Of a DNA stretch of 64,000 nucleotides, positions 1 to 64,000 are shown piece after piece. A program made the position numbers and the translations under genes. Under the pieces are notes generated by a model. The model was given only the letters and a program-made list of their open reading frames with translations. It was not told the DNA's origin and did not search any database. How positions within the stretch are numbered: position 1 is the first letter of the stretch; every line of letters begins with the position of its first letter. The stretch covers positions 250,588 to 314,587 of the forward strand of contig JBOEGF010000013.1 in assembly GCA_050633305.1 (NCBI GenBank). The letters run 5' to 3'. Source of the stretch: Nannocystales bacterium (GTDB lineage Bacteria > Myxococcota_A > Polyangia > Nannocystales > Nannocystaceae).

Positions 1-792
1 GCCGAAACCCGCAAGCCGGTCCGTCGCAACGACCGCCAGAATATCGAGCAGCTTGGTCGCAACACCGTGCACTGCATCATGAGCGTTCCGCTGCTGTACG
101 GCGGAAAAGTCATGGGTGTGATGACGCTGACCAACCGCACCAAGACCGACAAGGACGGGACCGAGGTCCTCAACCCCATGGGCAGGTTCGACGCCGAGGA
201 CCAGCAGCTCCTGCTGGGGCTCGCCGACCAGGCGGCGGTCAACCTGCACAAGGCGCGTCTGTACGACGCATCGATTACCGATCGCCTGACCGGGCTGTAC
301 AACGCACGGCATTTCGAACAACAGATAGGCGACGGCATCGAGACCGCGGCCGATTCCGACGAACCGCTGTGCCTGGCCATCATGGACATCGACCACTTCA
401 AGCGGTTCAACGACACGCATGGACACACGGCCGGGGATTTCGTGCTCGCGGAGACGGCGGCTCTCTTCAATGCAACGCGGCGCGAAGGAGGCAAAGACGC
501 ATGTTTCCGCTACGGCGGAGAAGAGTTCTGCATGGTCCTCCCCAACACGACACTCGCCGAAGCACTCGAGATGCTGGAGGCCTTTCGCGAAGACGTGGCC
601 AGGGCAACGTTCAACTTCGCAGGCGAAGACCTACAGGTGACCGTCTCGGTGGGCGTTGCTTGCTTCCCCGACGACGGAACCACCGGCCCCCTGCTGTTCA
701 AGCAAGCCGACAAGGCACTCTTCGCGGCCAAGGAAGCGGGCCGCAACCGAGTCATGCACCTCCAGGCGAAGCGCTGCGTGGCCGTCGTGTGA
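1..792 (+). CDS. GAF + GGDEF diguanylate cyclase (5'-partial)
   Basis: Frame is open from base 1. GAF tail (MSVPLLYGGKVMGV...FDAEDQQLL), then TDRLTGLYN, MDIDHFKRFNDTHGH, RYGGEEF, TVSVGVA, ADKALFAAKEAGRNRV. Confidence 0.95.
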   Translation, partial: AETRKPVRRNDRQNIEQLGRNTVHCIMSVPLLYGGKVMGVMTLTNRTKTDKDGTEVLNPMGRFDAEDQQLLLGLADQAAVNLHKARLYDASITDRLTGLYNARHFEQQIGDGIETAADSDEPLCLAIMDIDHFKRFNDTHGHTAGDFVLAETAALFNATRREGGKDACFRYGGEEFCMVLPNTTLAEALEMLEAFREDVARATFNFAGEDLQVTVSVGVACFPDDGTTGPLLFKQADKALFAAKEAGRNRVMHLQAKRCVAVV

Positions 793-1042
793 TCCGGGCG
801 CGCCCCTCGAGCGATCGGCGCTGACGACTGTCCTCCTGCGAGGGCCGGGTCGCGTTCTCAAAGCGGACCTCGTCGGATCACAGCCAGACAGCCATTCTCC
901 AACACGAGCGTCTCGTCGTAGGTGAATGCGCCATCCCCTGGCTCGAGCCCCCGCGTGGCGAGGTACTCGATCGCTCGGTGCGATCCCAGGACGGTGGCGG
1001 AGGAGACGGACTCGTGCTCGACCGCAAGAGCGGTTTGCCTCT

Positions 1043-1453
1043 CTAAAGCCCTGTCTTGGCCCGGTATCGCTCAACCCACGAAAAGTCTCCGAGCAGAACA
1101 TGCTCGAGCCGAGCCAGCACGGTCGTGCAGATGTCATGCACACCATGCCGGGCTTTGTCGACCGACCCCACGGGCGACTCGTCTCGAAACAGTTTTCGGG
1201 CGCCTTGGGCGTCGGACCCAGGTGGTGCAACCATCATGGCATGCGCGAGGCCGAGACTCATCTTCACCCCGGTGTTCTCAGGCAGGAACTCGAGCCGAAC
1301 GTCGCCCTCCGGGCCTTCGGCGAAATACAACGTACACAACGGGAACTTCAGCATCATCCCGTCGGGCAGGTCGCTCTCGACGGTGTACGTCGCCGGCCAC
1401 TGGAAGGTGTCCACAACTTCTCGGAACGCTGTCTCGGAAAGATAGGTCTTCAT
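1043..1453 (-). CDS. Hypothetical 136-aa protein, candidate immunity protein
   Basis: ATG 16 nt downstream of the stop of the toxin-like gene, same strand, small soluble protein. The immunity role is inferred from position. Confidence 0.65.
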   Translation of the reverse strand: MKTYLSETAFREVVDTFQWPATYTVESDLPDGMMLKFPLCTLYFAEGPEGDVRLEFLPENTGVKMSLGLAHAMMVAPPGSDAQGARKLFRDESPVGSVDKARHGVHDICTTVLARLEHVLLGDFSWVERYRAKTGL

Positions 1454-1469
1454 ACGAGCGTGTCTTTCA

Positions 1470-3230
1470 TTACCGTCTCACGGCGACCCCATCTGTGCCG
1501 ATTCTATAGCCGTTTTGCTGAAGAAACTGAACCTCGCGGCCGAAGATCGAGCGCACCCTTTGTCCTCCGTTGAGGACGAATTCACCGGTTCGGGTGGTGA
1601 CATAGATCGCGACATCATCGGCCGGATTGGACACGAGCCGGATCGCATCTCCCCTGCGAATCGCCTCTTGGAGCCACGGTCTGTTGACAGTCGTGAAGAA
1701 CTCGTCGGTCACGCGCCTCCAGAACTGCGCTTCGTCGACCTGGCGCAACGCGTGATGCGTTTGCTGAAGTTGCTGCCACCGAGGTGACCTCAAGATGTTG
1801 ATGCCGCCAGGGTTGTCGCCCATGAGGGTGATGCCGTTGATGTCGCCATCGGGGGTCAGTCCACGGCGGGCGACGGTGTTGGTGTCGTCCAGTGTGCCGA
1901 CGATCGTTGTCGTCTTGGTTCGAGAGAGCCGAATGGTGTTGCCTCCGAACAGGGCGCCCCGGCGAGAGACGATCGTCAGGTGCTGACCGCGTACGAATCG
2001 TCCAAACAGGCTGTCACCAGGACTGCGGAGTTCCGCCTCGGCGCCGACTCCGGTCCGAGGAGCGTCGGGCCCGTCGCCGCCGTTGGCCGCCCGTAGTTCG
2101 TCATTCAGATCTGCGTGCGCGGGGGATCGCGACGGCTGGCTTCGCGGACGCCGGAGCGACTCTCGTAAGGTGTCGCGGGCGCGCCTGCCGGCCGCACCGA
2201 GGCGTCGTGCGCTGACCTGGGCTGCGTCCATCGCCCGACTCAGGACCCTCACCGAACGTGCCCAGCGGATGATCATCCCAATGCGGCCCGTGAGTGCGAG
2301 CGCGGCCGCCCCGAGCGTGAAGATGGTGAGCAGAACCGTGGCGATGAGGTAGCCGACGACCCAACCCCGAAAGTGTCCGCGGCGCAGCGCGGAGTCATGG
2401 TTCCACTTGGCGACGAACTCCTCGAACAGCCCCGTGGCGGCCTGCTGAATCGCGCTGAGCGAGAGCGAATCCCACAGCGCTCTCGCCCTGGTGAGTAGCT
2501 CTCCCGCGATGAGGACCTTGATGAAGTCCCAGACCATACCGACCAGATCGAAGATCCCGACGATCATGTCCCAGACGCACTCCAGCGCTCCGTGGATCAG
2601 TCCCCCGATGAACCCAGCACTGAACTTGACCCACTCCCAGGCTTCGCTGGCGGTCCGCACGACGGCATTCCACAGGTCTCTGCGGAACGAACCGGCAGAG
2701 ACTTGCCCCTCGAGCGTGTTGGCAAACTCGACGCTCGGCACCCAAATGAGGTAGTTCGCCCGGGTCTGCGTGGAGTCCCAGGGTCCATCGAGCCTTGCAC
2801 GGTAGACACCCCTTGCCTCTCCCGCGTCACTCCAGTTCGCGTGGACCAACACGTTCACGTAGAAGCGCTCATCACGACCTCTCTCGACCCCCTCGCTGAA
2901 GTGCTGACGGGCGATCTGTTGGGCGGTCTCGCCGGGGCGCACGTAGTGCAGGACTGCATTGGGCTCCGGCGCTCCGACGGAGACTTTGGACTGGTCGACG
3001 TAACCCACGGCTCCGTCATCGGTCGACACCATCAGCCAGCCGGCCGGGCTCCTCAGCCGCAAGATGACAAAAACGCGATCGTTGAAGCGTAGGTTGGCGA
3101 CGGTCCTCGAGCCACTCCCTGGCAGCTCAAACACCGAGACCGCCCCCGACAGCTGCCGAATTCGTCCAAACTCTTCGACCTCGTCGCCGTTGATACTTGG
3201 GAGGTCTGGTACCTGGATGGCGCGACTCAT
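1470..3230 (-). CDS. SH3 + LysM-like protein with hydrophobic helical segment and putative C-terminal toxin domain (polymorphic toxin-like)
   Basis: GGAGG RBS before ATG at 3230. SH3-like (GWLMVSTDDGAVGYV), LysM-like (HYVRPGETAQQIARQH), Gly-rich hydrophobic helices, Pro/Gly linker, distinct C-terminal domain (NRPWLQEAIRRGD...FGREVQFLQQNGY). Confidence 0.75.
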   Translation of the reverse strand: MSRAIQVPDLPSINGDEVEEFGRIRQLSGAVSVFELPGSGSRTVANLRFNDRVFVILRLRSPAGWLMVSTDDGAVGYVDQSKVSVGAPEPNAVLHYVRPGETAQQIARQHFSEGVERGRDERFYVNVLVHANWSDAGEARGVYRARLDGPWDSTQTRANYLIWVPSVEFANTLEGQVSAGSFRRDLWNAVVRTASEAWEWVKFSAGFIGGLIHGALECVWDMIVGIFDLVGMVWDFIKVLIAGELLTRARALWDSLSLSAIQQAATGLFEEFVAKWNHDSALRRGHFRGWVVGYLIATVLLTIFTLGAAALALTGRIGMIIRWARSVRVLSRAMDAAQVSARRLGAAGRRARDTLRESLRRPRSQPSRSPAHADLNDELRAANGGDGPDAPRTGVGAEAELRSPGDSLFGRFVRGQHLTIVSRRGALFGGNTIRLSRTKTTTIVGTLDDTNTVARRGLTPDGDINGITLMGDNPGGINILRSPRWQQLQQTHHALRQVDEAQFWRRVTDEFFTTVNRPWLQEAIRRGDAIRLVSNPADDVAIYVTTRTGEFVLNGGQRVRSIFGREVQFLQQNGYRIGTDGVAVRR

Positions 3231-3442
3231 GTGCTCAACCTCCCCACCCGACGAGCATAACCGCCCTCGCAAGAGGGGCAACTGAACTCGCGGGAACAAT
3301 CTCGCTGGCCACAGCCCGATGTGCGCACGAGGACCGTCCGGAGGATGCGCGATCGCCACCGACCAGGATGGCGGACCGGGGTCGACACTCCCGCCAAACC
3401 AGGCGGTCAGAAAAGACCGGTCGTGCCCCCTACAATACAAGG

Positions 3443-3844
3443 ATGCGGCTGTACGTCTTTGGCAACGGCAACCTCTCCTTCGAAGCGTTCTGTGAGCGCT
3501 ATGTTCCGGCTCTCGAACAAGCGTTGAGCGCTGAGGCAGGCTTCGTCGTATGTGACTTCCGCGGGGCGGATACGCTGACGTTGGAGTGGCTCAAGACGCG
3601 AACGGCGGATGTCGAGGTCCTGCACGTGGGTGAACGCCCGCGCTATCTGCCCGACCGCTACCGAACACGGGTGAGCAACTGGACGATCACCGGCGGGTTC
3701 GCGTCCGACCATGAGCGAGACGAAGCCGCCCTCCAACAATGTACCCATGTTTTAGGCCACGATTTTAACAGCAAACCCGAGCGCATCAGTGGAACCGCCA
3801 AACTCCTTGCGAGAGCAGACGAGCTCGGCCGCTCGCGATGTTGA
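3443..3844 (+). CDS. Stand-alone SLOG-like (YspA/DprA superfamily) protein
   Basis: MRLYVFGNG start, CDFRGADTL, ERDEAALQQCTHVL and SGTAKLL follow the SLOG pattern (GAD; R[ND]; SxGT). Confidence 0.55.
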   Translation: MRLYVFGNGNLSFEAFCERYVPALEQALSAEAGFVVCDFRGADTLTLEWLKTRTADVEVLHVGERPRYLPDRYRTRVSNWTITGGFASDHERDEAALQQCTHVLGHDFNSKPERISGTAKLLARADELGRSRC

Positions 3845-4950
3845 CCCCTCCAAGCCAGTGGGCCGCGCCGATCCAAGGCGCAAGGCCCCGGGCCTCGCTG
3901 CTGTCGTACAGGTACAGCTGGAAGAAGCGGGCGAGCACCTCCTTGTCGGCCAGGCCGACCCTCGCGATCGTCACCGCACCCGTCACGCGTCGGCGAAGCC
4001 CGAGGAGCCCGAAGGCGAGCAGCGCCTGCCATCCGCCCCCGCTGCTTGAATGACAGCCACAGCCCTCGCCGTTGCTGTCCGCACCAGGGGCATCCTCAGA
4101 GACGCCCGAGCTTCCCTCGTCTTCGGGGTCGGGCCTGGGCTCCGGGCCCCCTGTGTCATCGGAAGCCGTACCGCCGCTCAACAGACCGCCGCTGGACGTG
4201 TCCCCCTCGCCATCGTCGTCGTCTGGCGCGGGACCGCAGCTGGACGTGTCCATCGTGCCACCTTCAGCTCCTCCGGTCGAAGTCGTCTCGCCGGGCTCCG
4301 CACTGAAGGGCGTGCCGCAGGTCGCGCTCGGACCATTGGCCCAGGACTCGGAGGTCTGTGACCCGTCATGCGGGGCCAACGGAGACGCGCGGCAGCGCTC
4401 GTCGGGATTCCATGTGCCGTCGGCATCGTGGCAGGGCGAGATGTCGAAACCAGCTCCGCCTTCGATCCACGGCATCACGTGCGCGAAGGTGGAGTAGAGC
4501 GCTCCGTAGCCGCAGTCGTTCTGCTGGTCGGAGGGGAAATCGGGGTGCAGTCGGAGCCCGCTCCGAGCACCCGCCAGCTCCCATCCTCGAGCTGAATGAC
4601 CGCCGGACCCCCACTGTCTCCGGGGCAGGCGCTGGATCCACCGCCGAGCAAGAAGAGGGTCTCGAGAAACACCTGCTCCAGCGTCTGGATGGTGAGCCGC
4701 TTGGTGCCGACGCCCTCGACGTCCTCCCAACCGAACTCGCCGAGGTTGGCTTGCGTGGCGCCATAGCCGACGATCGTCACCTCGGCGCCAGGCTGCAGCG
4801 CGTCGACTTCGCAGCCCATCAGCGGCGGCACGATCGGAACGTCGACGTTTTGCGAGAGCACGCAGTAGGCGACGTCGTAGCCCTCGGTTCCGTCTTCGCC
4901 GTCATAGGTGGGAGGTGTGTCGCAGAACTGAACGCCGACCGTTCCATCGG
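3786..4950 (-). pseudogene. Truncated, frameshifted trypsin-like protease with MYXO-CTERM tail, read through into a GNAT-like fragment
   Basis: YDVAYC and CPGDSGGP in one frame. A 1-nt shift near 4552 (GAGS/RLHPDFP) continues to GCGCHSS...LLGLRRR. No N-terminal His motif or signal peptide. Tail VTIARVGLADKEVLARFFQLYLYDSSE resembles a GNAT N-terminus. Upper boundary approximate. Confidence 0.75.
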
Positions 4951-4997
4951 GGGAGGTTCCGAGGTTGGCTTGACGATCGGTTCTTTGGCTCGCCCGG

Positions 4998-5894
4998 TCA
5001 GCGCCAGGCCCCGACGCGGCGGAACGTCGACGGGCTCATTCCCGTGTGGGCCCGAAACACCCTCGAGAAATGACTCGGACTGGAAAACCCGAGCTCCAGC
5101 CCCAGGCGGCCCACCGGGGTCTCGGTCACCTGCAGCTGGATCTTGGCGGAGGCGACCCGTTCTTGCTGAAGTAAGGCGAATGCTGTCAATCCATAGCGGT
5201 CGCGCAGTGCTGCGTTGAGCGCTCGCGGGGTCGAGCCGACCGCGTGTGCGAGGCCGCCGAGGGACGGTGGGGAGTCGAGTTGTGCGCACAGGCGGTCCCT
5301 TGCGCGCAGCGCGACGTCGTCCGGCGCCGGGTCGGAGTCCTCGAGCTGGGCGAGCAGTTGCATCGCGTACGCCTCCCGCCGCAGCGAGCGCTGGGGAAGG
5401 GCAGGGTCCAGCAAGGCCACTGCGGCGTGCAGCGCGTGCGCATCGAGGCGTTGGGACGTCCTCGCGCCGACCGGTTGGGAAAGATGAAAAATGATCCGTC
5501 GGGCTCGCTGACCACCTGGGGAGACGTGGCGCTGCGTCGTTCCGCGGAGTCGGAGCGCTGTCCCGGGCTCCGCGGACCGCCGGAGCCCGGATTCATAGAC
5601 ATCGAGTGCCCCGTCGACGACGACGACGATGGTCTCCACGACCGGCTTCAATGCGACGCGCGGTTCGCTTACCAGGGCTTGTCGTAACTGGAGGTCGGCC
5701 GTGGAGACCGCTCCTCGGGTGAGCCGACTGCGAACGATGCGGCCTCGACCGACGCTGGGAGGGATTGCATACAGTCCGTCCTTCACGCGGGAAGCGGTGC
5801 CGCCGACGGCAAGGTCCATGCAATGGAAGCGTAGCAGCAGGCGACGGGGTCCGGGGACGCGGTGCGAGCGCAGCCGACTCCGAGATGACAGCAA
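4998..5894 (-). CDS. AraC-family transcriptional regulator
   Basis: C-terminal double HTH: PPSLGGLAHAVGSTPRALN...LGFSSPSHFSRVFRAHTGMSPSTFR. Start uncertain. Confidence 0.9.
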   Translation of the reverse strand: MLSSRSRLRSHRVPGPRRLLLRFHCMDLAVGGTASRVKDGLYAIPPSVGRGRIVRSRLTRGAVSTADLQLRQALVSEPRVALKPVVETIVVVVDGALDVYESGLRRSAEPGTALRLRGTTQRHVSPGGQRARRIIFHLSQPVGARTSQRLDAHALHAAVALLDPALPQRSLRREAYAMQLLAQLEDSDPAPDDVALRARDRLCAQLDSPPSLGGLAHAVGSTPRALNAALRDRYGLTAFALLQQERVASAKIQLQVTETPVGRLGLELGFSSPSHFSRVFRAHTGMSPSTFRRVGAWR

Positions 5895-5944
5895 GCGGTC
5901 GATGTCGTGTCAGCGCCGGAGGGCTCGCCGGTCCAGGCTGACCG

Positions 5945-7057
5945 GTGTTGAAGTTTGCGTCCACTCGTCGGCGGAACCTTGTCGTCGTCTATGCGCTTGT
6001 CGCAGCCGCCGAGGGACTGCCCGCCGCGCTGCTGCTGCCCGTTCGCACGCTGAGCCTGACCCGCCCGATCGGCGCCGTCTCGACGCTGGGCGTTCTTGCT
6101 TCGTCCGCCGCCGCAGCCTCCCTGCTCGGAGGATGGTTGGCGCGGCGTTCGCCGTCCGCGGTTGTTCGGCGCGGGCTGGCCCTGGCCGGGGTTGGGAGCT
6201 GGGGTTGGGCGACCGGGACCGGGTTCGATGAAGCCTGGGCGTTGGTGGTCGGAGCCGGGGTGGGATTGGTGCAACCGGGGGTACTCGCCTTGGGTTGCGT
6301 GGAGGTGCGTCCCGGGCGACAGGGGCGGGAGGTCGGGTTGTATGGCGCGGCGGCGTCCGTTGGGCTGGGCGCTGCCGGCCTTGCGGGAGCGTTCTTTGCG
6401 GGAGCTGTGGAGGTCGGGCTCGTCGGGCTTGGCGCGTTGTTGCTGGTGTCCGTACTCGCGGTCCGCTCGCCGCCTTCGGCCTCCTTCCGCGAGTCGACGG
6501 CGCGGGTTCGACTTCCGTGGAATGCGTGGAGCCTTGCGCTGACCGCGGGTGCACTCCGCTATGGAGTCGTGGCCAGCCTGCCGATCCTGGCGGTGACTCA
6601 ATGGGGGACGACCCGGAGGATCGCCGCGTTGCTGCTCCTGGCGGGCGTTGGCGCCGCGGTTCCGTGCAAGCTGATCATCACAGCCGCGACGGACCGATTC
6701 CCGGCCAACCGCGTCGTGCAGACTTGTGCGTTCGCAGTTCTCATCTGTGGTGGGGCCGTCTTCGAGAGCACGACCGCGCTCACCGGAACAAGCGGCGCTG
6801 TCGTGTTCATCGGCCTCGTTGCGGCCTTGTTGTCGCTGGCGAATCTACAGGCGCTCCGGCTCGATGCGATCGATCCGCTTCAGCTGGGCGTCGTCCGTTG
6901 TGCGCAGCTGGGCGGCGGAGCAGCCACGCTGATGCTGTCCTCGCTGGTGGTTGGCGAGGACGCACGGGTGTGGGTGTACGTCCTGCTGTCATCGCCGCTG
7001 CTGGTGAGCGGATTCCTGCCATCCCTCCGACGTTGGAGTTCTGCAGATGGACGCTGA
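5945..7057 (+). CDS. Divergent MFS-like multi-pass membrane protein
   Basis: 370 aa with roughly 10-12 hydrophobic segments. GGWLARR and ATDRFP are weak motif-A-like sequences. Overlaps the next start codon. Confidence 0.55.
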   Translation: MLKFASTRRRNLVVVYALVAAAEGLPAALLLPVRTLSLTRPIGAVSTLGVLASSAAAASLLGGWLARRSPSAVVRRGLALAGVGSWGWATGTGFDEAWALVVGAGVGLVQPGVLALGCVEVRPGRQGREVGLYGAAASVGLGAAGLAGAFFAGAVEVGLVGLGALLLVSVLAVRSPPSASFRESTARVRLPWNAWSLALTAGALRYGVVASLPILAVTQWGTTRRIAALLLLAGVGAAVPCKLIITAATDRFPANRVVQTCAFAVLICGGAVFESTTALTGTSGAVVFIGLVAALLSLANLQALRLDAIDPLQLGVVRCAQLGGGAATLMLSSLVVGEDARVWVYVLLSSPLLVSGFLPSLRRWSSADGR

Positions 7058-8018
7058 AATCACGCTGAGCCGGCGGGCGCTTCTTGTTCTCGTTTCTGTT
7101 GCCTCCGCAGTCGCATGCAAACCGTTTCATCCCATGAAGGAATCCCCGACTCTCTCCGCATCCCTTCCCTCTCGACTCCGTCGCGTTTCTCTTGGCCCAG
7201 TCGACATCGCGCTACGCTCGACGCCCGGCCAAGGTCTCGCGGTCCTGTATATCCATGGGTCCCTCGAAGACCATCGTGGCTGGCAGGCGACGATCGACGC
7301 GCTGCAACGCCGTCGCTCCTGTCATACCGTGGCATACGATCGGCGGGGCCACGGATGCAGTACAGACGTGTCTGGCCAGGGGACACTGAGCGCCGATGTC
7401 GACGATGCCGAGGCTCTCATTGCGCAGGAGTTGCAAGGCGTCGCGCATGTGATCGGCCATTCCTACGGGGCCACGGTCGCGATGGAGTTGGCACGCCGAT
7501 GCCCGACCCGCGTCGCGAGTCTCTTCCTCCACGAGCCCCCGCTGTTCGGACTGCTGCGCGATGACCCGGACCTCTTCCCCTTGCTGGTCGAAGCGAAAGC
7601 CGGAATGTCGGACGCGATGTCCCTCATTCGTGCCGGAGAGGTCGAGCTTGGCGTCGAAGCCTTCATCGACCGGGTTGCGTTTGGTCCCGGTACGTGGAGG
7701 AACGGAATGGACACCGAAACTCGGGGACGGATGCTGTGCCATGCCGATACCTGGCTCGATCAAGCTCGAGATCCTCAGCGGCTGTCGATCAGCCTCGAAG
7801 GGCTTCGCACGCTGGTGAATCGCGCGACCCTGAGCACAGGGAGCCGGAGCCTCCCGACGTTCGACGCGGTCTCGAAGAGGGTCCTCGAGGCGTTCCCACA
7901 GTTGCGGCGGGTCGTCGTTGATGGTGGTGGCCACGACGCGCCGGCGACACATCCCGAGGTCTTTGCCGATCTCGTCGACGCACACCTTGGGCGGACCCCC
8001 AAGCCCCTCCCGAGCTAA
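7047..8018 (+). CDS. Alpha/beta hydrolase, possible Tat-lipoprotein
   Basis: IHGS, YDRRGHG, nucleophile elbow GHSYG, catalytic His in GGGH. N-terminus SRRALL...AVAC. Alternative start at 7134. Confidence 0.9.
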   Translation: MDAEITLSRRALLVLVSVASAVACKPFHPMKESPTLSASLPSRLRRVSLGPVDIALRSTPGQGLAVLYIHGSLEDHRGWQATIDALQRRRSCHTVAYDRRGHGCSTDVSGQGTLSADVDDAEALIAQELQGVAHVIGHSYGATVAMELARRCPTRVASLFLHEPPLFGLLRDDPDLFPLLVEAKAGMSDAMSLIRAGEVELGVEAFIDRVAFGPGTWRNGMDTETRGRMLCHADTWLDQARDPQRLSISLEGLRTLVNRATLSTGSRSLPTFDAVSKRVLEAFPQLRRVVVDGGGHDAPATHPEVFADLVDAHLGRTPKPLPS

Positions 8019-8150
8019 GGCAACGTGGAGGCCGTTGACAACTGCACCGCCGTTGCAGGCGGTTGGTACTACGACGACCCGATCTCCCGCGCAGATCATC
8101 CTGTGTCCACAAACCTGTGCGCGCTTCGAGGGCGTCGACGAGGCGAGTCG
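8019..8150 (+). pseudogene. Relic C-terminus of a myxobacterial vWA-type lipoprotein
   Basis: GNVEAVDNCTAVAGGWYYDDP, then after a frameshift PAQIILCPQTCARF. No N-terminal part. Boundaries approximate. Confidence 0.5.
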
Positions 8151-9383
8151 CTACGGCGGGTCCGCGTCGGCGGACGAATCCTCGGGGCTGGGCCCGACCG
8201 CCCCTTCAACCGTGGACGCAGAGGGGTCGCCCTCCTCGATGCGCACCCGGTCGATCGCGTCGGTGCGGAGGATGGACTCCGGAGGAACACCTTTGGGAAG
8301 GCGAACCTTGGCCAGCACCTTGCGACGTGGTGAGGGCGGTGCGACCTCGGGCTCGGAGCTGGAACCCAACAGGACCGACACCCAGTGAAGCTCCTCGCTG
8401 CGCTCCAACACCAGCCGGACCACGATGGTCAGCGGCACGGAGAGAAGCCCGCCCATCGGTCCCCAGACCCACAGCCAGAACGCCAGCGAGACGAACACGA
8501 CCAGCGGGGAGATGCCGAGGCGGCGGCCCATGAGCTGAGGCTCGATGATGCTGCCGAAGACGGTGTTGATCACGACGTAGCCGAACCCGACCAACGCGGC
8601 GACACCGATGCCAAGGTCGGGCTGAATCATCGCGGTGATGACGGCGGGAATGGAGGCGATGATCGATCCGACGGTCGGGATGAAGTTGAGCAGGAAGGCG
8701 ACCGTCCCCCACAACAACGGGAAGTCGACACCCAGCGCCCAGAGCAAGAGGGTGGCGGCGGCCCCCGTGACGAGCGAGACGACGGTCTTGATCGCCAGGT
8801 AGCGCTGGATCTCGAGCAGCATCGACTTCCATTGACCCAGATCGTCATCGGGGTCGGAGATCGCGATACGGATCTTCTTGGGGAACGTCGTCGCCTCGAG
8901 CAGCACGAACATCATCGTGAGCAGCACGAGCGCCGTGTTGGAGGCGGCCCCCACGAGTCCTCCGAGGAAGTTCATCGACAGCTCGAGGAACCGCTCGGGG
9001 TGCAGAACCGTGGAGATCTGCGAAGACTCGATCGGGACGCCGTGGGAGCGGGACCAGGCGAGGACCGAGGTTGTGCGTTCTGCCATGGCCGAGCGGTAGC
9101 CCGGAAGGGCTTCTTCGTAGCCCGCGAACGCGGTCGTGAGTAGCGCTCCGAAGCCGACGAGCGCTGCGAACACGAAGGCCAGCGCGATGGTGACAGCGAC
9201 CGGGGCAGGCAGGCGTCGCTCTTCGAGCCAGAGCACAACCGGAGCCACGAGCACCGACAGCAAGACGGCCAAGAGGAATGGCGGCAAGAGCGTATCGGCC
9301 TGGCGCAAGCCCGCGACGATGATCACCAGCGCGGCGATCGTCACGAGCGACTGCGAGCCGAAGCCCCGGGACGAGGTGCTCAT
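8151..9383 (-). CDS. AI-2E (PerM/TqsA-like) family transporter
   Basis: IQRYLAIKTVVS, LLNFIPTVGSIIA, IEPQLMGRRLGISPLVVFVSLAFWLWVWGPMGGLLSVPLT. Confidence 0.93.
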   Translation of the reverse strand: MSTSSRGFGSQSLVTIAALVIIVAGLRQADTLLPPFLLAVLLSVLVAPVVLWLEERRLPAPVAVTIALAFVFAALVGFGALLTTAFAGYEEALPGYRSAMAERTTSVLAWSRSHGVPIESSQISTVLHPERFLELSMNFLGGLVGAASNTALVLLTMMFVLLEATTFPKKIRIAISDPDDDLGQWKSMLLEIQRYLAIKTVVSLVTGAAATLLLWALGVDFPLLWGTVAFLLNFIPTVGSIIASIPAVITAMIQPDLGIGVAALVGFGYVVINTVFGSIIEPQLMGRRLGISPLVVFVSLAFWLWVWGPMGGLLSVPLTIVVRLVLERSEELHWVSVLLGSSSEPEVAPPSPRRKVLAKVRLPKGVPPESILRTDAIDRVRIEEGDPSASTVEGAVGPSPEDSSADADPP

Positions 9384-9421
9384 GGGCCGGGCGAGTATAG
9401 CCCGTTGTCGAGCTCGTGCCC

Positions 9422-10633
9422 TCAGCCCATCGAACAGCCTGGCTCGAGCTCGACACCCCACAGGCAGAGCCCGGGGAACAGACTGTCATCGCAGAACATG
9501 CCGTTCGGGCAGGTCTGGCCGTCCGCGCAAGACAGCAGGCACGTGTTCCCATCGCCCAGGTCATCGCGACAAACAACCTCGGAGTCGCCTGTGGCTGGCA
9601 CCGGACAATCTGCGGTGGAGTCGCAAGTCTCGGCGCAGAAGCACAGCTCGAGGCAGTCGTTGCCGCCGCCAAACGCTCCTGGACACGCGTCAACCTGGGA
9701 GGAGCACCAGTCGTAGTTTGGCTCAGCATCCTCGGGAGGGCACTGGAATGGGTCGGGCGCAGACTCCACCCCGCACACCGAGAGGCCCTCGGGGGGTTCG
9801 CCACACGAACCCAGACAGGTCTGTTCTCCGACCGAACACGGATGGGCCGCGTCGCAGAGGTTCGTGCAACACGAGTCGGTCTCACAGCCCGGCCCGTAGA
9901 CGTCGGCCGGAACGCACGACAGACCCGAACCGCAGGCGAAGGAGCATTCCTCGCCTTCGGACGCTGGGAGGTCACCCCCGCTCTGGCACACCGAGCCGCT
10001 GGGGCCCGTTTGGCAGACCTCCGACGGGTCCGGGCAACTCGGCTCGAACGGATCGCAAGTCGGCAGGCAGCCCAATGGACCGTCTCCGCCACCGACACAA
10101 ACACTTCCTTCGCCGCACGTCTTCTGGTCGCCGCAGAACGGAATGCAATAGCCGGATGCCGCGTCGGGTCCGGGAGTCCAACAGAACGACTGCTCGCCGC
10201 AGTTGTCGAACCCCAGAGCATCGCCGTAGAGACACGGCTCGCCGTCTGCAACGGGCTCGCTGTCCACAGGGACGCACACGGTGCCTTCGGTCACCGGCCA
10301 CACCGAGGTGTCACCGCTCCAGTTGTGCGTGCACTTGTAGCAATCTGGGCAGTCCTGCTGCGTGGTCAAACAGTTCCATACCTCGGGGTTGTCCAGGGGG
10401 GGCGGGTCGTCACAACTCGCGCCTGTGCTCGATGATGTTGTGGCGGGCTCCAGCGGTCCGTCGGTCGTGGGCTCACTCGTCGAACTCGAACTCGCGCCCG
10501 GTATCGCGGTGCCGCCGGACGTCGGGTCGGTGTCACCCGTCGAGGCCGCTTCGGTGCCGCCCATCTCGGCGGCGGCTCCACAGCCGACGAGACACCACAC
10601 GAAAACAGCAATTCCTCTCCTCGGCACCGTCAC
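9422..10633 (-). CDS. Cys-rich myxobacterial lipoprotein
   Basis: Lipobox CLVGC, Ser/Thr linker, numerous CxxxC modules. Start estimated at GTG 10633. Confidence 0.8.
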   Translation of the reverse strand: MTVPRRGIAVFVWCLVGCGAAAEMGGTEAASTGDTDPTSGGTAIPGASSSSTSEPTTDGPLEPATTSSSTGASCDDPPPLDNPEVWNCLTTQQDCPDCYKCTHNWSGDTSVWPVTEGTVCVPVDSEPVADGEPCLYGDALGFDNCGEQSFCWTPGPDAASGYCIPFCGDQKTCGEGSVCVGGGDGPLGCLPTCDPFEPSCPDPSEVCQTGPSGSVCQSGGDLPASEGEECSFACGSGLSCVPADVYGPGCETDSCCTNLCDAAHPCSVGEQTCLGSCGEPPEGLSVCGVESAPDPFQCPPEDAEPNYDWCSSQVDACPGAFGGGNDCLELCFCAETCDSTADCPVPATGDSEVVCRDDLGDGNTCLLSCADGQTCPNGMFCDDSLFPGLCLWGVELEPGCSMG

Positions 10634-10728
10634 ATAGCTAACATAACGCAAAGTCGGACGGTAATCGAGGGATCTTCGCCGACTCGATTCCGGCCCGAGC
10701 ACCGCCGAACGCTCGTGGCGAACCCCGA

Positions 10729-13290
<2,562 letters not shown>

Positions 13291-13341
13291 GTACTCAAGC
13301 TTATCGCAAGATCGGGCAGCGGGCCGGGCCCAGGTCGGGAC

Positions 13342-13737
13342 TCAAGGTTCGCTCCAACGGGCCGCAATGCCGGCTCTGCTGTCCAACCCCGACTTGGTGA
13401 GCACGCGGTGAACGTGGTCCTTCACCGTCCCCACCGAGATTCCCAGCGCCAGCGCGATGTCGCGGTTGCGCAGGCCCACCGCCACCAAGCCCGCGACCTC
13501 CCGCTCCCGCGGCGAGAGACCCTCGAACACGGACTGTTCCTCTCGACACGGGCGGAGCACCACCAACGGCTGCCCGAGCGCCTCTGCGGCATCGAAATCG
13601 ATGGTCATCCCCACGCCCGGGGGCAGCGCGTCGGCAAGCGAGGCCAAAACGTCGCGCGGAATGTGGCGGCCACGAGCCTCTTTCACCGCGCTCAGCGCCT
13701 CGCGCAACGCCACCAACCGCTCCGACCCCAGCTCCAT
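13342..13737 (-). CDS. Small LuxR-type HTH regulator
   Basis: LSPREREVAGLVAVGLRNRDIALALGISVGTVKDHVHRVLTK. Confidence 0.92.
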   Translation of the reverse strand: MELGSERLVALREALSAVKEARGRHIPRDVLASLADALPPGVGMTIDFDAAEALGQPLVVLRPCREEQSVFEGLSPREREVAGLVAVGLRNRDIALALGISVGTVKDHVHRVLTKSGLDSRAGIAARWSEP

Positions 13738-13787
13738 CCATCCAAGGATGGATTGTCTCCGATGAGCCGTCTACCTACTGTCCTCGC

Positions 13788-14138
13788 ATGAAACCGCTGG
13801 AAGTCGCCCAACGATACTTCGACGCCATGAAGGCCGGTCCAGACGCTGCCGCAGACCTGTTTGCGCTCTTCGCCGACGATGCGACCTACGTGGAGCCCTT
13901 TGCGGGTACGCCCCGCACTCACGAAGGGCGGACTGCAATCGAGGCCTGCTTCGAGGGAAGCTGGAAGAACACACCGCCCGACCTCGAACTCGAGGTCAAC
14001 CGCGTAGACGTGGACGGCAACACCGTACGCAGCGAATGGACCTGTAGCTCCCCCGCTTTCGACGCGCCGATCAAGGGCGTCGACGTCTGCACGGTGGAAC
14101 ATGGCCGAATCAAGCGGCTCGAGGTGAGCTTCGGATGA
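13788..14138 (+). CDS. SnoaL/NTF2-like protein
   Basis: ALFADDATYVEP...HEGRTAI...GRIKRL pattern. Confidence 0.88.
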   Translation: MKPLEVAQRYFDAMKAGPDAAADLFALFADDATYVEPFAGTPRTHEGRTAIEACFEGSWKNTPPDLELEVNRVDVDGNTVRSEWTCSSPAFDAPIKGVDVCTVEHGRIKRLEVSFG

Positions 14139-14485
14139 GGCCTTCGGGGTTGGCGTGGGCCAACCGAATCCTGCTGACCGCACTGTCGGTCATGACCGGC
14201 GCGGTGAAGCTGGCCCAGATGGAGGAGGAGATGGCGCTGTTTCGGACCATCGGGTTTTCGGACGGCATCACGATGGGTTTCGGCGCTCTGCAGCTCGCAG
14301 GCGGGCTCCTCTTGCTGCGCGCTCGAACAACGAAAGCCGGCGCCTGGCTCATGGCGCCGACCTTCTTGTTTGCCACGGGCGTCCTCTTCGCCAACGCGAT
14401 GGTGCCCTTTGGCGTGGCGTCCGTCCTTTTCATCGCGATGGCCGTGTTCCACGCCATGCGATGGCCAACCGGTGACGGCCGCTAG
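14135..14485 (+). CDS. DoxX-like membrane protein
   Basis: Four TM helices, GAVKL, FGALQLAGGLLLL; ATGA overlap with the upstream gene. Confidence 0.8.
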   Translation: MRPSGLAWANRILLTALSVMTGAVKLAQMEEEMALFRTIGFSDGITMGFGALQLAGGLLLLRARTTKAGAWLMAPTFLFATGVLFANAMVPFGVASVLFIAMAVFHAMRWPTGDGR

Positions 14486-14916
14486 CGGAAATCGCGAAGC
14501 ATCTTGCGGAGCTCGAGCTGATGGAGCTCCTCCTGGCCGATCATCGTCCGCGCGAAGTCCTCGAGATAGACCGAGGCGTCGAGCACCGTGTCGAGCAGTT
14601 GCCGATACAACCGCACCGCCGAGAGCTCGTGGTTGAGGCTCTCCTTGAGGATCGCCTCGACCCCGTGGTCGTGCGTCTCGTCGATCGGCGCGATGTTCAG
14701 CGAGGGGTGCCCCTCGAGGCCGGTGAGGATCTCACCGACCTGCTGGGCGTGAAGGAGCGACTCGGTAGCTTGGGCCTTCATGAACGCGACGATCGGGATC
14801 CGGTTGGGTCCCGTGATCATCAGCGCGTAGTGGGTGTAGCGCACGACGCCAGAGAGCTCCGCTTGGAGGATCTGATCGAGGGCTTCCACCGTCTTTGCGA
14901 CGTCGAGTTCTTTCAC
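14482..14916 (-). CDS. Ferritin/bacterioferritin-like protein
   Basis: AELSGVVRY, ESLLHA, LEGHP, HELSA, QEELH four-helix-bundle pattern. Confidence 0.88.
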   Translation of the reverse strand: MKELDVAKTVEALDQILQAELSGVVRYTHYALMITGPNRIPIVAFMKAQATESLLHAQQVGEILTGLEGHPSLNIAPIDETHDHGVEAILKESLNHELSAVRLYRQLLDTVLDASVYLEDFARTMIGQEELHQLELRKMLRDFR

Positions 14917-14945
14917 AGTACGCCGAGGGTAACAGCAACGCGCAG

Positions 14946-15341
14946 CTATGCCGTGGCTGCAAGAAAGGTACGCATCGGGTCCCAGTATCGTGCGTGCCAG
15001 CCGCCCGCGATGTGCTCCTCGAACTCATCCGGCACACCGTAGTGATCCATGACCAACTCGGTCCCGCCTTCGCTGGCCGAGAGCTCGAAGTGGACCGTCG
15101 TGTAGAGGCCCTCGGGCCATCCTGAGACACGCCACGCCTGCACGATGCGCTGGCCGGGGACCAGCTCGATATTTCGGCCGACGATCTGGCCTCCGTGACA
15201 GGAGAAGGCCCCGCCCTCGTCACCGGAGATTTCGGTCTCGCCCTCGGTGTACTGCGCGCGCAAGGCGGGGTTCATGTATGCCGCGTAGACCCGCTCGGGG
15301 GTGGCTTCGAAGGTGATGGATTGGTGGATGGGCTTGGACAT
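14946..15341 (-). CDS. SRPBCC (AHSA1-like) domain protein
   Basis: ATPERVYAAY, ELVPGQRIVQAWR, GGWHARYW. Confidence 0.9.
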   Translation of the reverse strand: MSKPIHQSITFEATPERVYAAYMNPALRAQYTEGETEISGDEGGAFSCHGGQIVGRNIELVPGQRIVQAWRVSGWPEGLYTTVHFELSASEGGTELVMDHYGVPDEFEEHIAGGWHARYWDPMRTFLAATA

Positions 15342-15382
15342 GATGGCTCGGATCGGGTTTTTGGGGCCCTGGGGAGGGCCTC

Positions 15383-15420
15383 TTGCAATGTTTACCAATT
15401 GGTTTAGTATTAAGTTTCAG
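15383..15420. promoter_or_regulatory. Candidate divergent promoter and ArsR operator
   Basis: AT-rich patch with perfect palindrome ACCAATTGGT (15394-15403) between TTGCAA (15383) and TAGTAT/TATTAA, just before the ArsR ATG. Confidence 0.5.
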
Positions 15421-15780
15421 ATGTCGTCAACCCCCCGACGTACCGACCGGTCCGCGCCCGACGACGAGGCGCTCGACCTCGTGTTTCACGCGTTGGCCGA
15501 TCGGACCCGCCGGTCGATGTTGGCTCGGCTGCGAGAAGGCCCGCAGCGGGTCTCGGTGTTGGCGGAGCCATTCGACATGACCCTGCCCGCCGCGTCCAAG
15601 CACATCCGGGTGCTCGAACGTGCCGGACTCATCGATCGCACGGTCGACGGACGCGTTCACCATTGCGCGCTCAATCCCGACCCCCTGCAGTCGGTGCAAG
15701 CGTGGGTCGAGCACTACGGCGAGTTCTGGAACAGCGCGCTGGATGCTTTGGCTGCACACCTCGAAGAAGACCCACCATGA
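15421..15780 (+). CDS. ArsR/SmtB-family repressor
   Basis: VFHALADRTRRSML...LAEPFDMTLPAASKHIRVLERAGLI...DGR. Confidence 0.93.
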   Translation: MSSTPRRTDRSAPDDEALDLVFHALADRTRRSMLARLREGPQRVSVLAEPFDMTLPAASKHIRVLERAGLIDRTVDGRVHHCALNPDPLQSVQAWVEHYGEFWNSALDALAAHLEEDPP

Positions 15781-16229
15781 GCGAGTCGTCCATTCATCTC
15801 GTCGTCCGCCGCACCATCCGCGCGAGCCCCCAACGGGTCTTCGCCGCATGGACCACTCCTGAGCAGCTCATGACCTGGTGGGGGCCTCAAGGCGTACGCT
15901 GTCCGAGCGCAGAAGTGGACCTCCGCGAGGGCGGTGCATACCGGATCTGCAACGAAATGCCCTCAGGGGACACGGTATGGATCAGCGGAGAGTTCGAGGT
16001 CATCGACCGACCCAACAAGCTCATTTACACCTGGTCGGTCGAGCCTTCCACGACGACACCGGAGCGGGTCACGGTTCGATTTGAGGCTCGCGAGGCCGGG
16101 ACAGAAGTTGTGATCGTGCACGAACGCATCATGTCCGAAGCGGCGCGCGACCAGCACGAACACGGATGGAACGGTTGCCTGGACGGGCTCGTCGCGATGC
16201 TCGAACCGGGGAGCAAGCCCGGCGGCTGA
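15777..16229 (+). CDS. SRPBCC (AHSA1-like) domain protein
   Basis: ASPQRVFAAWT, DLREGGAYR, HEHGWNGCLDGL; ATGA overlap with ArsR. Confidence 0.92.
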   Translation: MSESSIHLVVRRTIRASPQRVFAAWTTPEQLMTWWGPQGVRCPSAEVDLREGGAYRICNEMPSGDTVWISGEFEVIDRPNKLIYTWSVEPSTTTPERVTVRFEAREAGTEVVIVHERIMSEAARDQHEHGWNGCLDGLVAMLEPGSKPGG

Positions 16230-16250
16230 GCGTGCTCTATACTCTGCGCC

Positions 16251-17153
16251 ATGCGGATCTCGACGGCGGCCCTCATGGGCCTCACCGCCTTCACGTTCAA
16301 CCCCTCCGACGCACACGCGATCATCACGCGGCACGACGTTGACGACGCACAGTACGTCGTCGACGCCGCGGAGTACCCCGCGCTCGTCAACCTGTTCGAG
16401 CCCGGCGACTGCCTCGCAACGCTCGTGCACCCCTCGTACCTGCTGACCGTCGCCCACTGTGCGGCCGATCTCAGCAGCGGCGCATCCGTGAGCATCGGCG
16501 ACGAAACCCGGGCGGTCACCACCATCACAGCCCACCCTCGCTGGAACGACGGCGATGCGTTCGACATTGCCCTGGTCCGTCTCGACACCCCGGTGTTGAG
16601 CGTCCAGCCGATCCCCTTGTTTCGCGGCGAGGACGAGTTGGGCTCCGAGGTCGAGTTGCTGGGCCGCGGTCTCCACGGAACCGGTGAGGAAGGCGAGGCC
16701 GGAGCGACCGACGACGCGCTGTTGCGACGCGCAACGAACACTGTCGACAGCGTCGACGATCACTTCCTTCGCTTCACCTTCGACCCCCCCACCCGCGAGG
16801 CTGCAACCATGCTCGAGGGCGTGGGCGCTGGAGGGGACAGCGGAGGGCCCGTGTTTCTCCGACGCGAGGGCATCACCTACCTGGCGGGGCTCAACGCGTG
16901 GGGGGACTCCTGCGACGTCGACGTGGCGAAGTACAAGGCGAACGACTACCAAGTTCGGATCTCGCAGTTCGTCGCGTGGGTCGACGCCGGCATCGCAGGG
17001 CGGGACTCCGAGGAGGGGCCCAGCGGCGGCTCGCGGTTTGCGAACGCCGAGTGCAGCTTCTGCTCGGTGGCTGGCGAGCCGCCGGGATTCGGGCTGTTGA
17101 TCCTGCTCGCGCTGGGGTGGCGACGGAGGGCGACGACCACCCGCACGTTGTGA
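16251..17153 (+). CDS. Secreted trypsin-like (S1) protease with MYXO-CTERM-like tail
   Basis: Signal peptide, LTVAHC, DIAL, GDSGGP, C-terminal CSFCSV...LLILLALGWRRR. Confidence 0.92.
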   Translation: MRISTAALMGLTAFTFNPSDAHAIITRHDVDDAQYVVDAAEYPALVNLFEPGDCLATLVHPSYLLTVAHCAADLSSGASVSIGDETRAVTTITAHPRWNDGDAFDIALVRLDTPVLSVQPIPLFRGEDELGSEVELLGRGLHGTGEEGEAGATDDALLRRATNTVDSVDDHFLRFTFDPPTREAATMLEGVGAGGDSGGPVFLRREGITYLAGLNAWGDSCDVDVAKYKANDYQVRISQFVAWVDAGIAGRDSEEGPSGGSRFANAECSFCSVAGEPPGFGLLILLALGWRRRATTTRTL

Positions 17154-17266
17154 TAGGCCCGCCCGTCCCCGGGTACGGCCACTAAACCGGCCCAGCTACC
17201 GCTTGACGCAGCTTTCCCGCGTTTCGCGCTCCACTTCTGGACTGAGTTCGGGCATGATGCGAAGGG

Positions 17267-18541
17267 ATGGCGAAATGTTGGCTTTGTGCGATTTGTACAA
17301 TCTCGCTCGGGTGCGGTCCCGCGGTGGCCGGCTCCGACGGTGAGGCGAGCGGGTCAGCGGGTGAGACGGGGTCGTCGACCGGGAAGTCATCGGACGCGAT
17401 GACGGCATCAAACGCGACGGTGGCGACTTTGAGCACGGGCCTGGACGGCTCGACCGGCTCAAGCACCGTCGCGGTGGGCACCGACACAGGGCCGCCAAGC
17501 GAGTTGTGCCTCCGCGGGACACCGCATCCAGCGCTCGACGACGTGGGTGACCTGCTGAAAGTCTTGGACACCGACGGCAATGGACGGGATGAACTCTGGA
17601 CGGCCGAGGAGCGTTGGGACCCGGTTGAGGAGGTGCAGTCCAGCGTCCTGCGGCCCTTTGAGCTCAACGACCAAGGGGTGTTCGCCGCGCTTGCCGAGGT
17701 GGAGCTGCCTGGCAGGATCGAGGCACTCGCCGACATCGATGGCGATGGACTCCTCGACGTCGTCTTCACGCAGTGGGATGAGGACGCCCCGTGGTGGCAA
17801 GCGGGTCTTCCCGGGTTCGGCGTCGACGGGTCAAGCGAACCCCTACAACAGCTCGACACCGGCATGTGGATGGATGCGACGGGAGATGGGCGCGCCGACT
17901 ACGTCGAGGTGCTGTGGGAGGGCGGCTTCCACGTCCTCGTGGGCGACGGGACAGGAGCCTTTGCATCCGCGGGCACGAGCGCCATGGAGAACCACACGCC
18001 CAATCGCGTCCTCCCAGTGCCAGCGCTGAACCAGCTGGTGCTGGTCTTCCAGGACGTCGCGATCGGGTTCGGGACCGACTCCACCATCCTTCGAACCGTG
18101 TCCGTGAATGCGAGCGGTGAGATTCAAACCCTCGCCGAGAGCCAGGCGCTGGATATCGCCCCAGACTTCGTCGCGGATCTCGACGGCGACCGCCTCGCCG
18201 ACGTCGTTGGGATCGACGCGATCGACGGCAACACCCTTCGGTTTCTGGGATCTGCTGATGGCCCGTACCAGGAAGTCGACATCGTTCCGAACGTCCGCGG
18301 GGCAATCGTCGGCGGATTCTTCGAGGACGCCCCCCCCGAGGTCTTGTGGTGGGACAGCAGTCCTCACTGGCAACTGACGGGCCTCGACGGCCTGTTGTGG
18401 CCCGAAGGACCTCCAGTCACCGGGAGCCCACAATGGGATGTCGACGGTCCGACCCGGCTGATCGAGGCAGACGGCGAGCCTGGTACCGAACTGCTCCAGG
18501 GTCGCGAAACGTTCTCCTTGTGGAAGGTCGAAGCATGCTGA
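17267..18541 (+). CDS. FG-GAP/VCBS-repeat lipoprotein
   Basis: Lipobox SLGC; repeats DTDGNGRDE, DIDGDGLLD, DATGDGRAD, DLDGDRLAD. Confidence 0.85.
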   Translation: MAKCWLCAICTISLGCGPAVAGSDGEASGSAGETGSSTGKSSDAMTASNATVATLSTGLDGSTGSSTVAVGTDTGPPSELCLRGTPHPALDDVGDLLKVLDTDGNGRDELWTAEERWDPVEEVQSSVLRPFELNDQGVFAALAEVELPGRIEALADIDGDGLLDVVFTQWDEDAPWWQAGLPGFGVDGSSEPLQQLDTGMWMDATGDGRADYVEVLWEGGFHVLVGDGTGAFASAGTSAMENHTPNRVLPVPALNQLVLVFQDVAIGFGTDSTILRTVSVNASGEIQTLAESQALDIAPDFVADLDGDRLADVVGIDAIDGNTLRFLGSADGPYQEVDIVPNVRGAIVGGFFEDAPPEVLWWDSSPHWQLTGLDGLLWPEGPPVTGSPQWDVDGPTRLIEADGEPGTELLQGRETFSLWKVEAC

Positions 18542-19923
18542 GTCGAACGATCCCCCTTGGCCTCGCCGCCCTGAGTCTCGGGTGCGGCTCCGACCCGGTT
18601 CGAGCCGGTGAACCCGGCACTGGAGACTCGAGCACGGGGTCCGACAACGACTCCACGGGCAACAGCTTCCCCACGGCTCCCGGCACGACCGGATCGTCGG
18701 GCGAGGAACTCGACACGACTGACGCTGACACGGACTCGAGTTCGGAGGGCGGAGCCACGACCGAGGCCCCCTGGCCCCGGCCCGACCCGGGTCCTTTCTG
18801 CGGAGATGGAACCGTGGATCCGGACGAGGAGTGCGACGACGGCGACGAGCCGAAGAAGGACGGTCCATGCAACGACGACTGCGTCGTGTCAGCGGCGATC
18901 CTTTGGGACACCGTCGTACCACCCAAGGGCGAGGGCGCATGCGGCGAGACGGTGGCGGTGAGCGACGCCGGAGCGATCGTGGTCGGCGGGACCAGCCGCA
19001 TGGGAGACGAGCACGTCAACGCATGGCTGGGTGCTCTCGATGAGCAGGGCGAACTCCAGTGGAGTCAGTCCTGGGATGGTGGTGGCGGCGAACGCGATGA
19101 GGTCCTGGACGTGGACACCGACGCGCAGGGCAACGTGTATGCGTTCACAACCCAACAGATCACCTTTCAGCGGGGTTGGCTGTCCAAACGCAACCCTTCT
19201 GGGGTCGAGGCCTGGAACGTGCAGCTGCTGACCGAGGCAGGAGAGAACAGCACCGCGCGCTCGCTCGCCGTCGACGCAGATGGCACCGCGACGGTGTTGG
19301 GCATGCACTGGGGCGACTACGAGGGTCACCGCATGCAGCGTTTCGACACCGACGGTGTTCCCGTGTGGGCGGTCGACATCCACAATGGCCTCTCCATTGC
19401 CGCGTCCTCGATCGACCTCGATCCACTCGGCGGTATTCGGGTGGCGCTCATGCTCGAAACGAAGAAGGGCGCACGGGCGACGATCCTCAGGTTCGATGAA
19501 ATGGGCGCTCCGTCGTGGTCGGCGCAGTCCGGCCCTCCTCCGGGTGGTGACCCGCAGGGAGCAACGTCCGCAGAGGGTATCTCGTCCCTGGTCTTGAGGG
19601 ACCAGTTCGACTCGCAACTGGTCGTGCGCTCGTGGGACTCCAACGGGGCCAACCCCGACGCATTTGCTCCGGGCTTCGAACGAAACATCACCCTCTCCGA
19701 CGCGGCGTACGGTCCCGAAGGAGACCTGTACGTCGTCGGCCACGAACACGACGCCGCGTGGACACTCCGCATTGACCCGTCCGGTGCGCTCGCATGGTCC
19801 CGGCGGAACTCAGAGGCTCGCTACGCCAATGCTGTGGCGGTCGCACCCGGTGGTGATGTCGTTGTGGCGGGCTGCACCGAGAGCACCGATGGCGCGATCT
19901 GGGTGCGGCGGTACAGCCCTTAG
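18535..19923 (+). CDS. Lipoprotein with myxobacterial Cys-rich repeat and beta-propeller
   Basis: Lipobox SLGC; CGDGTVDPDEECDDG; propeller repeats (DxxGxxxW); ends IWVRRYSP. Confidence 0.85.
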   Translation: MLSRTIPLGLAALSLGCGSDPVRAGEPGTGDSSTGSDNDSTGNSFPTAPGTTGSSGEELDTTDADTDSSSEGGATTEAPWPRPDPGPFCGDGTVDPDEECDDGDEPKKDGPCNDDCVVSAAILWDTVVPPKGEGACGETVAVSDAGAIVVGGTSRMGDEHVNAWLGALDEQGELQWSQSWDGGGGERDEVLDVDTDAQGNVYAFTTQQITFQRGWLSKRNPSGVEAWNVQLLTEAGENSTARSLAVDADGTATVLGMHWGDYEGHRMQRFDTDGVPVWAVDIHNGLSIAASSIDLDPLGGIRVALMLETKKGARATILRFDEMGAPSWSAQSGPPPGGDPQGATSAEGISSLVLRDQFDSQLVVRSWDSNGANPDAFAPGFERNITLSDAAYGPEGDLYVVGHEHDAAWTLRIDPSGALAWSRRNSEARYANAVAVAPGGDVVVAGCTESTDGAIWVRRYSP

Positions 19924-19930
19924 CAGCGGG

Positions 19931-20440
19931 CTACCGCTCCCGCACCAAGTCCGATTTTGACCCCATGGGGCTTTCCGGGACTCCGAAAGGCTGGCTCAGC
20001 CCCACGAACTCCGTCTGAATGCGACGCAGGCCAACGACTGCCTGGGAGAGCGACGTGAACACCTCTTTCGCCTCTCCCACTCGAACAACAACCGACGTCT
20101 GACGACCGAGACCGGTCAGACCGGCCATGCTCAGCCGCTGTTGGGCACGGTCCAGCGCCTGCCTCGCTTCCTCGAACGGAACACGTCCAGCGAACCCGGT
20201 GAGTGTTCGACCTCGCCCAGTCGTGATCTCGAACGAAGTATGGGGCACGATATCCGTAGCCAAGTGGGAGACCGGTGCAGCCCACGTGCCATCAGGCCGC
20301 TTCCGGCGGCTGGAATCGGCCGAAGAGAACGTCAGGTGAGAGCGAGTACAGCGACGGCACTCGTCACGGAGCCGCCGCACCGGCTGGCGCCGACGTCCGT
20401 GCGCTGATCCAGGACACGCGGAGCTCGACGACGCCATCAC
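19931..20440 (-). CDS. Possible hypothetical protein
   Basis: The C-terminal half looks protein-like and fills the gap between genes. Start unclear; it overlaps the neighbouring gene. Confidence 0.3.
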   Translation of the reverse strand: MMASSSSACPGSAHGRRRQPVRRLRDECRRCTRSHLTFSSADSSRRKRPDGTWAAPVSHLATDIVPHTSFEITTGRGRTLTGFAGRVPFEEARQALDRAQQRLSMAGLTGLGRQTSVVVRVGEAKEVFTSLSQAVVGLRRIQTEFVGLSQPFGVPESPMGSKSDLVRER

Positions 20441-20987
20441 TCTTCAGCCGAGCTTCGTCGGCCTCGACCCGGCCTTCGTGCCGACACAGGTCGAGGACGC
20501 CCTGCAGCGAGCCTTCGAGCGATGCGGCCACGGTCGCAAGTCGACCCGAAGGCGGAACGTCGACGAGCGAAAGGTCTGCGAAGCCCGAGCCCCCCGAGAA
20601 TGTGATGTTCCCGTAGTTTCGGGTGGTCGCGCCCCAAGCCCGACCGACCCATCGAAGAAATCCCTCCGGGCGCATCCCAAAGATGCGGAATGCGCCGGAG
20701 ACGAACGGGCCAAACAGAACCGAGTCGCGCGTCCGACCTGTGTAGCGGCGCCAGAAGTCCACGTATCCCTCTCGCCCGGCCTCGGCAAGCGAAGCACCAT
20801 TGAGCGTGTCGAGAGCTGATGCGGGCAACCAGGAGAGGCCCCGGCAGGTTTCGATGGCCTCGACATGTTCGTCCGGCGCACGACCCAGCGCTCCCCGCCC
20901 CCAGCGCTCGAGTCGCACGCTCTCCAGCACCGTCGTGCAGAGTTTCCCCCGGTAGGACGGGGCGTCGCTGGCGTCTGCGTGGGACAT
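20364..20987 (-). CDS. Myxobacterial hypothetical protein (DUF2378/V4R-like)
   Basis: LSWLPA, FWRRY, WVGRAWGATTRNYG, LQGVLDLC, ELRVSW pattern recalled from myxobacterial small proteins. Confidence 0.6.
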   Translation of the reverse strand: MSHADASDAPSYRGKLCTTVLESVRLERWGRGALGRAPDEHVEAIETCRGLSWLPASALDTLNGASLAEAGREGYVDFWRRYTGRTRDSVLFGPFVSGAFRIFGMRPEGFLRWVGRAWGATTRNYGNITFSGGSGFADLSLVDVPPSGRLATVAASLEGSLQGVLDLCRHEGRVEADEARLKSDGVVELRVSWISARTSAPAGAAAP

Positions 20988-21092
20988 AGGCGTGCTGAAC
21001 CGGCAGCGGACGGCAGCCGTAGACAGCTGGGCATCGACCAAGCACCACGATCCCTTGAGCCCGCGGCGGGCCACGAAGAAAGAATGCCGACC

Positions 21093-22502
<1,410 letters not shown>

Positions 22503-22593
22503 GGCGCGGGACCATAGCAGCTTGCAAAGGGCCCCCCTGCGGCGCAAGCACCTGCGGGGCCGCCGCTCGCTTCAGCACCAAGAGAGCCTCCCT

Positions 22594-22959
22594 TCACTCG
22601 TACTCGATGGCCCCGAGATCGAACGCATCGAGCCATCCGGGACACACAGGGACACCGTTCGCGCACACGTTCGAGAAGTCGGGGACATCGCACTCACATT
22701 GCTCGATCCCCTCGATGAACCAGGTACAGCCCTCGAAGGCATCGGCGCTGGAGCTGCACACGAGGACGTGGAAGAGACCCTGCTCATCTTCGCCCTCAAA
22801 GGTGCACTGCCCCATCGGAGTGCGGGAGACCCCGGATTCGATCGCGACCGACGGCGGGCACTCTCCATCCTGCCCCTGGCTCCCATCACCTTGGACGAAG
22901 CGTTCGGTACAACCGACGAGCAGGAAGACAGCGGCGACAGCGGCGAGCCGAGAGCGCAT
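22594..22959 (-). CDS. Small Cys-rich lipoprotein
   Basis: MRSRLAAVAAVFLLVGC lipobox, several Cys. Confidence 0.75.
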   Translation of the reverse strand: MRSRLAAVAAVFLLVGCTERFVQGDGSQGQDGECPPSVAIESGVSRTPMGQCTFEGEDEQGLFHVLVCSSSADAFEGCTWFIEGIEQCECDVPDFSNVCANGVPVCPGWLDAFDLGAIEYE

Positions 22960-23080
22960 GGCCGAGGGTACGGCGGCTAGGCCGGAACCCCAAGCTGCAG
23001 CTCGCCCCTGCTCCTGGGGAACCCAAAACCGGCCGGTCCTCTCTTGGTAAGCGCTCTGGTTTCGGCCAAACGCCTGGGAT

Positions 23081-24526
23081 ATGCCTACGCGGGTGTCCGA
23101 CGTCGCTCCTTCGGAAACACCTTCCATCTTTCGCCGTGTCGTCGGCTTCGCAACGCCGGTCGCCTTCGGCGTCGTGGCGTTTGTGATGATGCAGCGAGCA
23201 CGAGAGGAGCCGCCACGGCGCCCGCCTTCGGAGCAGGGCAAGGCCGTCCGAACCGCCGGGGTGATCGAGGCTGAGGCCATCCCTCGCGCGGTTGGCTATG
23301 GCGTGGTCCGCTCCTCCCGAGAATGGAGCCTTGTGGCCGAGGTGTCCGGTCGTGTTGTCGAGCTCAATGACAAGCTCGAGGACGGCCGCATCATTCGCGA
23401 AGGGGAGCGACTCATCAAGATCGATCCGGCAGGCTTCGAGCTGAGCGCTTCGCAGCAAAAGGCCACGGTCAGCAATGTAAAGGCACAACTCAGCGAACTC
23501 GCCGTTCGGGAGAAGAACACCAAGGCCAGTCTCGCGATCGCCAAGCGGTCTCTCGAGCTGTCGGAGAAGGAGCTCGCGAGGGTCAAGAAGCTCGAGAGCA
23601 GCGGCACAGCTTCGTCTTCGGAAGTCGATTCGGCCGAAGTCTCGGTGCTCACGCAACGTCAGTCGGTCCAGTCGTACAAGTCGACGCTCGCTCAGATCCC
23701 GGCCCAGCGCCGCGCCTACAAAGCCCAGATCTCGCAGTACGAAGCCGGGGTGAAGACAGCCGAGCTCGACGTCGCACGGACCGAGATCTTCGCGCCATTC
23801 GATGTCCGCATCCGCTCCGCGGACGTCGAGCTCAGCGAGCTGGTCACCGTGGGCGCCAAACTTGCCGAAGGAGACGGCATCGCGCTTGCCGAGGTCCCTG
23901 CCCAGTTCTCGATCGGCTCACTGATGCCCCTCATCGCGCCGCCCAAGGATGTGGACGAGCCTCCCGCAGCAGCCGAGGACACACCCGAGACACCTTCGGA
24001 TGAGGCGCTCTCTGCCCGTGCCCTCGCCCGTCGGTCGGCGCAGGCCGGACTCAAGGCCACCGTCACGTTGGAGAGCGGGGCCGTGGTGACGAGCTGGGAG
24101 GCGGCGTTCGACCGCTTTGCCAATGTCGAGAGCGCCACCCGAACCGTCTCGGTCGTGGTCGCTGTCGATGACCCCTTCGGCAAGGCGTCCCGCGGCCGAC
24201 GGCCACCGCTGGTCTCGGGAATGTACGTGGAGGTCGAACTCGAGGGCTTACCCCGCCCCGGCTGTCTCGCGGTGCCCCGCGGCGCGCTGCGGTCAGACAC
24301 GCTGCACGTTGTCGATGCCCAACAACGGCTCGCCATTCGCCCCGTCGAGGTCGCCTTCGTCCAGGAGACCTACGCCTGTATCGACAGCGGCGTCAAAGCC
24401 GGTGACCAAGTCGTGCTCACGGATGTGGTCCCCGCAATCGAAGGAACCCTCCTCGAGCCGCGGGTGGATGAGCGCGCTGTGGCCCAACTGGCCGAGGCCG
24501 TCGACGGAGAGGCCCAAGCCCAATGA
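23081..24526 (+). CDS. RND efflux periplasmic adaptor (MFP)
   Basis: N-terminal TM, AEVSGRVV, coiled hairpin, TEIFAPFD, GMYVEVEL, VPRGAL. Confidence 0.93.
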   Translation: MPTRVSDVAPSETPSIFRRVVGFATPVAFGVVAFVMMQRAREEPPRRPPSEQGKAVRTAGVIEAEAIPRAVGYGVVRSSREWSLVAEVSGRVVELNDKLEDGRIIREGERLIKIDPAGFELSASQQKATVSNVKAQLSELAVREKNTKASLAIAKRSLELSEKELARVKKLESSGTASSSEVDSAEVSVLTQRQSVQSYKSTLAQIPAQRRAYKAQISQYEAGVKTAELDVARTEIFAPFDVRIRSADVELSELVTVGAKLAEGDGIALAEVPAQFSIGSLMPLIAPPKDVDEPPAAAEDTPETPSDEALSARALARRSAQAGLKATVTLESGAVVTSWEAAFDRFANVESATRTVSVVVAVDDPFGKASRGRRPPLVSGMYVEVELEGLPRPGCLAVPRGALRSDTLHVVDAQQRLAIRPVEVAFVQETYACIDSGVKAGDQVVLTDVVPAIEGTLLEPRVDERAVAQLAEAVDGEAQAQ

Positions 24527-27500
24527 TCGGCTACCTCGCTCGGCACCCGACCGCCGCCAACCTCCTGATGATCACCCTGCTCCTGCTCGGTGTTCTAGGG
24601 CTCACCTCACTCAAACGAGAGACCTTTCCCGAGTTCACCCCCTCGGTGGTCACCATCACCGTCGCCTACCCCGGCGCGTCCGCCGAGGATGTCGACGAGG
24701 CCATCGTGGCGCGGGTCGAAGACGCGGTCGACGGCATCGAGTACCTCGACCGAATGACCTCCAAGGCCCGCCAAGGTGTGGGCGTGGTGACGCTGGAGAT
24801 GGAAGACGGCGGAGCGCTGGACGCGTTCAAGTCCGACATCGACAGCGCTGTCGATGCGATCAACGACTTCCCCAACGAAGCCGAGGACCCCGTGGTCGCC
24901 GAGGTAACCGGCATGAGCGCGGTCGCCTCGATCGCGGTCCGTGGCCCGATGAGCGTCCCCGACCTCGAGCGCTACTGCGAAGAACTCAAGGACGAACTCC
25001 AACGCTACGAAGAGGTCTCGCAGATCGAGATCGCCGGGTTCTCCACGCCGCAGCTTCAGGTACGGGTCAAGCAATCGGTTGCTTCGTCCTACGGACTGAG
25101 CGTCGGCGATCTCGCTGACCTCATCGCCGCGCAGAGCCTTGACCTCCCGGTCGGCTCGCTCGAGACGCGGGGCGGAGAGATCCTGGTGCGGTTCGCGGAA
25201 CAGCGACGAAGCATCGAGGAGTTCGCCCGACTTCCGGTGGTGGGCAGCGCACTCGGAGGCGAGGTGCCCCTGGGAGACCTCGCAGACATCGAGTACACGT
25301 TCGAGGACGCCGAGGAGCAGACCCTGTTCAACGGCAAGCGTGCCGGCCTTCTGCGGGTGAGCAAGACGTCCAGCCAGGACGCACTCGAGATCTTCTCCGC
25401 GATGGAGGAGTTCGTGGAGCTCAAGTCCGCGACGGCCCCACCGGGCGTCGAGCTTGTCATCACCGACGATGCCGCGACCCCCATCGAGCAGCGACTCGAG
25501 CTGCTGACGAACAACGGCTTTCAGGGGTTGGTGCTCGTCTTCGTCACCCTGTGGCTGTTCTTCAACACCCGCCTGGCCCTGTGGGTGGCCGCCGGCCTGC
25601 CCGTGTCGTTCATGGGCGGCCTGTGGATCATGTCGCTGATCGGCTACACGCTGAACATGATGACCATGATGGCCCTGCTGCTCGCACTGGGGCTGTTGAT
25701 GGACGACGGCATCGTGTTGGCCGACAACATCGCGGCGCACCTGCGGCGCGGCAAGAGCTCCTATCGGGCCGCAATCGACGGCGTCACCGAGGTCTGGCCG
25801 GGCATCGTGTCGTCATTCCTGACGACGGTCTGCGTCTTCACGCCGCTGTCCATGCTCGATGGGCAGATCGGCCGGGTCCTTCTTGTGATTCCCGTCGTAC
25901 TCATCGCCGTCCTCAGCATCAGCCTGATCGAGGCCTTCGGCATCCTGCCCAACCACATCGCGCACTCGTTGCATGGCCGCGACATCGACAAACGCTCTCG
26001 CGCGCGAGCGTGGTTCGACAGTGGCTTCGAGCGCTTCCGGGAACAAATCGTGGGCCGTGCGTCGGACTGGGCGATCCACCACCGCTACATCACCGTCGGA
26101 TCTGCGATCGCGTTCTTCGTCATCTCGATCGGGCTCATGGCGGGCGGCATCCTCAAGTTCGAAGGGTTCCCCGATACCGATGGTGACACCGCCGAGTTCC
26201 GGCTCCGGATGCCCGCCGGAACCCCTCTGGAGGTCACCCAGGCTGAAGTGGCGCGGGTCGTCTCGGGGCTCCAGCAGATCGACGCCGAGTTGACGCCGCA
26301 GCAACCCGAGGCCGCACCGCTCATCGAGAACATCGTCGTTCGGATGAACTACAACCCCGACTCGCCGGACTCGGGGCCACACATCGCGACGGTCAAGGCG
26401 GATCTTCTCAGTGTCGAGGTCCGCAGCACCACCCTCGACCAGCTCAAGACCGCCTGGCGCGAAACCGTGGGGCCGCTGTCCGACGCCACGTCCGCCAGCT
26501 TTGCCAGCGCCGCGATGGGCCCGGGCGGAGCCGCGATCGAGTTGCGGGTTCAGGGCAGCGACCTCGACCGCATGTCGGAAGCCGCGGTGGAGATCGAACG
26601 CTGGCTCGGCGGGTTCGAAGGCGTGTTCGACCTCGGAACCGACCTTCAACCCGGGACCCCGCAGGTGCGGGTGCGCCTGCGCTCGGGTGCCTTGGGCAGC
26701 TCCGCGCAGTCCGTACAAGTCGCGCAGCAGCTCCGCTCCGCGTTCTCCGGCGACCGAGCCCAAGACGTCCGCATCGGCGCGCAGGACTACGAGGTCACGG
26801 TTCAGCTGGCAGATTCGGGTCGCGACACGCTCTCGGACCTCGAGTATTTCGAGCTCCAGCTGGGGGGCGAGCGCGTCCCCCTGGGCACCGTCGCCGACGT
26901 CTCCGCGGACAACACATTTGCCGCGATCGCCCGCGTCAACGGCACGCGCACCGTCACGCTGACCGGTGACATCGATGCAGAGGTCGCGAACTCGGCCGAA
27001 CTCATGCAGCGCTTCAACAACGAGCTGTTGCCTGAACTCGCACAGAAGTACCCCGGGCTCCGGTTCGAGGTCGGAGGCAGCACCGAGGAGTCTGGGAAGA
27101 CCGCCCAATCCATGCTCACCGCGTTCGGCATCGGGCTGTTTGGGGTCTTCTTTCTGTTGAGTTTCCAGTTCCGATCCTACGTCGAACCACTGGTCGTCAT
27201 GCTCGCCATCCCGCTCGCACTGACCGGCGTCATGTGGGGCAACCTGTTCATGGGAGACCCGCTCACCCTGCCGGGCATCCTCGGGTTCATCTCCCTGGCC
27301 GGCGTCGTGGTCAACGACTCCATCTTGCTGATGGTCTTCATCAAGGCCGGGCTTCGCGAGGGGCTCGATCCCACGGCCGCGGCACAAGGAGCCTCTCGGA
27401 GCCGCTTTCGGGCGATCCTGCTGACCTCGGCCACCACGGTCGCAGGACTGGTGCCCCTGATGTTCGAGCGAAGCCAGCAGGCGCAAACACTCATCCCGGT

Positions 27501-27645
27501 GGCCACCAGCATCGTGTTCGGGATGCTCGCTTCGACCGTGCTTCTGCTGCTCGTCTTGCCCGCGATGTACGCAATGCTGGGAGACTTCGGTCTCACCGCC
27601 AAGCCTGGCGCAACCGTAGGCGGCGCCGACGATGAGGAGTCTTGA
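24523..27645 (+). CDS. RND efflux permease (AcrB/AcrD/AcrF family)
   Basis: 1040 aa; AANLLM, YPGASAEDV, GLLMDDGIV, GVVVNDSI, SRFRAILLTS. Confidence 0.96.
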   Translation: MIGYLARHPTAANLLMITLLLLGVLGLTSLKRETFPEFTPSVVTITVAYPGASAEDVDEAIVARVEDAVDGIEYLDRMTSKARQGVGVVTLEMEDGGALDAFKSDIDSAVDAINDFPNEAEDPVVAEVTGMSAVASIAVRGPMSVPDLERYCEELKDELQRYEEVSQIEIAGFSTPQLQVRVKQSVASSYGLSVGDLADLIAAQSLDLPVGSLETRGGEILVRFAEQRRSIEEFARLPVVGSALGGEVPLGDLADIEYTFEDAEEQTLFNGKRAGLLRVSKTSSQDALEIFSAMEEFVELKSATAPPGVELVITDDAATPIEQRLELLTNNGFQGLVLVFVTLWLFFNTRLALWVAAGLPVSFMGGLWIMSLIGYTLNMMTMMALLLALGLLMDDGIVLADNIAAHLRRGKSSYRAAIDGVTEVWPGIVSSFLTTVCVFTPLSMLDGQIGRVLLVIPVVLIAVLSISLIEAFGILPNHIAHSLHGRDIDKRSRARAWFDSGFERFREQIVGRASDWAIHHRYITVGSAIAFFVISIGLMAGGILKFEGFPDTDGDTAEFRLRMPAGTPLEVTQAEVARVVSGLQQIDAELTPQQPEAAPLIENIVVRMNYNPDSPDSGPHIATVKADLLSVEVRSTTLDQLKTAWRETVGPLSDATSASFASAAMGPGGAAIELRVQGSDLDRMSEAAVEIERWLGGFEGVFDLGTDLQPGTPQVRVRLRSGALGSSAQSVQVAQQLRSAFSGDRAQDVRIGAQDYEVTVQLADSGRDTLSDLEYFELQLGGERVPLGTVADVSADNTFAAIARVNGTRTVTLTGDIDAEVANSAELMQRFNNELLPELAQKYPGLRFEVGGSTEESGKTAQSMLTAFGIGLFGVFFLLSFQFRSYVEPLVVMLAIPLALTGVMWGNLFMGDPLTLPGILGFISLAGVVVNDSILLMVFIKAGLREGLDPTAAAQGASRSRFRAILLTSATTVAGLVPLMFERSQQAQTLIPVATSIVFGMLASTVLLLLVLPAMYAMLGDFGLTAKPGATVGGADDEES

Positions 27646-28943
27646 TGAGAAGATGGGCGCGCCCCACGAGGCTCGGCCTAGCGCTGTTGCTCAGCCTCGG
27701 GGCGTGCGGGACCACTGAGGGCCGAGAGCCGCCCCCGAGCGCGGCAAAACCAGATCCCGCGCCCACTCTCGAAGGCACGTGGCGAGCCACCCTGACCTCT
27801 CCAGGCGGCGAGCTCCCATTCGAGCTCCACGTTCATGACCGGGAGGGAACGCTGCAGGCTACGGCGCACAACGGCACCGAGACCGTAGAGTTCACATCCG
27901 TGTCTCTGGGCGGCGACACGGCCGTCCTTCGCATCGACGGATACGATTCCGAAGTCCGTGCCACGCTCAAGGATGATGGGCAGAGCCTCTGGGGCGTGTG
28001 GACAAAGACCACGCCCGATGGTCCGTCTTCGATGCCATTCGCAGCCACCCGCGGGGCGCAACCTCGCTTCTCCAGCGAAACTCCCGCACCGAGCTACGAC
28101 GTCCCAAAATCGGTCGACGGCGAGTGGTCCGTCCGCTTCCGCGAAGAGGACGACAGCACCTTCGTAGGCCATGCGATCCTCACGTCGAGCGACGGAGCAC
28201 TACATGGGACCATCCTGACCGATACGGGTGACTACCGGTACCTCGAGGGACGCTACGCAAACGGTACCGTGGAGCTCTCGTGCTTTGACGGGGGGCATGC
28301 GTTCTTGTTTCGAGCGACGGTTGCCGAGGATGGATCGCTCGAAGGCAACTTCTGGTCCCGCGCGAGCTACCACGCGACGTGGACCGCAACACCGATGAGT
28401 CCGGGTCAGGCCAGCCCGCTCGCGGACCCCTTCACCGCGGTCACCCTGTCGTCTCGAGAGACCGAGGGCCGATTCCGCTTCGCGTTCCCGGACAGCTCAG
28501 GCGCCACCGTGACCGACGAGGACCCTCGTTTTCGCGACAAGGTGGTCCTCATCGACATCTTCGGAACCTGGTGCCCCAACTGCAACGATTACGCGCCGGT
28601 CCTCGCCCGCTGGCATGACACCTATGGCCCCCGTGGACTCGAGATCGTCGGCCTCGCCTTCGAGTTCACCGGGGACGTCAAGCGCGACCGAGCCCAGCTT
28701 GCGACCTACGCCCAAACCCACGGCATCACCTTCCCCCTACTGCTCGCCGGTACCAGCGACAAAGGAGACGCAGCCGAGCTGCTGCCCTCGATCGACGAAG
28801 TGAAATCGTATCCGACCACCATCCTGGTCGGACGGGACGGCCGCGTGCACAAGATCCACAGCGGCTTCGCCGGACCGGCGACAGGGAAACACCACGAGCG
28901 ACTCCTCAACACACTCCAGACGGAGATCGAGTCCCTGCTGTAG
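27642..28943 (+). CDS. TlpA-family thiol-disulfide oxidoreductase lipoprotein with N-terminal beta domains
   Basis: Lipobox LGAC; TDTGDYRYLEG; FGTWCPNC; YPTTILVGRDG; overlaps the RND stop. Confidence 0.9.
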   Translation: MMRRWARPTRLGLALLLSLGACGTTEGREPPPSAAKPDPAPTLEGTWRATLTSPGGELPFELHVHDREGTLQATAHNGTETVEFTSVSLGGDTAVLRIDGYDSEVRATLKDDGQSLWGVWTKTTPDGPSSMPFAATRGAQPRFSSETPAPSYDVPKSVDGEWSVRFREEDDSTFVGHAILTSSDGALHGTILTDTGDYRYLEGRYANGTVELSCFDGGHAFLFRATVAEDGSLEGNFWSRASYHATWTATPMSPGQASPLADPFTAVTLSSRETEGRFRFAFPDSSGATVTDEDPRFRDKVVLIDIFGTWCPNCNDYAPVLARWHDTYGPRGLEIVGLAFEFTGDVKRDRAQLATYAQTHGITFPLLLAGTSDKGDAAELLPSIDEVKSYPTTILVGRDGRVHKIHSGFAGPATGKHHERLLNTLQTEIESLL

Positions 28944-29209
28944 CCGGACACCGCGGCGCAAGGACAACGCCAGGGACCGAGACTCACCCCCCACTGCCAC
29001 GTTGGTAACCACGAGCAATAAGCGCGCAAAGAATCATCCGCGGAGCCCCAACACGGTTTCAGCCCCCAACTGCAACAGAACCAAGTTCTCCCCCGGTCTG
29101 GCGGCTGTCGCCCCGATTCTGCTGCGCTGAGTTTCGATGGCAGCCCGAACCTCGGGCAGCGCCTCAGTTGCCCCCGCGCCGCTCGGCCGGCTACGTTTCA
29201 CGACACCCG

Positions 29210-29629
29210 ATGTCATCAACGGTGAAACTCGCCGGCGTCGATGCCGAACGACTCGAGCTCCACTTGTGCACGCTCGAGCTCGCGGCCCCAACGCCCAACG
29301 TTCTTGCTTCTCGGGTCGTTGGAATGGGTTCGGTGGAGATGGTTGAGAACGTCATCGCGTTTGGGGACTCACTGATCGCGAAGTCTGGATCGATCCAGAT
29401 CTTTCACGACTTCTCAGAGGTGTCGGGCTACCGAGCCGAAGCGCGGCGGGTCCTTGTCGACTGGGGCGTGCGAAACCCCGACGCGATCGAGTGCACCCAC
29501 GTGCTGTTCCGCTCCAAGATCGTGGCGATGGGCGTGTCGATGGCAACACGGCTGTTGGGCGAACAACTGACGGGCTACTCCAAGTACCCGGAGTTCGACG
29601 CGGCGCGTGCCGCCGCCGCCCGTCGCTGA
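29210..29629 (+). CDS. Hypothetical STAS/SEC14-like small protein
   Basis: FHDFSEVSGYRAEARRVL...HVLFRSKIVAMGVSMA pattern. Start uncertain. Confidence 0.6.
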   Translation: MSSTVKLAGVDAERLELHLCTLELAAPTPNVLASRVVGMGSVEMVENVIAFGDSLIAKSGSIQIFHDFSEVSGYRAEARRVLVDWGVRNPDAIECTHVLFRSKIVAMGVSMATRLLGEQLTGYSKYPEFDAARAAAARR

Positions 29630-29707
29630 ACCGACCGTACGGAGGCCATCCGACCGCGCTCGGCCCCCCAAAATGACGGCCCGCGCCTCGTGTTAGCTTG
29701 CGCCGAC

Positions 29708-30763
29708 GTGCGCGAAGCTGCCGCAATCCTTCTGCTCGTGAGCGCCGCTTGCGGGTCTTCTCCGTCGCAGACGGCCGACTCGACCAGCACCGGGGACGAC
29801 CCGTCCACGGGCACGGCGCTGGACGTCACATCCTCGACGATGTCCCTGCCTCATTCGTCGACCTCGAACTCGACGAGTGAGGATGGCTCGAGTGGATCGT
29901 CCGGCATCGGGCAGCCCGATCTACCGGACCCTGATCCGGATCCTCCGCAGGCGTCCGAGTACTGCGAGTCCATCGTCGACAGCTTCTGCGACTTCTACGC
30001 TCGATGCGGGCGGATGGACGTGGCGTCGGCAGAGCTTTGCCACGAGCCCTTCTTGGAGTCGTGCAACACCGTCTTCGAACCGCAGTATGTGGGGCTCGAG
30101 GCTGCGGGCTTGCTGACGTTGAGCGCCGAAGGACTGCTGGCATGCGAAGAGCACCTGGCGGACGTCGCCTGCGAGGAACAGATCTTCGAGCTCACGGGGC
30201 CCTGCAGCAACCTGTGGTCTGGCACCCAAACCGCAGGCGAGGGCTGCGGGCTCGATGTCGAGTACTACGTCTGCGATCCCTCGGCAGCGTGCACGATCGG
30301 CTTGGACTTCTGCGGCACGTGCGAAACGTTGCTCGAGCCGGGCGACGATTGCACCCCCGACGGAACGACCTGTGGCCCCGATGCGTTCTGCGATGTAGAC
30401 GCGTGCCGGGCTCGCGTCCCCAACGGTGGTCGCTGCACCCCCGACGACCGCTGCTTGGCAGGGTCAGCCTGTACTGACGGAACTTGCCAAGGACCGACAT
30501 TCGTCGGCCTCGGTGACACCTGCGACATCACGCGGCGCTGCCCGTACCTCACCGCGTGTGTCGCTGGCGTGTGCACGTCGACGCCCCGGCTGGGAGACGC
30601 CTGCTCGCCGGACATCCCCTGTGAGGTCGGGTTCTGCGACGGCGATTCGTGCCAGGCTCCGCGCGACAACGGCGAAATGTGTGGTGGAAACCCAGAGTGC
30701 AGCTCGGGCATGTGTGTCGAAAACGTGTGCGAACCACGACCCTCGGGCTGCATTGCAAACTGA
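29708..30763 (+). CDS. Cys-rich (Dickkopf-like repeat) lipoprotein
   Basis: Lipobox SAAC, Ser/Thr linker, repeated GxxC-xxxx-C-xxG-C modules. Confidence 0.82.
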   Translation: MREAAAILLLVSAACGSSPSQTADSTSTGDDPSTGTALDVTSSTMSLPHSSTSNSTSEDGSSGSSGIGQPDLPDPDPDPPQASEYCESIVDSFCDFYARCGRMDVASAELCHEPFLESCNTVFEPQYVGLEAAGLLTLSAEGLLACEEHLADVACEEQIFELTGPCSNLWSGTQTAGEGCGLDVEYYVCDPSAACTIGLDFCGTCETLLEPGDDCTPDGTTCGPDAFCDVDACRARVPNGGRCTPDDRCLAGSACTDGTCQGPTFVGLGDTCDITRRCPYLTACVAGVCTSTPRLGDACSPDIPCEVGFCDGDSCQAPRDNGEMCGGNPECSSGMCVENVCEPRPSGCIAN

Positions 30764-30891
30764 GCCCACGCCCGGCACGTCTGTATGCTGCACGCGATGC
30801 GCAGGCGTAGGGTCGTCGGACCTCGATGAGAGCCCGCTGAAGGAGCTCCGCTAGAACCGTGGTCGAAGAAGCAAGAACCGCTGGCCAACCC

Positions 30892-31485
30892 ATGCGAGTC
30901 GCGATCGTCACCCTGGAAGCGTTCAACGAGCTGGACAGCTTCGTCGCCTCCGCGCTCCTGAATCGAGCGCCGGAGGTCCGGGCGTCGATCTGCTGCCCGA
31001 GCGACACGGTGACCTCGATGAACGGCGTGAGCATCACTGCCCAAGCACCGCTCGAGTCGGCGGCAGAGGCAGACGCAGTCCTGATCGGGAGCGGACGGAG
31101 GACCCTAGACTACCTGGAGGACCGCTCGTTCCTGGCGCGGTTGCGGCTCGACCCCACCCGCCAGCTGATCGGTGCGCAGTGCTCAGGCGTGCTGCTGCTT
31201 CACCGCCTCGGCCTCCTCGGAGACACCGCAGCTTCCGACTCCGTGACCACTCCCCGGCTTCAGGAGCGCGGAGTTCACGTCATCCAAGCCCCCCTCCACG
31301 TCGAGGGAAACGTCGCCACCGCGGGAGGATGCCTCGCCTCGCAATACCTCGCCAGCTGGATGCTCGCCCGTATGTGCGGGTGGCCCGAAGCCGCACGCGT
31401 GGTCCACGAGGTCGCTCCGGTCGGCCAAAAGGACGACTACGTCCGGCGCACGGCGGAGGTCGTTACCCCGGCCCTGAGGGCCTGA
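30892..31485 (+). CDS. DJ-1/PfpI family protein
   Basis: FNELD, nucleophile GAQCSG, GNVATAGG. Confidence 0.88.
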   Translation: MRVAIVTLEAFNELDSFVASALLNRAPEVRASICCPSDTVTSMNGVSITAQAPLESAAEADAVLIGSGRRTLDYLEDRSFLARLRLDPTRQLIGAQCSGVLLLHRLGLLGDTAASDSVTTPRLQERGVHVIQAPLHVEGNVATAGGCLASQYLASWMLARMCGWPEAARVVHEVAPVGQKDDYVRRTAEVVTPALRA

Positions 31486-31629
31486 GGGCGCACGAAGGGG
31501 GCCACAGCAGCAACTCTCCCACGTTCCAAGCCGCGACCACGTGGCTCTTCGTTGCCGCGGCGGTGGGACTGCTCATCGCGCTTGTCTTGTCGGCCCTCAG
31601 TTAGACACACAACACGCGATGCTCGAGCA

Positions 31630-33714
31630 TCAATCGGAACGCTTCCCGCGGGGCGTACGAGAGCCGCCCGCCTCTGCCCCGCGGTACTGCTGATACCAAG
31701 GCATGTTGCGAATTTCCGCCAAGTAGGCCTGGTACTGGGTTTCGTAGGCTTCTTTGCCGCGCGTGTCGTTGAACAACAGCCGGGTGCCTCGGTAAGCCCG
31801 TGCGATGTCGACGACCGCGATCACCAACAGCTGAGGGATCCCCGAACGCAACCCGAGCCACGCTCCGCTCGTCATCCACGACTCGTCGCCAAGAGCCAAG
31901 ACCACCGCGTTGAGTACGACACAGGCCGCTGTCGAGAACGCGATGTGCTGGTAAACGCTCGTCATCTCACCGAAGGAGAGCGTGTCATAGAGCAGCGCGT
32001 TGACCAGCTTGCGAACGACCGGGATCACCAGGACCAGCGCCAATCCCACGAGCGATAGCCAGCCCAGGGCGAGGCCGAGCAACAAGAAGTTGACGGCGAA
32101 CAAGGGGACCCATGCCATCTTGGCGATCAGGCCGGGCGCGAACATGTTGGTCCAGCGCCGGCAGTACTCCAGATACTTGTCGTTCTCGTCGTTGAGTTCG
32201 GGATACCGCGCGGGAATTCCCGGTCCCGTGAGGTATGCCGAGAACTCCCCGGCCAAGAGCGAAGACCACATCGTGCGGGGCTTGCCCAACGCGTGACTGA
32301 TCTCCTCGTTGGTCATTCCCGTGAACTGGGTGTGCTCGAGCCCCTCGTACTCCTGCCCGGACTCCAAGTAGTTGTACTTCCACGACGCCATCCGGGCGTC
32401 GAACTCGCGAACGAACTTCGTGTGAAACGAGCCGTCATCGATGAGGCGATGGATGAACTCGCACTGGATCTCCGACGTGCCCGCAAACGCCCCGGTGGTA
32501 GGCCGCTCGACGCCTACGAAGTAGACGTTGGGTCGCTTCGCGTTCCACAGCCCGTAGAGGCAGTCGGTGTAGTTGTATGTCCAGGCCTCTCCGTTGGAGC
32601 CCAGGATCTCGACCGGCGCCGGACGTGCAATGCCAGCCTTGATCCGTCGGTCGACCTTGACCGGCTCGCCGTCGATCTCGCACACATCGTCTCGAACCCA
32701 GTCCACCCGCTTGGGGTGCACCACCCTCAAGTCTCCCCGCTTCATGAAGAAGTACGGGTCGTTGAGGAGCATGCGGTGCGAGAGCATCTGCTCCCGATAC
32801 TCGCCGTCGAAGTGTGCGAAGAACGAGTCGATGGACCAGTATTTGACGGGTAGCCCGAAGCCCGCGTTGACCCCGGTCCGAAGCAAGTAGCTACGCCACG
32901 CCGAAGGGAGGTCCTTTCGGTAGAAGTCCTCCGGAGTCATGAGTTCATCCAGACCGGACTTCTTGCGGAACAGCCGAGAGAGCCAAGTGTCACCGTAGGG
33001 CGAGACGGCGGTACACAGAGCGCTGCGGTACGAACGCTCGTGGTTGTACTTGGCCAGGTACTGGTACGGCTCGAACATGTCCAAAGGCGCCCACGCCTTG
33101 GATTGCCCCTCCATGTAGAACACCTTGTCGAGGTTCTGGAAGTGCTCGGTGCAGAAGATGACCTTGTTGCCACCGAGCATCAGTCGCGACATGTACATGT
33201 TGCTGGTGTCGCCGTAGCCGTCGATGACCACCGTCTTGTTCTGGAGGTGGAGCGTCTCCTGCAGCGTTTCACAGATGCCGGGGCCATCCACGGTCTGCGC
33301 CGCCGTGACCACCAGATGACGGCAGCGCACAGAACCCGAGGTTTCCCCCTCCAAACCCACGTCGAACGACCCGTCCGCCCGCTCTTGGTACTTGACCGCC
33401 CGCGACCGCACCGTCCGAGCGCGGATCTCGGAGCAGACATCGGCCTGCAGCCGCTTGTAGTAGTCGGTCGCCGTGAAGAAGTGAAAATCGAGGTCGAAGT
33501 CCCACCAGGAAAAGCCCGCAACCGCGTTGGAAGACAGGAGGTCAAAGTCGTCTTCGTGTTCCGCCAAACGACTCCACACCCCGAAGTCACGCTCCGAGAT
33601 CACGACGAACGACTTCTTCGAGCGCACGAGCAGCCGCAGCAGCGCCAGCGAGGACACGCCCAAGCCCACGACGCAGACGTCGACGGTTTTTCCCGTCCAG
33701 TCGTGGTCGTTCAC
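31630..33714 (-). CDS. AetF-like single-component flavin-dependent halogenase/monooxygenase with membrane insertion
   Basis: Collinear with the AetF sequence as I recall it: VCVVGLGVSS, VWSRL, NKTVVIDGYGDTSN, LDMFE, VKYWSID, LLND, NVYFVGVERPTTG, SEIQCEFIHRLI, FNDTRGKEAY. GTGA overlap with the upstream gene. Confidence 0.85.
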   Translation of the reverse strand: MNDHDWTGKTVDVCVVGLGVSSLALLRLLVRSKKSFVVISERDFGVWSRLAEHEDDFDLLSSNAVAGFSWWDFDLDFHFFTATDYYKRLQADVCSEIRARTVRSRAVKYQERADGSFDVGLEGETSGSVRCRHLVVTAAQTVDGPGICETLQETLHLQNKTVVIDGYGDTSNMYMSRLMLGGNKVIFCTEHFQNLDKVFYMEGQSKAWAPLDMFEPYQYLAKYNHERSYRSALCTAVSPYGDTWLSRLFRKKSGLDELMTPEDFYRKDLPSAWRSYLLRTGVNAGFGLPVKYWSIDSFFAHFDGEYREQMLSHRMLLNDPYFFMKRGDLRVVHPKRVDWVRDDVCEIDGEPVKVDRRIKAGIARPAPVEILGSNGEAWTYNYTDCLYGLWNAKRPNVYFVGVERPTTGAFAGTSEIQCEFIHRLIDDGSFHTKFVREFDARMASWKYNYLESGQEYEGLEHTQFTGMTNEEISHALGKPRTMWSSLLAGEFSAYLTGPGIPARYPELNDENDKYLEYCRRWTNMFAPGLIAKMAWVPLFAVNFLLLGLALGWLSLVGLALVLVIPVVRKLVNALLYDTLSFGEMTSVYQHIAFSTAACVVLNAVVLALGDESWMTSGAWLGLRSGIPQLLVIAVVDIARAYRGTRLLFNDTRGKEAYETQYQAYLAEIRNMPWYQQYRGAEAGGSRTPRGKRSD

Positions 33715-35273
33715 TGTGCCGCCCCCTCCTGGGGCTGGGTAGGCTTCGCCCGCATCCACTCCGCCAACCGACGAACGTAGTCGGTATTGCCACGCCAGTC
33801 GTTGTCGAGATCGTCAGGCAGGAAGAAGCGGTCGACGAGTTCCCCGGACTTGTAGTGTCGGATGATCGGGTGGATGTAGAAGTCCTCAGCCACCCCCACG
33901 CCGCGAGGCATCGCGAACGGGTCCATGTACTCGTCGGACTTCCCGTACTCCAACGTCAGCATGTACAGCTCGGATTCCTCGGACAGCAGCCTTTCGGTGA
34001 CGTAGTCCACTGGAACATCACGCAGCAGCTGGAACGCCCCGGGGATGTCTTCGGCTGCTGGTACCACGACATCGGCGAGGAAGCCCGGCTGCAACATCAA
34101 GGCGGCCGATGTACTCATCCGCTCGATGAGCGCGGAGGCCAGCCCCTCTTCGAGGGCGGACGGCAGGCGCTCGCGCTCGACCCAGGGCCCCTTTCCGTCG
34201 CGGCGGCTCACAATGGAGACCAGGGACTCGATGTTGTGTCGGAACCCGTGGATGAACGCGGACATCGTCTTCCGATAGTCGCGGGACTGCATCAGCGTCC
34301 CGATGAAGAACATGTTGGGGACGTTCACCGACTCCCAGTCGCAGGTCATCAGCGGCAGCCGCCCGCACTCTCGGCGCAGTGGTGCGCACGACACATCGAA
34401 GATGCCCAGGTCGGAACAGAAGCCCGTGCACAGCAACACCCGGTCGCAGGGGTACGAGAGCAGCTGCTTCCGAGACTCGAACCAGACGTCGACGACCAAC
34501 TCCCCATCGACCTTGCGGACCGCCCGAAGTTCACCGTCGAGGATGTTGTTCTGCGCCTTGAGCTGGTAGGTGTCCAAGAAGTTGTTGTTGACCGCCCGCA
34601 GGTGCCCCACGAAGTGGCTTGCCCAGGCGAGTTTCACGGTGCTGCGCCCGCACACCCAGATCTTGCGCGTGGTCTCGATCAGGGCATCCGCGGTTTCGAA
34701 CGCGGAGTTCCCCTTGCCCGCGATGAACACCCGTTGGTCGACGAAGTCGTTGGGGTCGACGGAGAACTCGTCGTAGTTCTCGCAGAGTTCCGCCCCCTCG
34801 ATGTCGGGTCGATGGGCGTTGGGAATGCCCGTTGCGACGAACAGCCGCTCGCACGTGAATACGCGGCCATCCTCCAGAACGACCGAGAACTCGCCTTGCG
34901 CCTTGGCGACCTTGGTGACGGCGCAACCGTAGGAGATCACCAGCTTGTAATGTGCTGCGAACGCCTCGAGGTAGGCCACCAAGGACGAAGCCGTGGGGAA
35001 GTAGTCCTTGGAGAACTCCCGGAACTGCAGTGCTTCGTCGTCGCAGACCAGAGCGTTCCAGTCGTAGCGGCGCCGTGACTCGAGGTCCGGGTACCCGGTG
35101 TGGACTTTGTTGATCGACAGCAGCCGGTCGTGCCGTGGGTAGCTGTGGAAGAAGGTCCCCGCACTCTCACCGCGCTCCAGCACGAGGTATTCCTCGCCAG
35201 ACTTGGCGAGCAGGTGGGCGAGCTGCAGCCCCGCAGGACCGGCGCCGATGATCAGATTGCGAACGTGTGTCAT
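33711..35273 (-). CDS. FOXRED2-like FAD/NAD(P)H-dependent oxidoreductase (copy 2)
   Basis: GAGPAG, LLSINK, RYDWNAL, YFP, ATG, GKGNSAFETA, HLRAVNNNFLDTYQLK, CTGF, SAFIHGFR. Confidence 0.9.
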   Translation of the reverse strand: MTHVRNLIIGAGPAGLQLAHLLAKSGEEYLVLERGESAGTFFHSYPRHDRLLSINKVHTGYPDLESRRRYDWNALVCDDEALQFREFSKDYFPTASSLVAYLEAFAAHYKLVISYGCAVTKVAKAQGEFSVVLEDGRVFTCERLFVATGIPNAHRPDIEGAELCENYDEFSVDPNDFVDQRVFIAGKGNSAFETADALIETTRKIWVCGRSTVKLAWASHFVGHLRAVNNNFLDTYQLKAQNNILDGELRAVRKVDGELVVDVWFESRKQLLSYPCDRVLLCTGFCSDLGIFDVSCAPLRRECGRLPLMTCDWESVNVPNMFFIGTLMQSRDYRKTMSAFIHGFRHNIESLVSIVSRRDGKGPWVERERLPSALEEGLASALIERMSTSAALMLQPGFLADVVVPAAEDIPGAFQLLRDVPVDYVTERLLSEESELYMLTLEYGKSDEYMDPFAMPRGVGVAEDFYIHPIIRHYKSGELVDRFFLPDDLDNDWRGNTDYVRRLAEWMRAKPTQPQEGAAQ

Positions 35274-36928
35274 TTGCCCATCCCCTGGCTGGCATCGACC
35301 AGCCGCATGTCTTTGTCACGGACGATCAACCGCCGTACGGGGTCCGCCTTCGCCTCCAACGTGTCTCCCCGCATCGAACGCTCGAAATACTCCGCGCACG
35401 GTCCGAGATACTCGCGACCACTCCAGTCGGCGAGAAAGTCCTCGAGCACGTGAAACTCCGACCGCCGCGCGCCGTCCGTGCCAGAGCGCATCTCGACGAC
35501 GGGGTGGATGTTGGTACTCGACGCACCGTCGTAGACGTTGGTGCTCCGGTCGTAGTCGTGGGGGTTCGGCGGGTTGTCGCCGAGTCGGAACATCAGAATG
35601 TAGAAGTCCCGCCCCTCGCTGATCTTCGCGCCATGCTCCACCAGGTAGTCGTAGGGATGGGAGAAGATGTACCGCGCGGTGCCCCCGGGCTCTTTGGGAA
35701 GCACGATCATGTCCGCGAGGAAGCCGACCTGCTGCCAAAGCGAGGACACGCGGTTCATCCGGGCGAGGAATGCTTCTGCGAGCGCGCCTCCTGTGGGCTC
35801 GACCTCGATCGAGGGTAGCGGGTCTTGGTGGTAGCGCTCCGCCAGGAGTCCGGCGAGTGACTCGGTGTTGTAGCGGAACCCATGGATGAATGCGGACTGA
35901 GCCCGCTTGTGGTCGAGGAACTGGGTCACCGTCCCCGCGAAGAAGAGACCCGGGACGTTGCTCGACTCGAAGCCAGTGCTCATCGTGGGCAGGCGTCCGC
36001 ACTCGGAGAGCTCGGGCAAGCAGGTCTCGTCGAAGATCGACCGGTCGAAGCGAAAGCCGGTACAGCGCAACACCGCGTCGTACTCGATCTGCTCGACTTC
36101 GTTGGCTGCGTGAATCGAGGAGAAGCTGACACGGATCTTCCCCGTATCGGTGCGCTCCATCCCCTGGACGTTGCCGTCGATGATCCCGTTCTGAGACTTG
36201 AGGTGGTACGTGTCGAGAAAGTTGTTGTTGACCGCCCGCAGGTGCCCCACGAACCGTGAGTCCCACGCGAGGGTGACCGGGTGCGGGCTGAGCATGTGGA
36301 TGACGGCGGCCGTGGGAATGAGGTTGTCGGCGGTTTCGAAGGCCGAGTTTCCCTTGCCCAGGATGAGCACGTTCTTGTTGTGGAACTCCGCCGGGTCGAC
36401 GGACATCGTCTCGTAGCCCTCGGCGAGTTCGATGCCAGGAACGTCCGGGATCACCGGGGTTCCGACACCCGTCGCAACAACGAGACACCGAGCCCGGTAT
36501 CGCTGCCCGCCCTCGCATTCGGCTTCGAAAGACCCCTGGCCATCTTCGCGACGCACCGAGGTCACTCGGCGCTCGAGGTGGACCTGAAGCTCGTTCGCCC
36601 GGACGAATCGCGCAAGGTAGTCGACCAAGACGTCGGCCGAGGGAAAGTACTCTTGGGTCAGCTCCGTCATGCGCCCCGACGCGTCCTCGCTGATCAGCGA
36701 GTTCCAGTCGTGGCGGAGGTTGAATTCCGGGTCGTCCCGGCCCGTTGCCGACTTGTTGATCGACAACAGCGTCCGGTGTCGTGGATACCGTGAGAAGAAC
36801 GCTCCCACGTGGTCGGCCCCGTCCAGGACTACGTAGCGACGCCCTGCGCGTTGAAGGAAGTACGCGAGCTGCAGCCCGGCAGGTCCCGCTCCAAGGATGA
36901 GGTAGTCGGTTTCGAACGTCGTCGCCAT
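35270..36928 (-). CDS. FOXRED2-like FAD/NAD(P)H-dependent oxidoreductase (copy 1)
   Basis: GAGPAG, RHRTLLSINK, EFNLRHDWNSL, GKGNSAFETA, HLRAVNNNFLDTYHLK, CTGF, SAFIHGFRY; ATGA overlap with copy 2. Confidence 0.9.
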   Translation of the reverse strand: MATTFETDYLILGAGPAGLQLAYFLQRAGRRYVVLDGADHVGAFFSRYPRHRTLLSINKSATGRDDPEFNLRHDWNSLISEDASGRMTELTQEYFPSADVLVDYLARFVRANELQVHLERRVTSVRREDGQGSFEAECEGGQRYRARCLVVATGVGTPVIPDVPGIELAEGYETMSVDPAEFHNKNVLILGKGNSAFETADNLIPTAAVIHMLSPHPVTLAWDSRFVGHLRAVNNNFLDTYHLKSQNGIIDGNVQGMERTDTGKIRVSFSSIHAANEVEQIEYDAVLRCTGFRFDRSIFDETCLPELSECGRLPTMSTGFESSNVPGLFFAGTVTQFLDHKRAQSAFIHGFRYNTESLAGLLAERYHQDPLPSIEVEPTGGALAEAFLARMNRVSSLWQQVGFLADMIVLPKEPGGTARYIFSHPYDYLVEHGAKISEGRDFYILMFRLGDNPPNPHDYDRSTNVYDGASSTNIHPVVEMRSGTDGARRSEFHVLEDFLADWSGREYLGPCAEYFERSMRGDTLEAKADPVRRLIVRDKDMRLVDASQGMGK

Positions 36929-36953
36929 GGTGTCTGTGCCTCGTTGGTCGGAC

Positions 36954-37658
36954 CTACTCCGACAGGAAATGTGTCCCGCTCTCCAGCGCCGCGTGGGTCC
37001 GCGAGAGCATCTCGTCGCAGAAGCTCTCGGTTCGGTCGAAGATGCCGTGGACGAGTGCTTCTGCTCGAGGGCGCATCGACTCGGGCAGGACGCAGGAGCG
37101 AATGTCCTCAACCTCGCTGCCGATCGCATGACCGGTCTCTCGCTCGAGGTGGTGCTGTGAGAAGTAGACCAGTCGCTCTCGCTGCGGATGCGAGCTGGCA
37201 GCACGGGCGGTCGCAGAAAGCCACACGTTGCCTTGGGCTTCGAGCGCTTCGATGATCACCAAGCGAAGCTCGGCGCTCGCATCTCGGGCGGCCGCGATGA
37301 CGTAGTGCCCCAGCTCGCGCGCATGCTTGCCCTCGTCGCTCCACAGGAACCGAAGAACATCCGTAAACCGGCATTCTCGGTCGAATCCTAGGACTTTGAG
37401 GTCGTGGAGGAACCAGGCAAAGTGCGTCTGATCCTCCGCCGCATGCTCGTTGATCATTTCCTGTTGCGGACTGTCTGGTTCGTCCTCGTGCAGGAAGTCC
37501 CGGTTGAATTCCCCGAAGGTCAGGACAAAGTGGCTGCCGAACGGCGCATAGGCGAGCCGTTGCTCTGCAGGTACGGTCTCGTCACGAAGAAACCGGATGA
37601 AGGGATGGCGTTCGTAGGCGCTACGCCTGCGCTCGATGATTTCGAAGATCGCCTGCAA
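36954..37658 (-). CDS. AetD-like heme-oxygenase-like diiron oxidase (nitrile-synthase homolog)
   Basis: TTG start after GGGAG. FLRDETV, INEHAAEDQTHFAWFLHDL, GFD, RFLWSD, VIIEALE, HLERETGHAIG match recalled AetD motifs and give a full His/Glu/Asp diiron ligand set. Confidence 0.88.
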   Translation of the reverse strand: MQAIFEIIERRRSAYERHPFIRFLRDETVPAEQRLAYAPFGSHFVLTFGEFNRDFLHEDEPDSPQQEMINEHAAEDQTHFAWFLHDLKVLGFDRECRFTDVLRFLWSDEGKHARELGHYVIAAARDASAELRLVIIEALEAQGNVWLSATARAASSHPQRERLVYFSQHHLERETGHAIGSEVEDIRSCVLPESMRPRAEALVHGIFDRTESFCDEMLSRTHAALESGTHFLSE

Positions 37659-37894
37659 TGAAGTCTCCCGGCCGCGGCCGCACCGATAGATACGGTCGTG
37701 TTCGGATGTGACAGAGAAACTCAAAAAACTCAGACCGGTCGCGGTCGCCCCCAAGCCACAGCGCGCTTGGTGCTCCTGGAGCTCCAACCTCCGAGCAGAA
37801 CTCCGGGCGGGTTCGCCAACCCAGCGGTGGTCTGCGTCCAGCGGCTCAGAGGCCGCCCAGACCGAGGGGTATAGTCGCGCGGTCGTATCGCCTC

Positions 37895-39304
37895 ATGCAT
37901 CGCCGTCCGCTCAGAACTTGCTCCGTGTCCTCATCCCTTCTCGGAGCCGCCCTTCTCGTTGGTTGCGCCGACGACCCGCCGAACTGCCGGCATCGCGTGT
38001 GCGACATCAACGAGGCCTCATGTGCCGAGTTCGTGGCCGAGGTCATCTCGTGCCAGCGCGACGCACCCCTCGCGATCCCCACCGTTCGATTCTCGACGGC
38101 CGCCGAGATCCTCGCCGAGCGCGACCCCGCAACCCAGGAGGAACTCGACTTCGCCCGCGACTACTGGGCGGGAGAAGCTTTGGTGGGTCTGATGCCCGCG
38201 AACTACGACCCTGCCGACGCAGCCTCCGACTCGCTCTCCGGCGTGCTCGCTCAGTACCGCGCAGGGACGGATGAGATCGTCATCATCTCGGACTCCGACA
38301 TCGACGACCCCGAACTGGGGTACCAGGTCCTGGTCCACGAGATGCTCCACGCGCAACAAGATGTGGAGTACGACCTCAGCGCGCTCTTCGACGAATATGC
38401 GACGACGTTCCCACGAAGCCTCGGACTCCGAGCCGCGGTTGAAGGGGAGGCTTCGTTCTACACGACCGTCGCACAGCTCGAACTCGACGACCTGACGGCG
38501 GACCAGGTCGACTGGGAGAGTTATTACTGGGACTGGCAGAACAGCGCGTGGCTGGCCGCCCGCCAAAGTGAGGTGCCCTCCCTCGATGTGATGGGCCTCT
38601 TTCCGTATGCCTTTGGTTCGGAACAGGTCTATCGAGCCTGGACCGCAGGCGGGCTCGAGGAAGTCCGCGACTACGTCCAGCACCCACCCGATTCCGTTCG
38701 ACAAGTCATGGCAGGCTACGCGCAGCGACCTCCGCAGGTGTTCAACTTCGACACCGAACTCAATCCTAGAGCCGTCCCGATTCTGCCTGGCCACACCTAT
38801 CTCAGCGGCGGAGCCCAGGACTCCTGGCTGCTGAACACCATGTTGCAGCGAACTGCGGGAAGTCTGGCCGACTGGTCCCTCGAGGTTGGCAAGATCGAAG
38901 CCGACCACCTCAGTATCTGGCGCGACGACACGACCGGAGACCGTGTCGCGGTATGGCGTCTCGTCGGCGATCGCCTCGCGCTCCGAGACGTGCTGCTCGG
39001 CGACGGCTCGCAATGGGCCGAGACTTCAGCGAACGCGACCACGCATCACATGCGACCGGTCGGAGAGGACTGGATCTTGGTCGCCACCGAAGCTCCCACC
39101 GCGGTCGCCGTCGCCGACTCGATCACCGGCTGGCAGAGCCAAGACGAGGCATTTGAACTCGCGGGCCTCGTCCGAACGTCGGCCCCCGGAGACCTGGTCT
39201 TGCCTGGACCCTGTCACCACCATGCGAGACACGCACCGGCAACAAGCCACTCAGCCGGCGACCAGAACCGCGGTCGACCTGCCCCTGGCGCGGGGTCCGG
39301 TTGA
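37895..39304 (+). CDS. Lipoprotein zinc metallopeptidase-like (HExxH)
   Basis: Lipobox LVGC; VHEMLHAQQD, downstream EGEA, FPYAFG. Confidence 0.8.
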   Translation: MHRRPLRTCSVSSSLLGAALLVGCADDPPNCRHRVCDINEASCAEFVAEVISCQRDAPLAIPTVRFSTAAEILAERDPATQEELDFARDYWAGEALVGLMPANYDPADAASDSLSGVLAQYRAGTDEIVIISDSDIDDPELGYQVLVHEMLHAQQDVEYDLSALFDEYATTFPRSLGLRAAVEGEASFYTTVAQLELDDLTADQVDWESYYWDWQNSAWLAARQSEVPSLDVMGLFPYAFGSEQVYRAWTAGGLEEVRDYVQHPPDSVRQVMAGYAQRPPQVFNFDTELNPRAVPILPGHTYLSGGAQDSWLLNTMLQRTAGSLADWSLEVGKIEADHLSIWRDDTTGDRVAVWRLVGDRLALRDVLLGDGSQWAETSANATTHHMRPVGEDWILVATEAPTAVAVADSITGWQSQDEAFELAGLVRTSAPGDLVLPGPCHHHARHAPATSHSAGDQNRGRPAPGAGSG

Positions 39305-39335
39305 CACGCAGTCGGCGTACATCGATCGTTGTGCG

Positions 39336-40460
39336 GTGAGTCTAGGACCTGGATGGTTCGGCGCTGTTGCGGGGCTTGGTGTGCTCGTGCTGAGCGGTGC
39401 GGCGTGTTTCGTCACCAACCCCGCCGACCCCGAAGAAGAGTCGGACGGAGGGACCGAGCAGCCCAGCAGTTCCAGCAGCGGCAGTTCCGGAGGCGGCCCT
39501 TCGGGGGCGACGTCGTCGACAACCAGCGGCCTTCCCGACGGCGAAGTCACCAGCGGCACAACCAACGCGTGCACTCAGGGCGCGATGTGTACCGCCGTCG
39601 CGCCCGACGAATGGGAGGGGCCGGCGGTGGTGGTGCTCCGCACCCCCGATAGCGATCCATCTTGCCCCTCGGGCACCGACCTCGGCTTCCAGATGACCAC
39701 CGACGTCTCCGCAGATCCGGCGGCCTGCGAATGCTCGTGCGGTCCACCAGAGTCGGTCACCTGCGATGGCAGAGTCCGGATTCACGACGACGACGAGTGC
39801 CCGACCGTCGGCGCGATGGTTGGTGGGGTCGGTGCTACATGCGCTCCTTTTCCTCCCGCATTCTCTGCGACGCACCACTGGAGCCTCGAGACATGGGTGG
39901 ACGCAGGCGGCTGCGAGCCGACGACAGATACGACCTTGCCCGAACCCACGGCTGGAGCGCGGGTCGACGTGTGCGTGGCCGCCCCCGGAGCCGGCGCGTG
40001 CGCTTCGGGCGTCTGCCTGCCTGAGCCTGATGCGGAGGCACGACACTGTATTTGGGCACCTGGCGATCTGCCATGTCCCGACGGTCCCGACGGTCCCGAC
40101 GGTCCCGACGGTCCCGACGGTCCCGACGGTCCCGACGGTCCCGAGTTTTCGGAGAAGTTGCTCGGCAACAACGGCTTCGACGACACGCGGGGGTGCCTCG
40201 ACTGCATGTGCGCCCCCCCTCACGAGTCTTGCCGCGCGACGGCCGAGCTTTTCCCGTCGGAAGACTGCGCAATCGGTGACCAAAGCGGGGTGATCACCTG
40301 GGAAGGCGCGGGCTCCTGCGTGCCCGCGATGGAGGAGGTCGGCTCCGTCCAGCTCGACTTCGACCCAGACCCTCAGGCGGCGTGTGCACCGTCCGAGCCA
40401 CAGCCGGTCGGAGGCCTCGTTCCCCTCGAGCAGACGACCTTCTGTTGTTCACCAACCTAA
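39336..40460 (+). CDS. Cys-rich lipoprotein with (PDG)7 insertion
   Basis: Lipobox GAAC, Ser/Gly linker, CECSC, DDTRGC, ends TTFCC. Start estimated at GTG 39336. Confidence 0.8.
   Translation: MSLGPGWFGAVAGLGVLVLSGAACFVTNPADPEEESDGGTEQPSSSSSGSSGGGPSGATSSTTSGLPDGEVTSGTTNACTQGAMCTAVAPDEWEGPAVVVLRTPDSDPSCPSGTDLGFQMTTDVSADPAACECSCGPPESVTCDGRVRIHDDDECPTVGAMVGGVGATCAPFPPAFSATHHWSLETWVDAGGCEPTTDTTLPEPTAGARVDVCVAAPGAGACASGVCLPEPDAEARHCIWAPGDLPCPDGPDGPDGPDGPDGPDGPDGPEFSEKLLGNNGFDDTRGCLDCMCAPPHESCRATAELFPSEDCAIGDQSGVITWEGAGSCVPAMEEVGSVQLDFDPDPQAACAPSEPQPVGGLVPLEQTTFCCSPT
40075..40144 (+). repeat. Perfect 9-bp tandem repeat (CCCGACGGT)x7 plus partial units
   Basis: Read directly; seven identical units from 40077 to 40139. 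Confidence 0.97.
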
Positions 40461-40478
40461 CCACCGAAGACCTAAACA

Positions 40479-41993
40479 ATGTCGACTCGAGCACTCACGT
40501 TTCCATGCGCCGTCCTCACGGGGCTTACCCTGTCCGCCTGTTTCACCCCGGGCTTGTCCGAGGCAGGAGACACTGAAGAAGCGACGTCATCGTCGACCAC
40601 GTCATCGATGACCTCTGGCCTGACGACCGGTGGTGAGACAGAGGACTCAACAACGAGCTCCGGTGCCGATCCGGATTCCAGCGATTCGTCGGGTCGCGGA
40701 AGCAGCGGAGAGACGACAGCCGCCGTATGCGGCGACGGAGTCGTCGGGGACGACGAAGCTTGCGACGACAGCGTCAACGACGGCGAGTACGGCGGCTGCA
40801 TGCCGGACTGCTCCGCGCTGGCGCCTCGATGCGGAGATGGTGAAGTCACAGGGCCCGAAGACTGCGACGACGCCGACGATGTGAACGGCAACGGCTGCAA
40901 TACCGACTGCGTCGTTTCCGGCTCCGAGCTGTGGACGGTCGAAGGTGCCCCTTCCGGGCTGTGTGGAGGGTTCAGCGGAGGGACCGCGGTCGACTCCGAG
41001 AACCAGATCCTCATTGCGAAGATGTCGGCCTGCGATGGCGAGCCCCTCGTCGCATGGCTCGGCAAATACGACGCAGGAGGAGGTCTTTCGTGGTCCCGCA
41101 CCTGGGGCACCGGCGATGCTGGAGCCCTCGGCGTCGCGGCTCGCGGAACAGAAAGTGTCGTCGTGGGACTCGACGGAACGCGGGCATTCTCGCGGACCTA
41201 CGATGCCGACGGTGACCTCATCAATGGGACCTTCACGGACCCCCCCGACGGCGAGGTCTCCCTCTTCTACGGCGCGGCAGCCTACGAAGATGGCTTCATC
41301 GCCGGGGGCACCGAGACCACCAACCAGGGCGCTTTCTTGCTTCAGGGTTTCTCCGCGAACGGCGACCTACTGTGGACCGCTCCGGACGAGGTGTCGGCCG
41401 GCGGCTGGCTGGACGTGGCGGTCGACGGTGCCGCAGAGGGGTTCGCGGTCGCCGGCTGGCGCGACAGCTCCGACCAACAGGACATGCTGATCCGCCGATA
41501 CTCCATCTCCGGCGATGAACAGTGGACAAGAAGTGTGGCCGGGGACGCGGGGACCCACGATCAGGCGGGCGGGGTCGCCTTCGACTTCGCCGGAAACATC
41601 ATCGTCTCCGGGACGATCGCCGGAGCTTCGCAGACACTCTGGGTCCGGAAGTATGGGCCCGATGGAAGCACGGTGTGGACACACACCAGTGATGGCGATG
41701 AGCCCGGCCCCGATCTGGCCGCCCGCGTTGCGGTGGACTCTTCCGGCGCGGTTGTCGTGGTGGGCTCGGTTCGAGTCCCGGACGAGGCCGGTCAGGACAC
41801 AGACATCTGGGTGCGCAAGCTGAGCCCAAGCGGGACGGTGTATTGGACAGCCACGCACGGAGGCACGGAAAACCTGGGCGACACCGGGTACTCCGTCGCA
41901 ATCGACGGAGATGACAACGTCATCGTCGCGGGAGGAGTGCGTGACGGGTCCAACTCTGCCGGGAACTTCTGGATGCGGAAATACGCGCCCTAG
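40479..41993 (+). CDS. Lipoprotein with myxobacterial Cys-rich repeats and beta-propeller (paralog of 18535-19923)
   Basis: Lipobox LSAC; CGDGVVGDDEACDD, CGDGEVTGPEDCDD; WVRKY repeats; ends FWMRKYAP. Confidence 0.85.
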   Translation: MSTRALTFPCAVLTGLTLSACFTPGLSEAGDTEEATSSSTTSSMTSGLTTGGETEDSTTSSGADPDSSDSSGRGSSGETTAAVCGDGVVGDDEACDDSVNDGEYGGCMPDCSALAPRCGDGEVTGPEDCDDADDVNGNGCNTDCVVSGSELWTVEGAPSGLCGGFSGGTAVDSENQILIAKMSACDGEPLVAWLGKYDAGGGLSWSRTWGTGDAGALGVAARGTESVVVGLDGTRAFSRTYDADGDLINGTFTDPPDGEVSLFYGAAAYEDGFIAGGTETTNQGAFLLQGFSANGDLLWTAPDEVSAGGWLDVAVDGAAEGFAVAGWRDSSDQQDMLIRRYSISGDEQWTRSVAGDAGTHDQAGGVAFDFAGNIIVSGTIAGASQTLWVRKYGPDGSTVWTHTSDGDEPGPDLAARVAVDSSGAVVVVGSVRVPDEAGQDTDIWVRKLSPSGTVYWTATHGGTENLGDTGYSVAIDGDDNVIVAGGVRDGSNSAGNFWMRKYAP

Positions 41994-42145
41994 CGAGGGT
42001 GTCCCTGCTGGAGCAAGGGAGCGGCTTGTCTTCGCGCCCGCTCCCTTCTCCTCCCGTGGTCCCGTCCTTCGGGCGCCGCCGAGCCAGTTTGGTTGTTCCC
42101 TAGACCGACGCGACGCTTTCGCACGTAAGATCGCCCCCGTCGTTC

Positions 42146-44458
42146 ATGGCTGCCTCCTGGACCTCTCTCGCCGCCGTCGGATGGTTGCTGCTGGCTGCCC
42201 CGCAGCCTTCCGCAGAACTGGATGGTGCGAGGTGGAGGAGCCTGCAGCGGGACCCCGAGCGCGATCCGGGTCCGCACGTGCTCGAGCGAGAGCTCCTCCT
42301 CGAGGTCGTTCCAGGAGGCGTGGAAGTCCGAGGTACGTGGAAGCTCTCGACCGAGCGAGCGGCCTGGTACGCGGACGTGCTCCTCGCCGCCGAGCGGTCG
42401 CACGTACGGAGCGTTCGGCTAGGGGGAAAGCCCGCGCGGACCTGGTCCTCGCCGGATGGCCTGGTCCTCGTTGAACGGATCGAACGGGACACGGTGCTCG
42501 AGTTGGTCGCATTTGTCCCGGGTTCGGTGGAGCGCGGTCTGGAGTTGACCCTGCTCGGAGCACCACGCGGCGCAGTCATGGTGGAGGGCAGCGACACCGC
42601 CCACGTCGTAGACCTCGAGGATCGGCCGGTCCTCCGCAACACCGGACGGTTCATGACCGGAACCGGACACTTGCGAGTCGAACCGAAAACCCCGGACACG
42701 TCGGCTTCCGAGGGCACAATCAGCGTCGCACACGTCGGCATCGGGCTCACGGTCGGAGACGGTGCGGTGGCAGGCCAGGCTCGGCTCCGCTGGGAGGTGC
42801 GTCGCGGCAAGCTGGAGTCTGTCAGCGTACGCGCCAGCGAGATCGGGGCAGACCTGCAGGTCGAGGGACCCAACGTGGCCGATTGGAAGCGCAACGGAGA
42901 CCGCGTCGAAGTGCAGCTCCGGCAACCTGCGGACAGCCGCGTCGACCTCCTGCTTTCGTGGACTGCAGCCGTCTCGAAGGACGCAGAGAGCACGTTGCAG
43001 GTGCCCACGATTGCTCCGCTGGACGTTTTTCGAACCGAGAGCGCCCTGCAACTGGCCCGCGACGGCGAAGTCGATGTCGTGCCACATGCATCCGGTTGGA
43101 CGACGATCGCGGCCGCGCAGCTCCCTCAGTGGAGTCGCGGCCTGGTCCAGGGTATGCCCACCGCCGCATTCCAGCGACCCGGGGCCGACGAGGGCGGCAC
43201 GCTCGATCTCGTTCGGTACGTCACCGTCCCAACCCCGCCGATGATGATCGAGGTCGCGGACATTCGAGTCGCCTCGTCGCGACAGGGGCGGTTCGTGATG
43301 CGAGCGCGTTACGAGGTCCTCAACGAACGCGCCGCCCACCTGGTCTTCCGACCTCCAGCCGGCACCCGGCTCACCGGGGTGACCGTCGCCGGACGTCCCG
43401 TGCGCCCAACCCGTAGCGGCGATGGCTACCGGATCCCTCTTCCACGGTCGGTCGAGACGGTCCAGGGGCTCTCAGTCGTGCCGGTTGTGGTGGGTCTTCG
43501 AGGCGAAGACACTCAGTGGAAACGTCGCGCACGGGGAAGCATCGGGATGCCGACGGTCGATGCCCCGATCGCGGTGCTCCGAGCGACCCACGGACTCCCT
43601 CCGCAATACACCTCGCGCCTTGAACCGGGCGAAGGCTCGGTCGTTGAGGACTTCTCCCGAGGCGATGGGGTGGCATACGGACTGGGGGACGACAGACGTG
43701 CCTCGCAGGCCGACCAGCTCTACGCGGACGCCCTCGACGCGTGGAACAGCAACGAGTTCAAGCAGGCCCGCGACAAGCTCGGTCAGCTGGACGAACTGGG
43801 GGCGGGCAATGAGAGCACCAGGGGCCTCGAGTCGAATGTCGACCTGGTCCTCGGCCCAAGCGTCGAACAGAACGTCACCAACACGGCTGTGTCCGGAGAC
43901 CTCCAGTCGGCGGACACACCTATCGTGTCTCAACCCGAGCCTGCACCCTCCCCCCTCGCCGACTCCAAGGCGGTCCGGCGTATCAAAGCTCAGGTCCGCG
44001 CGCGGTCGCAAAAGGAGAGAAGGCGCTTCCGCAGCCGGAAGAAGAAGGCCAAGAATCTTCAAGAGGCCGGGCGCTACGACGAGGCTGAGGAAGAGTACGA
44101 GAAGGCCCTGGAAGAGGCCAAGGACCTGGACCGCTTGGAGGACGACGAGTCACGCTCGTACGACTTCGAAGCCGAGGAGATCGAGGACGAGCTGGAGACG
44201 ACGCGGAGTCAGAAGAAGTCTCGCGAGTCGCTGGAACAGGCTGAGTACGACATGCTCAGCGATGGCTACCGCCTCTTCGCCGGGACCGACGCTCCTGCAG
44301 TCGAGACCCGCGAGCCTCTACCCGCACCGATCGTTCCCATCGTGATCCCCGACGCGGGGGCGACGGTTCGATACGAATTTTCACTCCTCGAACCCGGGGC
44401 TTCCCGACGTATCGAGTTCGACGCACGACACCGAATCGAAAGACGACGACGACGATGA
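42146..44458 (+). CDS. Large secreted hypothetical protein (paralog of the downstream gene) with charged helical insertion
   Basis: Signal peptide, beta-rich body, GRFVMRARYEVLN, YRIPLPRS, MPTVDAPI; Glu/Lys-rich TPR-like segment near the C-terminus. Confidence 0.8.
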   Translation: MAASWTSLAAVGWLLLAAPQPSAELDGARWRSLQRDPERDPGPHVLERELLLEVVPGGVEVRGTWKLSTERAAWYADVLLAAERSHVRSVRLGGKPARTWSSPDGLVLVERIERDTVLELVAFVPGSVERGLELTLLGAPRGAVMVEGSDTAHVVDLEDRPVLRNTGRFMTGTGHLRVEPKTPDTSASEGTISVAHVGIGLTVGDGAVAGQARLRWEVRRGKLESVSVRASEIGADLQVEGPNVADWKRNGDRVEVQLRQPADSRVDLLLSWTAAVSKDAESTLQVPTIAPLDVFRTESALQLARDGEVDVVPHASGWTTIAAAQLPQWSRGLVQGMPTAAFQRPGADEGGTLDLVRYVTVPTPPMMIEVADIRVASSRQGRFVMRARYEVLNERAAHLVFRPPAGTRLTGVTVAGRPVRPTRSGDGYRIPLPRSVETVQGLSVVPVVVGLRGEDTQWKRRARGSIGMPTVDAPIAVLRATHGLPPQYTSRLEPGEGSVVEDFSRGDGVAYGLGDDRRASQADQLYADALDAWNSNEFKQARDKLGQLDELGAGNESTRGLESNVDLVLGPSVEQNVTNTAVSGDLQSADTPIVSQPEPAPSPLADSKAVRRIKAQVRARSQKERRRFRSRKKKAKNLQEAGRYDEAEEEYEKALEEAKDLDRLEDDESRSYDFEAEEIEDELETTRSQKKSRESLEQAEYDMLSDGYRLFAGTDAPAVETREPLPAPIVPIVIPDAGATVRYEFSLLEPGASRRIEFDARHRIERRRRR

Positions 44459-46302
44459 AACGCCTCTGCCTTGCCCTGGCCACCTCCCTCGCCGCGCTCA
44501 TCCCCTCCATCGCGGACGCCGAGGAGCCCGAACGCGTCATCCTTCAACTCGACGAGTTTCTCGACATGTACGAGAAGGCCAAGGACAAGACCGACGAAGC
44601 GCCGCCTCGAGACCACACCGTCTCGTCCGCCAAGTACGACGGCGAAGTGTTGTTCGAAGACGGAAAGCCCTACGCAGCCCGCTTCAAGTCGAAGTTCAAG
44701 GTCCGCGTCCTCGCCAGGAAAGGCTGGGCGAGAGTCCCTCTGCTCCCCGCAACGGTCGCCATCGAGTCCGCGAAGATGGGGGGCTCCGAAGCACCGATCG
44801 TGATCGAGAACGGCTTCTACACCTTGGTGACCGACAAGCGCGGAGACTTTGACGTCGACATCGTGTTCGGGGCCGCGGTGCAGACCTCCGAGGGATCGAG
44901 CCGCGTCGATTTTCAGCTGGTTCCCTCGGGTGCCACCACCGCGAAGCTCTCCGTCCCCACGAAGGAGGACCTCGATTTCACGGTCGCCAACGCCAAGCTC
45001 GAGTCCGACAGCGTGGTGGGTGAGAAACGTGTCGTCGAAGCCACGCTTCCCGCCACGGGGACGTTGACGATCCGATGGCAACGCGAGGTCCCCGAAACCG
45101 AGAAGAAAGCCGCGCGGGTCTACACCGAGGTCTACACCCTGATGAGTGTCAGCGAGGGACTCGTCCGTGCGACCACCAACGTCCAAAACACCATCCTCTT
45201 CGCAGGCGTGAACGAGTTCGTCTACAAGGTACCCAAGGGCATGACCGTGCTCGATGTGCAGGGCGCGGGCATCCGCGATTGGAAGGCGGGAACCGATGGC
45301 AAGCTCAACGTGCTGCTCAACTTCGAAGCCGAAGGAACGTATGCGCTGAGCGTTCGCATGGAGCGTGCGCAGACCAAGTCCGCTGCCGCCGAAGTGCCAG
45401 TCCTCGTCCCCGTCGGGAGCGAACGCACCAAAGGCTGGCTGGGAGTCGAATCCGCGGGGTCTTTGGAGATCGAAGAAGAGACCGTCAAAGACGCCACGGC
45501 GGTCGACGTTCGCTCCCTGCCCGCGTCGATTCTCGGTCTCACCGGACAACCCGTGCTGTTCGGGTACAAGTACCTGGGCAGCAAGCCAAGCATCGCTCTC
45601 AACGTGGCCTCCCATGACGAGGTCGAGGTCCTGGTGACGCTGATCGATCAGACCGTTGCCCGCACCATGTGGACACGAGAGGGCCGACGGCTGACCTCGG
45701 TCAACTACCAGGTTCGCAACAACCGTAGGCAGTTCCTGAGATTGAACCTCCCGCCGGGCGCCGAGTTGTGGTCTGCATCCGTCGCAGGGAAAGCCGTTCA
45801 ACCCGTCAAGGGAGCCGACGACCAGGTGATGATCCCGCTCGTCCGGTCCCAGCAAGCGGGCCAGAACCTCTCAGCCTTCGACGTGAGCGCCGTCTACGTC
45901 GAATCCGGAGCACCGACCGCGAGCAACGGACGGGGGACATTCAAAGCGAGCCTGCCCGCGGTCGATGTGCCGAGCACATACGTGGCCTGGACGATTCACT
46001 CGCCCGAGAAGGCCAAGGTCAAGCGACGGAGCTACGGCGGTTCACTCGACAACGTGGAATACCCCAGTTACCCGATCCCAAGCACCGGGTCCGTCGACAT
46101 GATGCGCCAGGGAGGAGATTTCGGGGCCGCTGTACAAGCCCCTGCCGACGCCCCAACACTCGGCGGTTCCGCCGTGGGAGGAGGCGCCGCTCCAGTGATG
46201 GTGACCCTTCCGCTGCAGGGCAAAGAGACGTACTTCGAAAAGCTGCTCGCGCTGGACGAAGTATTGGAGGTCAGCTTCGACTTTCGAGGTCTACGGCGCT
46301 AG
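44455..46302 (+). CDS. Large secreted hypothetical protein
   Basis: Signal peptide (IADA/EE), GRRLTSVNYQVRN, VMIPLVRS, LPAVDVPS; ATGA overlap; strongly GC3-biased codons. Confidence 0.85.
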   Translation: MKRLCLALATSLAALIPSIADAEEPERVILQLDEFLDMYEKAKDKTDEAPPRDHTVSSAKYDGEVLFEDGKPYAARFKSKFKVRVLARKGWARVPLLPATVAIESAKMGGSEAPIVIENGFYTLVTDKRGDFDVDIVFGAAVQTSEGSSRVDFQLVPSGATTAKLSVPTKEDLDFTVANAKLESDSVVGEKRVVEATLPATGTLTIRWQREVPETEKKAARVYTEVYTLMSVSEGLVRATTNVQNTILFAGVNEFVYKVPKGMTVLDVQGAGIRDWKAGTDGKLNVLLNFEAEGTYALSVRMERAQTKSAAAEVPVLVPVGSERTKGWLGVESAGSLEIEEETVKDATAVDVRSLPASILGLTGQPVLFGYKYLGSKPSIALNVASHDEVEVLVTLIDQTVARTMWTREGRRLTSVNYQVRNNRRQFLRLNLPPGAELWSASVAGKAVQPVKGADDQVMIPLVRSQQAGQNLSAFDVSAVYVESGAPTASNGRGTFKASLPAVDVPSTYVAWTIHSPEKAKVKRRSYGGSLDNVEYPSYPIPSTGSVDMMRQGGDFGAAVQAPADAPTLGGSAVGGGAAPVMVTLPLQGKETYFEKLLALDEVLEVSFDFRGLRR

Positions 46303-46358
46303 CGGAAACGCGCGTTGCTCGGCCACGGCGACGTCCGTACCATGCGCAACAGCCGAAC

Positions 46359-48044
46359 ATGAACGACTCCGCGTGCGCACGACACCTCCCCGTCCTTCTC
46401 GCCCTTTGCGTCGGAATCACCGCCTGCGGTGACGACTCGGGGTCCGCCGACACGGACCCCTCCACGGGGGCGACCGGCGCGACGACCAGCGGGGCGACAG
46501 ACACTCAGGAGACCACCACCGTCGCGACCCAGCCCACACAGGCTTCTGACGAGAGCGGCGCGACGGTGAGCACCACGGGCAACACGACCGTGGGCGATAC
46601 GGACGCGGACGACACAGGGACCGATACTGCCCCCGACGTTCCCATGGAGTTCGTCGTGCAGCTGCAGGCCCAAGGCGGGGTGCGCGGGGAACAACGCGTC
46701 AACTTTGCGGTGCCCTTGGTGCAGGGCCAACTCTTCGACGCCGACCAAGTCACCCTCCACAACGGGGGCGAGGCGCTCGCTGTAGGTCTTCGCGGTCTGT
46801 CCGCCTACCCGGACGGAAGCCTGCGTAGCGTCCAGATTCAGCTCGACATCGATGTCGGTGAGGGCCTCTCGCTCGACGTTTCCATCGGAGACCCCGAAGG
46901 CGTGAGCACGGTTGACCTCGTGCCCGTCGCAGACACGCTCGTGGTCGAAGACGGCACCGAGGGTCCCCGTGTTTGGGCCCTGCTGCCCGCCGACTGGCTC
47001 TCGGCCAGCGGCGTTGCCGGCCCGCTCTTGCCCATGAGCGAGTTCAGCGAGGCGGCGATGGCCGCATGGGGCGGTGTCTGCGACTACCAGAGCCACAACA
47101 CGGAGTCGTTCCTTCCCCAGTCCGACGCCCGTGGACCGTGGTTGTATGACCGCGGCACCGTCATGGCCCGCGGATACGCGGTCACCGGATCGCTGGAGCC
47201 CTTGCGTTCGGCGTACCGAGAATCTTCGCTCTACCGCAGCACGCTAACCGGATCCGGCGCGGACACCAGCATCGGTGTCCCTGATGCCAGTGAGGACTTG
47301 AAGTACCACTACGTCCAGAACCTGGCGATTCACTACCTGCTCACGGGAGATGAGCGATTCGCCGAGGGTGCACAGAACGTCGCCTCGAGGGCCGCCGCGT
47401 TGTGGACCTCCCCCGGATACGCGGGTGGTGCTGACTTCTGGACCGAGCGGCACGCCGGTTTCGCCCTCCTTGCATATGTCTGGGCCGCGACCGTCACCGA
47501 CGATCCCGAGCCGTTCCTCGTGCTCGCCGACGAAGCCGTCACGGCGTACATCGACGTGCAAGAGACCTACCCGGAGGGCTTCATCGAAGCCGAGGCTCGA
47601 TGTTTCGCACACCATGCCGATGCACACGGGGAGGGCTACGGCTACTTCGGTTGCAGCCCATGGATGAGCGCGATCCTGGCAGATGGTCTGCAGGCCTACG
47701 TCACGGAGCGACCCGGTCCAGACGCGGACCTGGCCCGTGAGGCCATCGTGAAACTCGGGCGGTCCATCGCCCAGTCCGGCCTCGACACCAACGGCAAGCC
47801 CTACTACTGGATGGGCGTGGGTACGGACAGCGATGAGGTCGATTCCTACAACGAGCACTGGGGGGAGCCCGCGTATGTCGTCGCGATGGCGGCCCACTAC
47901 GCCGAGGACAACGCCGCCGACCTCTTTGCGACCGCGGATGCCCTAACGCAGGGCATGGCCGACAACGGCACTGCCCCACACATCCGAAGCTTCAACTGGC
48001 AGTGCCGCTCGGCCATCGCGACACCGTTTTTCATGGCGCGTTGA
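46359..48044 (+). CDS. Lipoprotein with RIFT-barrel-like domain and helical toroid (polysaccharide lyase/YetA-like)
   Basis: Lipobox ITAC, Thr linker, FAVPLVQG...YPDGSLRS, aromatic-rich helical C-terminal domain (WLYDR, KYHY, WTER). Confidence 0.6.
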   Translation: MNDSACARHLPVLLALCVGITACGDDSGSADTDPSTGATGATTSGATDTQETTTVATQPTQASDESGATVSTTGNTTVGDTDADDTGTDTAPDVPMEFVVQLQAQGGVRGEQRVNFAVPLVQGQLFDADQVTLHNGGEALAVGLRGLSAYPDGSLRSVQIQLDIDVGEGLSLDVSIGDPEGVSTVDLVPVADTLVVEDGTEGPRVWALLPADWLSASGVAGPLLPMSEFSEAAMAAWGGVCDYQSHNTESFLPQSDARGPWLYDRGTVMARGYAVTGSLEPLRSAYRESSLYRSTLTGSGADTSIGVPDASEDLKYHYVQNLAIHYLLTGDERFAEGAQNVASRAAALWTSPGYAGGADFWTERHAGFALLAYVWAATVTDDPEPFLVLADEAVTAYIDVQETYPEGFIEAEARCFAHHADAHGEGYGYFGCSPWMSAILADGLQAYVTERPGPDADLAREAIVKLGRSIAQSGLDTNGKPYYWMGVGTDSDEVDSYNEHWGEPAYVVAMAAHYAEDNAADLFATADALTQGMADNGTAPHIRSFNWQCRSAIATPFFMAR

Positions 48045-48280
48045 CAAGTTGCGGAGAGACACGCTCCGTGGGCGGTCACCAGCTCCTCTCGTGCCGGTGG
48101 GCGCGGCTCGATACCGCCCGCAAGACCCGCAACGGCAGCGCTAGGGGAGTCGGCGAGGAGTGAGGTCGAAAACGCCCTCGCGCTTCACGTTCTCCAAACC
48201 GGGCCCTCGCTCAGGCCCGCGCGTGAAAGGTCCGGGTCAAGACAGCACGTTTCGACTGAGGCTGTTAGGGTTTCGTCTGC

Positions 48281-50989
48281 GTGCCGAGCCGGGCGATCGA
48301 GCATGGCCTGCGATGGTGGGCCACCGTTGTCATTTCGATGGTCGGGTGTGGAGACCGCACCGAGCCTGAACCCACTTCGGTCGTACAGGTCGCACAGGGC
48401 GCCCTCATCGGTTGTCTGGATCTCACCCAAGAGCGTGCGTGCGTGTTCGAGCCGGGTCGCCCGCTGACGGTCTGGGCGAAGCTCGACCCCGCCGGAGCCC
48501 AACTCTTGGCCGACGGCGCGAAGCTGGATGCCTCCGCCACAGCGGTCGGGGGCGGCGTCCGGTGGAAGATCGAACCAGAACAGTCATGGCGCACGCTCAG
48601 GGCCGCAGGAACGTCCAGTCGGGTGGACTTTGCCCTGGTCCACCGCAGCCCACCTGCGGCCGAGCTGGAGCACGTCCGTTCGTTGCGCGACGCGGGCCAA
48701 CTCGCGCAAGCGCAGGCCGACCTGGCGAGAGCGTTGCCGACACTCCCAAGGCACGTGCGCATCGAGGCGTTCGAGCTCGGCGGCGACATTGCGTTTCTCC
48801 GAGGCGAGATCAAGTCCGCAATCGATGCGTACAGCTCCGGGGCGCATCTGGCCGCTGAGCAGTCACGAATCCGAAAGGCCAGCACGATGGCCCAGCGCAT
48901 CGCTTACGCATGCACGGCTCTGGAGCCCGACGAATCTTGCGCGCGAACGTGGCTCGACAAGGACGCGGCGTGGGTCGATGAAGATCCCGAGCAGGCCGTT
49001 CTTCACGACTACTACCGGGCGCTCTTCGATACTCGAATCGGCGATCGACGGTCTGCGCAGCGAGGATTCGCATCGGTCATCGAACGGTCGGACGCGATGG
49101 ACTTGCAGTCGGTGCAAGTCGGCGCGCTGGTCGAAGCCATGCTGCTCGTGGCTGCGGTTGGGAACTGGAAGGTCGCGCTGCGACACCAAGCCCAGGCCGA
49201 AGCGCTCGCGAAAACGCTTCCGGCCGCGATGCAGGCCCAGCTACAGAACGCGATCGGATGGATGCTTCTCCTCGCCCGTGCCCGCGGTCGCTCCGAGCTA
49301 CCCAGTCCCACCCCCGCATTCGAGCGCGCCCTTCACCTCACCGCCCAGGACGACGCTCTCTCCAGGCGCCTACGCGCCACGCTGCGACTCAACCTGGCCT
49401 ACGACGCCTTGCTCGACGACGACGTCGACCGAGTACAGCGCTGGCTGGCCGCGGTTGATAGCAACGCCCTCCTGCACGTAGATGAACGCATGTGGGCTGC
49501 GCTGCTGAGGGCGCGTGTCAACGTTCGCCTGGGGCACCTCGATGACGCGCGAGAGGCCTTCGCCGCGCTGGCAGCCGAGGCCACCGCAAGCCGAGAGTCG
49601 GAGCTTGCCTGGCACGCCCATGTGGGAACCGCCGAGGTCTTCGCGCTGCAGGGCCGCACGGAGGAAGCCATCGCCAGTCACGAACAGGCGGCGACCATCC
49701 TCACGCGTCAGCTGCCCCGGATCGCGTTGGGGGCAGGCCGGTCGCACTACCTCGCCGAACGCTCCCGCGGGACCCAGAGGCACATCGAGCTGCTGCTCGA
49801 CACTCACCGGGTCAACGACGCCCTTTGTGTCATGCGCAGGGCGAGAACGCGAAACCTGCGAGTCCTCGCGCAGAACATCAACGCGGGTGAGGCCGCGGCC
49901 TCGGCACTGCGATCCTACCGGGAAGGCCGAACCCGGCTCGAGCGTGACCTCGAGGCGGCCTGGATGCTCCCCGCCGACCAGGCCGAGGCCCGGTTCGCCC
50001 AGCTCCACGCCGCCCGCCTTCAGCTGCACCAGAGCCTGGATGAGGATGTGTTCGCGGCAGCCCCAGAGTCGGGCCGAACGTGCGAGGGATTCCCACAACC
50101 CCGTCGCGGCGAGGTTTCCGTGTACTACGTCGAACTCGAGAAGGAGTGGGTCGGCTTCTCGCGGCGCGACAACGAAACGAATGTACGGCGGTTGGGTCCA
50201 CAACCGGCGTCCGCGTCCCCGCAGGCACTGAGCGACTGGCTGCTCGGGCCGTTCGCCGACGGACTCTCTGGAGTGGAGGGCCTCCGCGTCGTCGCGTCGG
50301 GTTCTCTGCACGCGGTTCGGTTCGCGACGCTCCCCGACCCTGCCTTTCCCGAGAAAGAGCTCGGCCAGCGACTCGCCATCACGTACGGGCTCGACGTACC
50401 GATCGTCCAGCGCGCCTCCACCCCGAGGCAAGAACGGCGAATGCTCGTCGTGGCTCCGCCCAGCAACCTCGACGCTGCCCAGGCGGAGCGAGACGCCGTT
50501 GTCGCGGCGGCCGGGGACGGACGTGTGAAGCTACAACTGCTCAATGGTCACGACGCGACTGGAGACGCTGTCCGAAGCGCCCTGACGACCGTCGACCTCG
50601 CGCACTTCATCGGACACGCGGCCTCGGAGGATGAAGGGTGGACCGGGCAGTTTCGGCTCGCCCGCGGTGACGTCTTGGAGGTCGAGGATGTGCTCGCGCT
50701 CGAAGCCGTCCCGCAGACCCTCGTGCTCGCCGGATGTGAGACGGGACGGGTGGACTCCATCGCACTCGCCGGTGGCATGAGCCTGGCCCACGCGTTCATG
50801 CTCGCCGGGGCCGATACGGTGGTCGCGGCCAGCACCCAGATCCCTGACCTCGCCACCGCCGCGCTGGCACGTCCATTCTACGTGGCTCTTCGAGATCGAG
50901 GCTCGGTGGCGCACGCCTTGGGAAGCGCGGAAGCGACCGTGCGAGCCTCCGGCCTTGCTCCTCCAGCGTTGCGGGTGTGGGTGCGTTAA
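48281..50989 (+). CDS. TPR-CHAT (caspase-like) protease with lipoprotein-like N-terminus
   Basis: VVISMVGC lipobox-like, helical repeats, HFIGHA (His at 50615), VLAGCETG (Cys at 50735), SLAHAFMLAGA. Confidence 0.9.
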   Translation: MPSRAIEHGLRWWATVVISMVGCGDRTEPEPTSVVQVAQGALIGCLDLTQERACVFEPGRPLTVWAKLDPAGAQLLADGAKLDASATAVGGGVRWKIEPEQSWRTLRAAGTSSRVDFALVHRSPPAAELEHVRSLRDAGQLAQAQADLARALPTLPRHVRIEAFELGGDIAFLRGEIKSAIDAYSSGAHLAAEQSRIRKASTMAQRIAYACTALEPDESCARTWLDKDAAWVDEDPEQAVLHDYYRALFDTRIGDRRSAQRGFASVIERSDAMDLQSVQVGALVEAMLLVAAVGNWKVALRHQAQAEALAKTLPAAMQAQLQNAIGWMLLLARARGRSELPSPTPAFERALHLTAQDDALSRRLRATLRLNLAYDALLDDDVDRVQRWLAAVDSNALLHVDERMWAALLRARVNVRLGHLDDAREAFAALAAEATASRESELAWHAHVGTAEVFALQGRTEEAIASHEQAATILTRQLPRIALGAGRSHYLAERSRGTQRHIELLLDTHRVNDALCVMRRARTRNLRVLAQNINAGEAAASALRSYREGRTRLERDLEAAWMLPADQAEARFAQLHAARLQLHQSLDEDVFAAAPESGRTCEGFPQPRRGEVSVYYVELEKEWVGFSRRDNETNVRRLGPQPASASPQALSDWLLGPFADGLSGVEGLRVVASGSLHAVRFATLPDPAFPEKELGQRLAITYGLDVPIVQRASTPRQERRMLVVAPPSNLDAAQAERDAVVAAAGDGRVKLQLLNGHDATGDAVRSALTTVDLAHFIGHAASEDEGWTGQFRLARGDVLEVEDVLALEAVPQTLVLAGCETGRVDSIALAGGMSLAHAFMLAGADTVVAASTQIPDLATAALARPFYVALRDRGSVAHALGSAEATVRASGLAPPALRVWVR

Positions 50990-51051
50990 TTCTTTTTTTC
51001 TCGCGTCAGATCTTTCGGGCTCAGTGTAGAAGGCGTCGCATGGTGCGGCGT

Positions 51052-53181
51052 ATGCGTGTACAGGCTTCTTTGGTTCTGCTGTCCTCGCTGCTGGGGTGCG
51101 ACGCCGACTCCTTCGCGGGGCCCAACGACGACGTCGGAATCGACGACGTGGATGGCGACGTAGAACGGGCCGCTCGGGGCCTCAGGGGCGCATTTTCGAC
51201 CCAAACGCCCGTGCCCAGCTCAGCCCCGCCTACCCAGCGCTACATCGCGATGATGCCGGCTGATACGCAGTGCCCGGAGGTCCCCGACTGGAATCACCGT
51301 CCCCTGTTCCGGCTCACGACGTCCGCCGAAGCGGCATGGAACCAGTGGGGCGAGAGCGGGGGCGTGATGCCTCCGATCCTCGCCCGCTTCTGTGTCTACA
51401 CGACCCCGGTTCCCCTGGATTCGCCACCCGCAGTACCAGGGTCGGTCCGTGTCGACCCGGACCTCGCGGTCGTCGTGCCCCAGGCCGCGCCTCTCCCTCC
51501 CGTTCCTCAGGCGCGTGCCGATCTCTTCCTCGCCCAGTTGGGTGCGGCCCCCAGCGGCATCACCCCCTCGGGCTCCAATCCCTACGTCGGCGATCCAGAT
51601 GGCCTTCCGTATGTCGCGGTGGTGGACACCGCCGACTCAACATCCCCAGGAACGCCGACCGTCTACCCGAACCCCGCGAACTGGGCCCCTGCGCAGCGCC
51701 ACGGCCTCACGATGGCCGCGCTGATCGACGCCACACGCTGCCCATCGTCCGAGCCAAACTGTCTGGGCCGTCAATACCGAGCGCAGGCATTCCCATTCGA
51801 CTCCGCCCAAGCACAACCGGAGCCCGCGGTGCTCGGTGGGCAGTGGGCCAGTTTGGGTTCGTTGGCGTCGGCGCTTGGAGAGGCGCTGGCGCGGTGGCGC
51901 GCCCAACCCGACAACGCCACCGCACCGCTGACCCTCAACCTCAGCGTGGGATGGGATCCCGTCCACGGCACCATTCCGGCGAGCCACGAACTCCTCCTCG
52001 ACCCCTACAGCCCAGACCCGAGCGTCCCGGCGACCGTGCAAGCGGTCCACAGTGCGTTGGCCTGGGCTTCCTGTCAGGGCGTGATCACGGTGGCAGCCTC
52101 GGGCAACCGACGCGGAGCCGGTTGCTCGGAGAGCGGGCCTCTCGCACCAGCGAGTTGGGAGTCCCTCCCACCGGTCTCGGCATCGGTCTGCAGCTCGATC
52201 GCGGGTGCCTACGCCACCTATGCCGCCGTTCCTTCCCTGACCCACGGCGCAGGTGGGCTCGTCGACTCGAGCGGGCCGCTCAGCAACACCCGTCTGGCGA
52301 GCCTGCCCAACCGAGTCTTCTACGCGCACCAGGGCACCGTCCCTGTCGGGGGCGGATTCACCGAGGCGCTGACGGGGTCATCGCTCGCTGCGGCCGCGTT
52401 CTCTTCCCTCGTCGCGGTCGTTCAGAGCCATACCTCGCCCAGCAGCGAGACCTCGGTCATCGACACGATCGACAACCTGGGAACGCCGAGCAACATCGAC
52501 TCAGACTGGTTTCAGCAGGGGATCACCAACGCGAACCGGCTGCGGTTCGACCAGGTCTTCGCGGCGACCGTCGGCCCCTACAGCCCGTATCAGGCGCAAG
52601 GTGGCGACCGCCTCGACGATGCCATCGCCAACGAGATCTTCAGCCAGCCTCAGATGGCACCCAACCCGGACGAGCTCGAGCTTTCACCCGAACCATCGGC
52701 GTCCACGACCTGTGGTGCGGTCCTCGTCACCACCGCTCTGTCTCCGGACACCGACGTGCCCTCCGATACACAGTCCGAGACCGACGAGCTCCGTCCCCAA
52801 CCGCACGTCCCCATCTGCCCGACCTGTCCGGTACTGAACACCTCTCGGAACGTCGGGCCGACGGGGTCCGCCTCGCCCCTGTTCGCCCTCTACCTGCGGA
52901 TCGACTCCGCGTACGACCCCGCCCATATCACTCAGGCGAGCCTCACCTTCGAAGACCGTTCGAACTCGACCGGGCTGAACGTCACGTTCCCCGCCGGATA
53001 TGTGAACGCCCCGTTGACGGTCGTCGATCTCACGAAAGCCACATTTCCCAACGGCACGACCGTGAACGATTGGCTGACTGCGCACCCTCAAGCCAAGTCC
53101 GCGGCTCTCAGCTTCTCCCTCGACGACGGGTCGGGGACCGGAGCCCAACCCATCCGACAGGTCGTCGACATCATCCATTGA
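51052..53181 (+). CDS. Divergent subtilisin-like (S8) lipoprotein
   Basis: Lipobox LLGC; VAVVDT (Asp), HGLTMA (His), LNLSVG, VAASGN (oxyanion Asn), TGSSLAA (Ser). Alternative start at 51040. Confidence 0.78.
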   Translation: MRVQASLVLLSSLLGCDADSFAGPNDDVGIDDVDGDVERAARGLRGAFSTQTPVPSSAPPTQRYIAMMPADTQCPEVPDWNHRPLFRLTTSAEAAWNQWGESGGVMPPILARFCVYTTPVPLDSPPAVPGSVRVDPDLAVVVPQAAPLPPVPQARADLFLAQLGAAPSGITPSGSNPYVGDPDGLPYVAVVDTADSTSPGTPTVYPNPANWAPAQRHGLTMAALIDATRCPSSEPNCLGRQYRAQAFPFDSAQAQPEPAVLGGQWASLGSLASALGEALARWRAQPDNATAPLTLNLSVGWDPVHGTIPASHELLLDPYSPDPSVPATVQAVHSALAWASCQGVITVAASGNRRGAGCSESGPLAPASWESLPPVSASVCSSIAGAYATYAAVPSLTHGAGGLVDSSGPLSNTRLASLPNRVFYAHQGTVPVGGGFTEALTGSSLAAAAFSSLVAVVQSHTSPSSETSVIDTIDNLGTPSNIDSDWFQQGITNANRLRFDQVFAATVGPYSPYQAQGGDRLDDAIANEIFSQPQMAPNPDELELSPEPSASTTCGAVLVTTALSPDTDVPSDTQSETDELRPQPHVPICPTCPVLNTSRNVGPTGSASPLFALYLRIDSAYDPAHITQASLTFEDRSNSTGLNVTFPAGYVNAPLTVVDLTKATFPNGTTVNDWLTAHPQAKSAALSFSLDDGSGTGAQPIRQVVDIIH

Positions 53182-53194
53182 ACCAGGAGCGCCG

Positions 53195-53815
53195 ATGTCG
53201 ACGATGCTGAGCCCCCCCGTTGCGACGGTGACTCCCCTGGAGATCCGCCGTGCCTGTCACGGGGACCGCCGCGAACTCGCTCGACTGGTCGAGCACCTCT
53301 TGCCCGTCCTCACCGTGGAGGTGGGGGTGACCCTTCAACGCCGCGGACGACTCCAAGGCCGGGACGCCCGTCAAGACGTGGACGACTTCGTCCAGGACAT
53401 CCTCGTGCACCTGCTCTCGAATCAAGGGAAGGTCTTACTCCGGTGGGATCCAAGCCGCGGTCGTTCGCTACCCAGCTTCGTGCGACTCGTCGCCCGTCAC
53501 CGCATATCGCGGTCTCTGGAGGGGTTTCGTGGCAACCCTTGGAGCAGCCAACCCACCGACAACGACGGGCTCGACGCGGGCGACAGCAGCCCGTCGCGTC
53601 GCATTGAATCCCGGGTCCAACTCACCACCGTGCTCGACCGTATCCACAGCCAACTCAACGAACGCGGGGTTCGATTGTTCCACTTCTTGTACGTCGAGCA
53701 GCGCTCGATCGCCGAGGTTTGCGAACTCGAGGGCATGTCGCGTGCCGCACTCGACCAATGGAACGCACGCCTGCGAAAGACCGCGCGACGCCTGACCAAC
53801 GAGGAGGAGTCATGA
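53195..53815 (+). CDS. ECF-type RNA polymerase sigma factor
   Basis: DVDDFVQDI, WDPSRGRSLPSFVRLVA (region 2); SIAEVCELEGMSRAALDQWNARLR (region 4); AGGAG RBS. Confidence 0.88.
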   Translation: MSTMLSPPVATVTPLEIRRACHGDRRELARLVEHLLPVLTVEVGVTLQRRGRLQGRDARQDVDDFVQDILVHLLSNQGKVLLRWDPSRGRSLPSFVRLVARHRISRSLEGFRGNPWSSQPTDNDGLDAGDSSPSRRIESRVQLTTVLDRIHSQLNERGVRLFHFLYVEQRSIAEVCELEGMSRAALDQWNARLRKTARRLTNEEES

Positions 53816-54561
53816 ACGACGATAGCTTGCTCTTGCAACTTGGAGCGCTTCAGCGTGAGCGCGACGTGGACCAAAAAGACTGGGAGGCCGTGGTTCGCGG
53901 CGACGCGTCTGCTTCAAGACTCGTAGAGTCGCGGGTTGACGCGGGCGCAGACCGAGCGCAGGTCGAACAGCTCGCGTCGGTTTTTGAACCACCGGCAGAT
54001 ATCCAACGCTGGGTGGACCTCGGTCTCGAGGCGACGAAGCGTACGGCCGAGCCTTCGCGGAAGGAGCCCCGCACCTCGAACGTGATCTGGTTGACCGCCG
54101 CGGTCGCGACACTCGCGGCAGCCCTCGCGCTGCTGTGGCTGGTTCCAGCCCAGGTCGAGACCGACTCCGAGCTCCCCGCCTACACGGTCTTGGTGCGCAA
54201 CGAGACCGTGCGAACGCACCGCGGCGACGCAGCCACGCAGGGTTCATATCGTTCGAACAGCGACCTTCTGTGGGTCGTCCGGCCGAACCACGCAACCCCA
54301 CTTGCGCACCACGTCGCCCTCATCGCCCGAGCCGAGCATGCCCCGGCGCAACTCCTCTTCCCGCCAGAGGGCACCGCACACATCTCCGACGAAGGTGTCG
54401 TAGAGTTGCGCGGGCGCTTCGGTGATGTCGTGCCGCTCGAGCCGGGACGGTGGGAGGTTCAAGTGCTCGTCGGCCGCCGCCTCCCCACCGACATGTCTGA
54501 CTTCGAAAGCGGTGGCCCGTGGCAAATGACCGCCGCCATCGCGGTCGATGTGCTGCCCTGA
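53812..54561 (+). CDS. Putative single-pass membrane anti-sigma factor
   Basis: ATGA overlap with the sigma gene; cytoplasmic N-terminus of about 90 aa, one TM (VIWLTAAVATLAAALALLWLV), beta-rich C-terminal domain. Confidence 0.7.
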   Translation: MNDDSLLLQLGALQRERDVDQKDWEAVVRGDASASRLVESRVDAGADRAQVEQLASVFEPPADIQRWVDLGLEATKRTAEPSRKEPRTSNVIWLTAAVATLAAALALLWLVPAQVETDSELPAYTVLVRNETVRTHRGDAATQGSYRSNSDLLWVVRPNHATPLAHHVALIARAEHAPAQLLFPPEGTAHISDEGVVELRGRFGDVVPLEPGRWEVQVLVGRRLPTDMSDFESGGPWQMTAAIAVDVLP

Positions 54562-54617
54562 CCGGTTCTCCCGGCTCCCTTGAGGAGAACCGTCAGGGAC
54601 GCTAAGACAACCCCTCG

Positions 54618-55859
54618 GTGCGATTGTCTGCCTCGAGTGTACGGGCTGTCCTTCCCGGCGTCCTCGCGCTCGGCGTGTTCGCGACGTCAAGTGACGCCCT
54701 CGGCGGCAACTCGCAGCACCCGCGAACCCCGGTGGAATGGGACGATGTCACGTGCATGGAGTTCGTCGACCGCAGCGTCGAGCCGAACTACACCTTCGTC
54801 TACGGCATCCCGTTGGAGGATACGGACCTGACCCCCGAGGAGGTGGAGAACAGTCGGACCCACCAGTTCTTCGCGCTGTGCAGGCAGAGCTCTCCCCGGG
54901 AGTCTCTGCCCACCTGGATCACGACGGCCGATGTCGAACAAGCACTGCTCGCCTACGAGGAGTTTGCCACACCGCCCGATGGCGACATCTTCGAGCTCGC
55001 GACCGAGTGGGACGGCTGCTGGTACCGCATCAACGCGGATGCGGAGCGTCGTCCGATCACCGACGTCGCCGCGTCGCAGCCGGTCACGTGGGACACCTCG
55101 GCGGTGCCGGTCGGTGTCTACACTCTCGCGGGCTACACCTACGAGCCGGTCTTCAATGTCTGGGCGCCGCGAGTCGGCGGGGTCGTGCGTGTTCACGACG
55201 GCGGTGACCCGGCCGCAAATGGTCCGGCGGCGGCGATCACCACCAACGAGCAGACCCCCTGCGTTGGCGACTCCATCCTCCTCGAGGGATGCGTCGATGC
55301 TCTGCCCGGAACGACGATGACCGCCTCCTTCGCGGTCGACTCCGACACCACCGAGCCCACCTGGGTCCCCTTCGCGCAAGACGTTCCGATCGACGGCGAA
55401 GCCTTCTCCGTGAACTGGGTTACACCCCAGGAAACCAGCGGCGAGTCGGTGTTGCTCCGGGTCGACTTCATCGACCCCAACGGGGCGAGCTACACCGCGT
55501 ACCAGTACGAGCCCAACATCGTGCTCCCCGCCGAGTCTGCGGGATGCGCACCCGGGCCCAGCGGGTGCGAAGGCGGGTTCGTCATGGACCCCGCATGCGA
55601 GACAACGGGTGCCGGCTCGACTTCCGATTCCGGCGAGACCGATCGTGGGATCGGCACCGCGGGTGGGGCTGAAGATGGCCCCACAGACGAAGGGTGCGGA
55701 TGCCGCTCCCCGGAGACGCTCCCGGGAAGCGGCGGAGTTCTCGGACTTCTCGGCCTTCTTGCCCTTCGGCGACGCCGCTCTCCCATACAATGTTCTCGCG
55801 CATCCGTTCGTGGGCATGCGCCGCGCGGTGAGCGTGTGGTGAACCGTGCTACATTGTAG
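54618..55859 (+). CDS. Secreted protein with MYXO-CTERM sorting tail
   Basis: Signal peptide; GCGCRS...GLLGLLALRRRR. Confidence 0.82.
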   Translation: MRLSASSVRAVLPGVLALGVFATSSDALGGNSQHPRTPVEWDDVTCMEFVDRSVEPNYTFVYGIPLEDTDLTPEEVENSRTHQFFALCRQSSPRESLPTWITTADVEQALLAYEEFATPPDGDIFELATEWDGCWYRINADAERRPITDVAASQPVTWDTSAVPVGVYTLAGYTYEPVFNVWAPRVGGVVRVHDGGDPAANGPAAAITTNEQTPCVGDSILLEGCVDALPGTTMTASFAVDSDTTEPTWVPFAQDVPIDGEAFSVNWVTPQETSGESVLLRVDFIDPNGASYTAYQYEPNIVLPAESAGCAPGPSGCEGGFVMDPACETTGAGSTSDSGETDRGIGTAGGAEDGPTDEGCGCRSPETLPGSGGVLGLLGLLALRRRRSPIQCSRASVRGHAPRGERVVNRATL

Positions 55860-55895
55860 TTTCGGCACCGCTTTGAGGCGGGGGGGAGCTTTTCT

Positions 55896-57719
55896 ATGAA
55901 ATCGGTACGTCGCATCGGGTCCATCTTCGCTTCGCTCCTGCTCGCAGCCAGCTGTGGTGAGCCGGGGTCCGAAGTCTCCGATGATGGCGCCGGCTCGGCC
56001 GGCGGCAAGGCGGACGACGCCGACGGAGACTCCGAGCCCCTCCCCGGCGAGGGCGACGACTGCGACGACTACGACGAGCTCTGCAACGACGGCCTCTACT
56101 GTCACGAGGGGGCCTGCACCGCATTCGAGCCGGCGCGCGAGCCCTGGATCACCGGCGAGTTCACGGCACCGAGCTACTTCACCGCGGACGGACGAGACGA
56201 CATCAGCGGGCACAACGGGATCTTCGGCATGCACGTGGGGTTGCTGCCCTCGGGTCGCGTCCTGTTGTTCGCCGGTCGCGGCTTCTCCAGCTCCAACTAT
56301 CCCATGGTCTCGATCACTTGGGACCCGGTGACCGAGAAGTTCGAGCGCCAGTCCTACGACGACGACGTCTTCTGCGCCCACCACACCTTCCTGCCCAACG
56401 GCGATTTCCTGGTCGCAGGCGGTGGATTCCTGCCGAACTCCGTCCTCAAGCACCGCGCAACCTGGCGCTTCGACTCCCGCAACGAGACGTGGACCCAAGT
56501 CGACAGCATGGAGGAGCGGCGCTGGTACCCCTCCGTGCTCACCCTGCCCGATGGCAGGGCACTGGTCGTCTCCGGCACATCCGGCACCGACCCGCTCGAA
56601 GTCTTCGACCCCGACACCAACCGGTGGACCACACTCGAGGGCAGCGAGAAAGCCTTTCCCGAACGCTACCCGGCGATGCGAGTTCTACCCAACGGCCGTA
56701 TCTACAGCCCGCGGATCGGCTGGGACCACGGCGACGAGGCCGTACTCCTCACCTTGGACGGCAACGACGTCGCCGCTTGGCAAGACGCCGAAGGACCCAA
56801 CGCCTTCCACGAGAACGGCGATGTGACCTTCCATGTCGACGACACCGTGCAACCTGCTCAGGCCATCATGCGTGCCTATGCCGGCGGCATCGTCGATGCC
56901 CGCGGTCTCGATTCAGCCTGTGGGTCCGACCATCCCGATCCCGACTGCGACGTTGGCGACGCACCCGAGAACAACCTCGTCGAGCAGGTCGACCTCACCC
57001 GTGCTGGCGACGAGCCCCTACGTTGGGAGCCGCTCGCATCGATGGAGCATTCGCGGGCCAACGTCAGCGTCGTCATGCTGCCCGACGGCAAGGCGTGGGC
57101 GGTTGGCGGCCAAACCGGCGGCCAATGGAACGACCAAGAACTGGACGGCGACCAGGACGACGACTTCGTCATCGACTACATCTACGAGACCGAGATGTAC
57201 GACCCCGCCACCAACCGCTGGTCCGGCACCAAGGCCCTCATGCATCCCAGGCAGTACCACCACACCGCCACGCTGCTCCCCGACGGGCGCGTCTTGGTGA
57301 CCGGTGGTCAGGATCCCACCCGGGCCGGAAAGCTCCTGGGCGGAAGAGAACGGGACATTCGCAGCTACGAGATCTACAGCCCGCCGTACCTGTTCGACAG
57401 CGATGGCTCGCAGCGCGATCGGCCGAGCATTCCCCGTGAAGCAACCGCAGCGAAGTATGGCGAGACCTTTGAACTCCCAGTCGTGCTTGCGGACGGCCAG
57501 CAGATCACCAGTGTCGTGATGATCAGCCCGAACTCGGAGACCCATCACACGGGCACCGGGCGATCGATCGCGTTGAGCTTCGAACAAGCGGGGGATGCAG
57601 CGCTGTCCGTGACCGCTCCCTCGACCAGCACCGTCGCCCCTCCCGGGTTCTACATGCTGTTCGTTGTCGACGCTGCGGGAACCCCCTCGGTCGCAAAGTT
57701 CGTCCAGGTCACCGAGTAG
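55896..57719 (+). CDS. Galactose/glyoxal oxidase-like copper radical oxidase (Kelch + DUF1929), lipoprotein
   Basis: Lipobox AASC, GGKADD; VFCAHH, RRWYPS, RQYHHTATLLPDGRV, EIYSPPYLF, ETHH, APPGFYMLF. Confidence 0.92.
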   Translation: MKSVRRIGSIFASLLLAASCGEPGSEVSDDGAGSAGGKADDADGDSEPLPGEGDDCDDYDELCNDGLYCHEGACTAFEPAREPWITGEFTAPSYFTADGRDDISGHNGIFGMHVGLLPSGRVLLFAGRGFSSSNYPMVSITWDPVTEKFERQSYDDDVFCAHHTFLPNGDFLVAGGGFLPNSVLKHRATWRFDSRNETWTQVDSMEERRWYPSVLTLPDGRALVVSGTSGTDPLEVFDPDTNRWTTLEGSEKAFPERYPAMRVLPNGRIYSPRIGWDHGDEAVLLTLDGNDVAAWQDAEGPNAFHENGDVTFHVDDTVQPAQAIMRAYAGGIVDARGLDSACGSDHPDPDCDVGDAPENNLVEQVDLTRAGDEPLRWEPLASMEHSRANVSVVMLPDGKAWAVGGQTGGQWNDQELDGDQDDDFVIDYIYETEMYDPATNRWSGTKALMHPRQYHHTATLLPDGRVLVTGGQDPTRAGKLLGGRERDIRSYEIYSPPYLFDSDGSQRDRPSIPREATAAKYGETFELPVVLADGQQITSVVMISPNSETHHTGTGRSIALSFEQAGDAALSVTAPSTSTVAPPGFYMLFVVDAAGTPSVAKFVQVTE

Positions 57720-57755
57720 GGCGGGCTGGGTCGTCCTGACGAGCCCGAAGAGCCC

Positions 57756-58475
57756 CTATGCCAGGCTTTGTCGGGCTTGGCTTGCGTATGGGTCGTCCGG
57801 GTATCCTTCGACCCACGCCAGCCGGGTTCGACCGGCCACCGCATGCTGCCCTGCGCGTTCTTGGATCTGCGAGACGTCCCACATCGCGCGCGGGATGAGT
57901 GGGCTGCGGGGATGGACCCGCATCAGTTCCCGAACCACATCGACAGCGAGTGCGTTGTCGCCGGTCCGAGCCGCGGCCTGAGAGACGAGCAACAGCGCTC
58001 GATCGGAGGGGCAGAAGTCTTGCCGGCCCCGAACACGGGCGAACGTTTGGATTCGTCGCCGGTCCTGGCCTCCTCGCACCTCGTCCTGCACGTGGAAGTC
58101 GAACTCCCTGTGCAGTGCGGGCGAGACCGGCTGGTCGAGAAACCAATCGACGAGCTGGGCGTGCGCACTCAGGTCGGAAGGAGCCTCGGCCACCGCAAGA
58201 CGCATCCGACTCACCGCGAGGTCTGGCGCGGCCCCGAGAACCGCGATGGCCTCCCCCACCGACTTGCTCTGTCGAAACACGATCTCGTCCCCGTGTTCGG
58301 ACAGTTTTTTGTCGAACCGGTCTCGACCAGGATGCCCGCGACCGCGACTCCGAACGCGAAGCCCCCGACATGGGCCGAGTATGCAACCCCGCCGCCATTC
58401 TGTTCGCCGAGCATCGAGACCAAATCGACCAGGAAATACATGAGTAGGGCGAACGTAGGCATCGATGAGTCCATC
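57756..58475 (-). pseudogene. Truncated, frameshifted rhomboid protease with C-terminal TPR-like domain
   Basis: GGVAYSAHVGGFAFG (rhomboid His helix), 1-nt shift near 58318 into FDKKLSEHGDEIVFRQ...HPRSPLIPRAMW...YPDDPYA. N-terminal TMs are absent. Upper boundary approximate. Confidence 0.72.
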
Positions 58476-58582
58476 GGTCCGGTCCTCCGTTCCGGTCGCC
58501 GTGGCCGCGCATCGAATCTCTGGTTGAGGCCGGCCGTGAAGGCGTGCACTCTTCGGCGGCCGACTCCCCCGGACGCACCACT

Positions 58583-59041
58583 GTGAAGATCCGATCTATC
58601 CCGCTTCTTGGCCTCACGTTGATGCCGTTCCTCGCCTTCGTCTCTCCAGCTTGTGACGAGGAGAGCGATTGTCCTGCGGGACACGAAGGCTGCCTGTGCA
58701 CCGAGGAGTTCTCGTGTCTTGAAGGGCTGGAGTGTCTGTCGGAGTACTGCGTCTCTCCCAGCGCCAGTGGCGGGGACTCGAACGACGGAGGCACAGACGC
58801 GGACGGAGACGGAGACGGAGACGGCGGCTCGTCGAACAACGTCCAGGCCTGCGAGGCATTCGTAGATAGCCTCGACTGCGGCCTGCCCCAGGGGGCCCTC
58901 GACTGTTCGAGCTACGCCGGTCTCAACTGCGACCTCACCGACTACCTGGACTGCTTGGCCGACAACAGCACGTGCACCAACGGCATGCTCGATGCCACAG
59001 GTTGGGTCGATTGCGTCTCCCTCAGCGAGAGTTGCGTATGA
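58583..59041 (+). CDS. Small Cys-rich lipoprotein
   Basis: Lipobox SPAC; CPAGHEGCLC...CLEGLECLSEYCV; DGDGDGDG linker. Confidence 0.8.
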   Translation: MKIRSIPLLGLTLMPFLAFVSPACDEESDCPAGHEGCLCTEEFSCLEGLECLSEYCVSPSASGGDSNDGGTDADGDGDGDGGSSNNVQACEAFVDSLDCGLPQGALDCSSYAGLNCDLTDYLDCLADNSTCTNGMLDATGWVDCVSLSESCV

Positions 59042-60396
59042 ACCTCCAGAGTCTCCCCATGCCCGCACGCCTGCGCCCAGGGTTTCCGCTCCTGTGCCTC
59101 CTCGTCGCCTGTGGCGCGCCTGCCGAAGGCACACCAGGTGAGGAGACCTCGCCCTGCAACGGCGGCGCGTGCCTCGAAGGGCTGCAGTGCCGCTCGGATC
59201 TCTGCGTTGACCCGGACTGGCAGCCGACGGACGGCGCAGAAACCTCGCCCTCGGGCTCTGGGGAGGAGACAACCGGGTCCCCCCAACCAGCGCAGCCCAG
59301 CGACCAAGTCGACATTCTGTTCGTCGTCGACAACTCGGGAAGCATGGGTGACGAGCAGGCAAAGCTCTCGGAGAACATCGGTGGACTCATCACCCCGTTG
59401 GTCGACGGCGGACTCGACATCCGAGTGGCGGTCACGACCACCGACGACTCAAACTACTGGTGCCGCGGGGCAGGCGTCAGCAACCCCGAGTCCGGCCAGT
59501 TCGTGTACTCCAGCTGCCGAAGTCGCCTCGGCGATTTCTACTTCTCGGGAGACGACACCGATGCGGAGGCGGCGTGCACCGACTTCTGCGACCCCGACAC
59601 GGGTACGAACGGCGCCAATCCTTGGCTCGACGTGAGCGACGGCCCCAGCGCGACGCAGACCCTGCGATGTGTTCTCCCCCAGGGCGTCAACGGCTGCGGG
59701 TTCGAGTCAACGCTCGAGTCTGGACGCAAGGCCCTCGCGCTGGCGGGCGGCGACGGGCAGGACGAGTCTGGGTTTGTCCGCGACGGGGCACATTTGGCGG
59801 TTGTCTTCGTCACCGACGAGGCCGACTGCTCGTTCAACCCCTCCCACCAAGCCACGGTGTTCGGCGAAGAAGGCGTGGGTAACCAGGAGTTCTGGTCTCT
59901 GCCCGACGTACAGCAGAGCCCGACCTCGGCCGTCTGTTGGAACGCGGGTGTGGACTGCGACTTCTCGCAGGCCAGCGACCAATGTGTCTCTGCCGACAAG
60001 GACGTCGACGGCAACGCCACGGCCAGCGCCGACCAAGCTGTGCTTCACCCCGTCGCCCGGTTCCGCGGTCAACTCGAGGCACTTCGTCAGGACAAGCTAT
60101 CCTCGGGAGCAGAAGTCTTCGTGTTCGGACTCGTCGGCGTCCCCGAGAACTATGGTGGCGTCATGACGTACGCCGAGGGCCCCGACGGCACCAGCCCCGA
60201 CTCCTTCCAGGCCAAGTTCGGCATCGGGCAAGGCTGTAGCTCAATGGTGGCCGAGGCCGTCCCGCCCGTCCGCATCCGGGAGCTCGCCGAGGGCTCCGCC
60301 TGGGGCGACAATGGCAAGCTCTACTCCGTCTGCGCCGCCGACTACGGGCCGGCGCTCGGCGACATGGCGTCGACGATCATCGACTACACACCGTAG
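59038..60396 (+). CDS. Myxobacterial vWA-domain lipoprotein
   Basis: Lipobox LVAC; VDILFVVDNSGSM (MIDAS), GCGFE, FVTDEADCS, YSVCAADY; ATGA overlap. Confidence 0.9.
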   Translation: MNLQSLPMPARLRPGFPLLCLLVACGAPAEGTPGEETSPCNGGACLEGLQCRSDLCVDPDWQPTDGAETSPSGSGEETTGSPQPAQPSDQVDILFVVDNSGSMGDEQAKLSENIGGLITPLVDGGLDIRVAVTTTDDSNYWCRGAGVSNPESGQFVYSSCRSRLGDFYFSGDDTDAEAACTDFCDPDTGTNGANPWLDVSDGPSATQTLRCVLPQGVNGCGFESTLESGRKALALAGGDGQDESGFVRDGAHLAVVFVTDEADCSFNPSHQATVFGEEGVGNQEFWSLPDVQQSPTSAVCWNAGVDCDFSQASDQCVSADKDVDGNATASADQAVLHPVARFRGQLEALRQDKLSSGAEVFVFGLVGVPENYGGVMTYAEGPDGTSPDSFQAKFGIGQGCSSMVAEAVPPVRIRELAEGSAWGDNGKLYSVCAADYGPALGDMASTIIDYTP

Positions 60397-60552
60397 CGTC
60401 CACGAGGTCGAGTCCGTCTATCCTAGGCACGACCGCCCGACCGACCCGGCGGCGGGCGAACCTCGTCTCGTGCACGGTGCGCCCCGACCGCCGACCAAGT
60501 CCTTCGGCTCACCTTCGGGTGGCGCGAGCCGTGCTCGGGGTACGCACTGCGG

Positions 60553-61135
60553 TTAGAAGCAGAAGTCCTCCGACCCAGGGCGGATCTCAGCGGAGCTCAC
60601 GACGTCGGCGAAATCGACGCTCGCCACCGTATTGCCCTCGGGGTCGAGAAGGTCGATGTGGACCGCTGCGACGGCTCCATCGAGCACGGAGAGGTCCTCC
60701 AGGTACTCGTCGGGAGGGAAGACCGCAATGCAATCGTGGTTGAAACCGCCGTCGAACGTTTCTCCCCCTGACGAGCCCTCGACGTCATAGGGGTACATCG
60801 GGTTGAGATGAAACTGTCCGCCGGGGCCCGAGAACCCTTCCACCTGGATGTCCACGGCGAAGTTGACCATTCCTTGGGCCGGGGTGAACTCGCCCATGGA
60901 GGGAAAGATCGGAAACATCCAGCTGCCCTGCCCGCCGCACGTGATCGGCCACGTACTTCCGCTGGCCATCGGTGTCTCCATTGCAGACTCACTGTAGACC
61001 TCCAGGAACGGACGCGTCGCTTGCTCGTCCCAGCCGTTGCAGAAGTACGAATCGTCGCCCGTCGTGCCACTCGACGTCGACTGCCGCAGGTGGGCGCAGG
61101 CTCGTCCGCCTGCTCTGGTTCAGCCCCGTCACAGA
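60553..61135 (-). pseudogene. Hypothetical secreted protein with frameshifted or lost N-terminus
   Basis: The frame of ORF 60553-60981 extends upstream as STSSGTTGDDSYFCNGWDEQ. CDGAEPEQADEPAPTCG lies in another frame before about 61085. No intact signal peptide found. Upper boundary approximate. Confidence 0.5.
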
Positions 61136-61283
61136 GACTTCGGGTGTGGCCGCTCGGGACCACACCCGCGACGGATAGGTCGGCGCGGCCGCCAAAGGCT
61201 CAACGACCCGAGGAACCGTCGAGCCCCTTTCGCCCCCGGAATCACGCGACTGCCTCCAGGCTGGTGCTCCCCCGGCGTCGGGA

Positions 61284-61859
61284 TCAGTTCTCGAAACAGA
61301 TGTCGTCGACGAAGAACTCCTGCCCGCCAATACCGAACATCTCGATCTCTTCCGGAGCGGCGCAGATGATTTCGACCTCGCCAACCTGGAGGCCGACGAA
61401 GTTTGTTTGCGTCACCTCCACGTCGCAACCGCCGACGACGGTCCCATCCACGGTCATCAGGTCGTTGGTGTTTCGGAGGTCGCCGTTGACGCCCAGGTTC
61501 ATGTTGCCGCCGAAGTCCGCGTACTTGTAGCTTGCGGTGTAGGCCGGCGTGTCCGGGATGATTCGGAGATTGATGTTGTTCAGATTGAGTTCGCTCGCGA
61601 CCCCACCGGCAGCGTTGTTGGCGACGATCTCCGCGCTCCCACCCGCAAACCAGGTACCGCTGTCCCACTGAAACCTCTTGAACTCGGCGGTCGCACCCGT
61701 GGGCGTCAGCGAGTCTCCGACCGCGTAGGTCGTGCCAACGGCTGGCCCCGAGAGGTCGTAGCAGTACGTGGCCGCCGCTGCGGTTCCCGCACCGAGCAGG
61801 ACGGCTGTAGCAGCAGCGGCAGCGAAAGAGCGGCGGAGGAGTAGAGTCTTGCTGTTCAC
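61284..61859 (-). CDS. Secreted hypothetical beta-rich protein
   Basis: GAGG RBS, Ala-rich signal peptide, coding-like codon use, ends IGGQEFFVDDICFEN. Confidence 0.8.
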   Translation of the reverse strand: MNSKTLLLRRSFAAAAATAVLLGAGTAAAATYCYDLSGPAVGTTYAVGDSLTPTGATAEFKRFQWDSGTWFAGGSAEIVANNAAGGVASELNLNNINLRIIPDTPAYTASYKYADFGGNMNLGVNGDLRNTNDLMTVDGTVVGGCDVEVTQTNFVGLQVGEVEIICAAPEEIEMFGIGGQEFFVDDICFEN

Positions 61860-62074
61860 GGGCCCTCATAGGCGGCGACCCGCGGCGCGATGACACGGAA
61901 AGAGGTCGGATTCGTCGCGGCCGACTCGTCGCCGGCAGGGCTGACTTCGTCCTCGCAGGACAGATAGGCCCAGGCGCCCGACCCTCTTCGAAGCCCCAGG
62001 CGGTCGATCCCATCCTCACTGAGACCTCTGTCAGCACACGACTTCCAGACTGGTCACCGGATACGCTCGTCAGC

Positions 62075-62500
62075 CTACTCGGCATCGCCCGTGGCCGAGC
62101 TCGGCAGCCCTACGCATTCTGCATCCTCCGGACACGGAGCGCCGCGACCCACGAAGCGGGCCCACGCCGCGAACAGCAACCCGCTCGCATCGGTGGTGTC
62201 GGCCTCGAGTGTCCAGTCTCCGGGCCTGTCCCCGACCGCTAGGAACTGATCGGCGGGGTCTTCGGACGTCACTTCTCCCGAGTGTTGGACGACCCTGTTG
62301 CCATCGAGGATTCGCCAGTTTGCGCTGCCCTCACTCAAGCGAAAGGACAGCGCCGCGAGATGCCGTTCGTCGGCCTCGACCGGCGCCTCGAAGCGGACCG
62401 TCGTACTGGCCTCGAGCAGTTCCCGCTCTCGTAAGAACAGCACCTCCACGTGTCCAAGGTCAGTTCCGGAATCACGGCGCTCGCAAGTCGTGCGCTCGAG
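62075..62500 (-). pseudogene. Orphan C-terminal fragment of an unknown protein
   Basis: Protein-like reading GTDLGHVEVLFLRE...GDWTLEAD...PCPEDAEC without a credible start. Abuts the truncated serine hydrolase. Confidence 0.4.
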
Positions 62501-62867
62501 TCTTCGGCCGCCGCACTGGCCACATCGAGCCGATACCGATCGGTGTATCGAGGGCGTTGGGGACGCCGTCCGCTCTGGACGCCAATCCGGCCGCGGCATG
62601 CAGGACGATCTGTCCCTCATGACGGACCAGGGCGACCCCCGAGAACCCATCGGCCACCGCTTCCTCGAAGACTTCGTCGACGGTTGCGGGAGGAGAGTCC
62701 GTCGTGCCGATTCCCGTGTCCACGGAGGTTGTCGCGGCGGTGCTGGAGGTGGAGCTCTCTGTCGTTGATTCGCTGGTGCTGGCGGCGAAGCCGTCGGTCT
62801 CCGTGTCTGTCTGCACAGCCGGGGAGGAACAGGCCACGACTAGAAGCGCAGCCCAGGGGGCGGCCAT
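62472..62867 (-). pseudogene. Truncated beta-lactamase-family serine hydrolase lipoprotein
   Basis: Lipobox VVAC; GFSGVALVRHEGQIV...GLASRADGVPNALDTPIGIGSM, breaking off at the SxxK position (no Lys). Confidence 0.72.
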
Positions 62868-63156
62868 CGTGGCGGCCCAGGTACGCCGACCTCGGCATTC
62901 ATCTCGAATCTCACGCACGGTTGTGTCAGGCGGTTGGTTCATCGCATCACTCCATCGGACGCCATCGCTCCGCGCCCACGACGGCCGAAGTGCCGACGGT
63001 GCGCGCTGGAGTTCAACGAGGCGGTCCCGATTGGGTAGACACGCGAATGCTCAGAAAGGGCTCAGCAACCCCTCCTGAGCAGTAAACCCGCCAGAATTTT
63101 GCGTCCATCCCCGCCCGGCCCCGTCTTGAGGGTGAGACCAAGAAAAGGAGGCCAGC

Positions 63157-63378
63157 GTGCCATTCATCTACAAGAACGAAGACACTTCCAAGTCAACCAA
63201 GTCCAACCCATGCTGTGATGCCGATGCGGCGGTCGAATCTGGGCCTTGCTGCGACCCGAAAACCGGCGTCACGACTGTCGACTCGACAAAAGTCTGCTGC
63301 AAACCAGCAGCCGACGTGGCCGACGACCCGTCGGCGGATGCGAACGACGCGAAGCCCGAGGCCGGCGGCTGTTGTTGA
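63157..63378 (+). CDS. Small acidic peptide with four Cys-Cys pairs (metal/metalloid-binding candidate)
   Basis: AAGGAGG RBS before GTG; PCCD twice, VCCK, terminal GGCC. Confidence 0.7.
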   Translation: MPFIYKNEDTSKSTKSNPCCDADAAVESGPCCDPKTGVTTVDSTKVCCKPAADVADDPSADANDAKPEAGGCC

Positions 63379-63379
63379 G

Positions 63380-63480
63380 ATGGAGCGTCGGCACCCGATC
63401 GCGGTCATCGGCGCCGGGCCCGTGGGCCTCGCGGCCCCGGTACATCTAGCGGAGCGTCCGTGGCCCTTTCGTTGCGCACA
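63380..63480 (+). pseudogene. N-terminal fragment of an FAD-dependent oxidoreductase
   Basis: ATG 1 nt after the peptide stop; PIAVIGAGPVGLAAPVHLAER (GxGxxG), then similarity is lost. End approximate. Confidence 0.65.
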
Positions 63481-63559
63481 GCGTGCGGAGTTGGGGGCAT
63501 GTACGGCTGTGACCATGATCCCCACCACCGAACACGAACGATGACGAGGTTTCCTCGGC

Positions 63560-64000
63560 GTTCGTGAACCCGCACAAGCATCGCAAGAGCTCGCAGGACT
63601 CGGGTCGAGCTGCCTTCGCCGACCGCTCCAAGCTCTCGGACACCACCGTCCTCATGCTCGACCGTCCGCCCATCATGCCCGAGTTCTCCGACGTCGAGCT
63701 CCGCGCCAAGATTCGCGAAGCCATCACCGAGAAGAAGGCGGAACACGTCGAGAAGCGCGCCGGAAAGCCGGTCCTCGGCATGAAGGCGGCCCTCAAGATT
63801 CGCCGGCGGACCGGTCCCAAAGACGGCGAAGAACTCTTCGGCCGCCAGCCCAACTTCTCCACCGAGACCCTCCCCCAGCGCGTCACCATGAAGCGGCTTC
63901 GCAAGAGCTTCCCTTCCCGATACGCATACGCGCTCGCCCGATGGAACGCTGGCGAGCGCGATGTCCGTCTTCCCCGCTGGCACCGTTCGGATGCGCCTGC
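63560..64000 (+). mobile_element. Remnant C-terminus of a myxobacterial RAYT/IS200-like tyrosine transposase
   Basis: LMLDRPP...GKPVLGMKA...PNFST...RYAYALARWNAGERDV, then after a frameshift FPAGTVRMRL. This matches the C-terminus I recall for these transposases. No HUH domain upstream; runs off the window end. Confidence 0.6.

What the first reader, a model, noticed from the sequence alone, without database searches (positions are those of the whole stretch)
31630..37658. Four-gene AetD-like / 2x FOXRED2-like / AetF-like operon: candidate new halogenated-nitrile or N-oxidation pathway in a myxobacterium
Seen: four co-oriented genes joined by a 25-nt gap, an ATGA overlap (35270-35273) and a GTGA overlap (33711-33714). 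All four are redox enzymes. Established: in cyanobacterial aetokthonotoxin biosynthesis AetF brominates tryptophan and the diiron enzyme AetD converts the product to an indole-3-carbonitrile, with AetA, the P450 AetB and the tryptophanase AetE completing the pathway. Inference: an AetD/AetF pair is reused here with two flavoproteins of the poorly understood FOXRED2 family, and without P450, tryptophanase, NRPS or PKS in the window, so the product should differ. I do not know of a described cluster with this composition. Homology rests on my recollection of the AetD and AetF sequences.
Basis: partly seen in the sequence, partly recalled or inferred. Interest (0 to 1): 0.92.

Follow-up and report, generated by a model that had tools for sequence, protein, structure and literature searches.

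The report
Myxobacterial diiron–halogenase–flavoprotein biosynthetic cassette
Four tightly linked enzyme genes, found together as one block in several uncultured myxobacteria, likely convert an aromatic amino acid (probably tryptophan) into an unknown small halogenated compound, and would give a first testable function for three unstudied enzyme subfamilies.

Summary
In detail: four minus-strand genes with a 25-nt gap and two 4-nt overlaps. Gene 1 is a full-length AetD-family diiron oxidase with all six iron ligands (E 2.5e-41). Gene 4 has the AetF fold (Z 34) with the catalytic Lys and Glu. Genes 2 and 3 are FOXRED2-like flavoproteins. The block recurs in 5 other loci with unrelated flanks (4 in the same order), and in 4 of 72 genomes of the order. 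But it is not a reused AetD/AetF pair. Gene 4 lacks AetF's tryptophan-anchoring C-terminal part and carries a 125-residue hydrophobic insert instead. Gene 1 is about equally close to the skatole synthase SktA, matches neither at the positions that separate them, and has a clade-specific Trp146 in the ring pocket. So a nitrile product is not implied. The closest architecture is skt (diiron oxidase + halogenase + flavin monooxygenase). Most likely: side-chain cleavage of unhalogenated tryptophan, flavin oxygenation, then late halogenation at the membrane; every chemical step is inferred. I found no described cluster of this composition (8 paper searches returned), and no earlier scan note on look-alike DNA. 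Verdict: real, new variant of a known kind.

The parts
36954..37658 (-). g1: AetD/SktA-family heme-oxygenase-like diiron oxidase (234 aa, TTG start). Ligands D76, H79, E140, H170, E174, H177; pocket F44, F48, Y165 kept; clade-specific W146/L147
   Evidence: ligand list from PMC11611611
36929..36953 (-). 25-nt gap between g1 and g2
35270..36928 (-). g2: FOXRED2-like FAD/NAD(P)H flavoprotein, copy a (552 aa); travels with g1 in a wider set of contigs
35270..35273 (-). ATGA stop/start overlap g2/g3
33711..35273 (-). g3: FOXRED2-like flavoprotein, copy b (520 aa), 42% identical to g2; a long-branch clade seen only in four-gene cassettes among the 77 rows of the tree
33711..33714 (-). GTGA stop/start overlap g3/g4
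31630..33714 (-). g4: AetF-fold single-component flavin halogenase candidate (694 aa); K291 = AetF K258, E215 = AetF E200
32842..32844 (-). codon of K291, the equivalent of AetF's essential lysine; invariant in 47 of 47 aligned family members
   Evidence: K258A inactive in PMC9772203
31777..32154 (-). g4 residues 521-646: hydrophobic helical insert (GRAVY 1.07, best 19-residue window 2.54), predicted membrane anchor, absent from AetF

Best explanation
The four genes form a conserved, self-contained cassette that likely makes a small halogenated, oxygenated aromatic compound: the diiron enzyme g1 would cut or rearrange the side chain of a free, unhalogenated aromatic amino acid (most likely tryptophan), the two FOXRED2-like flavoproteins would oxygenate the resulting ring compound, and the predicted membrane-anchored enzyme g4 would halogenate it late, after the amino-acid end is gone. 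Shown: gene order, coupling, conservation as a block, folds and catalytic residues. Inferred: substrate, every reaction, the order of steps and the halide (bromide is assumed by analogy with AetF and SktB). Within this reading I put a skatole-type C-C cleavage, an AetD-type nitrile and a third outcome at roughly 40/25/35.
For: Cassette: 6 loci carry all four genes, 5 in the same order, with unrelated flanks; a seventh by consecutive accessions MBV1860899/898/896. g1: six iron ligands plus F44, F48 (the open Fe1 site for an amino-acid substrate) and Y165 (carboxylate contact) are kept; both characterised relatives act on Trp; 4 of the 13 outside-clade homologs that I aligned lie next to a Trp prenyltransferase. 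At AetD's indole-clamping I146 those four have small residues (A, T, G, T) while 26 of 27 rows of g1's clade have Trp and 0 of 13 outside it do, which suggests less room for ring substituents. g4: AetF is the top structural match (Z 34, rmsd 2.9, 539 residues; next family Z 26); K258 and E200 equivalents are kept, and that lysine is absent from ordinary FMOs (PMC10306068); ring-pocket L183, L196, T373, F524 are kept but the anchors for the Trp amino and carboxyl groups are not. g2/g3: best solved relatives are flavin monooxygenases (E 6e-21); in 2 of 13 other myxobacterial loci a FOXRED2-like gene directly follows a tryptophanase, one of them inside g2's clade (SH-aLRT 100). The skt cluster has the same three functions.
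Against: No activity, product or expression data. W146 could equally mean a smaller, non-indole substrate. FOXRED2-like genes occur in many contexts (NRPS or A-PCP in 3 of 13 loci, a two-component-type halogenase, another diiron oxidase, unrelated genes), and only 2 of 13 point to indole. Reductases YpdA/Bdr and ferredoxin-NADP reductase score almost as well as monooxygenases (E 4e-19, 3e-17). g4 is only 22% identical to AetF, AetF F372 is Thr, and 7 other AetF-family genes in this order have no diiron oxidase or FOXRED2-like neighbour in the stretches fetched, so halogenase activity rests on two residues and the fold. The mapping of AetF Q500/D516 is approximate. No transporter, regulator or Trp-supply gene is conserved with the block.
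Confidence: 0.42

Rival explanations
1. One reading: g4 halogenates free tryptophan first, as AetF does, g1 converts halo-Trp to a halo-indole-3-carbonitrile, and g2/g3 tailor it.
For: AetD and AetF are the only strong PDB hits of g1 and g4; AetD also accepts mono- and non-brominated Trp (PMC10654658); g1 L139 and T210 are closer to AetD M139/S214 than to SktA T139/F214.
Against: g4 lacks AetF 554-668 including K587 and has Leu for S523; W146 replaces the indole clamp I146; SktA shows that ~39% identity to AetD does not predict a nitrile, and the SktA paper reports that AetD clusters with no other sequence; g1 shares H43, G49-E50, N144 and F166 with SktA and not with AetD (read by eye).
Confidence: 0.13
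2. Same logic, other substrate: g1 acts on a smaller aromatic or aliphatic amino acid (Tyr, Phe, Leu), giving a cresol/toluene-type, nitrile or alkene product that g2/g3 oxygenate and g4 halogenates.
For: W146 fills the site where AetD clamps the indole; Q/M142 matches neither AetD nor SktA; HDOs with the same ligands do very different chemistry (PMC13108848); AetF-type enzymes accept phenols, alkenes and alkynes.
Against: G41 (A/S in most relatives) is smaller than AetD I41 and may compensate; all functional clues in this HDO branch point to Trp.
Confidence: 0.2
3. One or both FOXRED2-like proteins are not oxygenases but NAD(P)H-dependent electron donors that re-reduce the diiron centre of g1; the pathway then has only two chemical steps.
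For: g2 accompanies g1 more widely than g4 does (11 vs 5 of 26 g1 relatives share a contig length; adjacent accessions MCA9704594/595); another FOXRED2-like gene lies beside a tandem diiron oxidase (L070); YpdA and FNR are near the top of the PDB list.
Against: FOXRED2-like genes also follow tryptophanase and NRPS genes, which need no electrons; aet and skt have no such reductase; two diverged copies with different C-terminal residues fit two substrates better than one donor role.
Confidence: 0.13
4. The block is catabolic or detoxifying (degrading or inactivating an indole or haloaromatic compound), and g4 is a membrane-bound monooxygenase, not a halogenase.
For: g4's Atlas neighbours are FMOs; no export or resistance gene is conserved; AetF-family genes often stand alone in this order.
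Against: The halogenase lysine is invariant in 47 of 47 rows and is not general in FMOs; all characterised AetD-branch enzymes are biosynthetic; no ring-cleavage or downstream catabolic gene accompanies the block.
Confidence: 0.12

Closest known systems
skt cluster of Nostoc punctiforme NIES-2108 (SktA skatole synthase, SktB Trp 5-brominase, SktC flavin monooxygenase; PMC11869266)
   Same: AetD-family diiron oxidase + flavin halogenase + flavin monooxygenase, no P450, no tryptophanase; g1 is about 35% identical to SktA (hand count).
   Different: SktB is a canonical Trp-halogenase sequence acting on free Trp, g4 is AetF-fold with a hydrophobic insert; SktC is a single FMO, here two FOXRED2-like proteins; SktA has T139/T142/M146/F214, g1 has L139/Q142/W146/T210.
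aet cluster of Aetokthonos hydrillicola (AetD nitrile synthase, AetF Trp 5,7-brominase; PMC11611611, PMC10654658, PMC10306068)
   Same: g1 has the AetD fold family and all six ligands (about 35% identity, hand count); g4 has the AetF fold, K258 and E200.
   Different: No AetA, AetB or AetE counterpart in the window; g4 lacks AetF 554-668, S523 and F372 and has a 125-aa hydrophobic insert; g1 has W146/L147 for I146/F147 and G41 for I41.
FOXRED2/ERFAD family (human ER flavoprotein; role in ER-associated degradation is recalled, not read)
   Same: g3 scores 0.98 with a chordate FOXRED2 cluster in the ESM Atlas, 229 of 256 features shared; same Pfam set.
   Different: Bacterial, cytoplasmic, 520-552 aa, in biosynthetic contexts; I found no paper with a reaction for a bacterial member. 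No direct alignment to human FOXRED2 was possible.
JamD, alkyne halogenase of jamaicamide biosynthesis
   Same: Single-component flavin halogenase (listed so in PMC11725856); its kinship with AetF is recalled.
   Different: Not compared: neither paper was held and no JamD sequence was in hand. The cassette has no fatty-acid, ACP or desaturase gene.

Membership tests
HDO diiron oxidases, AetD/SktA branch (g1) | 3-His/3-carboxylate ligands D76, H79, E140, H172, E176, H179 | tested here: met
   D76, H79, E140, H170, E174, H177; invariant in 27 of 27 clade rows
HDO diiron oxidases, AetD/SktA branch (g1) | Hydrophobic residue (F48) in place of the fourth carboxylate; F44 and Y167 substrate contacts | tested here: met
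   F44, F48, Y165
AetD nitrile synthase (ortholog) | Pocket residues I41, M139, A142, I146, F147, S214 | tested here: not met
   G41, L139, Q142, W146, L147, T210
SktA skatole synthase (ortholog) | T139, T142, F214 and M146 | tested here: not met
   L139, Q142, T210, W146
AetD or SktA | Nitrile, or skatole plus cyanide, formed from (halo)Trp | not testable with these tools
   needs an enzyme assay
AetF-type single-component flavin halogenases (g4) | Class B FMO-like two-dinucleotide fold matching AetF | tested here: met
   model pLDDT 88.6; Foldseek E 1.6e-28; Z 34.0, rmsd 2.9, 539 aligned
AetF-type single-component flavin halogenases (g4) | Catalytic K258 and E200 | tested here: met
   K291 invariant in 47 of 47, E215 in at least 90%
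AetF tryptophan halogenase (ortholog) | Anchors for the Trp amino and carboxyl groups (Q500, D516, S523, K587) and the soluble C-terminal domain | tested here: not met
   AetF 554-668 unaligned; S523 is L647; 125-aa hydrophobic insert against 31 aa in AetF-architecture rows; Q500/D516 mapping approximate
AetF-type halogenases | Halide-dependent halogenation | not testable with these tools
   needs an enzyme assay
FOXRED2-like flavoproteins (g2, g3) | Full-length similarity to eukaryotic FOXRED2 | tested here: inconclusive
   Atlas feature score 0.98 to a chordate FOXRED2 cluster for g3; no alignment to a named FOXRED2; none among the 120 best of 4330 hits listed for g2
Class B flavin monooxygenases (g2, g3) | FAD and NAD(P)H Rossmann motifs; closest solved relatives are monooxygenases | tested here: inconclusive
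   GAGPAG and GKGNSA motifs conserved; FMOs E 6e-21 against YpdA E 4e-19 and FNR E 3e-17; all NCBIfam scores far below cut-off; no structural model obtained
aet-type cluster | AetA, P450 AetB and tryptophanase AetE present | tested here: not met
   no such Pfam hit in 67 window ORFs; no tryptophanase hit in the genome
skt-type cluster | AetD-family oxidase + halogenase + flavin monooxygenase, without P450 or tryptophanase | tested here: inconclusive
   same functional classes by prediction, but halogenase and oxygenases come from different families

The most novel reading that the evidence does not exclude
The cassette is a new pathway type in which three unstudied subfamilies all do new chemistry: the W146 diiron clade performs a third side-chain reaction distinct from AetD and SktA, the FOXRED2-like proteins are small-molecule (indole) oxygenases, which would give the first reaction for the family of human FOXRED2, and g4 represents the membrane-anchored majority of the AetF family (43 of 47 rows) that halogenates hydrophobic metabolites at the membrane.
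Probability: 0.2. Interest if true: 0.87.

Novelty: new variant of a known kind. Interest (0 to 1): 0.62.

Why it matters
It is a 6-kb, four-gene unit with sharp boundaries that can be expressed and assayed directly. Only two enzymes of the AetD branch are characterised, and what steers them to nitrile or skatole is an open question (PMC13108848); g1 differs from both at the named positions. AetF is a valued biocatalyst, yet most of its family appears to carry a membrane anchor and usually stands alone; here one sits in an operon that supplies its likely substrate. FOXRED2-like flavoproteins number in the thousands, and I found no reaction reported for a bacterial member; two are coupled here to a definable pathway.

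Tried and rejected
Pfam and NCBIfam give no family for g1 or g4; they were placed by PDB searches. Longer upstream starts of g1, g2 and g4 listed by the ORF finder were rejected: homologs begin at the chosen codons. Extending the cluster into flanking genes was rejected: no flank gene is shared with the five other loci, and the RND pump at 23081-27645 is not conserved with it. A search for RNA runs listed no holder; this says nothing on expression. No Rfam match in 29000-40000; no sigma-70-type promoter, and terminator-like hits near chance level (8 against 3.9 +/- 2.1). No structural model of g2/g3 or g1 was obtained, so the monooxygenase-or-reductase question and the effect of W146 on pocket size stay open. 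The idea that g2/g3 are halogenases through their invariant K59 or K244 was considered and left untested. No AetF-family gene was found on plasmids with P0170. Cassette composition does not stand out from the window (GC 0.62-0.64 against about 0.65), so there is no sign of recent transfer. Paper searches with no description of this cluster: (sought DiatB and found nothing on it; one search timed out). The library lacks most subscription papers, including the two JamD/alkyne papers; the supplement of the bioRxiv sponge paper was not seen. Earlier scan notes: none by sequence or place; seven notes by words concern other clusters and did not change the reading. Both trees are quick searches with SH-aLRT only, and AetF itself is not in the g4 tree (P0180, P0294, P0306, P0307, one 90% cluster, stand in by architecture).
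Full report
Observation. g1 starts at TTG 37658 (234 aa), g2 at ATG 36928 (552 aa), g3 at ATG 35273 (520 aa), g4 at GTG 33714 (694 aa). The window lies on contig C13 of an 11.0-Mb, 92%-complete genome in which each gene is single-copy. Close relatives are labelled Nannocystaceae or Polyangia, so 'myxobacterium' is fair. None of 67 window ORFs scanned (25, 42) has a P450, tryptophanase, NRPS or PKS Pfam hit, and tblastn with a tryptophanase and a Trp prenyltransferase finds nothing in the genome at E 1e-8.

The block is a conserved unit. A search with g4 gave 3 genome loci and 2 metagenome loci. All 5 hold all four genes at 60-81% identity; 4 keep the order and L001 has g2 moved to the end. DNA similarity to 19 kb around the cassette starts at g1 and ends at g4, and the flanks differ. 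Consecutive accessions show a seventh copy (MBV1860899, 898, 896). In the 72 genomes of the order, g1-family matches occur in 13, FOXRED2-like in 10 and AetF-profile matches in 11, and all lie side by side in 4, the own genome included; one same-genus genome has 16,000 withheld bases, and many are incomplete. A 400-genome class sample added no cassette-clade g1. Of 26 g1 relatives, 11 share a longest-contig length with a g2 relative and 5 with a g4 relative; 9 of the 15 without a g2 match are on contigs under 2.4 kb. One distant g1/g2 pair has adjacent accessions. This suggests, indirectly, a g1+g2 core to which g3+g4 were added; g3 forms a long-branch clade seen only in four-gene cassettes among 77 tree rows.

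g1. It matches AetD over residues 1-214 at E 2.5e-41, 76 identities in about 218 columns by my hand count. The six ligands named in PMC11611611 (passages) are present as D76, H79, E140, H170, E174 and H177, with F44, F48 and Y165, so it is a substrate-triggered, amino-acid-binding HDO by sequence. That does not make it a nitrile synthase. PMC11869266 (body text read; supplement part 1 of 3) shows that SktA, 39% identical to AetD, makes skatole, cyanide and bicarbonate, and that AetD clusters with no other sequence. By eye g1 is about as close to SktA as to AetD and shares H43, G49-E50, N144 and F166 with SktA. A review (PMC13108848, passages) names M139/A142/S214 in AetD against T139/T142/F214 in SktA; g1 has L139/Q142/T210. 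AetD clamps the indole between I146 and F44 (PMC10654658, passages). g1 has W146, as do 26 of 27 rows of its clade and 0 of 13 outside; the four homologs beside a Trp prenyltransferase have A, T, G and T there (contexts). I infer less room for ring substituents, hence an unhalogenated and possibly smaller substrate. This was not modelled.

g4. It matches AetF at E 1.1e-34 over residues 11-477, and a profile of 47 relatives matches AetF at E 4e-199. The model (pLDDT 88.6) finds AetF first by Foldseek and VIA (Z 34.0, rmsd 2.9, 539 residues, 22% identity; FMOs Z 26 or less). K291 is AetF K258, which is essential (PMC9772203, passages) and not general in FMOs (PMC10306068, passages); it is invariant in 47 of 47 rows, and E215 (AetF E200) nearly so. 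Ring-pocket L183, L196, T373 and F524 are kept; F372 is Thr. The difference lies at the C-terminus. AetF holds the amino and carboxyl groups of Trp with Q500, D516, S523 and K587. g4's model spans AetF 1-553 only, S523 is Leu, and residues 521-646 are a hydrophobic helical insert. Such an insert of 100 residues or more is present in 43 of 47 rows; only four rows of one cluster have the AetF layout, and these lie on the other side of the deepest split from g4. So g4 is likely a halogenase, likely membrane-bound, and likely not for free Trp. Seven other AetF-family genes in the order have no HDO or FOXRED2-like neighbour in the stretches fetched; two lie near a two-component-type halogenase.

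g2 and g3. They are 42% identical and belong to a family of at least 4330 proteins. The Atlas places g3 at 0.98 to a chordate FOXRED2 cluster. A 92-row profile finds small flavin monooxygenases first (E 6e-21), with YpdA/Bdr and ferredoxin-NADP reductases close behind. Both copies keep the family's invariant residues. Contexts of 13 other myxobacterial copies are mixed: directly behind a tryptophanase-family gene in 2 (L065, L066; the Asp and His that mark tryptophanase against tyrosine phenol-lyase are present, the criterion is recalled), beside NRPS or A-PCP genes in 3, a halogenase-like gene in 1, a tandem HDO in 1, and nothing telling in the rest. Two actinobacterial copies lie beside an adenylating enzyme and a P450, and an FMN dehydrogenase. 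The L065 protein falls in g2's clade. These contexts favour tailoring of small molecules, with indole as one substrate, but do not prove oxygenase activity.

Mechanism. The most economical reading parallels skt: g1 cleaves or rearranges the side chain of free Trp, g2 and g3 oxygenate the indole product (SktC is proposed to do this in skt, unproven), and g4 halogenates the uncharged product at the membrane. The result would be a small halo-oxindole or related compound. I give this 0.42; another amino acid 0.2; the AetF-then-AetD nitrile route 0.13; a reductase role for g2/g3 0.13; catabolism 0.12. About three in four, then, that the cassette makes a halogenated small molecule. No reaction is shown.

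Novelty. Eight paper searches found aet and skt but no cluster with this gene set; the library lacks most subscription papers, and the JamD papers were not held. PMC11725856, PMC13519999 and bioRxiv 10.64898/2026.08.03.742642 were seen as passages and add nothing on it. The scan's own notes hold no look-alike DNA. The cassette fails ortholog tests for AetD, SktA and AetF while passing the family tests, so I file it as a new variant of the diiron oxidase + halogenase + flavin oxygenase kind. Interest 0.62: compact, conserved and directly testable, with three uncharacterised subfamilies, but a known logic and an unknown product.

Noticed in passing
P0011 (EukProt EP00755 Sulcionema specki): A transcript-derived protein of a eukaryote is about 46% identical to g4 and groups with it and a Chloroflexota protein (support 100); gene transfer or contamination, not resolved.
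   Followed up: partly
L065:335-3540 and L066:283-3351: Two-gene pairs of tryptophanase followed by a FOXRED2-like flavoprotein in two other genomes of the order; a minimal system to test the family on indole.
   Followed up: partly
L016:4757-9392 (Calothrix sp. NIES-4101 plasmid), L088, L089, L090: AetD-family oxidases beside Trp prenyltransferases, in L016 with an FMO and an SDR: a likely prenylated counterpart of skt, in cyanobacteria and myxobacteria.
   Followed up: partly
L017:6001-7503; Distant AetD-family genes (27% identity, tandem domains in L017) on 266 Escherichia, 36 Piscirickettsia and 22 Salmonella plasmid records, annotated as hypothetical; tandem two-domain forms also in L043, L044, L070.
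   Followed up: no
L095-L107; Seven further AetF-family genes in six genomes of the order, mostly standing alone; two lie near a CmlS-like halogenase gene.
   Followed up: partly
L042:5399-7393, L021: AetD-like domain fused to a polyketide-cyclase (START-like) domain, behind an acyl-CoA-dehydrogenase-like gene, in at least one genome; long open frames suggest the same in two more of that genus.
   Followed up: no
L071:1812-9782 and L072:4960-8682: FOXRED2-like genes near MACPF-hemopexin genes in two genomes, once with a one-module NRPS.
   Followed up: no
window 23081-28943: RND efflux pair followed by a redoxin-domain lipoprotein; not conserved with the cassette.
   Followed up: partly
window 39782-40283: Short tandem repeat encoding a run of Asp-Gly-Pro in the ORF 38886-40460.
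   Followed up: no
window 42146-53181: Run of large co-oriented ORFs with no Pfam family except one CHAT/TPR protein (48281-50989).
   Followed up: no

Follow-up and report, generated by a model that had tools for sequence, protein, structure and literature searches.

Four genes lie together on the reverse strand of the window (the whole stretch of 64,000 nucleotides that was analysed). They form a compact cassette of 6 kb, in which the genes of a diiron oxidase and two flavoproteins stand upstream of the gene of a 694-aa protein, joined by 4-nt overlaps and one 25-nt gap. The features, in the direction of transcription, are the following.

36954..37658 (-), AetD/SktA-like heme-oxygenase-like diiron oxidase, about 234 aa; a TTG start is suggested by the homologs, and the frame stays open to 37787
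35270..36928 (-), FOXRED2-like FAD/NAD(P) oxidoreductase 1 (Pyr_redox_3), 552 aa, 42% identical to its neighbour
33711..35273 (-), FOXRED2-like FAD/NAD(P) oxidoreductase 2 (Pyr_redox_3), 520 aa; 4-nt overlap of its start with the stop of the gene upstream
31630..33714 (-), membrane-type flavoprotein of the AetF family, 694 aa; its start again overlaps the preceding stop by 4 nt
33649..33666 (-), FAD-binding motif GLGVSS, aa 17-22 (AetF 8-GFGFSA-13)
33295..33306 (-), TAAQ (aa 137-140) in place of AetF ATGF; AetF R132 not kept
33202..33219 (-), NAD(P)H-binding motif GYGDTS, aa 166-171 (AetF 154-TMGDSA-159)
33070..33072 (-), Glu215, equivalent to AetF E200 by alignment; Glu in 52/54 thinned rows
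32842..32844 (-), Lys291, equivalent to AetF K258 by alignment; Lys in 54/54 thinned rows
31789..32142 (-), predicted membrane segment, aa 525-642 (hydropathy, charge distribution, AlphaFold2)
within it (-), predicted H1, aa 528-550 (end of a 40-residue helix, 511-550)
within it (-), predicted H2, aa 552-567, and basic/amphipathic linker, aa 568-588
within it (-), predicted H3, aa 589-608, acidic loop, aa 609-618, and H4, aa 619-642
31744..31773 (-), FNDTRGKEAY, F648 being equivalent to the pocket residue F524 of AetF; the chain re-enters the catalytic core here after the membrane segment

The gene of the 694-aa protein begins with a GTG codon and has AGGAGG upstream. The AetF chains were the only strong sequence matches of its product in the PDB (E 1.1e-34), with 25% identity over 542 columns, and AetF, the single-component Trp 5,7-dibrominase of Aetokthonos hydrillicola (PDB 8CJD-8CJG, 8JZ2-6), is among its closest known counterparts. 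Pfam and NCBIfam gave no family assignment for this protein or for the diiron oxidase, and they overlook the membrane-type members of the family in general. Matches to the 694-aa protein were found neither in plasmids nor in the viral contigs searched. No RNA run was listed as containing the region; short contigs of one DNA run, which may be that of the source sample, match parts of it with no indels.

The protein shares with the AetF/JamD family the class B FMO fold with the AetF-specific insertion and C-terminal elements, and the deviant FAD (GxGxSA) and NADP (xxGDSA) motifs in one chain. The first-pass annotation had recognized the catalytic Lys and Glu of AetF at 32842-32844 and 33070-33072, and in the sequence alignment K291 and E215 indeed fall on AetF K258 and E200. 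In AetF, K258 is essential for halogenation and E200 is the proposed general base, as described in PMC10306068 and PMC9772203. Across both forms of the family (see below) K258, W260 and R370 were invariant (54/54 thinned rows) and E200 was kept in 52 of the 54. According to PMC10306068, a K258-type Lys is absent in ancestral FMOs and in ZvPNO and present in the halogenase Bmp5, which shares it with AetF together with the YRLxG motif. However, an FMO-like outgroup protein (L109) also has Lys at this position, hence this residue alone is not diagnostic. The replacement of the ATG flavin motif by TAAQ, already seen in the first pass, was confirmed as part of a wider change, since the deep branch that holds the 694-aa protein has lost the TG/AF-x-R motif in full, with the residue of AetF R132; a Gly-to-Ala change in the ATG motif is itself common (16/46 long-form rows). 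The sequence 469-YRLxG-473, common to AetF, Bmp5 and AncFMO2, reads ARYPE in the 694-aa protein and its closest relatives; YRxxG is kept in most other family members and lost in this clade.

The long hydrophobic stretch before FNDTRGKEAY and the short C-terminal tail, both remarked on earlier, were found as described. The mean Kyte-Doolittle value of residues 525-640 (about 31790-32142) was 1.28, versus -0.51 for the rest of the protein. None of 5000 shuffles matched the observed best window of 45 or 116 residues, and 39 of 5000 matched that of 19 residues. The span equivalent to AetF G473 to N525 comprises 142 aa instead of 52, and the tail after the FND Asp 45 aa instead of 143; compared with AetF, the protein carries 90 extra hydrophobic residues and is devoid of the 100-residue tail. 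The suggested membrane anchoring was supported by four hydrophobic helices, a positive-inside charge pattern and an AlphaFold2 model with a pLDDT of 90.8, and the protein is predicted to be anchored in the inner membrane by these four helices. Mammalian and ancestral FMOs (class B2) possess a single TM helix and lack the catalytic Lys, whereas in the 694-aa protein another three helices come next and the FND motif brings the chain back into the core. It should be considered whether the segment anchors the protein in a re-entrant or monotopic manner, or forms a helical bundle buried in the protein, and is not a four-pass TM domain, since H2 has just 11-16 residues in the model, H4 is interrupted by Gly-Pro, and mammalian FMOs join one TM helix to monotopic ridges. 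This seems rather unlikely, because H1-H2 form a 40-residue stretch with a single charged residue, the four helices have a mean Kyte-Doolittle value of 1.4-2.2 across 12 homologs and their charge bias fits an in-out-in arrangement.

Word-based homolog searches, even with a wide alignment, recovered only 12 close relatives. A search of all representatives gave 84 matches, and a genome scan gave 86 relatives, 80 of which were kept (79 loci, AetF itself among them). The resulting alignment contained 124 near-full-length rows, with some proteins entered twice from different sources; it excluded duplicate loci, the outgroup, and any fragment or frameshifted copy shorter than 560-600 aa. Two forms were observed with no intermediate rows: a short form (19/124 rows; segment of 52-53 aa, tail of 110-143 aa) and a long form (105/124 rows; segment of 123-241 aa, tail of 23-68 aa). 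Thinning by core identity left 16 short and 90 long rows at 90%, 8 and 46 at 70%, and 1 and 30 at 50%; the queries were mostly of the long form, which may bias this ratio, and matching ran via the shared core. In the 70% thinned set, a window with a Kyte-Doolittle value of at least 1.6 was present in 45 of 46 long rows and in none of 8 short rows. The form with the membrane segment is the majority of the AetF family within this sample, and the first-pass notion of a special insertion in the 694-aa protein had to be abandoned (105/124 rows, or 46/54 after thinning, share the architecture). Long forms were found in Pseudomonadota, Myxococcota, Binatota, Bacteroidota, Chloroflexota and others, and in EukProt in the diplonemid Sulcionema specki (47% identical to the 694-aa protein) and the dinoflagellate Gymnodinium smaydae, although bacterial contamination of these transcriptomes is not excluded. 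Diplonemid and dinoflagellate transcriptome proteins (P0012 and P0041) lie in the deep branch, as do several single-gene contigs of 2.0-2.7 kb (within P0014-P0023) that could be eukaryotic transcripts.

In core-only trees (quick method) a 100% branch set the 8 soluble rows apart, and their group lay within the long forms. Outgroup and midpoint rooting agreed in placing the root between the branch of the 694-aa protein (13 rows) and the other 41, which puts this protein and the soluble AetF-type proteins on opposite sides of the deepest split. The outgroup L109 forms a long branch; its chain runs on into a pair of hydrophobic helices alignable with the family profile. A tree with all long forms as one clade was not rejected by the AU test (p 0.32), and in hhalign comparisons the membrane segments from different clades were not significantly similar to one another. 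The rooting thus favours, without proving it, the membrane segment as the older state, which soluble AetF/JamD-type proteins likely lost while gaining the long tail; the ancestral form is not proven because of the long-branch outgroup, the AU result and the clade segments that hhalign could not align. The homolog phylogeny proposed in the first-pass annotation therefore indicates that the insertion was probably framed backwards, although the reverse is compatible with the AU result. Permutation of the segment into the tail was unsupported, since hhalign detected no significant similarity between the membrane segments and the soluble-form tail. As a separate observation, L109 (L109:7416-9482) has Gln at the E200 position and its two hydrophobic helices at the C-terminus; it is possibly Bmp5-like and might link the FMOs to the AetF family.

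The tested enzymes identified in the set, AetF and MCE9613948.1 (= L043), are both of the soluble type; JamD and two of the three accessions of alkene/alkyne-halogenating homologs were not matched. JamD and the AetF homologs that halogenate alkenes and alkynes (MCE9613948 etc.) belong to the same family but are of the soluble type, with a 52-aa segment, on the other side of the deepest split. Two further soluble-type members (L026 and L027) sit behind acyl-AMP ligase, desaturase and ACP genes, an arrangement that we take to be that of jamABC. The literature searched, with the main AetF-homolog papers outside its reach, contained no mention of membrane-type AetF homologs or of a membrane-bound flavin-dependent halogenase, and the main text of the halogenase papers searched did not mention transmembrane segments. 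As far as could be checked, the membrane form is a common yet unstudied form of the AetF family.

In AetF, residues Q500, D516, S523 and K587 hold the amino and carboxyl groups of Trp (PMC10306068). In the 694-aa protein the first three align with apolar residues at the two ends of the membrane segment, and K587 has no counterpart because the tail is missing; the soluble character, short segment and long tail of AetF proper are likewise not found. Each of the four residues occurred in one of the 8 soluble rows, AetF itself, and since they are missing in the other seven they mark a specialisation of AetF. By alignment, their absence shows that Trp is not bound in the AetF manner and does not prove a lipophilic pocket. 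Of the remodelled, lipophilic pocket put forward initially, the loss of the polar binders stood, but as support for lipophilicity it is weakened by its occurrence in 7/8 soluble rows.

The operon with the diiron oxidase and the two FOXRED2-like flavoproteins, which was absent from the first-pass annotation, offers the best clue to the substrate. The four genes occurred together in 6/6 loci with DNA (the window, L099, L100, L101 with changed order, L154 and L155). For 7 of the 9 homologs P0003-P0011 the length of the longest contig equals that recorded for a close homolog of oxidoreductase 2, which is indirect evidence from partly the same loci. A homolog with 77% identity to the 694-aa protein is listed as coming from a Nannocystaceae MAG. 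The cassette was found in 4/72 genomes of the order, in three genera, and its GC content (62.5%) is below that of the genome (65.9%), a distribution consistent with patchy transfer. For the DJ-1 gene and two more genes of the flanks, the other loci gave no match, and these were rejected as parts of the system, as was the RND pump, which clusters only with two non-cassette loci. This pump, an RND efflux pair followed by a TlpA/AhpC-like lipoprotein (window 23081-28943), is not conserved beside other cassettes. A short tandem repeat encoding (GPD)n was also observed on the forward strand at about 39900-39970, in a Cys-rich myxobacterial-type protein.

The two Pyr_redox_3 flavoproteins are FOXRED2-like by language-model features (score 0.98). 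Among 10 other loci with such genes, two follow a beta-eliminating lyase, two flank NRPS genes, two flank P450s, one is near a canonical halogenase and one near a distant HDO; from these neighbours the flavoproteins look like tailoring enzymes. No cluster paper on bacterial FOXRED2-like flavoproteins was found in the literature searched. In L194:283-3351 and L195:335-3558 the lyase (tryptophanase/tyrosine phenol-lyase family) directly precedes the flavoprotein, a pair that is possibly an indole- or phenol-oxidising two-gene unit.

The oxidase of the cassette is an AetD homolog (E 3e-42) that keeps all the iron ligands (D76, H79, E140, H172, E176 and H179; 3-His/3-carboxylate) as well as F44, F48 and Y167. 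F48 is assigned to the substrate-triggered type in work on residue roles in AetD-type HDOs (PMC11611611). The cassette oxidase differs from AetD in W146, F80, F40 and T214. In all six cassettes I146 is replaced by W, W80 by F/Y and C40 by F/Y, with T214 present and F44 kept; these oxidases form their own clade, W146 being found in 6/6 cassettes and in 0/50 other homologs. In AetD, I146 clamps the indole (PMC10654658), and its replacement by W suggests that the substrate may not be Trp. S214 of AetD contacts the 7-Br and SktA has Phe at this position (PMC13108848), hence T214 would fit a pre-halogenated substrate. Elsewhere, an AetD-like oxidase was observed near Trp-halogenase-like, Trp dimethylallyltransferase-like and class I/II aminotransferase genes (L119:2558-10126), with a similar oxidase/aminotransferase set in L120, and AetD-like domains were fused to longer C-terminal parts in L121:8105-10099 (a polyketide cyclase/START domain), L122:9343-10839 and L190:4361-6043.

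The skt cluster of Nostoc punctiforme (SktA skatole synthase, SktB halogenase, SktC FMO) follows the same part logic, with an AetD-family oxidase, a halogenase and one or more flavin oxygenases; SktA converts Trp or 5-Br-Trp into skatole and cyanide, according to PMC11869266. The same source describes SktB as a canonical Trp halogenase, not homologous to AetF, and SktC, judged by eye, begins like a classical FMO, unlike the FOXRED2-type pair. The cassette oxidase falls in a clade separate from SktA (compared by eye and from published residue notes), with W146, F/Y80, F/Y40 and T214. Nor is the cassette an aet pathway, since no genome match to the tryptophanase AetE or to AetC was obtained at E 1e-10 (genome 92% complete) and the cassette contains no P450 or second halogenase. 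An AetA-like gene lies on another contig of the genome.

Taken together, the cassette likely makes a small halogenated compound from an amino acid. The reading that we prefer, and to which we would give about even chances, is that the membrane-anchored AetF-family halogenase acts on a neutral, membrane-partitioning product of the diiron oxidase of its own operon. The oxidase would first remove the side chain of an aromatic amino acid, either by SktA-type C-alpha/C-beta cleavage to a skatole- or cresol-like compound or by AetD-type formation of a nitrile, and the neutral product would partition into the membrane. By analogy with AetF, NAD(P)H would reduce the bound FAD, O2 would give the C4a-hydroperoxyflavin and halide would be converted into HOX, which would pass the lysine to reach a distant pocket. 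The anchored enzyme would thereby halogenate (brominate) the product through K291/E215, with a pocket floor, made up of the beginning of H1 and the residues preceding FND, that may face the bilayer and admit an apolar substrate. The two FOXRED2-like enzymes might oxygenate, oxidise or reduce the ring. Against this stand the opposite order of halogenase and oxidase in the aet and skt clusters, T214 of the oxidase and the loss of TG/AF-x-R in the deep branch and of YRxxG in the clade.

The order of steps might be the opposite, with the membrane-bound halogenase acting first on a free aromatic amino acid, held by other residues, and feeding the oxidase. The halogenase precedes the oxidase in both characterised clusters, aet and skt, and acts there on free Trp (PMC11869266), and T214 occurs in 6/6 cassettes, like the 7-Br-contacting S214 of AetD. 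However, AetD and SktA also turn over plain Trp, so the oxidase need not have a halogenated substrate; the four AetF amino-acid-binding positions lack polar residues, and a membrane anchor would have no obvious use for a soluble zwitterion. We regard this order as unlikely.

The protein might also be a membrane-bound class B flavin monooxygenase, halogenation having arisen only in the soluble AetF/JamD clade. The two tested members identified are both soluble and lie across the deepest split from the 694-aa protein, the nearest other folds are membrane FMOs, and the FMO-like outgroup keeps the Lys. This is distinctly improbable given that both forms keep K258, W260 and R370 without exception and E200 in nearly every row, and that the Lys is missing from ancestral FMOs and ZvPNO and present in Bmp5. 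Least probable of all is JamD-like halogenation of a membrane-borne alkene, alkyne or lipid, with an oxidase that makes a terminal alkene in the manner of UndA/BesC or is not the supplier: AetF homologs are reported to halogenate alkenes and alkynes, other membrane-type members lie in trans-AT-like PKS clusters (L020, L035, L042) or, in Parasphingorhabdus, alone among housekeeping genes, and the oxidase pocket is remodelled (W146), but F44, F48 and Y167 from the amino-acid site of AetD are still present in the oxidase, and gene calling yielded no acyl ligase, ACP or desaturase for the cassette.

AetF is widely used in biocatalysis and is regarded as an almost unique, soluble enzyme. A broader proposal, possible although doubtful, is that the AetF family consists mainly of integral-membrane halogenases (at least 5 bacterial phyla plus protist transcriptomes) that act on lipophilic substrates at the bilayer, the soluble AetF/JamD type being derived, and that the cassette encodes a new pathway, with a remodelled AetD-type oxidase cleaving a different aromatic amino acid from that of AetD and the membrane enzyme brominating the released volatile. 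If so, the tested members would be the exception, about 30 clusters at 50% core identity (30/31) would be unexplored halogenase candidates for apolar substrates, and the cassette would add a microbial source of small marine organobromines that has gone unrecognised and would give a function to the new AetD/SktA clade and to bacterial FOXRED2-like flavoproteins.

Other membrane-type members were observed in different surroundings. In Parasphingorhabdus/Sphingorhabdus (L050-L080 and L097, match at about 8001-10040) a member is kept in more than 20 genomes, flanked by guanylate kinase, AI-2E transporter and uvrA genes with no biosynthetic cluster, and may have a stand-alone, lipid-related role. 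Those inside Burkholderiales trans-AT-like PKS clusters (L020:7986-10040, L035:7941-10037 and L042:7998-10082) follow a small ACP-sized gene and a free KS, with an acyltransferase downstream in L020 and L035, and are candidate polyketide halogenases. Two divergently transcribed membrane-type paralogs (L034:4390-6405 and 7941-10016) were found in one Xanthobacteraceae locus.

Follow-up and report, generated by a model that had tools for sequence, protein, structure and literature searches.

A compact four-gene cassette

The window analysed here, a stretch of 64,000 nucleotides from a Nannocystales bacterium, carries four genes on one strand that lie close together as a cassette (Table 1). The first encodes a protein of the AetD/SktA family of heme-oxygenase-like diiron oxidases (HDOs) and is followed, after a 25-nt gap, by two FOXRED2-like flavoprotein genes and a gene for a homologue of AetF, a single-component flavin-dependent halogenase; the last two junctions are 4-nt overlaps. 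The HDO frame opens at the residue where close homologues also begin, and longer starts (256 and 277 aa) are ruled out by the start positions of these homologues.

Table 1 Cassette features in the window, and two comparison loci named by their own identifiers
Feature	Coordinates	Strand	Remarks
GGGAG ribosome-binding-like site	37665..37669	minus	6 nt upstream of TTG start; read from sequence
AetD/SktA-family HDO, 234 aa	36954..37658	minus	single open frame; assigned by alignment, model and tree
FOXRED2-like FAD/NAD(P)H flavoprotein 1, 552 aa	35270..36928	minus	begins 25 nt past HDO stop; GAGPAG and GKGNSA motifs
FOXRED2-like flavoprotein 2, 520 aa	33711..35273	minus	42% identical paralogue, long branch; start overlaps preceding stop
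AetF-like single-component flavin-dependent halogenase homologue, 694 aa	31630..33714	minus	start overlaps preceding stop
Tryptophanase/tyrosine phenol-lyase-family + FOXRED2-like pairs	L072:235-3348, L073:281-3555		two Nannocystales genomes

Fold, ligands and family of the HDO

By sequence, AetD of the aet cluster of Aetokthonos hydrillicola (PDB 8TWW, 8JI3) is the only significant solved relative of the HDO (phmmer E 2.5e-41), with ~34% identity and an alignment that runs without gaps across the first 156 residues. The first-pass annotation had read a full ligand set in HAAEDQTH (72-79), IIEALE (135-140) and HLERETGH (170-177), and inspection of the alignment bears this out: D76, H79, E140, H170, E174 and H177 align to the AetD iron ligands D76, H79, E140, H172, E176 and H179 (PMC10654658). 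The resulting 3-His/3-carboxylate diiron set is complete, lies on core helices 1-3 and is invariant in a 27-sequence alignment. The heme-oxygenase-like fold expected by that annotation is also recovered, in that an AlphaFold model built from 27 sequences (pLDDT 89) predicts a seven-helix fold of this type that matches AetD in fold searches with TM 0.88, Z 28 and rmsd 1.8-1.9 A, the next-best HDO being BesC at Z 16. The phmmer score and the model match together argue that the likeness to AetD is not due to chance.

Full-length similarity to AetD and SktA, the HxxxExxH order on helix 3 (H170-E174-H177) and a carboxylate-binding Tyr (Y165, equivalent to AetD Y167) further place the protein in their family; neither the HDO nor the AetF-like protein has a family in Pfam or NCBIfam. 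Compared pairwise with four orthologues, the HDO gives dN/dS values of 0.06-0.15, at dS close to saturation. Judged from sequence and predicted structure, the protein is an intact AetD-family heme-oxygenase-like diiron oxidase, and the fold, full ligand set and purifying selection support an active enzyme. Pocket and gene context, discussed below, indicate that this member of the HDO superfamily and AetD/SktA family is an orthologue of neither AetD nor SktA.

A substrate pocket marked by Trp146

The pocket positions considered are those named in the text of published papers, an incomplete list. F44, F48, I146, Y167, S214, I41 and F221 are substrate contacts of AetD (PMC10654658, PMC11611611), with I146 clamping the indole ring (PMC10654658), and M139, A142 and S214 are residues at which AetD differs from SktA (PMC13108848). 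The HDO keeps F44, F48 and Y165, where F48 provides a hydrophobic residue instead of Glu at the auxiliary helix 2 position, as in substrate-triggered HDOs. It departs from AetD at G41, L139, Q142, W146, T210, F213 and M217, corresponding to I41G, M139L, A142Q, I146W, S214T, L217F and F221M in AetD. SktA, from the skt cluster of Nostoc punctiforme NIES-2108 (PMC11869266), belongs to the same family, has the same ligands and shares G49-E50, N144 and F217, whereas its M146, T142, T139 and F214 are W, Q, L and T in the HDO.

These comparisons divide the pocket changes that the first-pass annotation had proposed. The AetD segments that it cites, FALNFRDLNR and ETAGLVIF, are given correctly, and the HDO has FVLTFGEFNR and EAQGNVWL in their places. 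The second segment is altered as claimed, carrying the clade-specific W146 and Q142. The first, which is 5/10 identical to AetD and 5/10 to SktA, reflects ordinary family variation: F44 and F48 are kept, it differs from AetD solely at positions not named as contacts, G49-E50 is common to Trp-using SktA (sequence from the SktA supplement), and V45 is the commonest residue at its position among 147 aligned family proteins. The accompanying suggestion that the substrate may not be dibromotryptophan is plausible, yet part of its argument drops out with the first segment, which concerns the wrong residues. That suggestion also says little, because AetD turns over plain Trp and 5-Br-Trp (PMC10654658) and has been crystallised with Tyr and with Phe according to PDB titles; the paper behind these two structures was not found in the open-access literature. 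The annotation further overlooked SktA as an equally close model and the conserved cassette, the cassette being more informative.

Among the same 147 proteins, Trp occupies position 146 in 29 of 30 sequences with at least 42% identity and in 7 of 117 below that level. Among these distant sequences Phe is most frequent (39/117), occurring for instance in L007, which adjoins a Trp halogenase, and in L012, which has a Trp prenyltransferase nearby. At position 142, beside the iron site, 26/30 near relatives have Q or M where AetD has A and SktA has T, and position 210 is Met in 14/30. A FastTree phylogeny of 227 domains (midpoint root, with duplicates, matches covering fewer than 150 profile positions, and AetD and SktA themselves omitted) places the HDO in a 39-member clade with support 0.996, separate from the nearest AetD-like sequence, P0045. 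W146 is present in 38 of the 39 members versus 1 of 188 domains outside, and with this support the pocket change is a stable feature of the clade; R173 (39/39) and G110 (33/39) are further markers. W146 together with Q or M at 142 may narrow the substrate site. A crude sum of side-chain volumes over 10 pocket positions gives 1641 A3 for the HDO versus 1604 A3 for AetD and SktA (+37 A3).

The W146 clade is patchily distributed, occurring in 3/71 genomes in the order of the L002 genome, 22 of which carry any family member. A 401-genome sample of the phylum held no further member as close as the cassette clade, nor was the clade traced to any cultured organism. Neither clade nor cassette was found described in the open-access text searched, though the clade may stand unnamed in the similarity-network figure of the SktA paper; passages of PMC11264947, PMC13519999, PMC11725856 and PMC12210266 contain nothing on the clade.

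Conservation and limits of the cassette

All four genes recur in five of six related loci with enough flank (L001, L002, in which they are reordered, L003, L023 and L024). The sixth, L004, keeps three, and the AetF-like gene has no match in its genome. In 8/8 clade loci with sufficient flank, one of them in the window, a flavoprotein gene starts within 160 nt of the HDO, the flanks of L022 and L025 being too short for this count. Of 17 clade proteins on contigs of at least 4 kb, 11 pair by equal longest-contig size with a flavoprotein among the 120 listed, an indirect match by which the basal members P0030 and P0039 likewise pair with a flavoprotein and P0034 with an AetF-like protein. The four cassette genes show dN/dS of 0.06-0.23 over 13 pairs.

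The genes flanking the cassette differ between related loci, and three of them, searched by tblastn, had no match there. On these grounds the RND pump (23081-27645), redoxin (27642-28943) and DJ-1 (30859-31485) genes and the frame at 37895-39304 are not counted as cassette members. A scan of 33 window ORFs revealed no P450, tryptophanase or second halogenase, nor were any noticed at related loci, and PF04820 has no match in the cassette. Both the aet cluster and the cassette include an AetF homologue; in contrast to aet, the cassette has two FOXRED2-like flavoproteins and is without the P450, tryptophanase and second halogenase. A short tandem repeat coding for (PDG)n lies at 40080-40140 of the window, within a Cys-rich frame at 38886-40460.

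The AetF-like halogenase homologue

The AetF-like protein matches AetF (PDB 8CJD-G) with E 1e-34, or 2e-51 by profile. Its K291 corresponds to K258, the catalytic lysine of AetF, and is invariant in 12/12 sequences, while E215 corresponds to E200 and is present in 11/12 (residue roles from PMC10306068); L183 and L196 of AetF are also kept. In contrast, AetF F372 is replaced by T, and S523 probably by Leu, in a weakly aligned stretch (-1.3 bits; profile conditional E 3e-4). In AetF, S523 binds the amine and carboxylate of Trp together with K587, Q500 and D516, and the latter three fall outside the aligned stretches. Unlike AetF, the protein has ~90 extra residues with predicted membrane helices, their hydrophobic segments lying at 546-564 and 591-609.

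Two further homologues were encountered. P0189, a EukProt transcript of Sulcionema specki, shares 47% identity with the AetF-like protein across 96% of its length. Genome G402 contains another AetF-like gene, more distant at 27% identity (L087:6575-8923), and the 15 kb retrieved around it shows no HDO.

FOXRED2-like flavoproteins and their link to HDOs

Both flavoproteins are Pyr_redox_3 proteins. An Atlas model superposes at TM 0.90-0.92 on bacterial proteins of unknown role and on animal FOXRED2, whose clusters give TM 0.90-0.91 over ~530 residues. Animal FOXRED2 is an ER flavoprotein, whereas its cassette relatives are cytoplasmic, duplicated and tied to an HDO. The model of flavoprotein 1 (pLDDT 94) fits most closely on flavin monooxygenases and on Bdr, a disulfide reductase (Z 30-31, rmsd 2.2-3.0). 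Bearing on a possible two-Rossmann FAD/NADP fold in the conformation of class B monooxygenases, 3d1c and 4a9w score Z 31, level with Bdr at Z 30.5, and both fold searches show this tie. Bdr comes first in the Foldseek ranking and ferredoxin-NADP reductases stand high in it, the latter superposing at rmsd 8-9. A redox-active CxxC is absent from flavoprotein 1, and of its Cys residues (138, 148, 289, 303, 310 and 511) only C289 is conserved. Invariant K59 and K244 might conceivably mark the flavoproteins as halogenases, an idea to which the fold searches lend no support, AetF being absent from the matches listed. The literature searched yielded no reaction for any FOXRED2-family member.

Gene fusions join the two protein types in both orders and in different parts of the HDO tree, with the HDO first in P0049, P0298 and L006 (L005 ends at a contig edge) and the flavoprotein first in P0228. 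Outside the clade, HDO and flavoprotein also occur as neighbouring genes in L052 and L085. The latter, L085:4533-8521 of Cylindrospermum sp. NIES-4074, encodes an HDO, a FOXRED2-like flavoprotein and a P450 in a row, and L084 of the same genome holds a remnant HDO start fused to a FOXRED2-like flavoprotein. Overall, a flavoprotein gene is adjacent in 3/48 distinct non-clade loci, which were found by HDO searches and many of which have 1.5 kb of flank, and 9/16 places with FOXRED2-like genes in Nannocystales have no HDO within the stretch fetched. A tryptophanase/tyrosine-phenol-lyase-family gene lies directly upstream of the FOXRED2-like gene in 2/10 non-cassette Nannocystales loci (Table 1). 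Neither lyase reaches the curated cut-off of the tryptophanase or of the tyrosine phenol-lyase equivalog model; their His motif presumably points to tryptophanase. One Nannocystales FOXRED2-like locus adjoins a halogenase-like gene, and two adjoin frames that look NRPS-like by eye. P0216 of Teredinibacter turnerae (WP_018015945.1) groups with the flavoprotein 1 orthologues.

Other architectures in the AetD family

In P0080, P0150, L054 and L063, a tryptophan prenyltransferase-like domain precedes the AetD-family domain within one chain (Pfam Trp_DMAT in P0080 and P0150, the latter from Archangium). Such fusions likely lead to prenylated indole nitriles or aldehydes by means of a single protein. 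Tandem two-domain proteins of 500-560 aa occur in L013, L033, L048, L014, L015, L018, L049, L050 and L052, and the first three have an extra C-terminal domain resembling, by eye, a polyketide-cyclase/START fold. Plasmids also carry family matches below 40% identity, in L088:5001-6503 and 331 other records (266 Escherichia, 36 Piscirickettsia, 22 Salmonella); the L088 protein is a 500-aa hypothetical and possibly a tandem HDO. Cyanobacterial-type members (P0044, P0049, P0063, P0298 and L007-L011) bear short C-terminal LGxxLxxAGL repeats, with large kinase genes alongside in several loci.

Discussion

We tentatively propose, at somewhat less than an even chance, that the cassette removes the side chain from a free aromatic amino acid, most likely Trp, and then carries out ring oxidation and late halogenation, as a functional parallel of skt with unrelated partner enzymes. 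By the known chemistry of the family, the amino acid would bind Fe1 through its amine and carboxylate, with F48 in place of Glu leaving the site open, and this binding would trigger O2 binding at the diiron site. Breakage of the C-alpha/C-beta bond would then give a nitrile or aldehyde, as in AetD, or a methyl-arene and cyanide, as in SktA. The aromatic ring may sit between F44 and W146, the FOXRED2-like proteins could act as class-B-type monooxygenases on the small neutral HDO product, and the AetF-like enzyme might halogenate late, at the membrane. The fit of the flavoprotein model to flavin monooxygenases speaks for the oxidation step, the tie with Bdr against it. That halogenation would come late, on a neutral product, is suggested by the lack of clear counterparts of the residues with which AetF grips its amino acid, and the locus without an AetF-like gene suggests that it would be optional tailoring.

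Several comparisons bear on the choice of Trp. AetD and SktA, both characterised members, act on Trp (PMC10654658, PMC11869266), and SktA yields skatole and cyanide (PMC11869266). The AetD products are a nitrile and a shunt aldehyde. Fusions to Trp prenyltransferases occur elsewhere in the family (P0080, P0150), FOXRED2-like genes stand directly behind a tryptophanase/tyrosine-phenol-lyase-family gene in 2/10 non-cassette Nannocystales loci, and a bulky aromatic residue at 146 appears compatible with Trp contexts, given that Phe is commonest there in distant members, including L007 and L012. The skt inventory likewise comprises an HDO, a halogenase and a flavin monooxygenase (PMC11869266). The partners differ in kind: SktB is of the canonical Trp-halogenase type in contrast to the AetF-like cassette enzyme, and SktC, by its N-terminus as printed, differs from the FOXRED2-type motif.

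The same pathway logic could instead serve a smaller substrate, such as Tyr, Phe, His or a non-aromatic amino acid, with W146 filling part of the indole pocket and the product being, for example, of cresol, benzonitrile or benzaldehyde type. We regard this as possible though unlikely. The indole clamp of AetD has become a Trp fixed in 38/39 clade members, Q or M prevails at 142 in 26/30 near relatives, and AetD structures with Tyr and Phe exist; against this, small residues at 41 and 110 could accommodate a Trp side chain, the volume sum rises by just 37 A3, and family neighbours that name a substrate point to Trp.

Slightly more doubtful, and combinable with a smaller substrate, is a reading in which at least one FOXRED2-like flavoprotein is a dedicated NAD(P)H-dependent reductase that returns the HDO from diferric to diferrous, perhaps gating the product as MboB does for MboA. 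AetD requires re-reduction between its two O2 rounds, and the fusions in both orders, the adjacency in all eight clade loci with sufficient flank and the Foldseek ranks of Bdr and ferredoxin-NADP reductases speak for such a partner. In mangotoxin biosynthesis, MboA is likewise an HDO whose gene accompanies one for an NAD(P)H flavoprotein, and MboAB is described as possibly the first dedicated HDO-redox pair (PMC13185094). MboB is, however, a flavin/Fe2S2 reductase and MboA acts on a tripeptide (PMC13185094), whereas the cassette partners are FOXRED2-like and flavoprotein 1 has only one conserved Cys. The rarity of adjacency outside the clade, the FOXRED2-like genes in Nannocystales without an HDO, and the presence of two diverged copies, in excess of what a reductase role needs, also count against it. 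In the combined form, the W146 clade would add a third reaction to those of the AetD family, acting on an amino acid new to it, with the FOXRED2-like partner as a dedicated flavin-only reductase recharging the diiron site and the pairing fixed several times by gene fusion, a prospect we consider no less doubtful.

Half of the aetokthonotoxin route, in which the AetF-like enzyme brominates Trp and the HDO converts it to bromoindole-3-carbonitrile, seems decidedly improbable. Two of the four genes have their best structurally solved relatives in AetD and AetF, and T210 could stand in for S214, the 7-Br contact. Identity to AetD is only ~34%, however, the clade lies apart from P0045, Met replaces T210 in 14/30 near relatives, AetF F372 and probably S523 are changed, the L004 genome has no AetF-like gene, and the 33 window ORFs scanned include neither P450 nor tryptophanase. 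An inactive or decaying relic, in favour of which nothing was found, is very hard to credit with six ligands invariant in 27 sequences and purifying selection over all 13 pairs.

The divergent reactions of AetD and SktA on nearly the same substrate have been ascribed to second-sphere residues (2026 review, PMC13108848), and a well-supported clade whose ring-clamp position is fixed as Trp offers a direct test of this idea. The cassette and the fusions carry more interest than the pocket segments. The cassette provides a four-protein system for the FOXRED2-like reaction, for HDO re-reduction in the cell and for a self-sufficient halogenase homologue with predicted membrane helices. Were it just another skatole or nitrile route, it would be a useful, ordinary addition; if the reading of a third reaction with a dedicated reductase is true, the cassette would supply the first defined FOXRED2-family reaction and a second class of native HDO redox partner.
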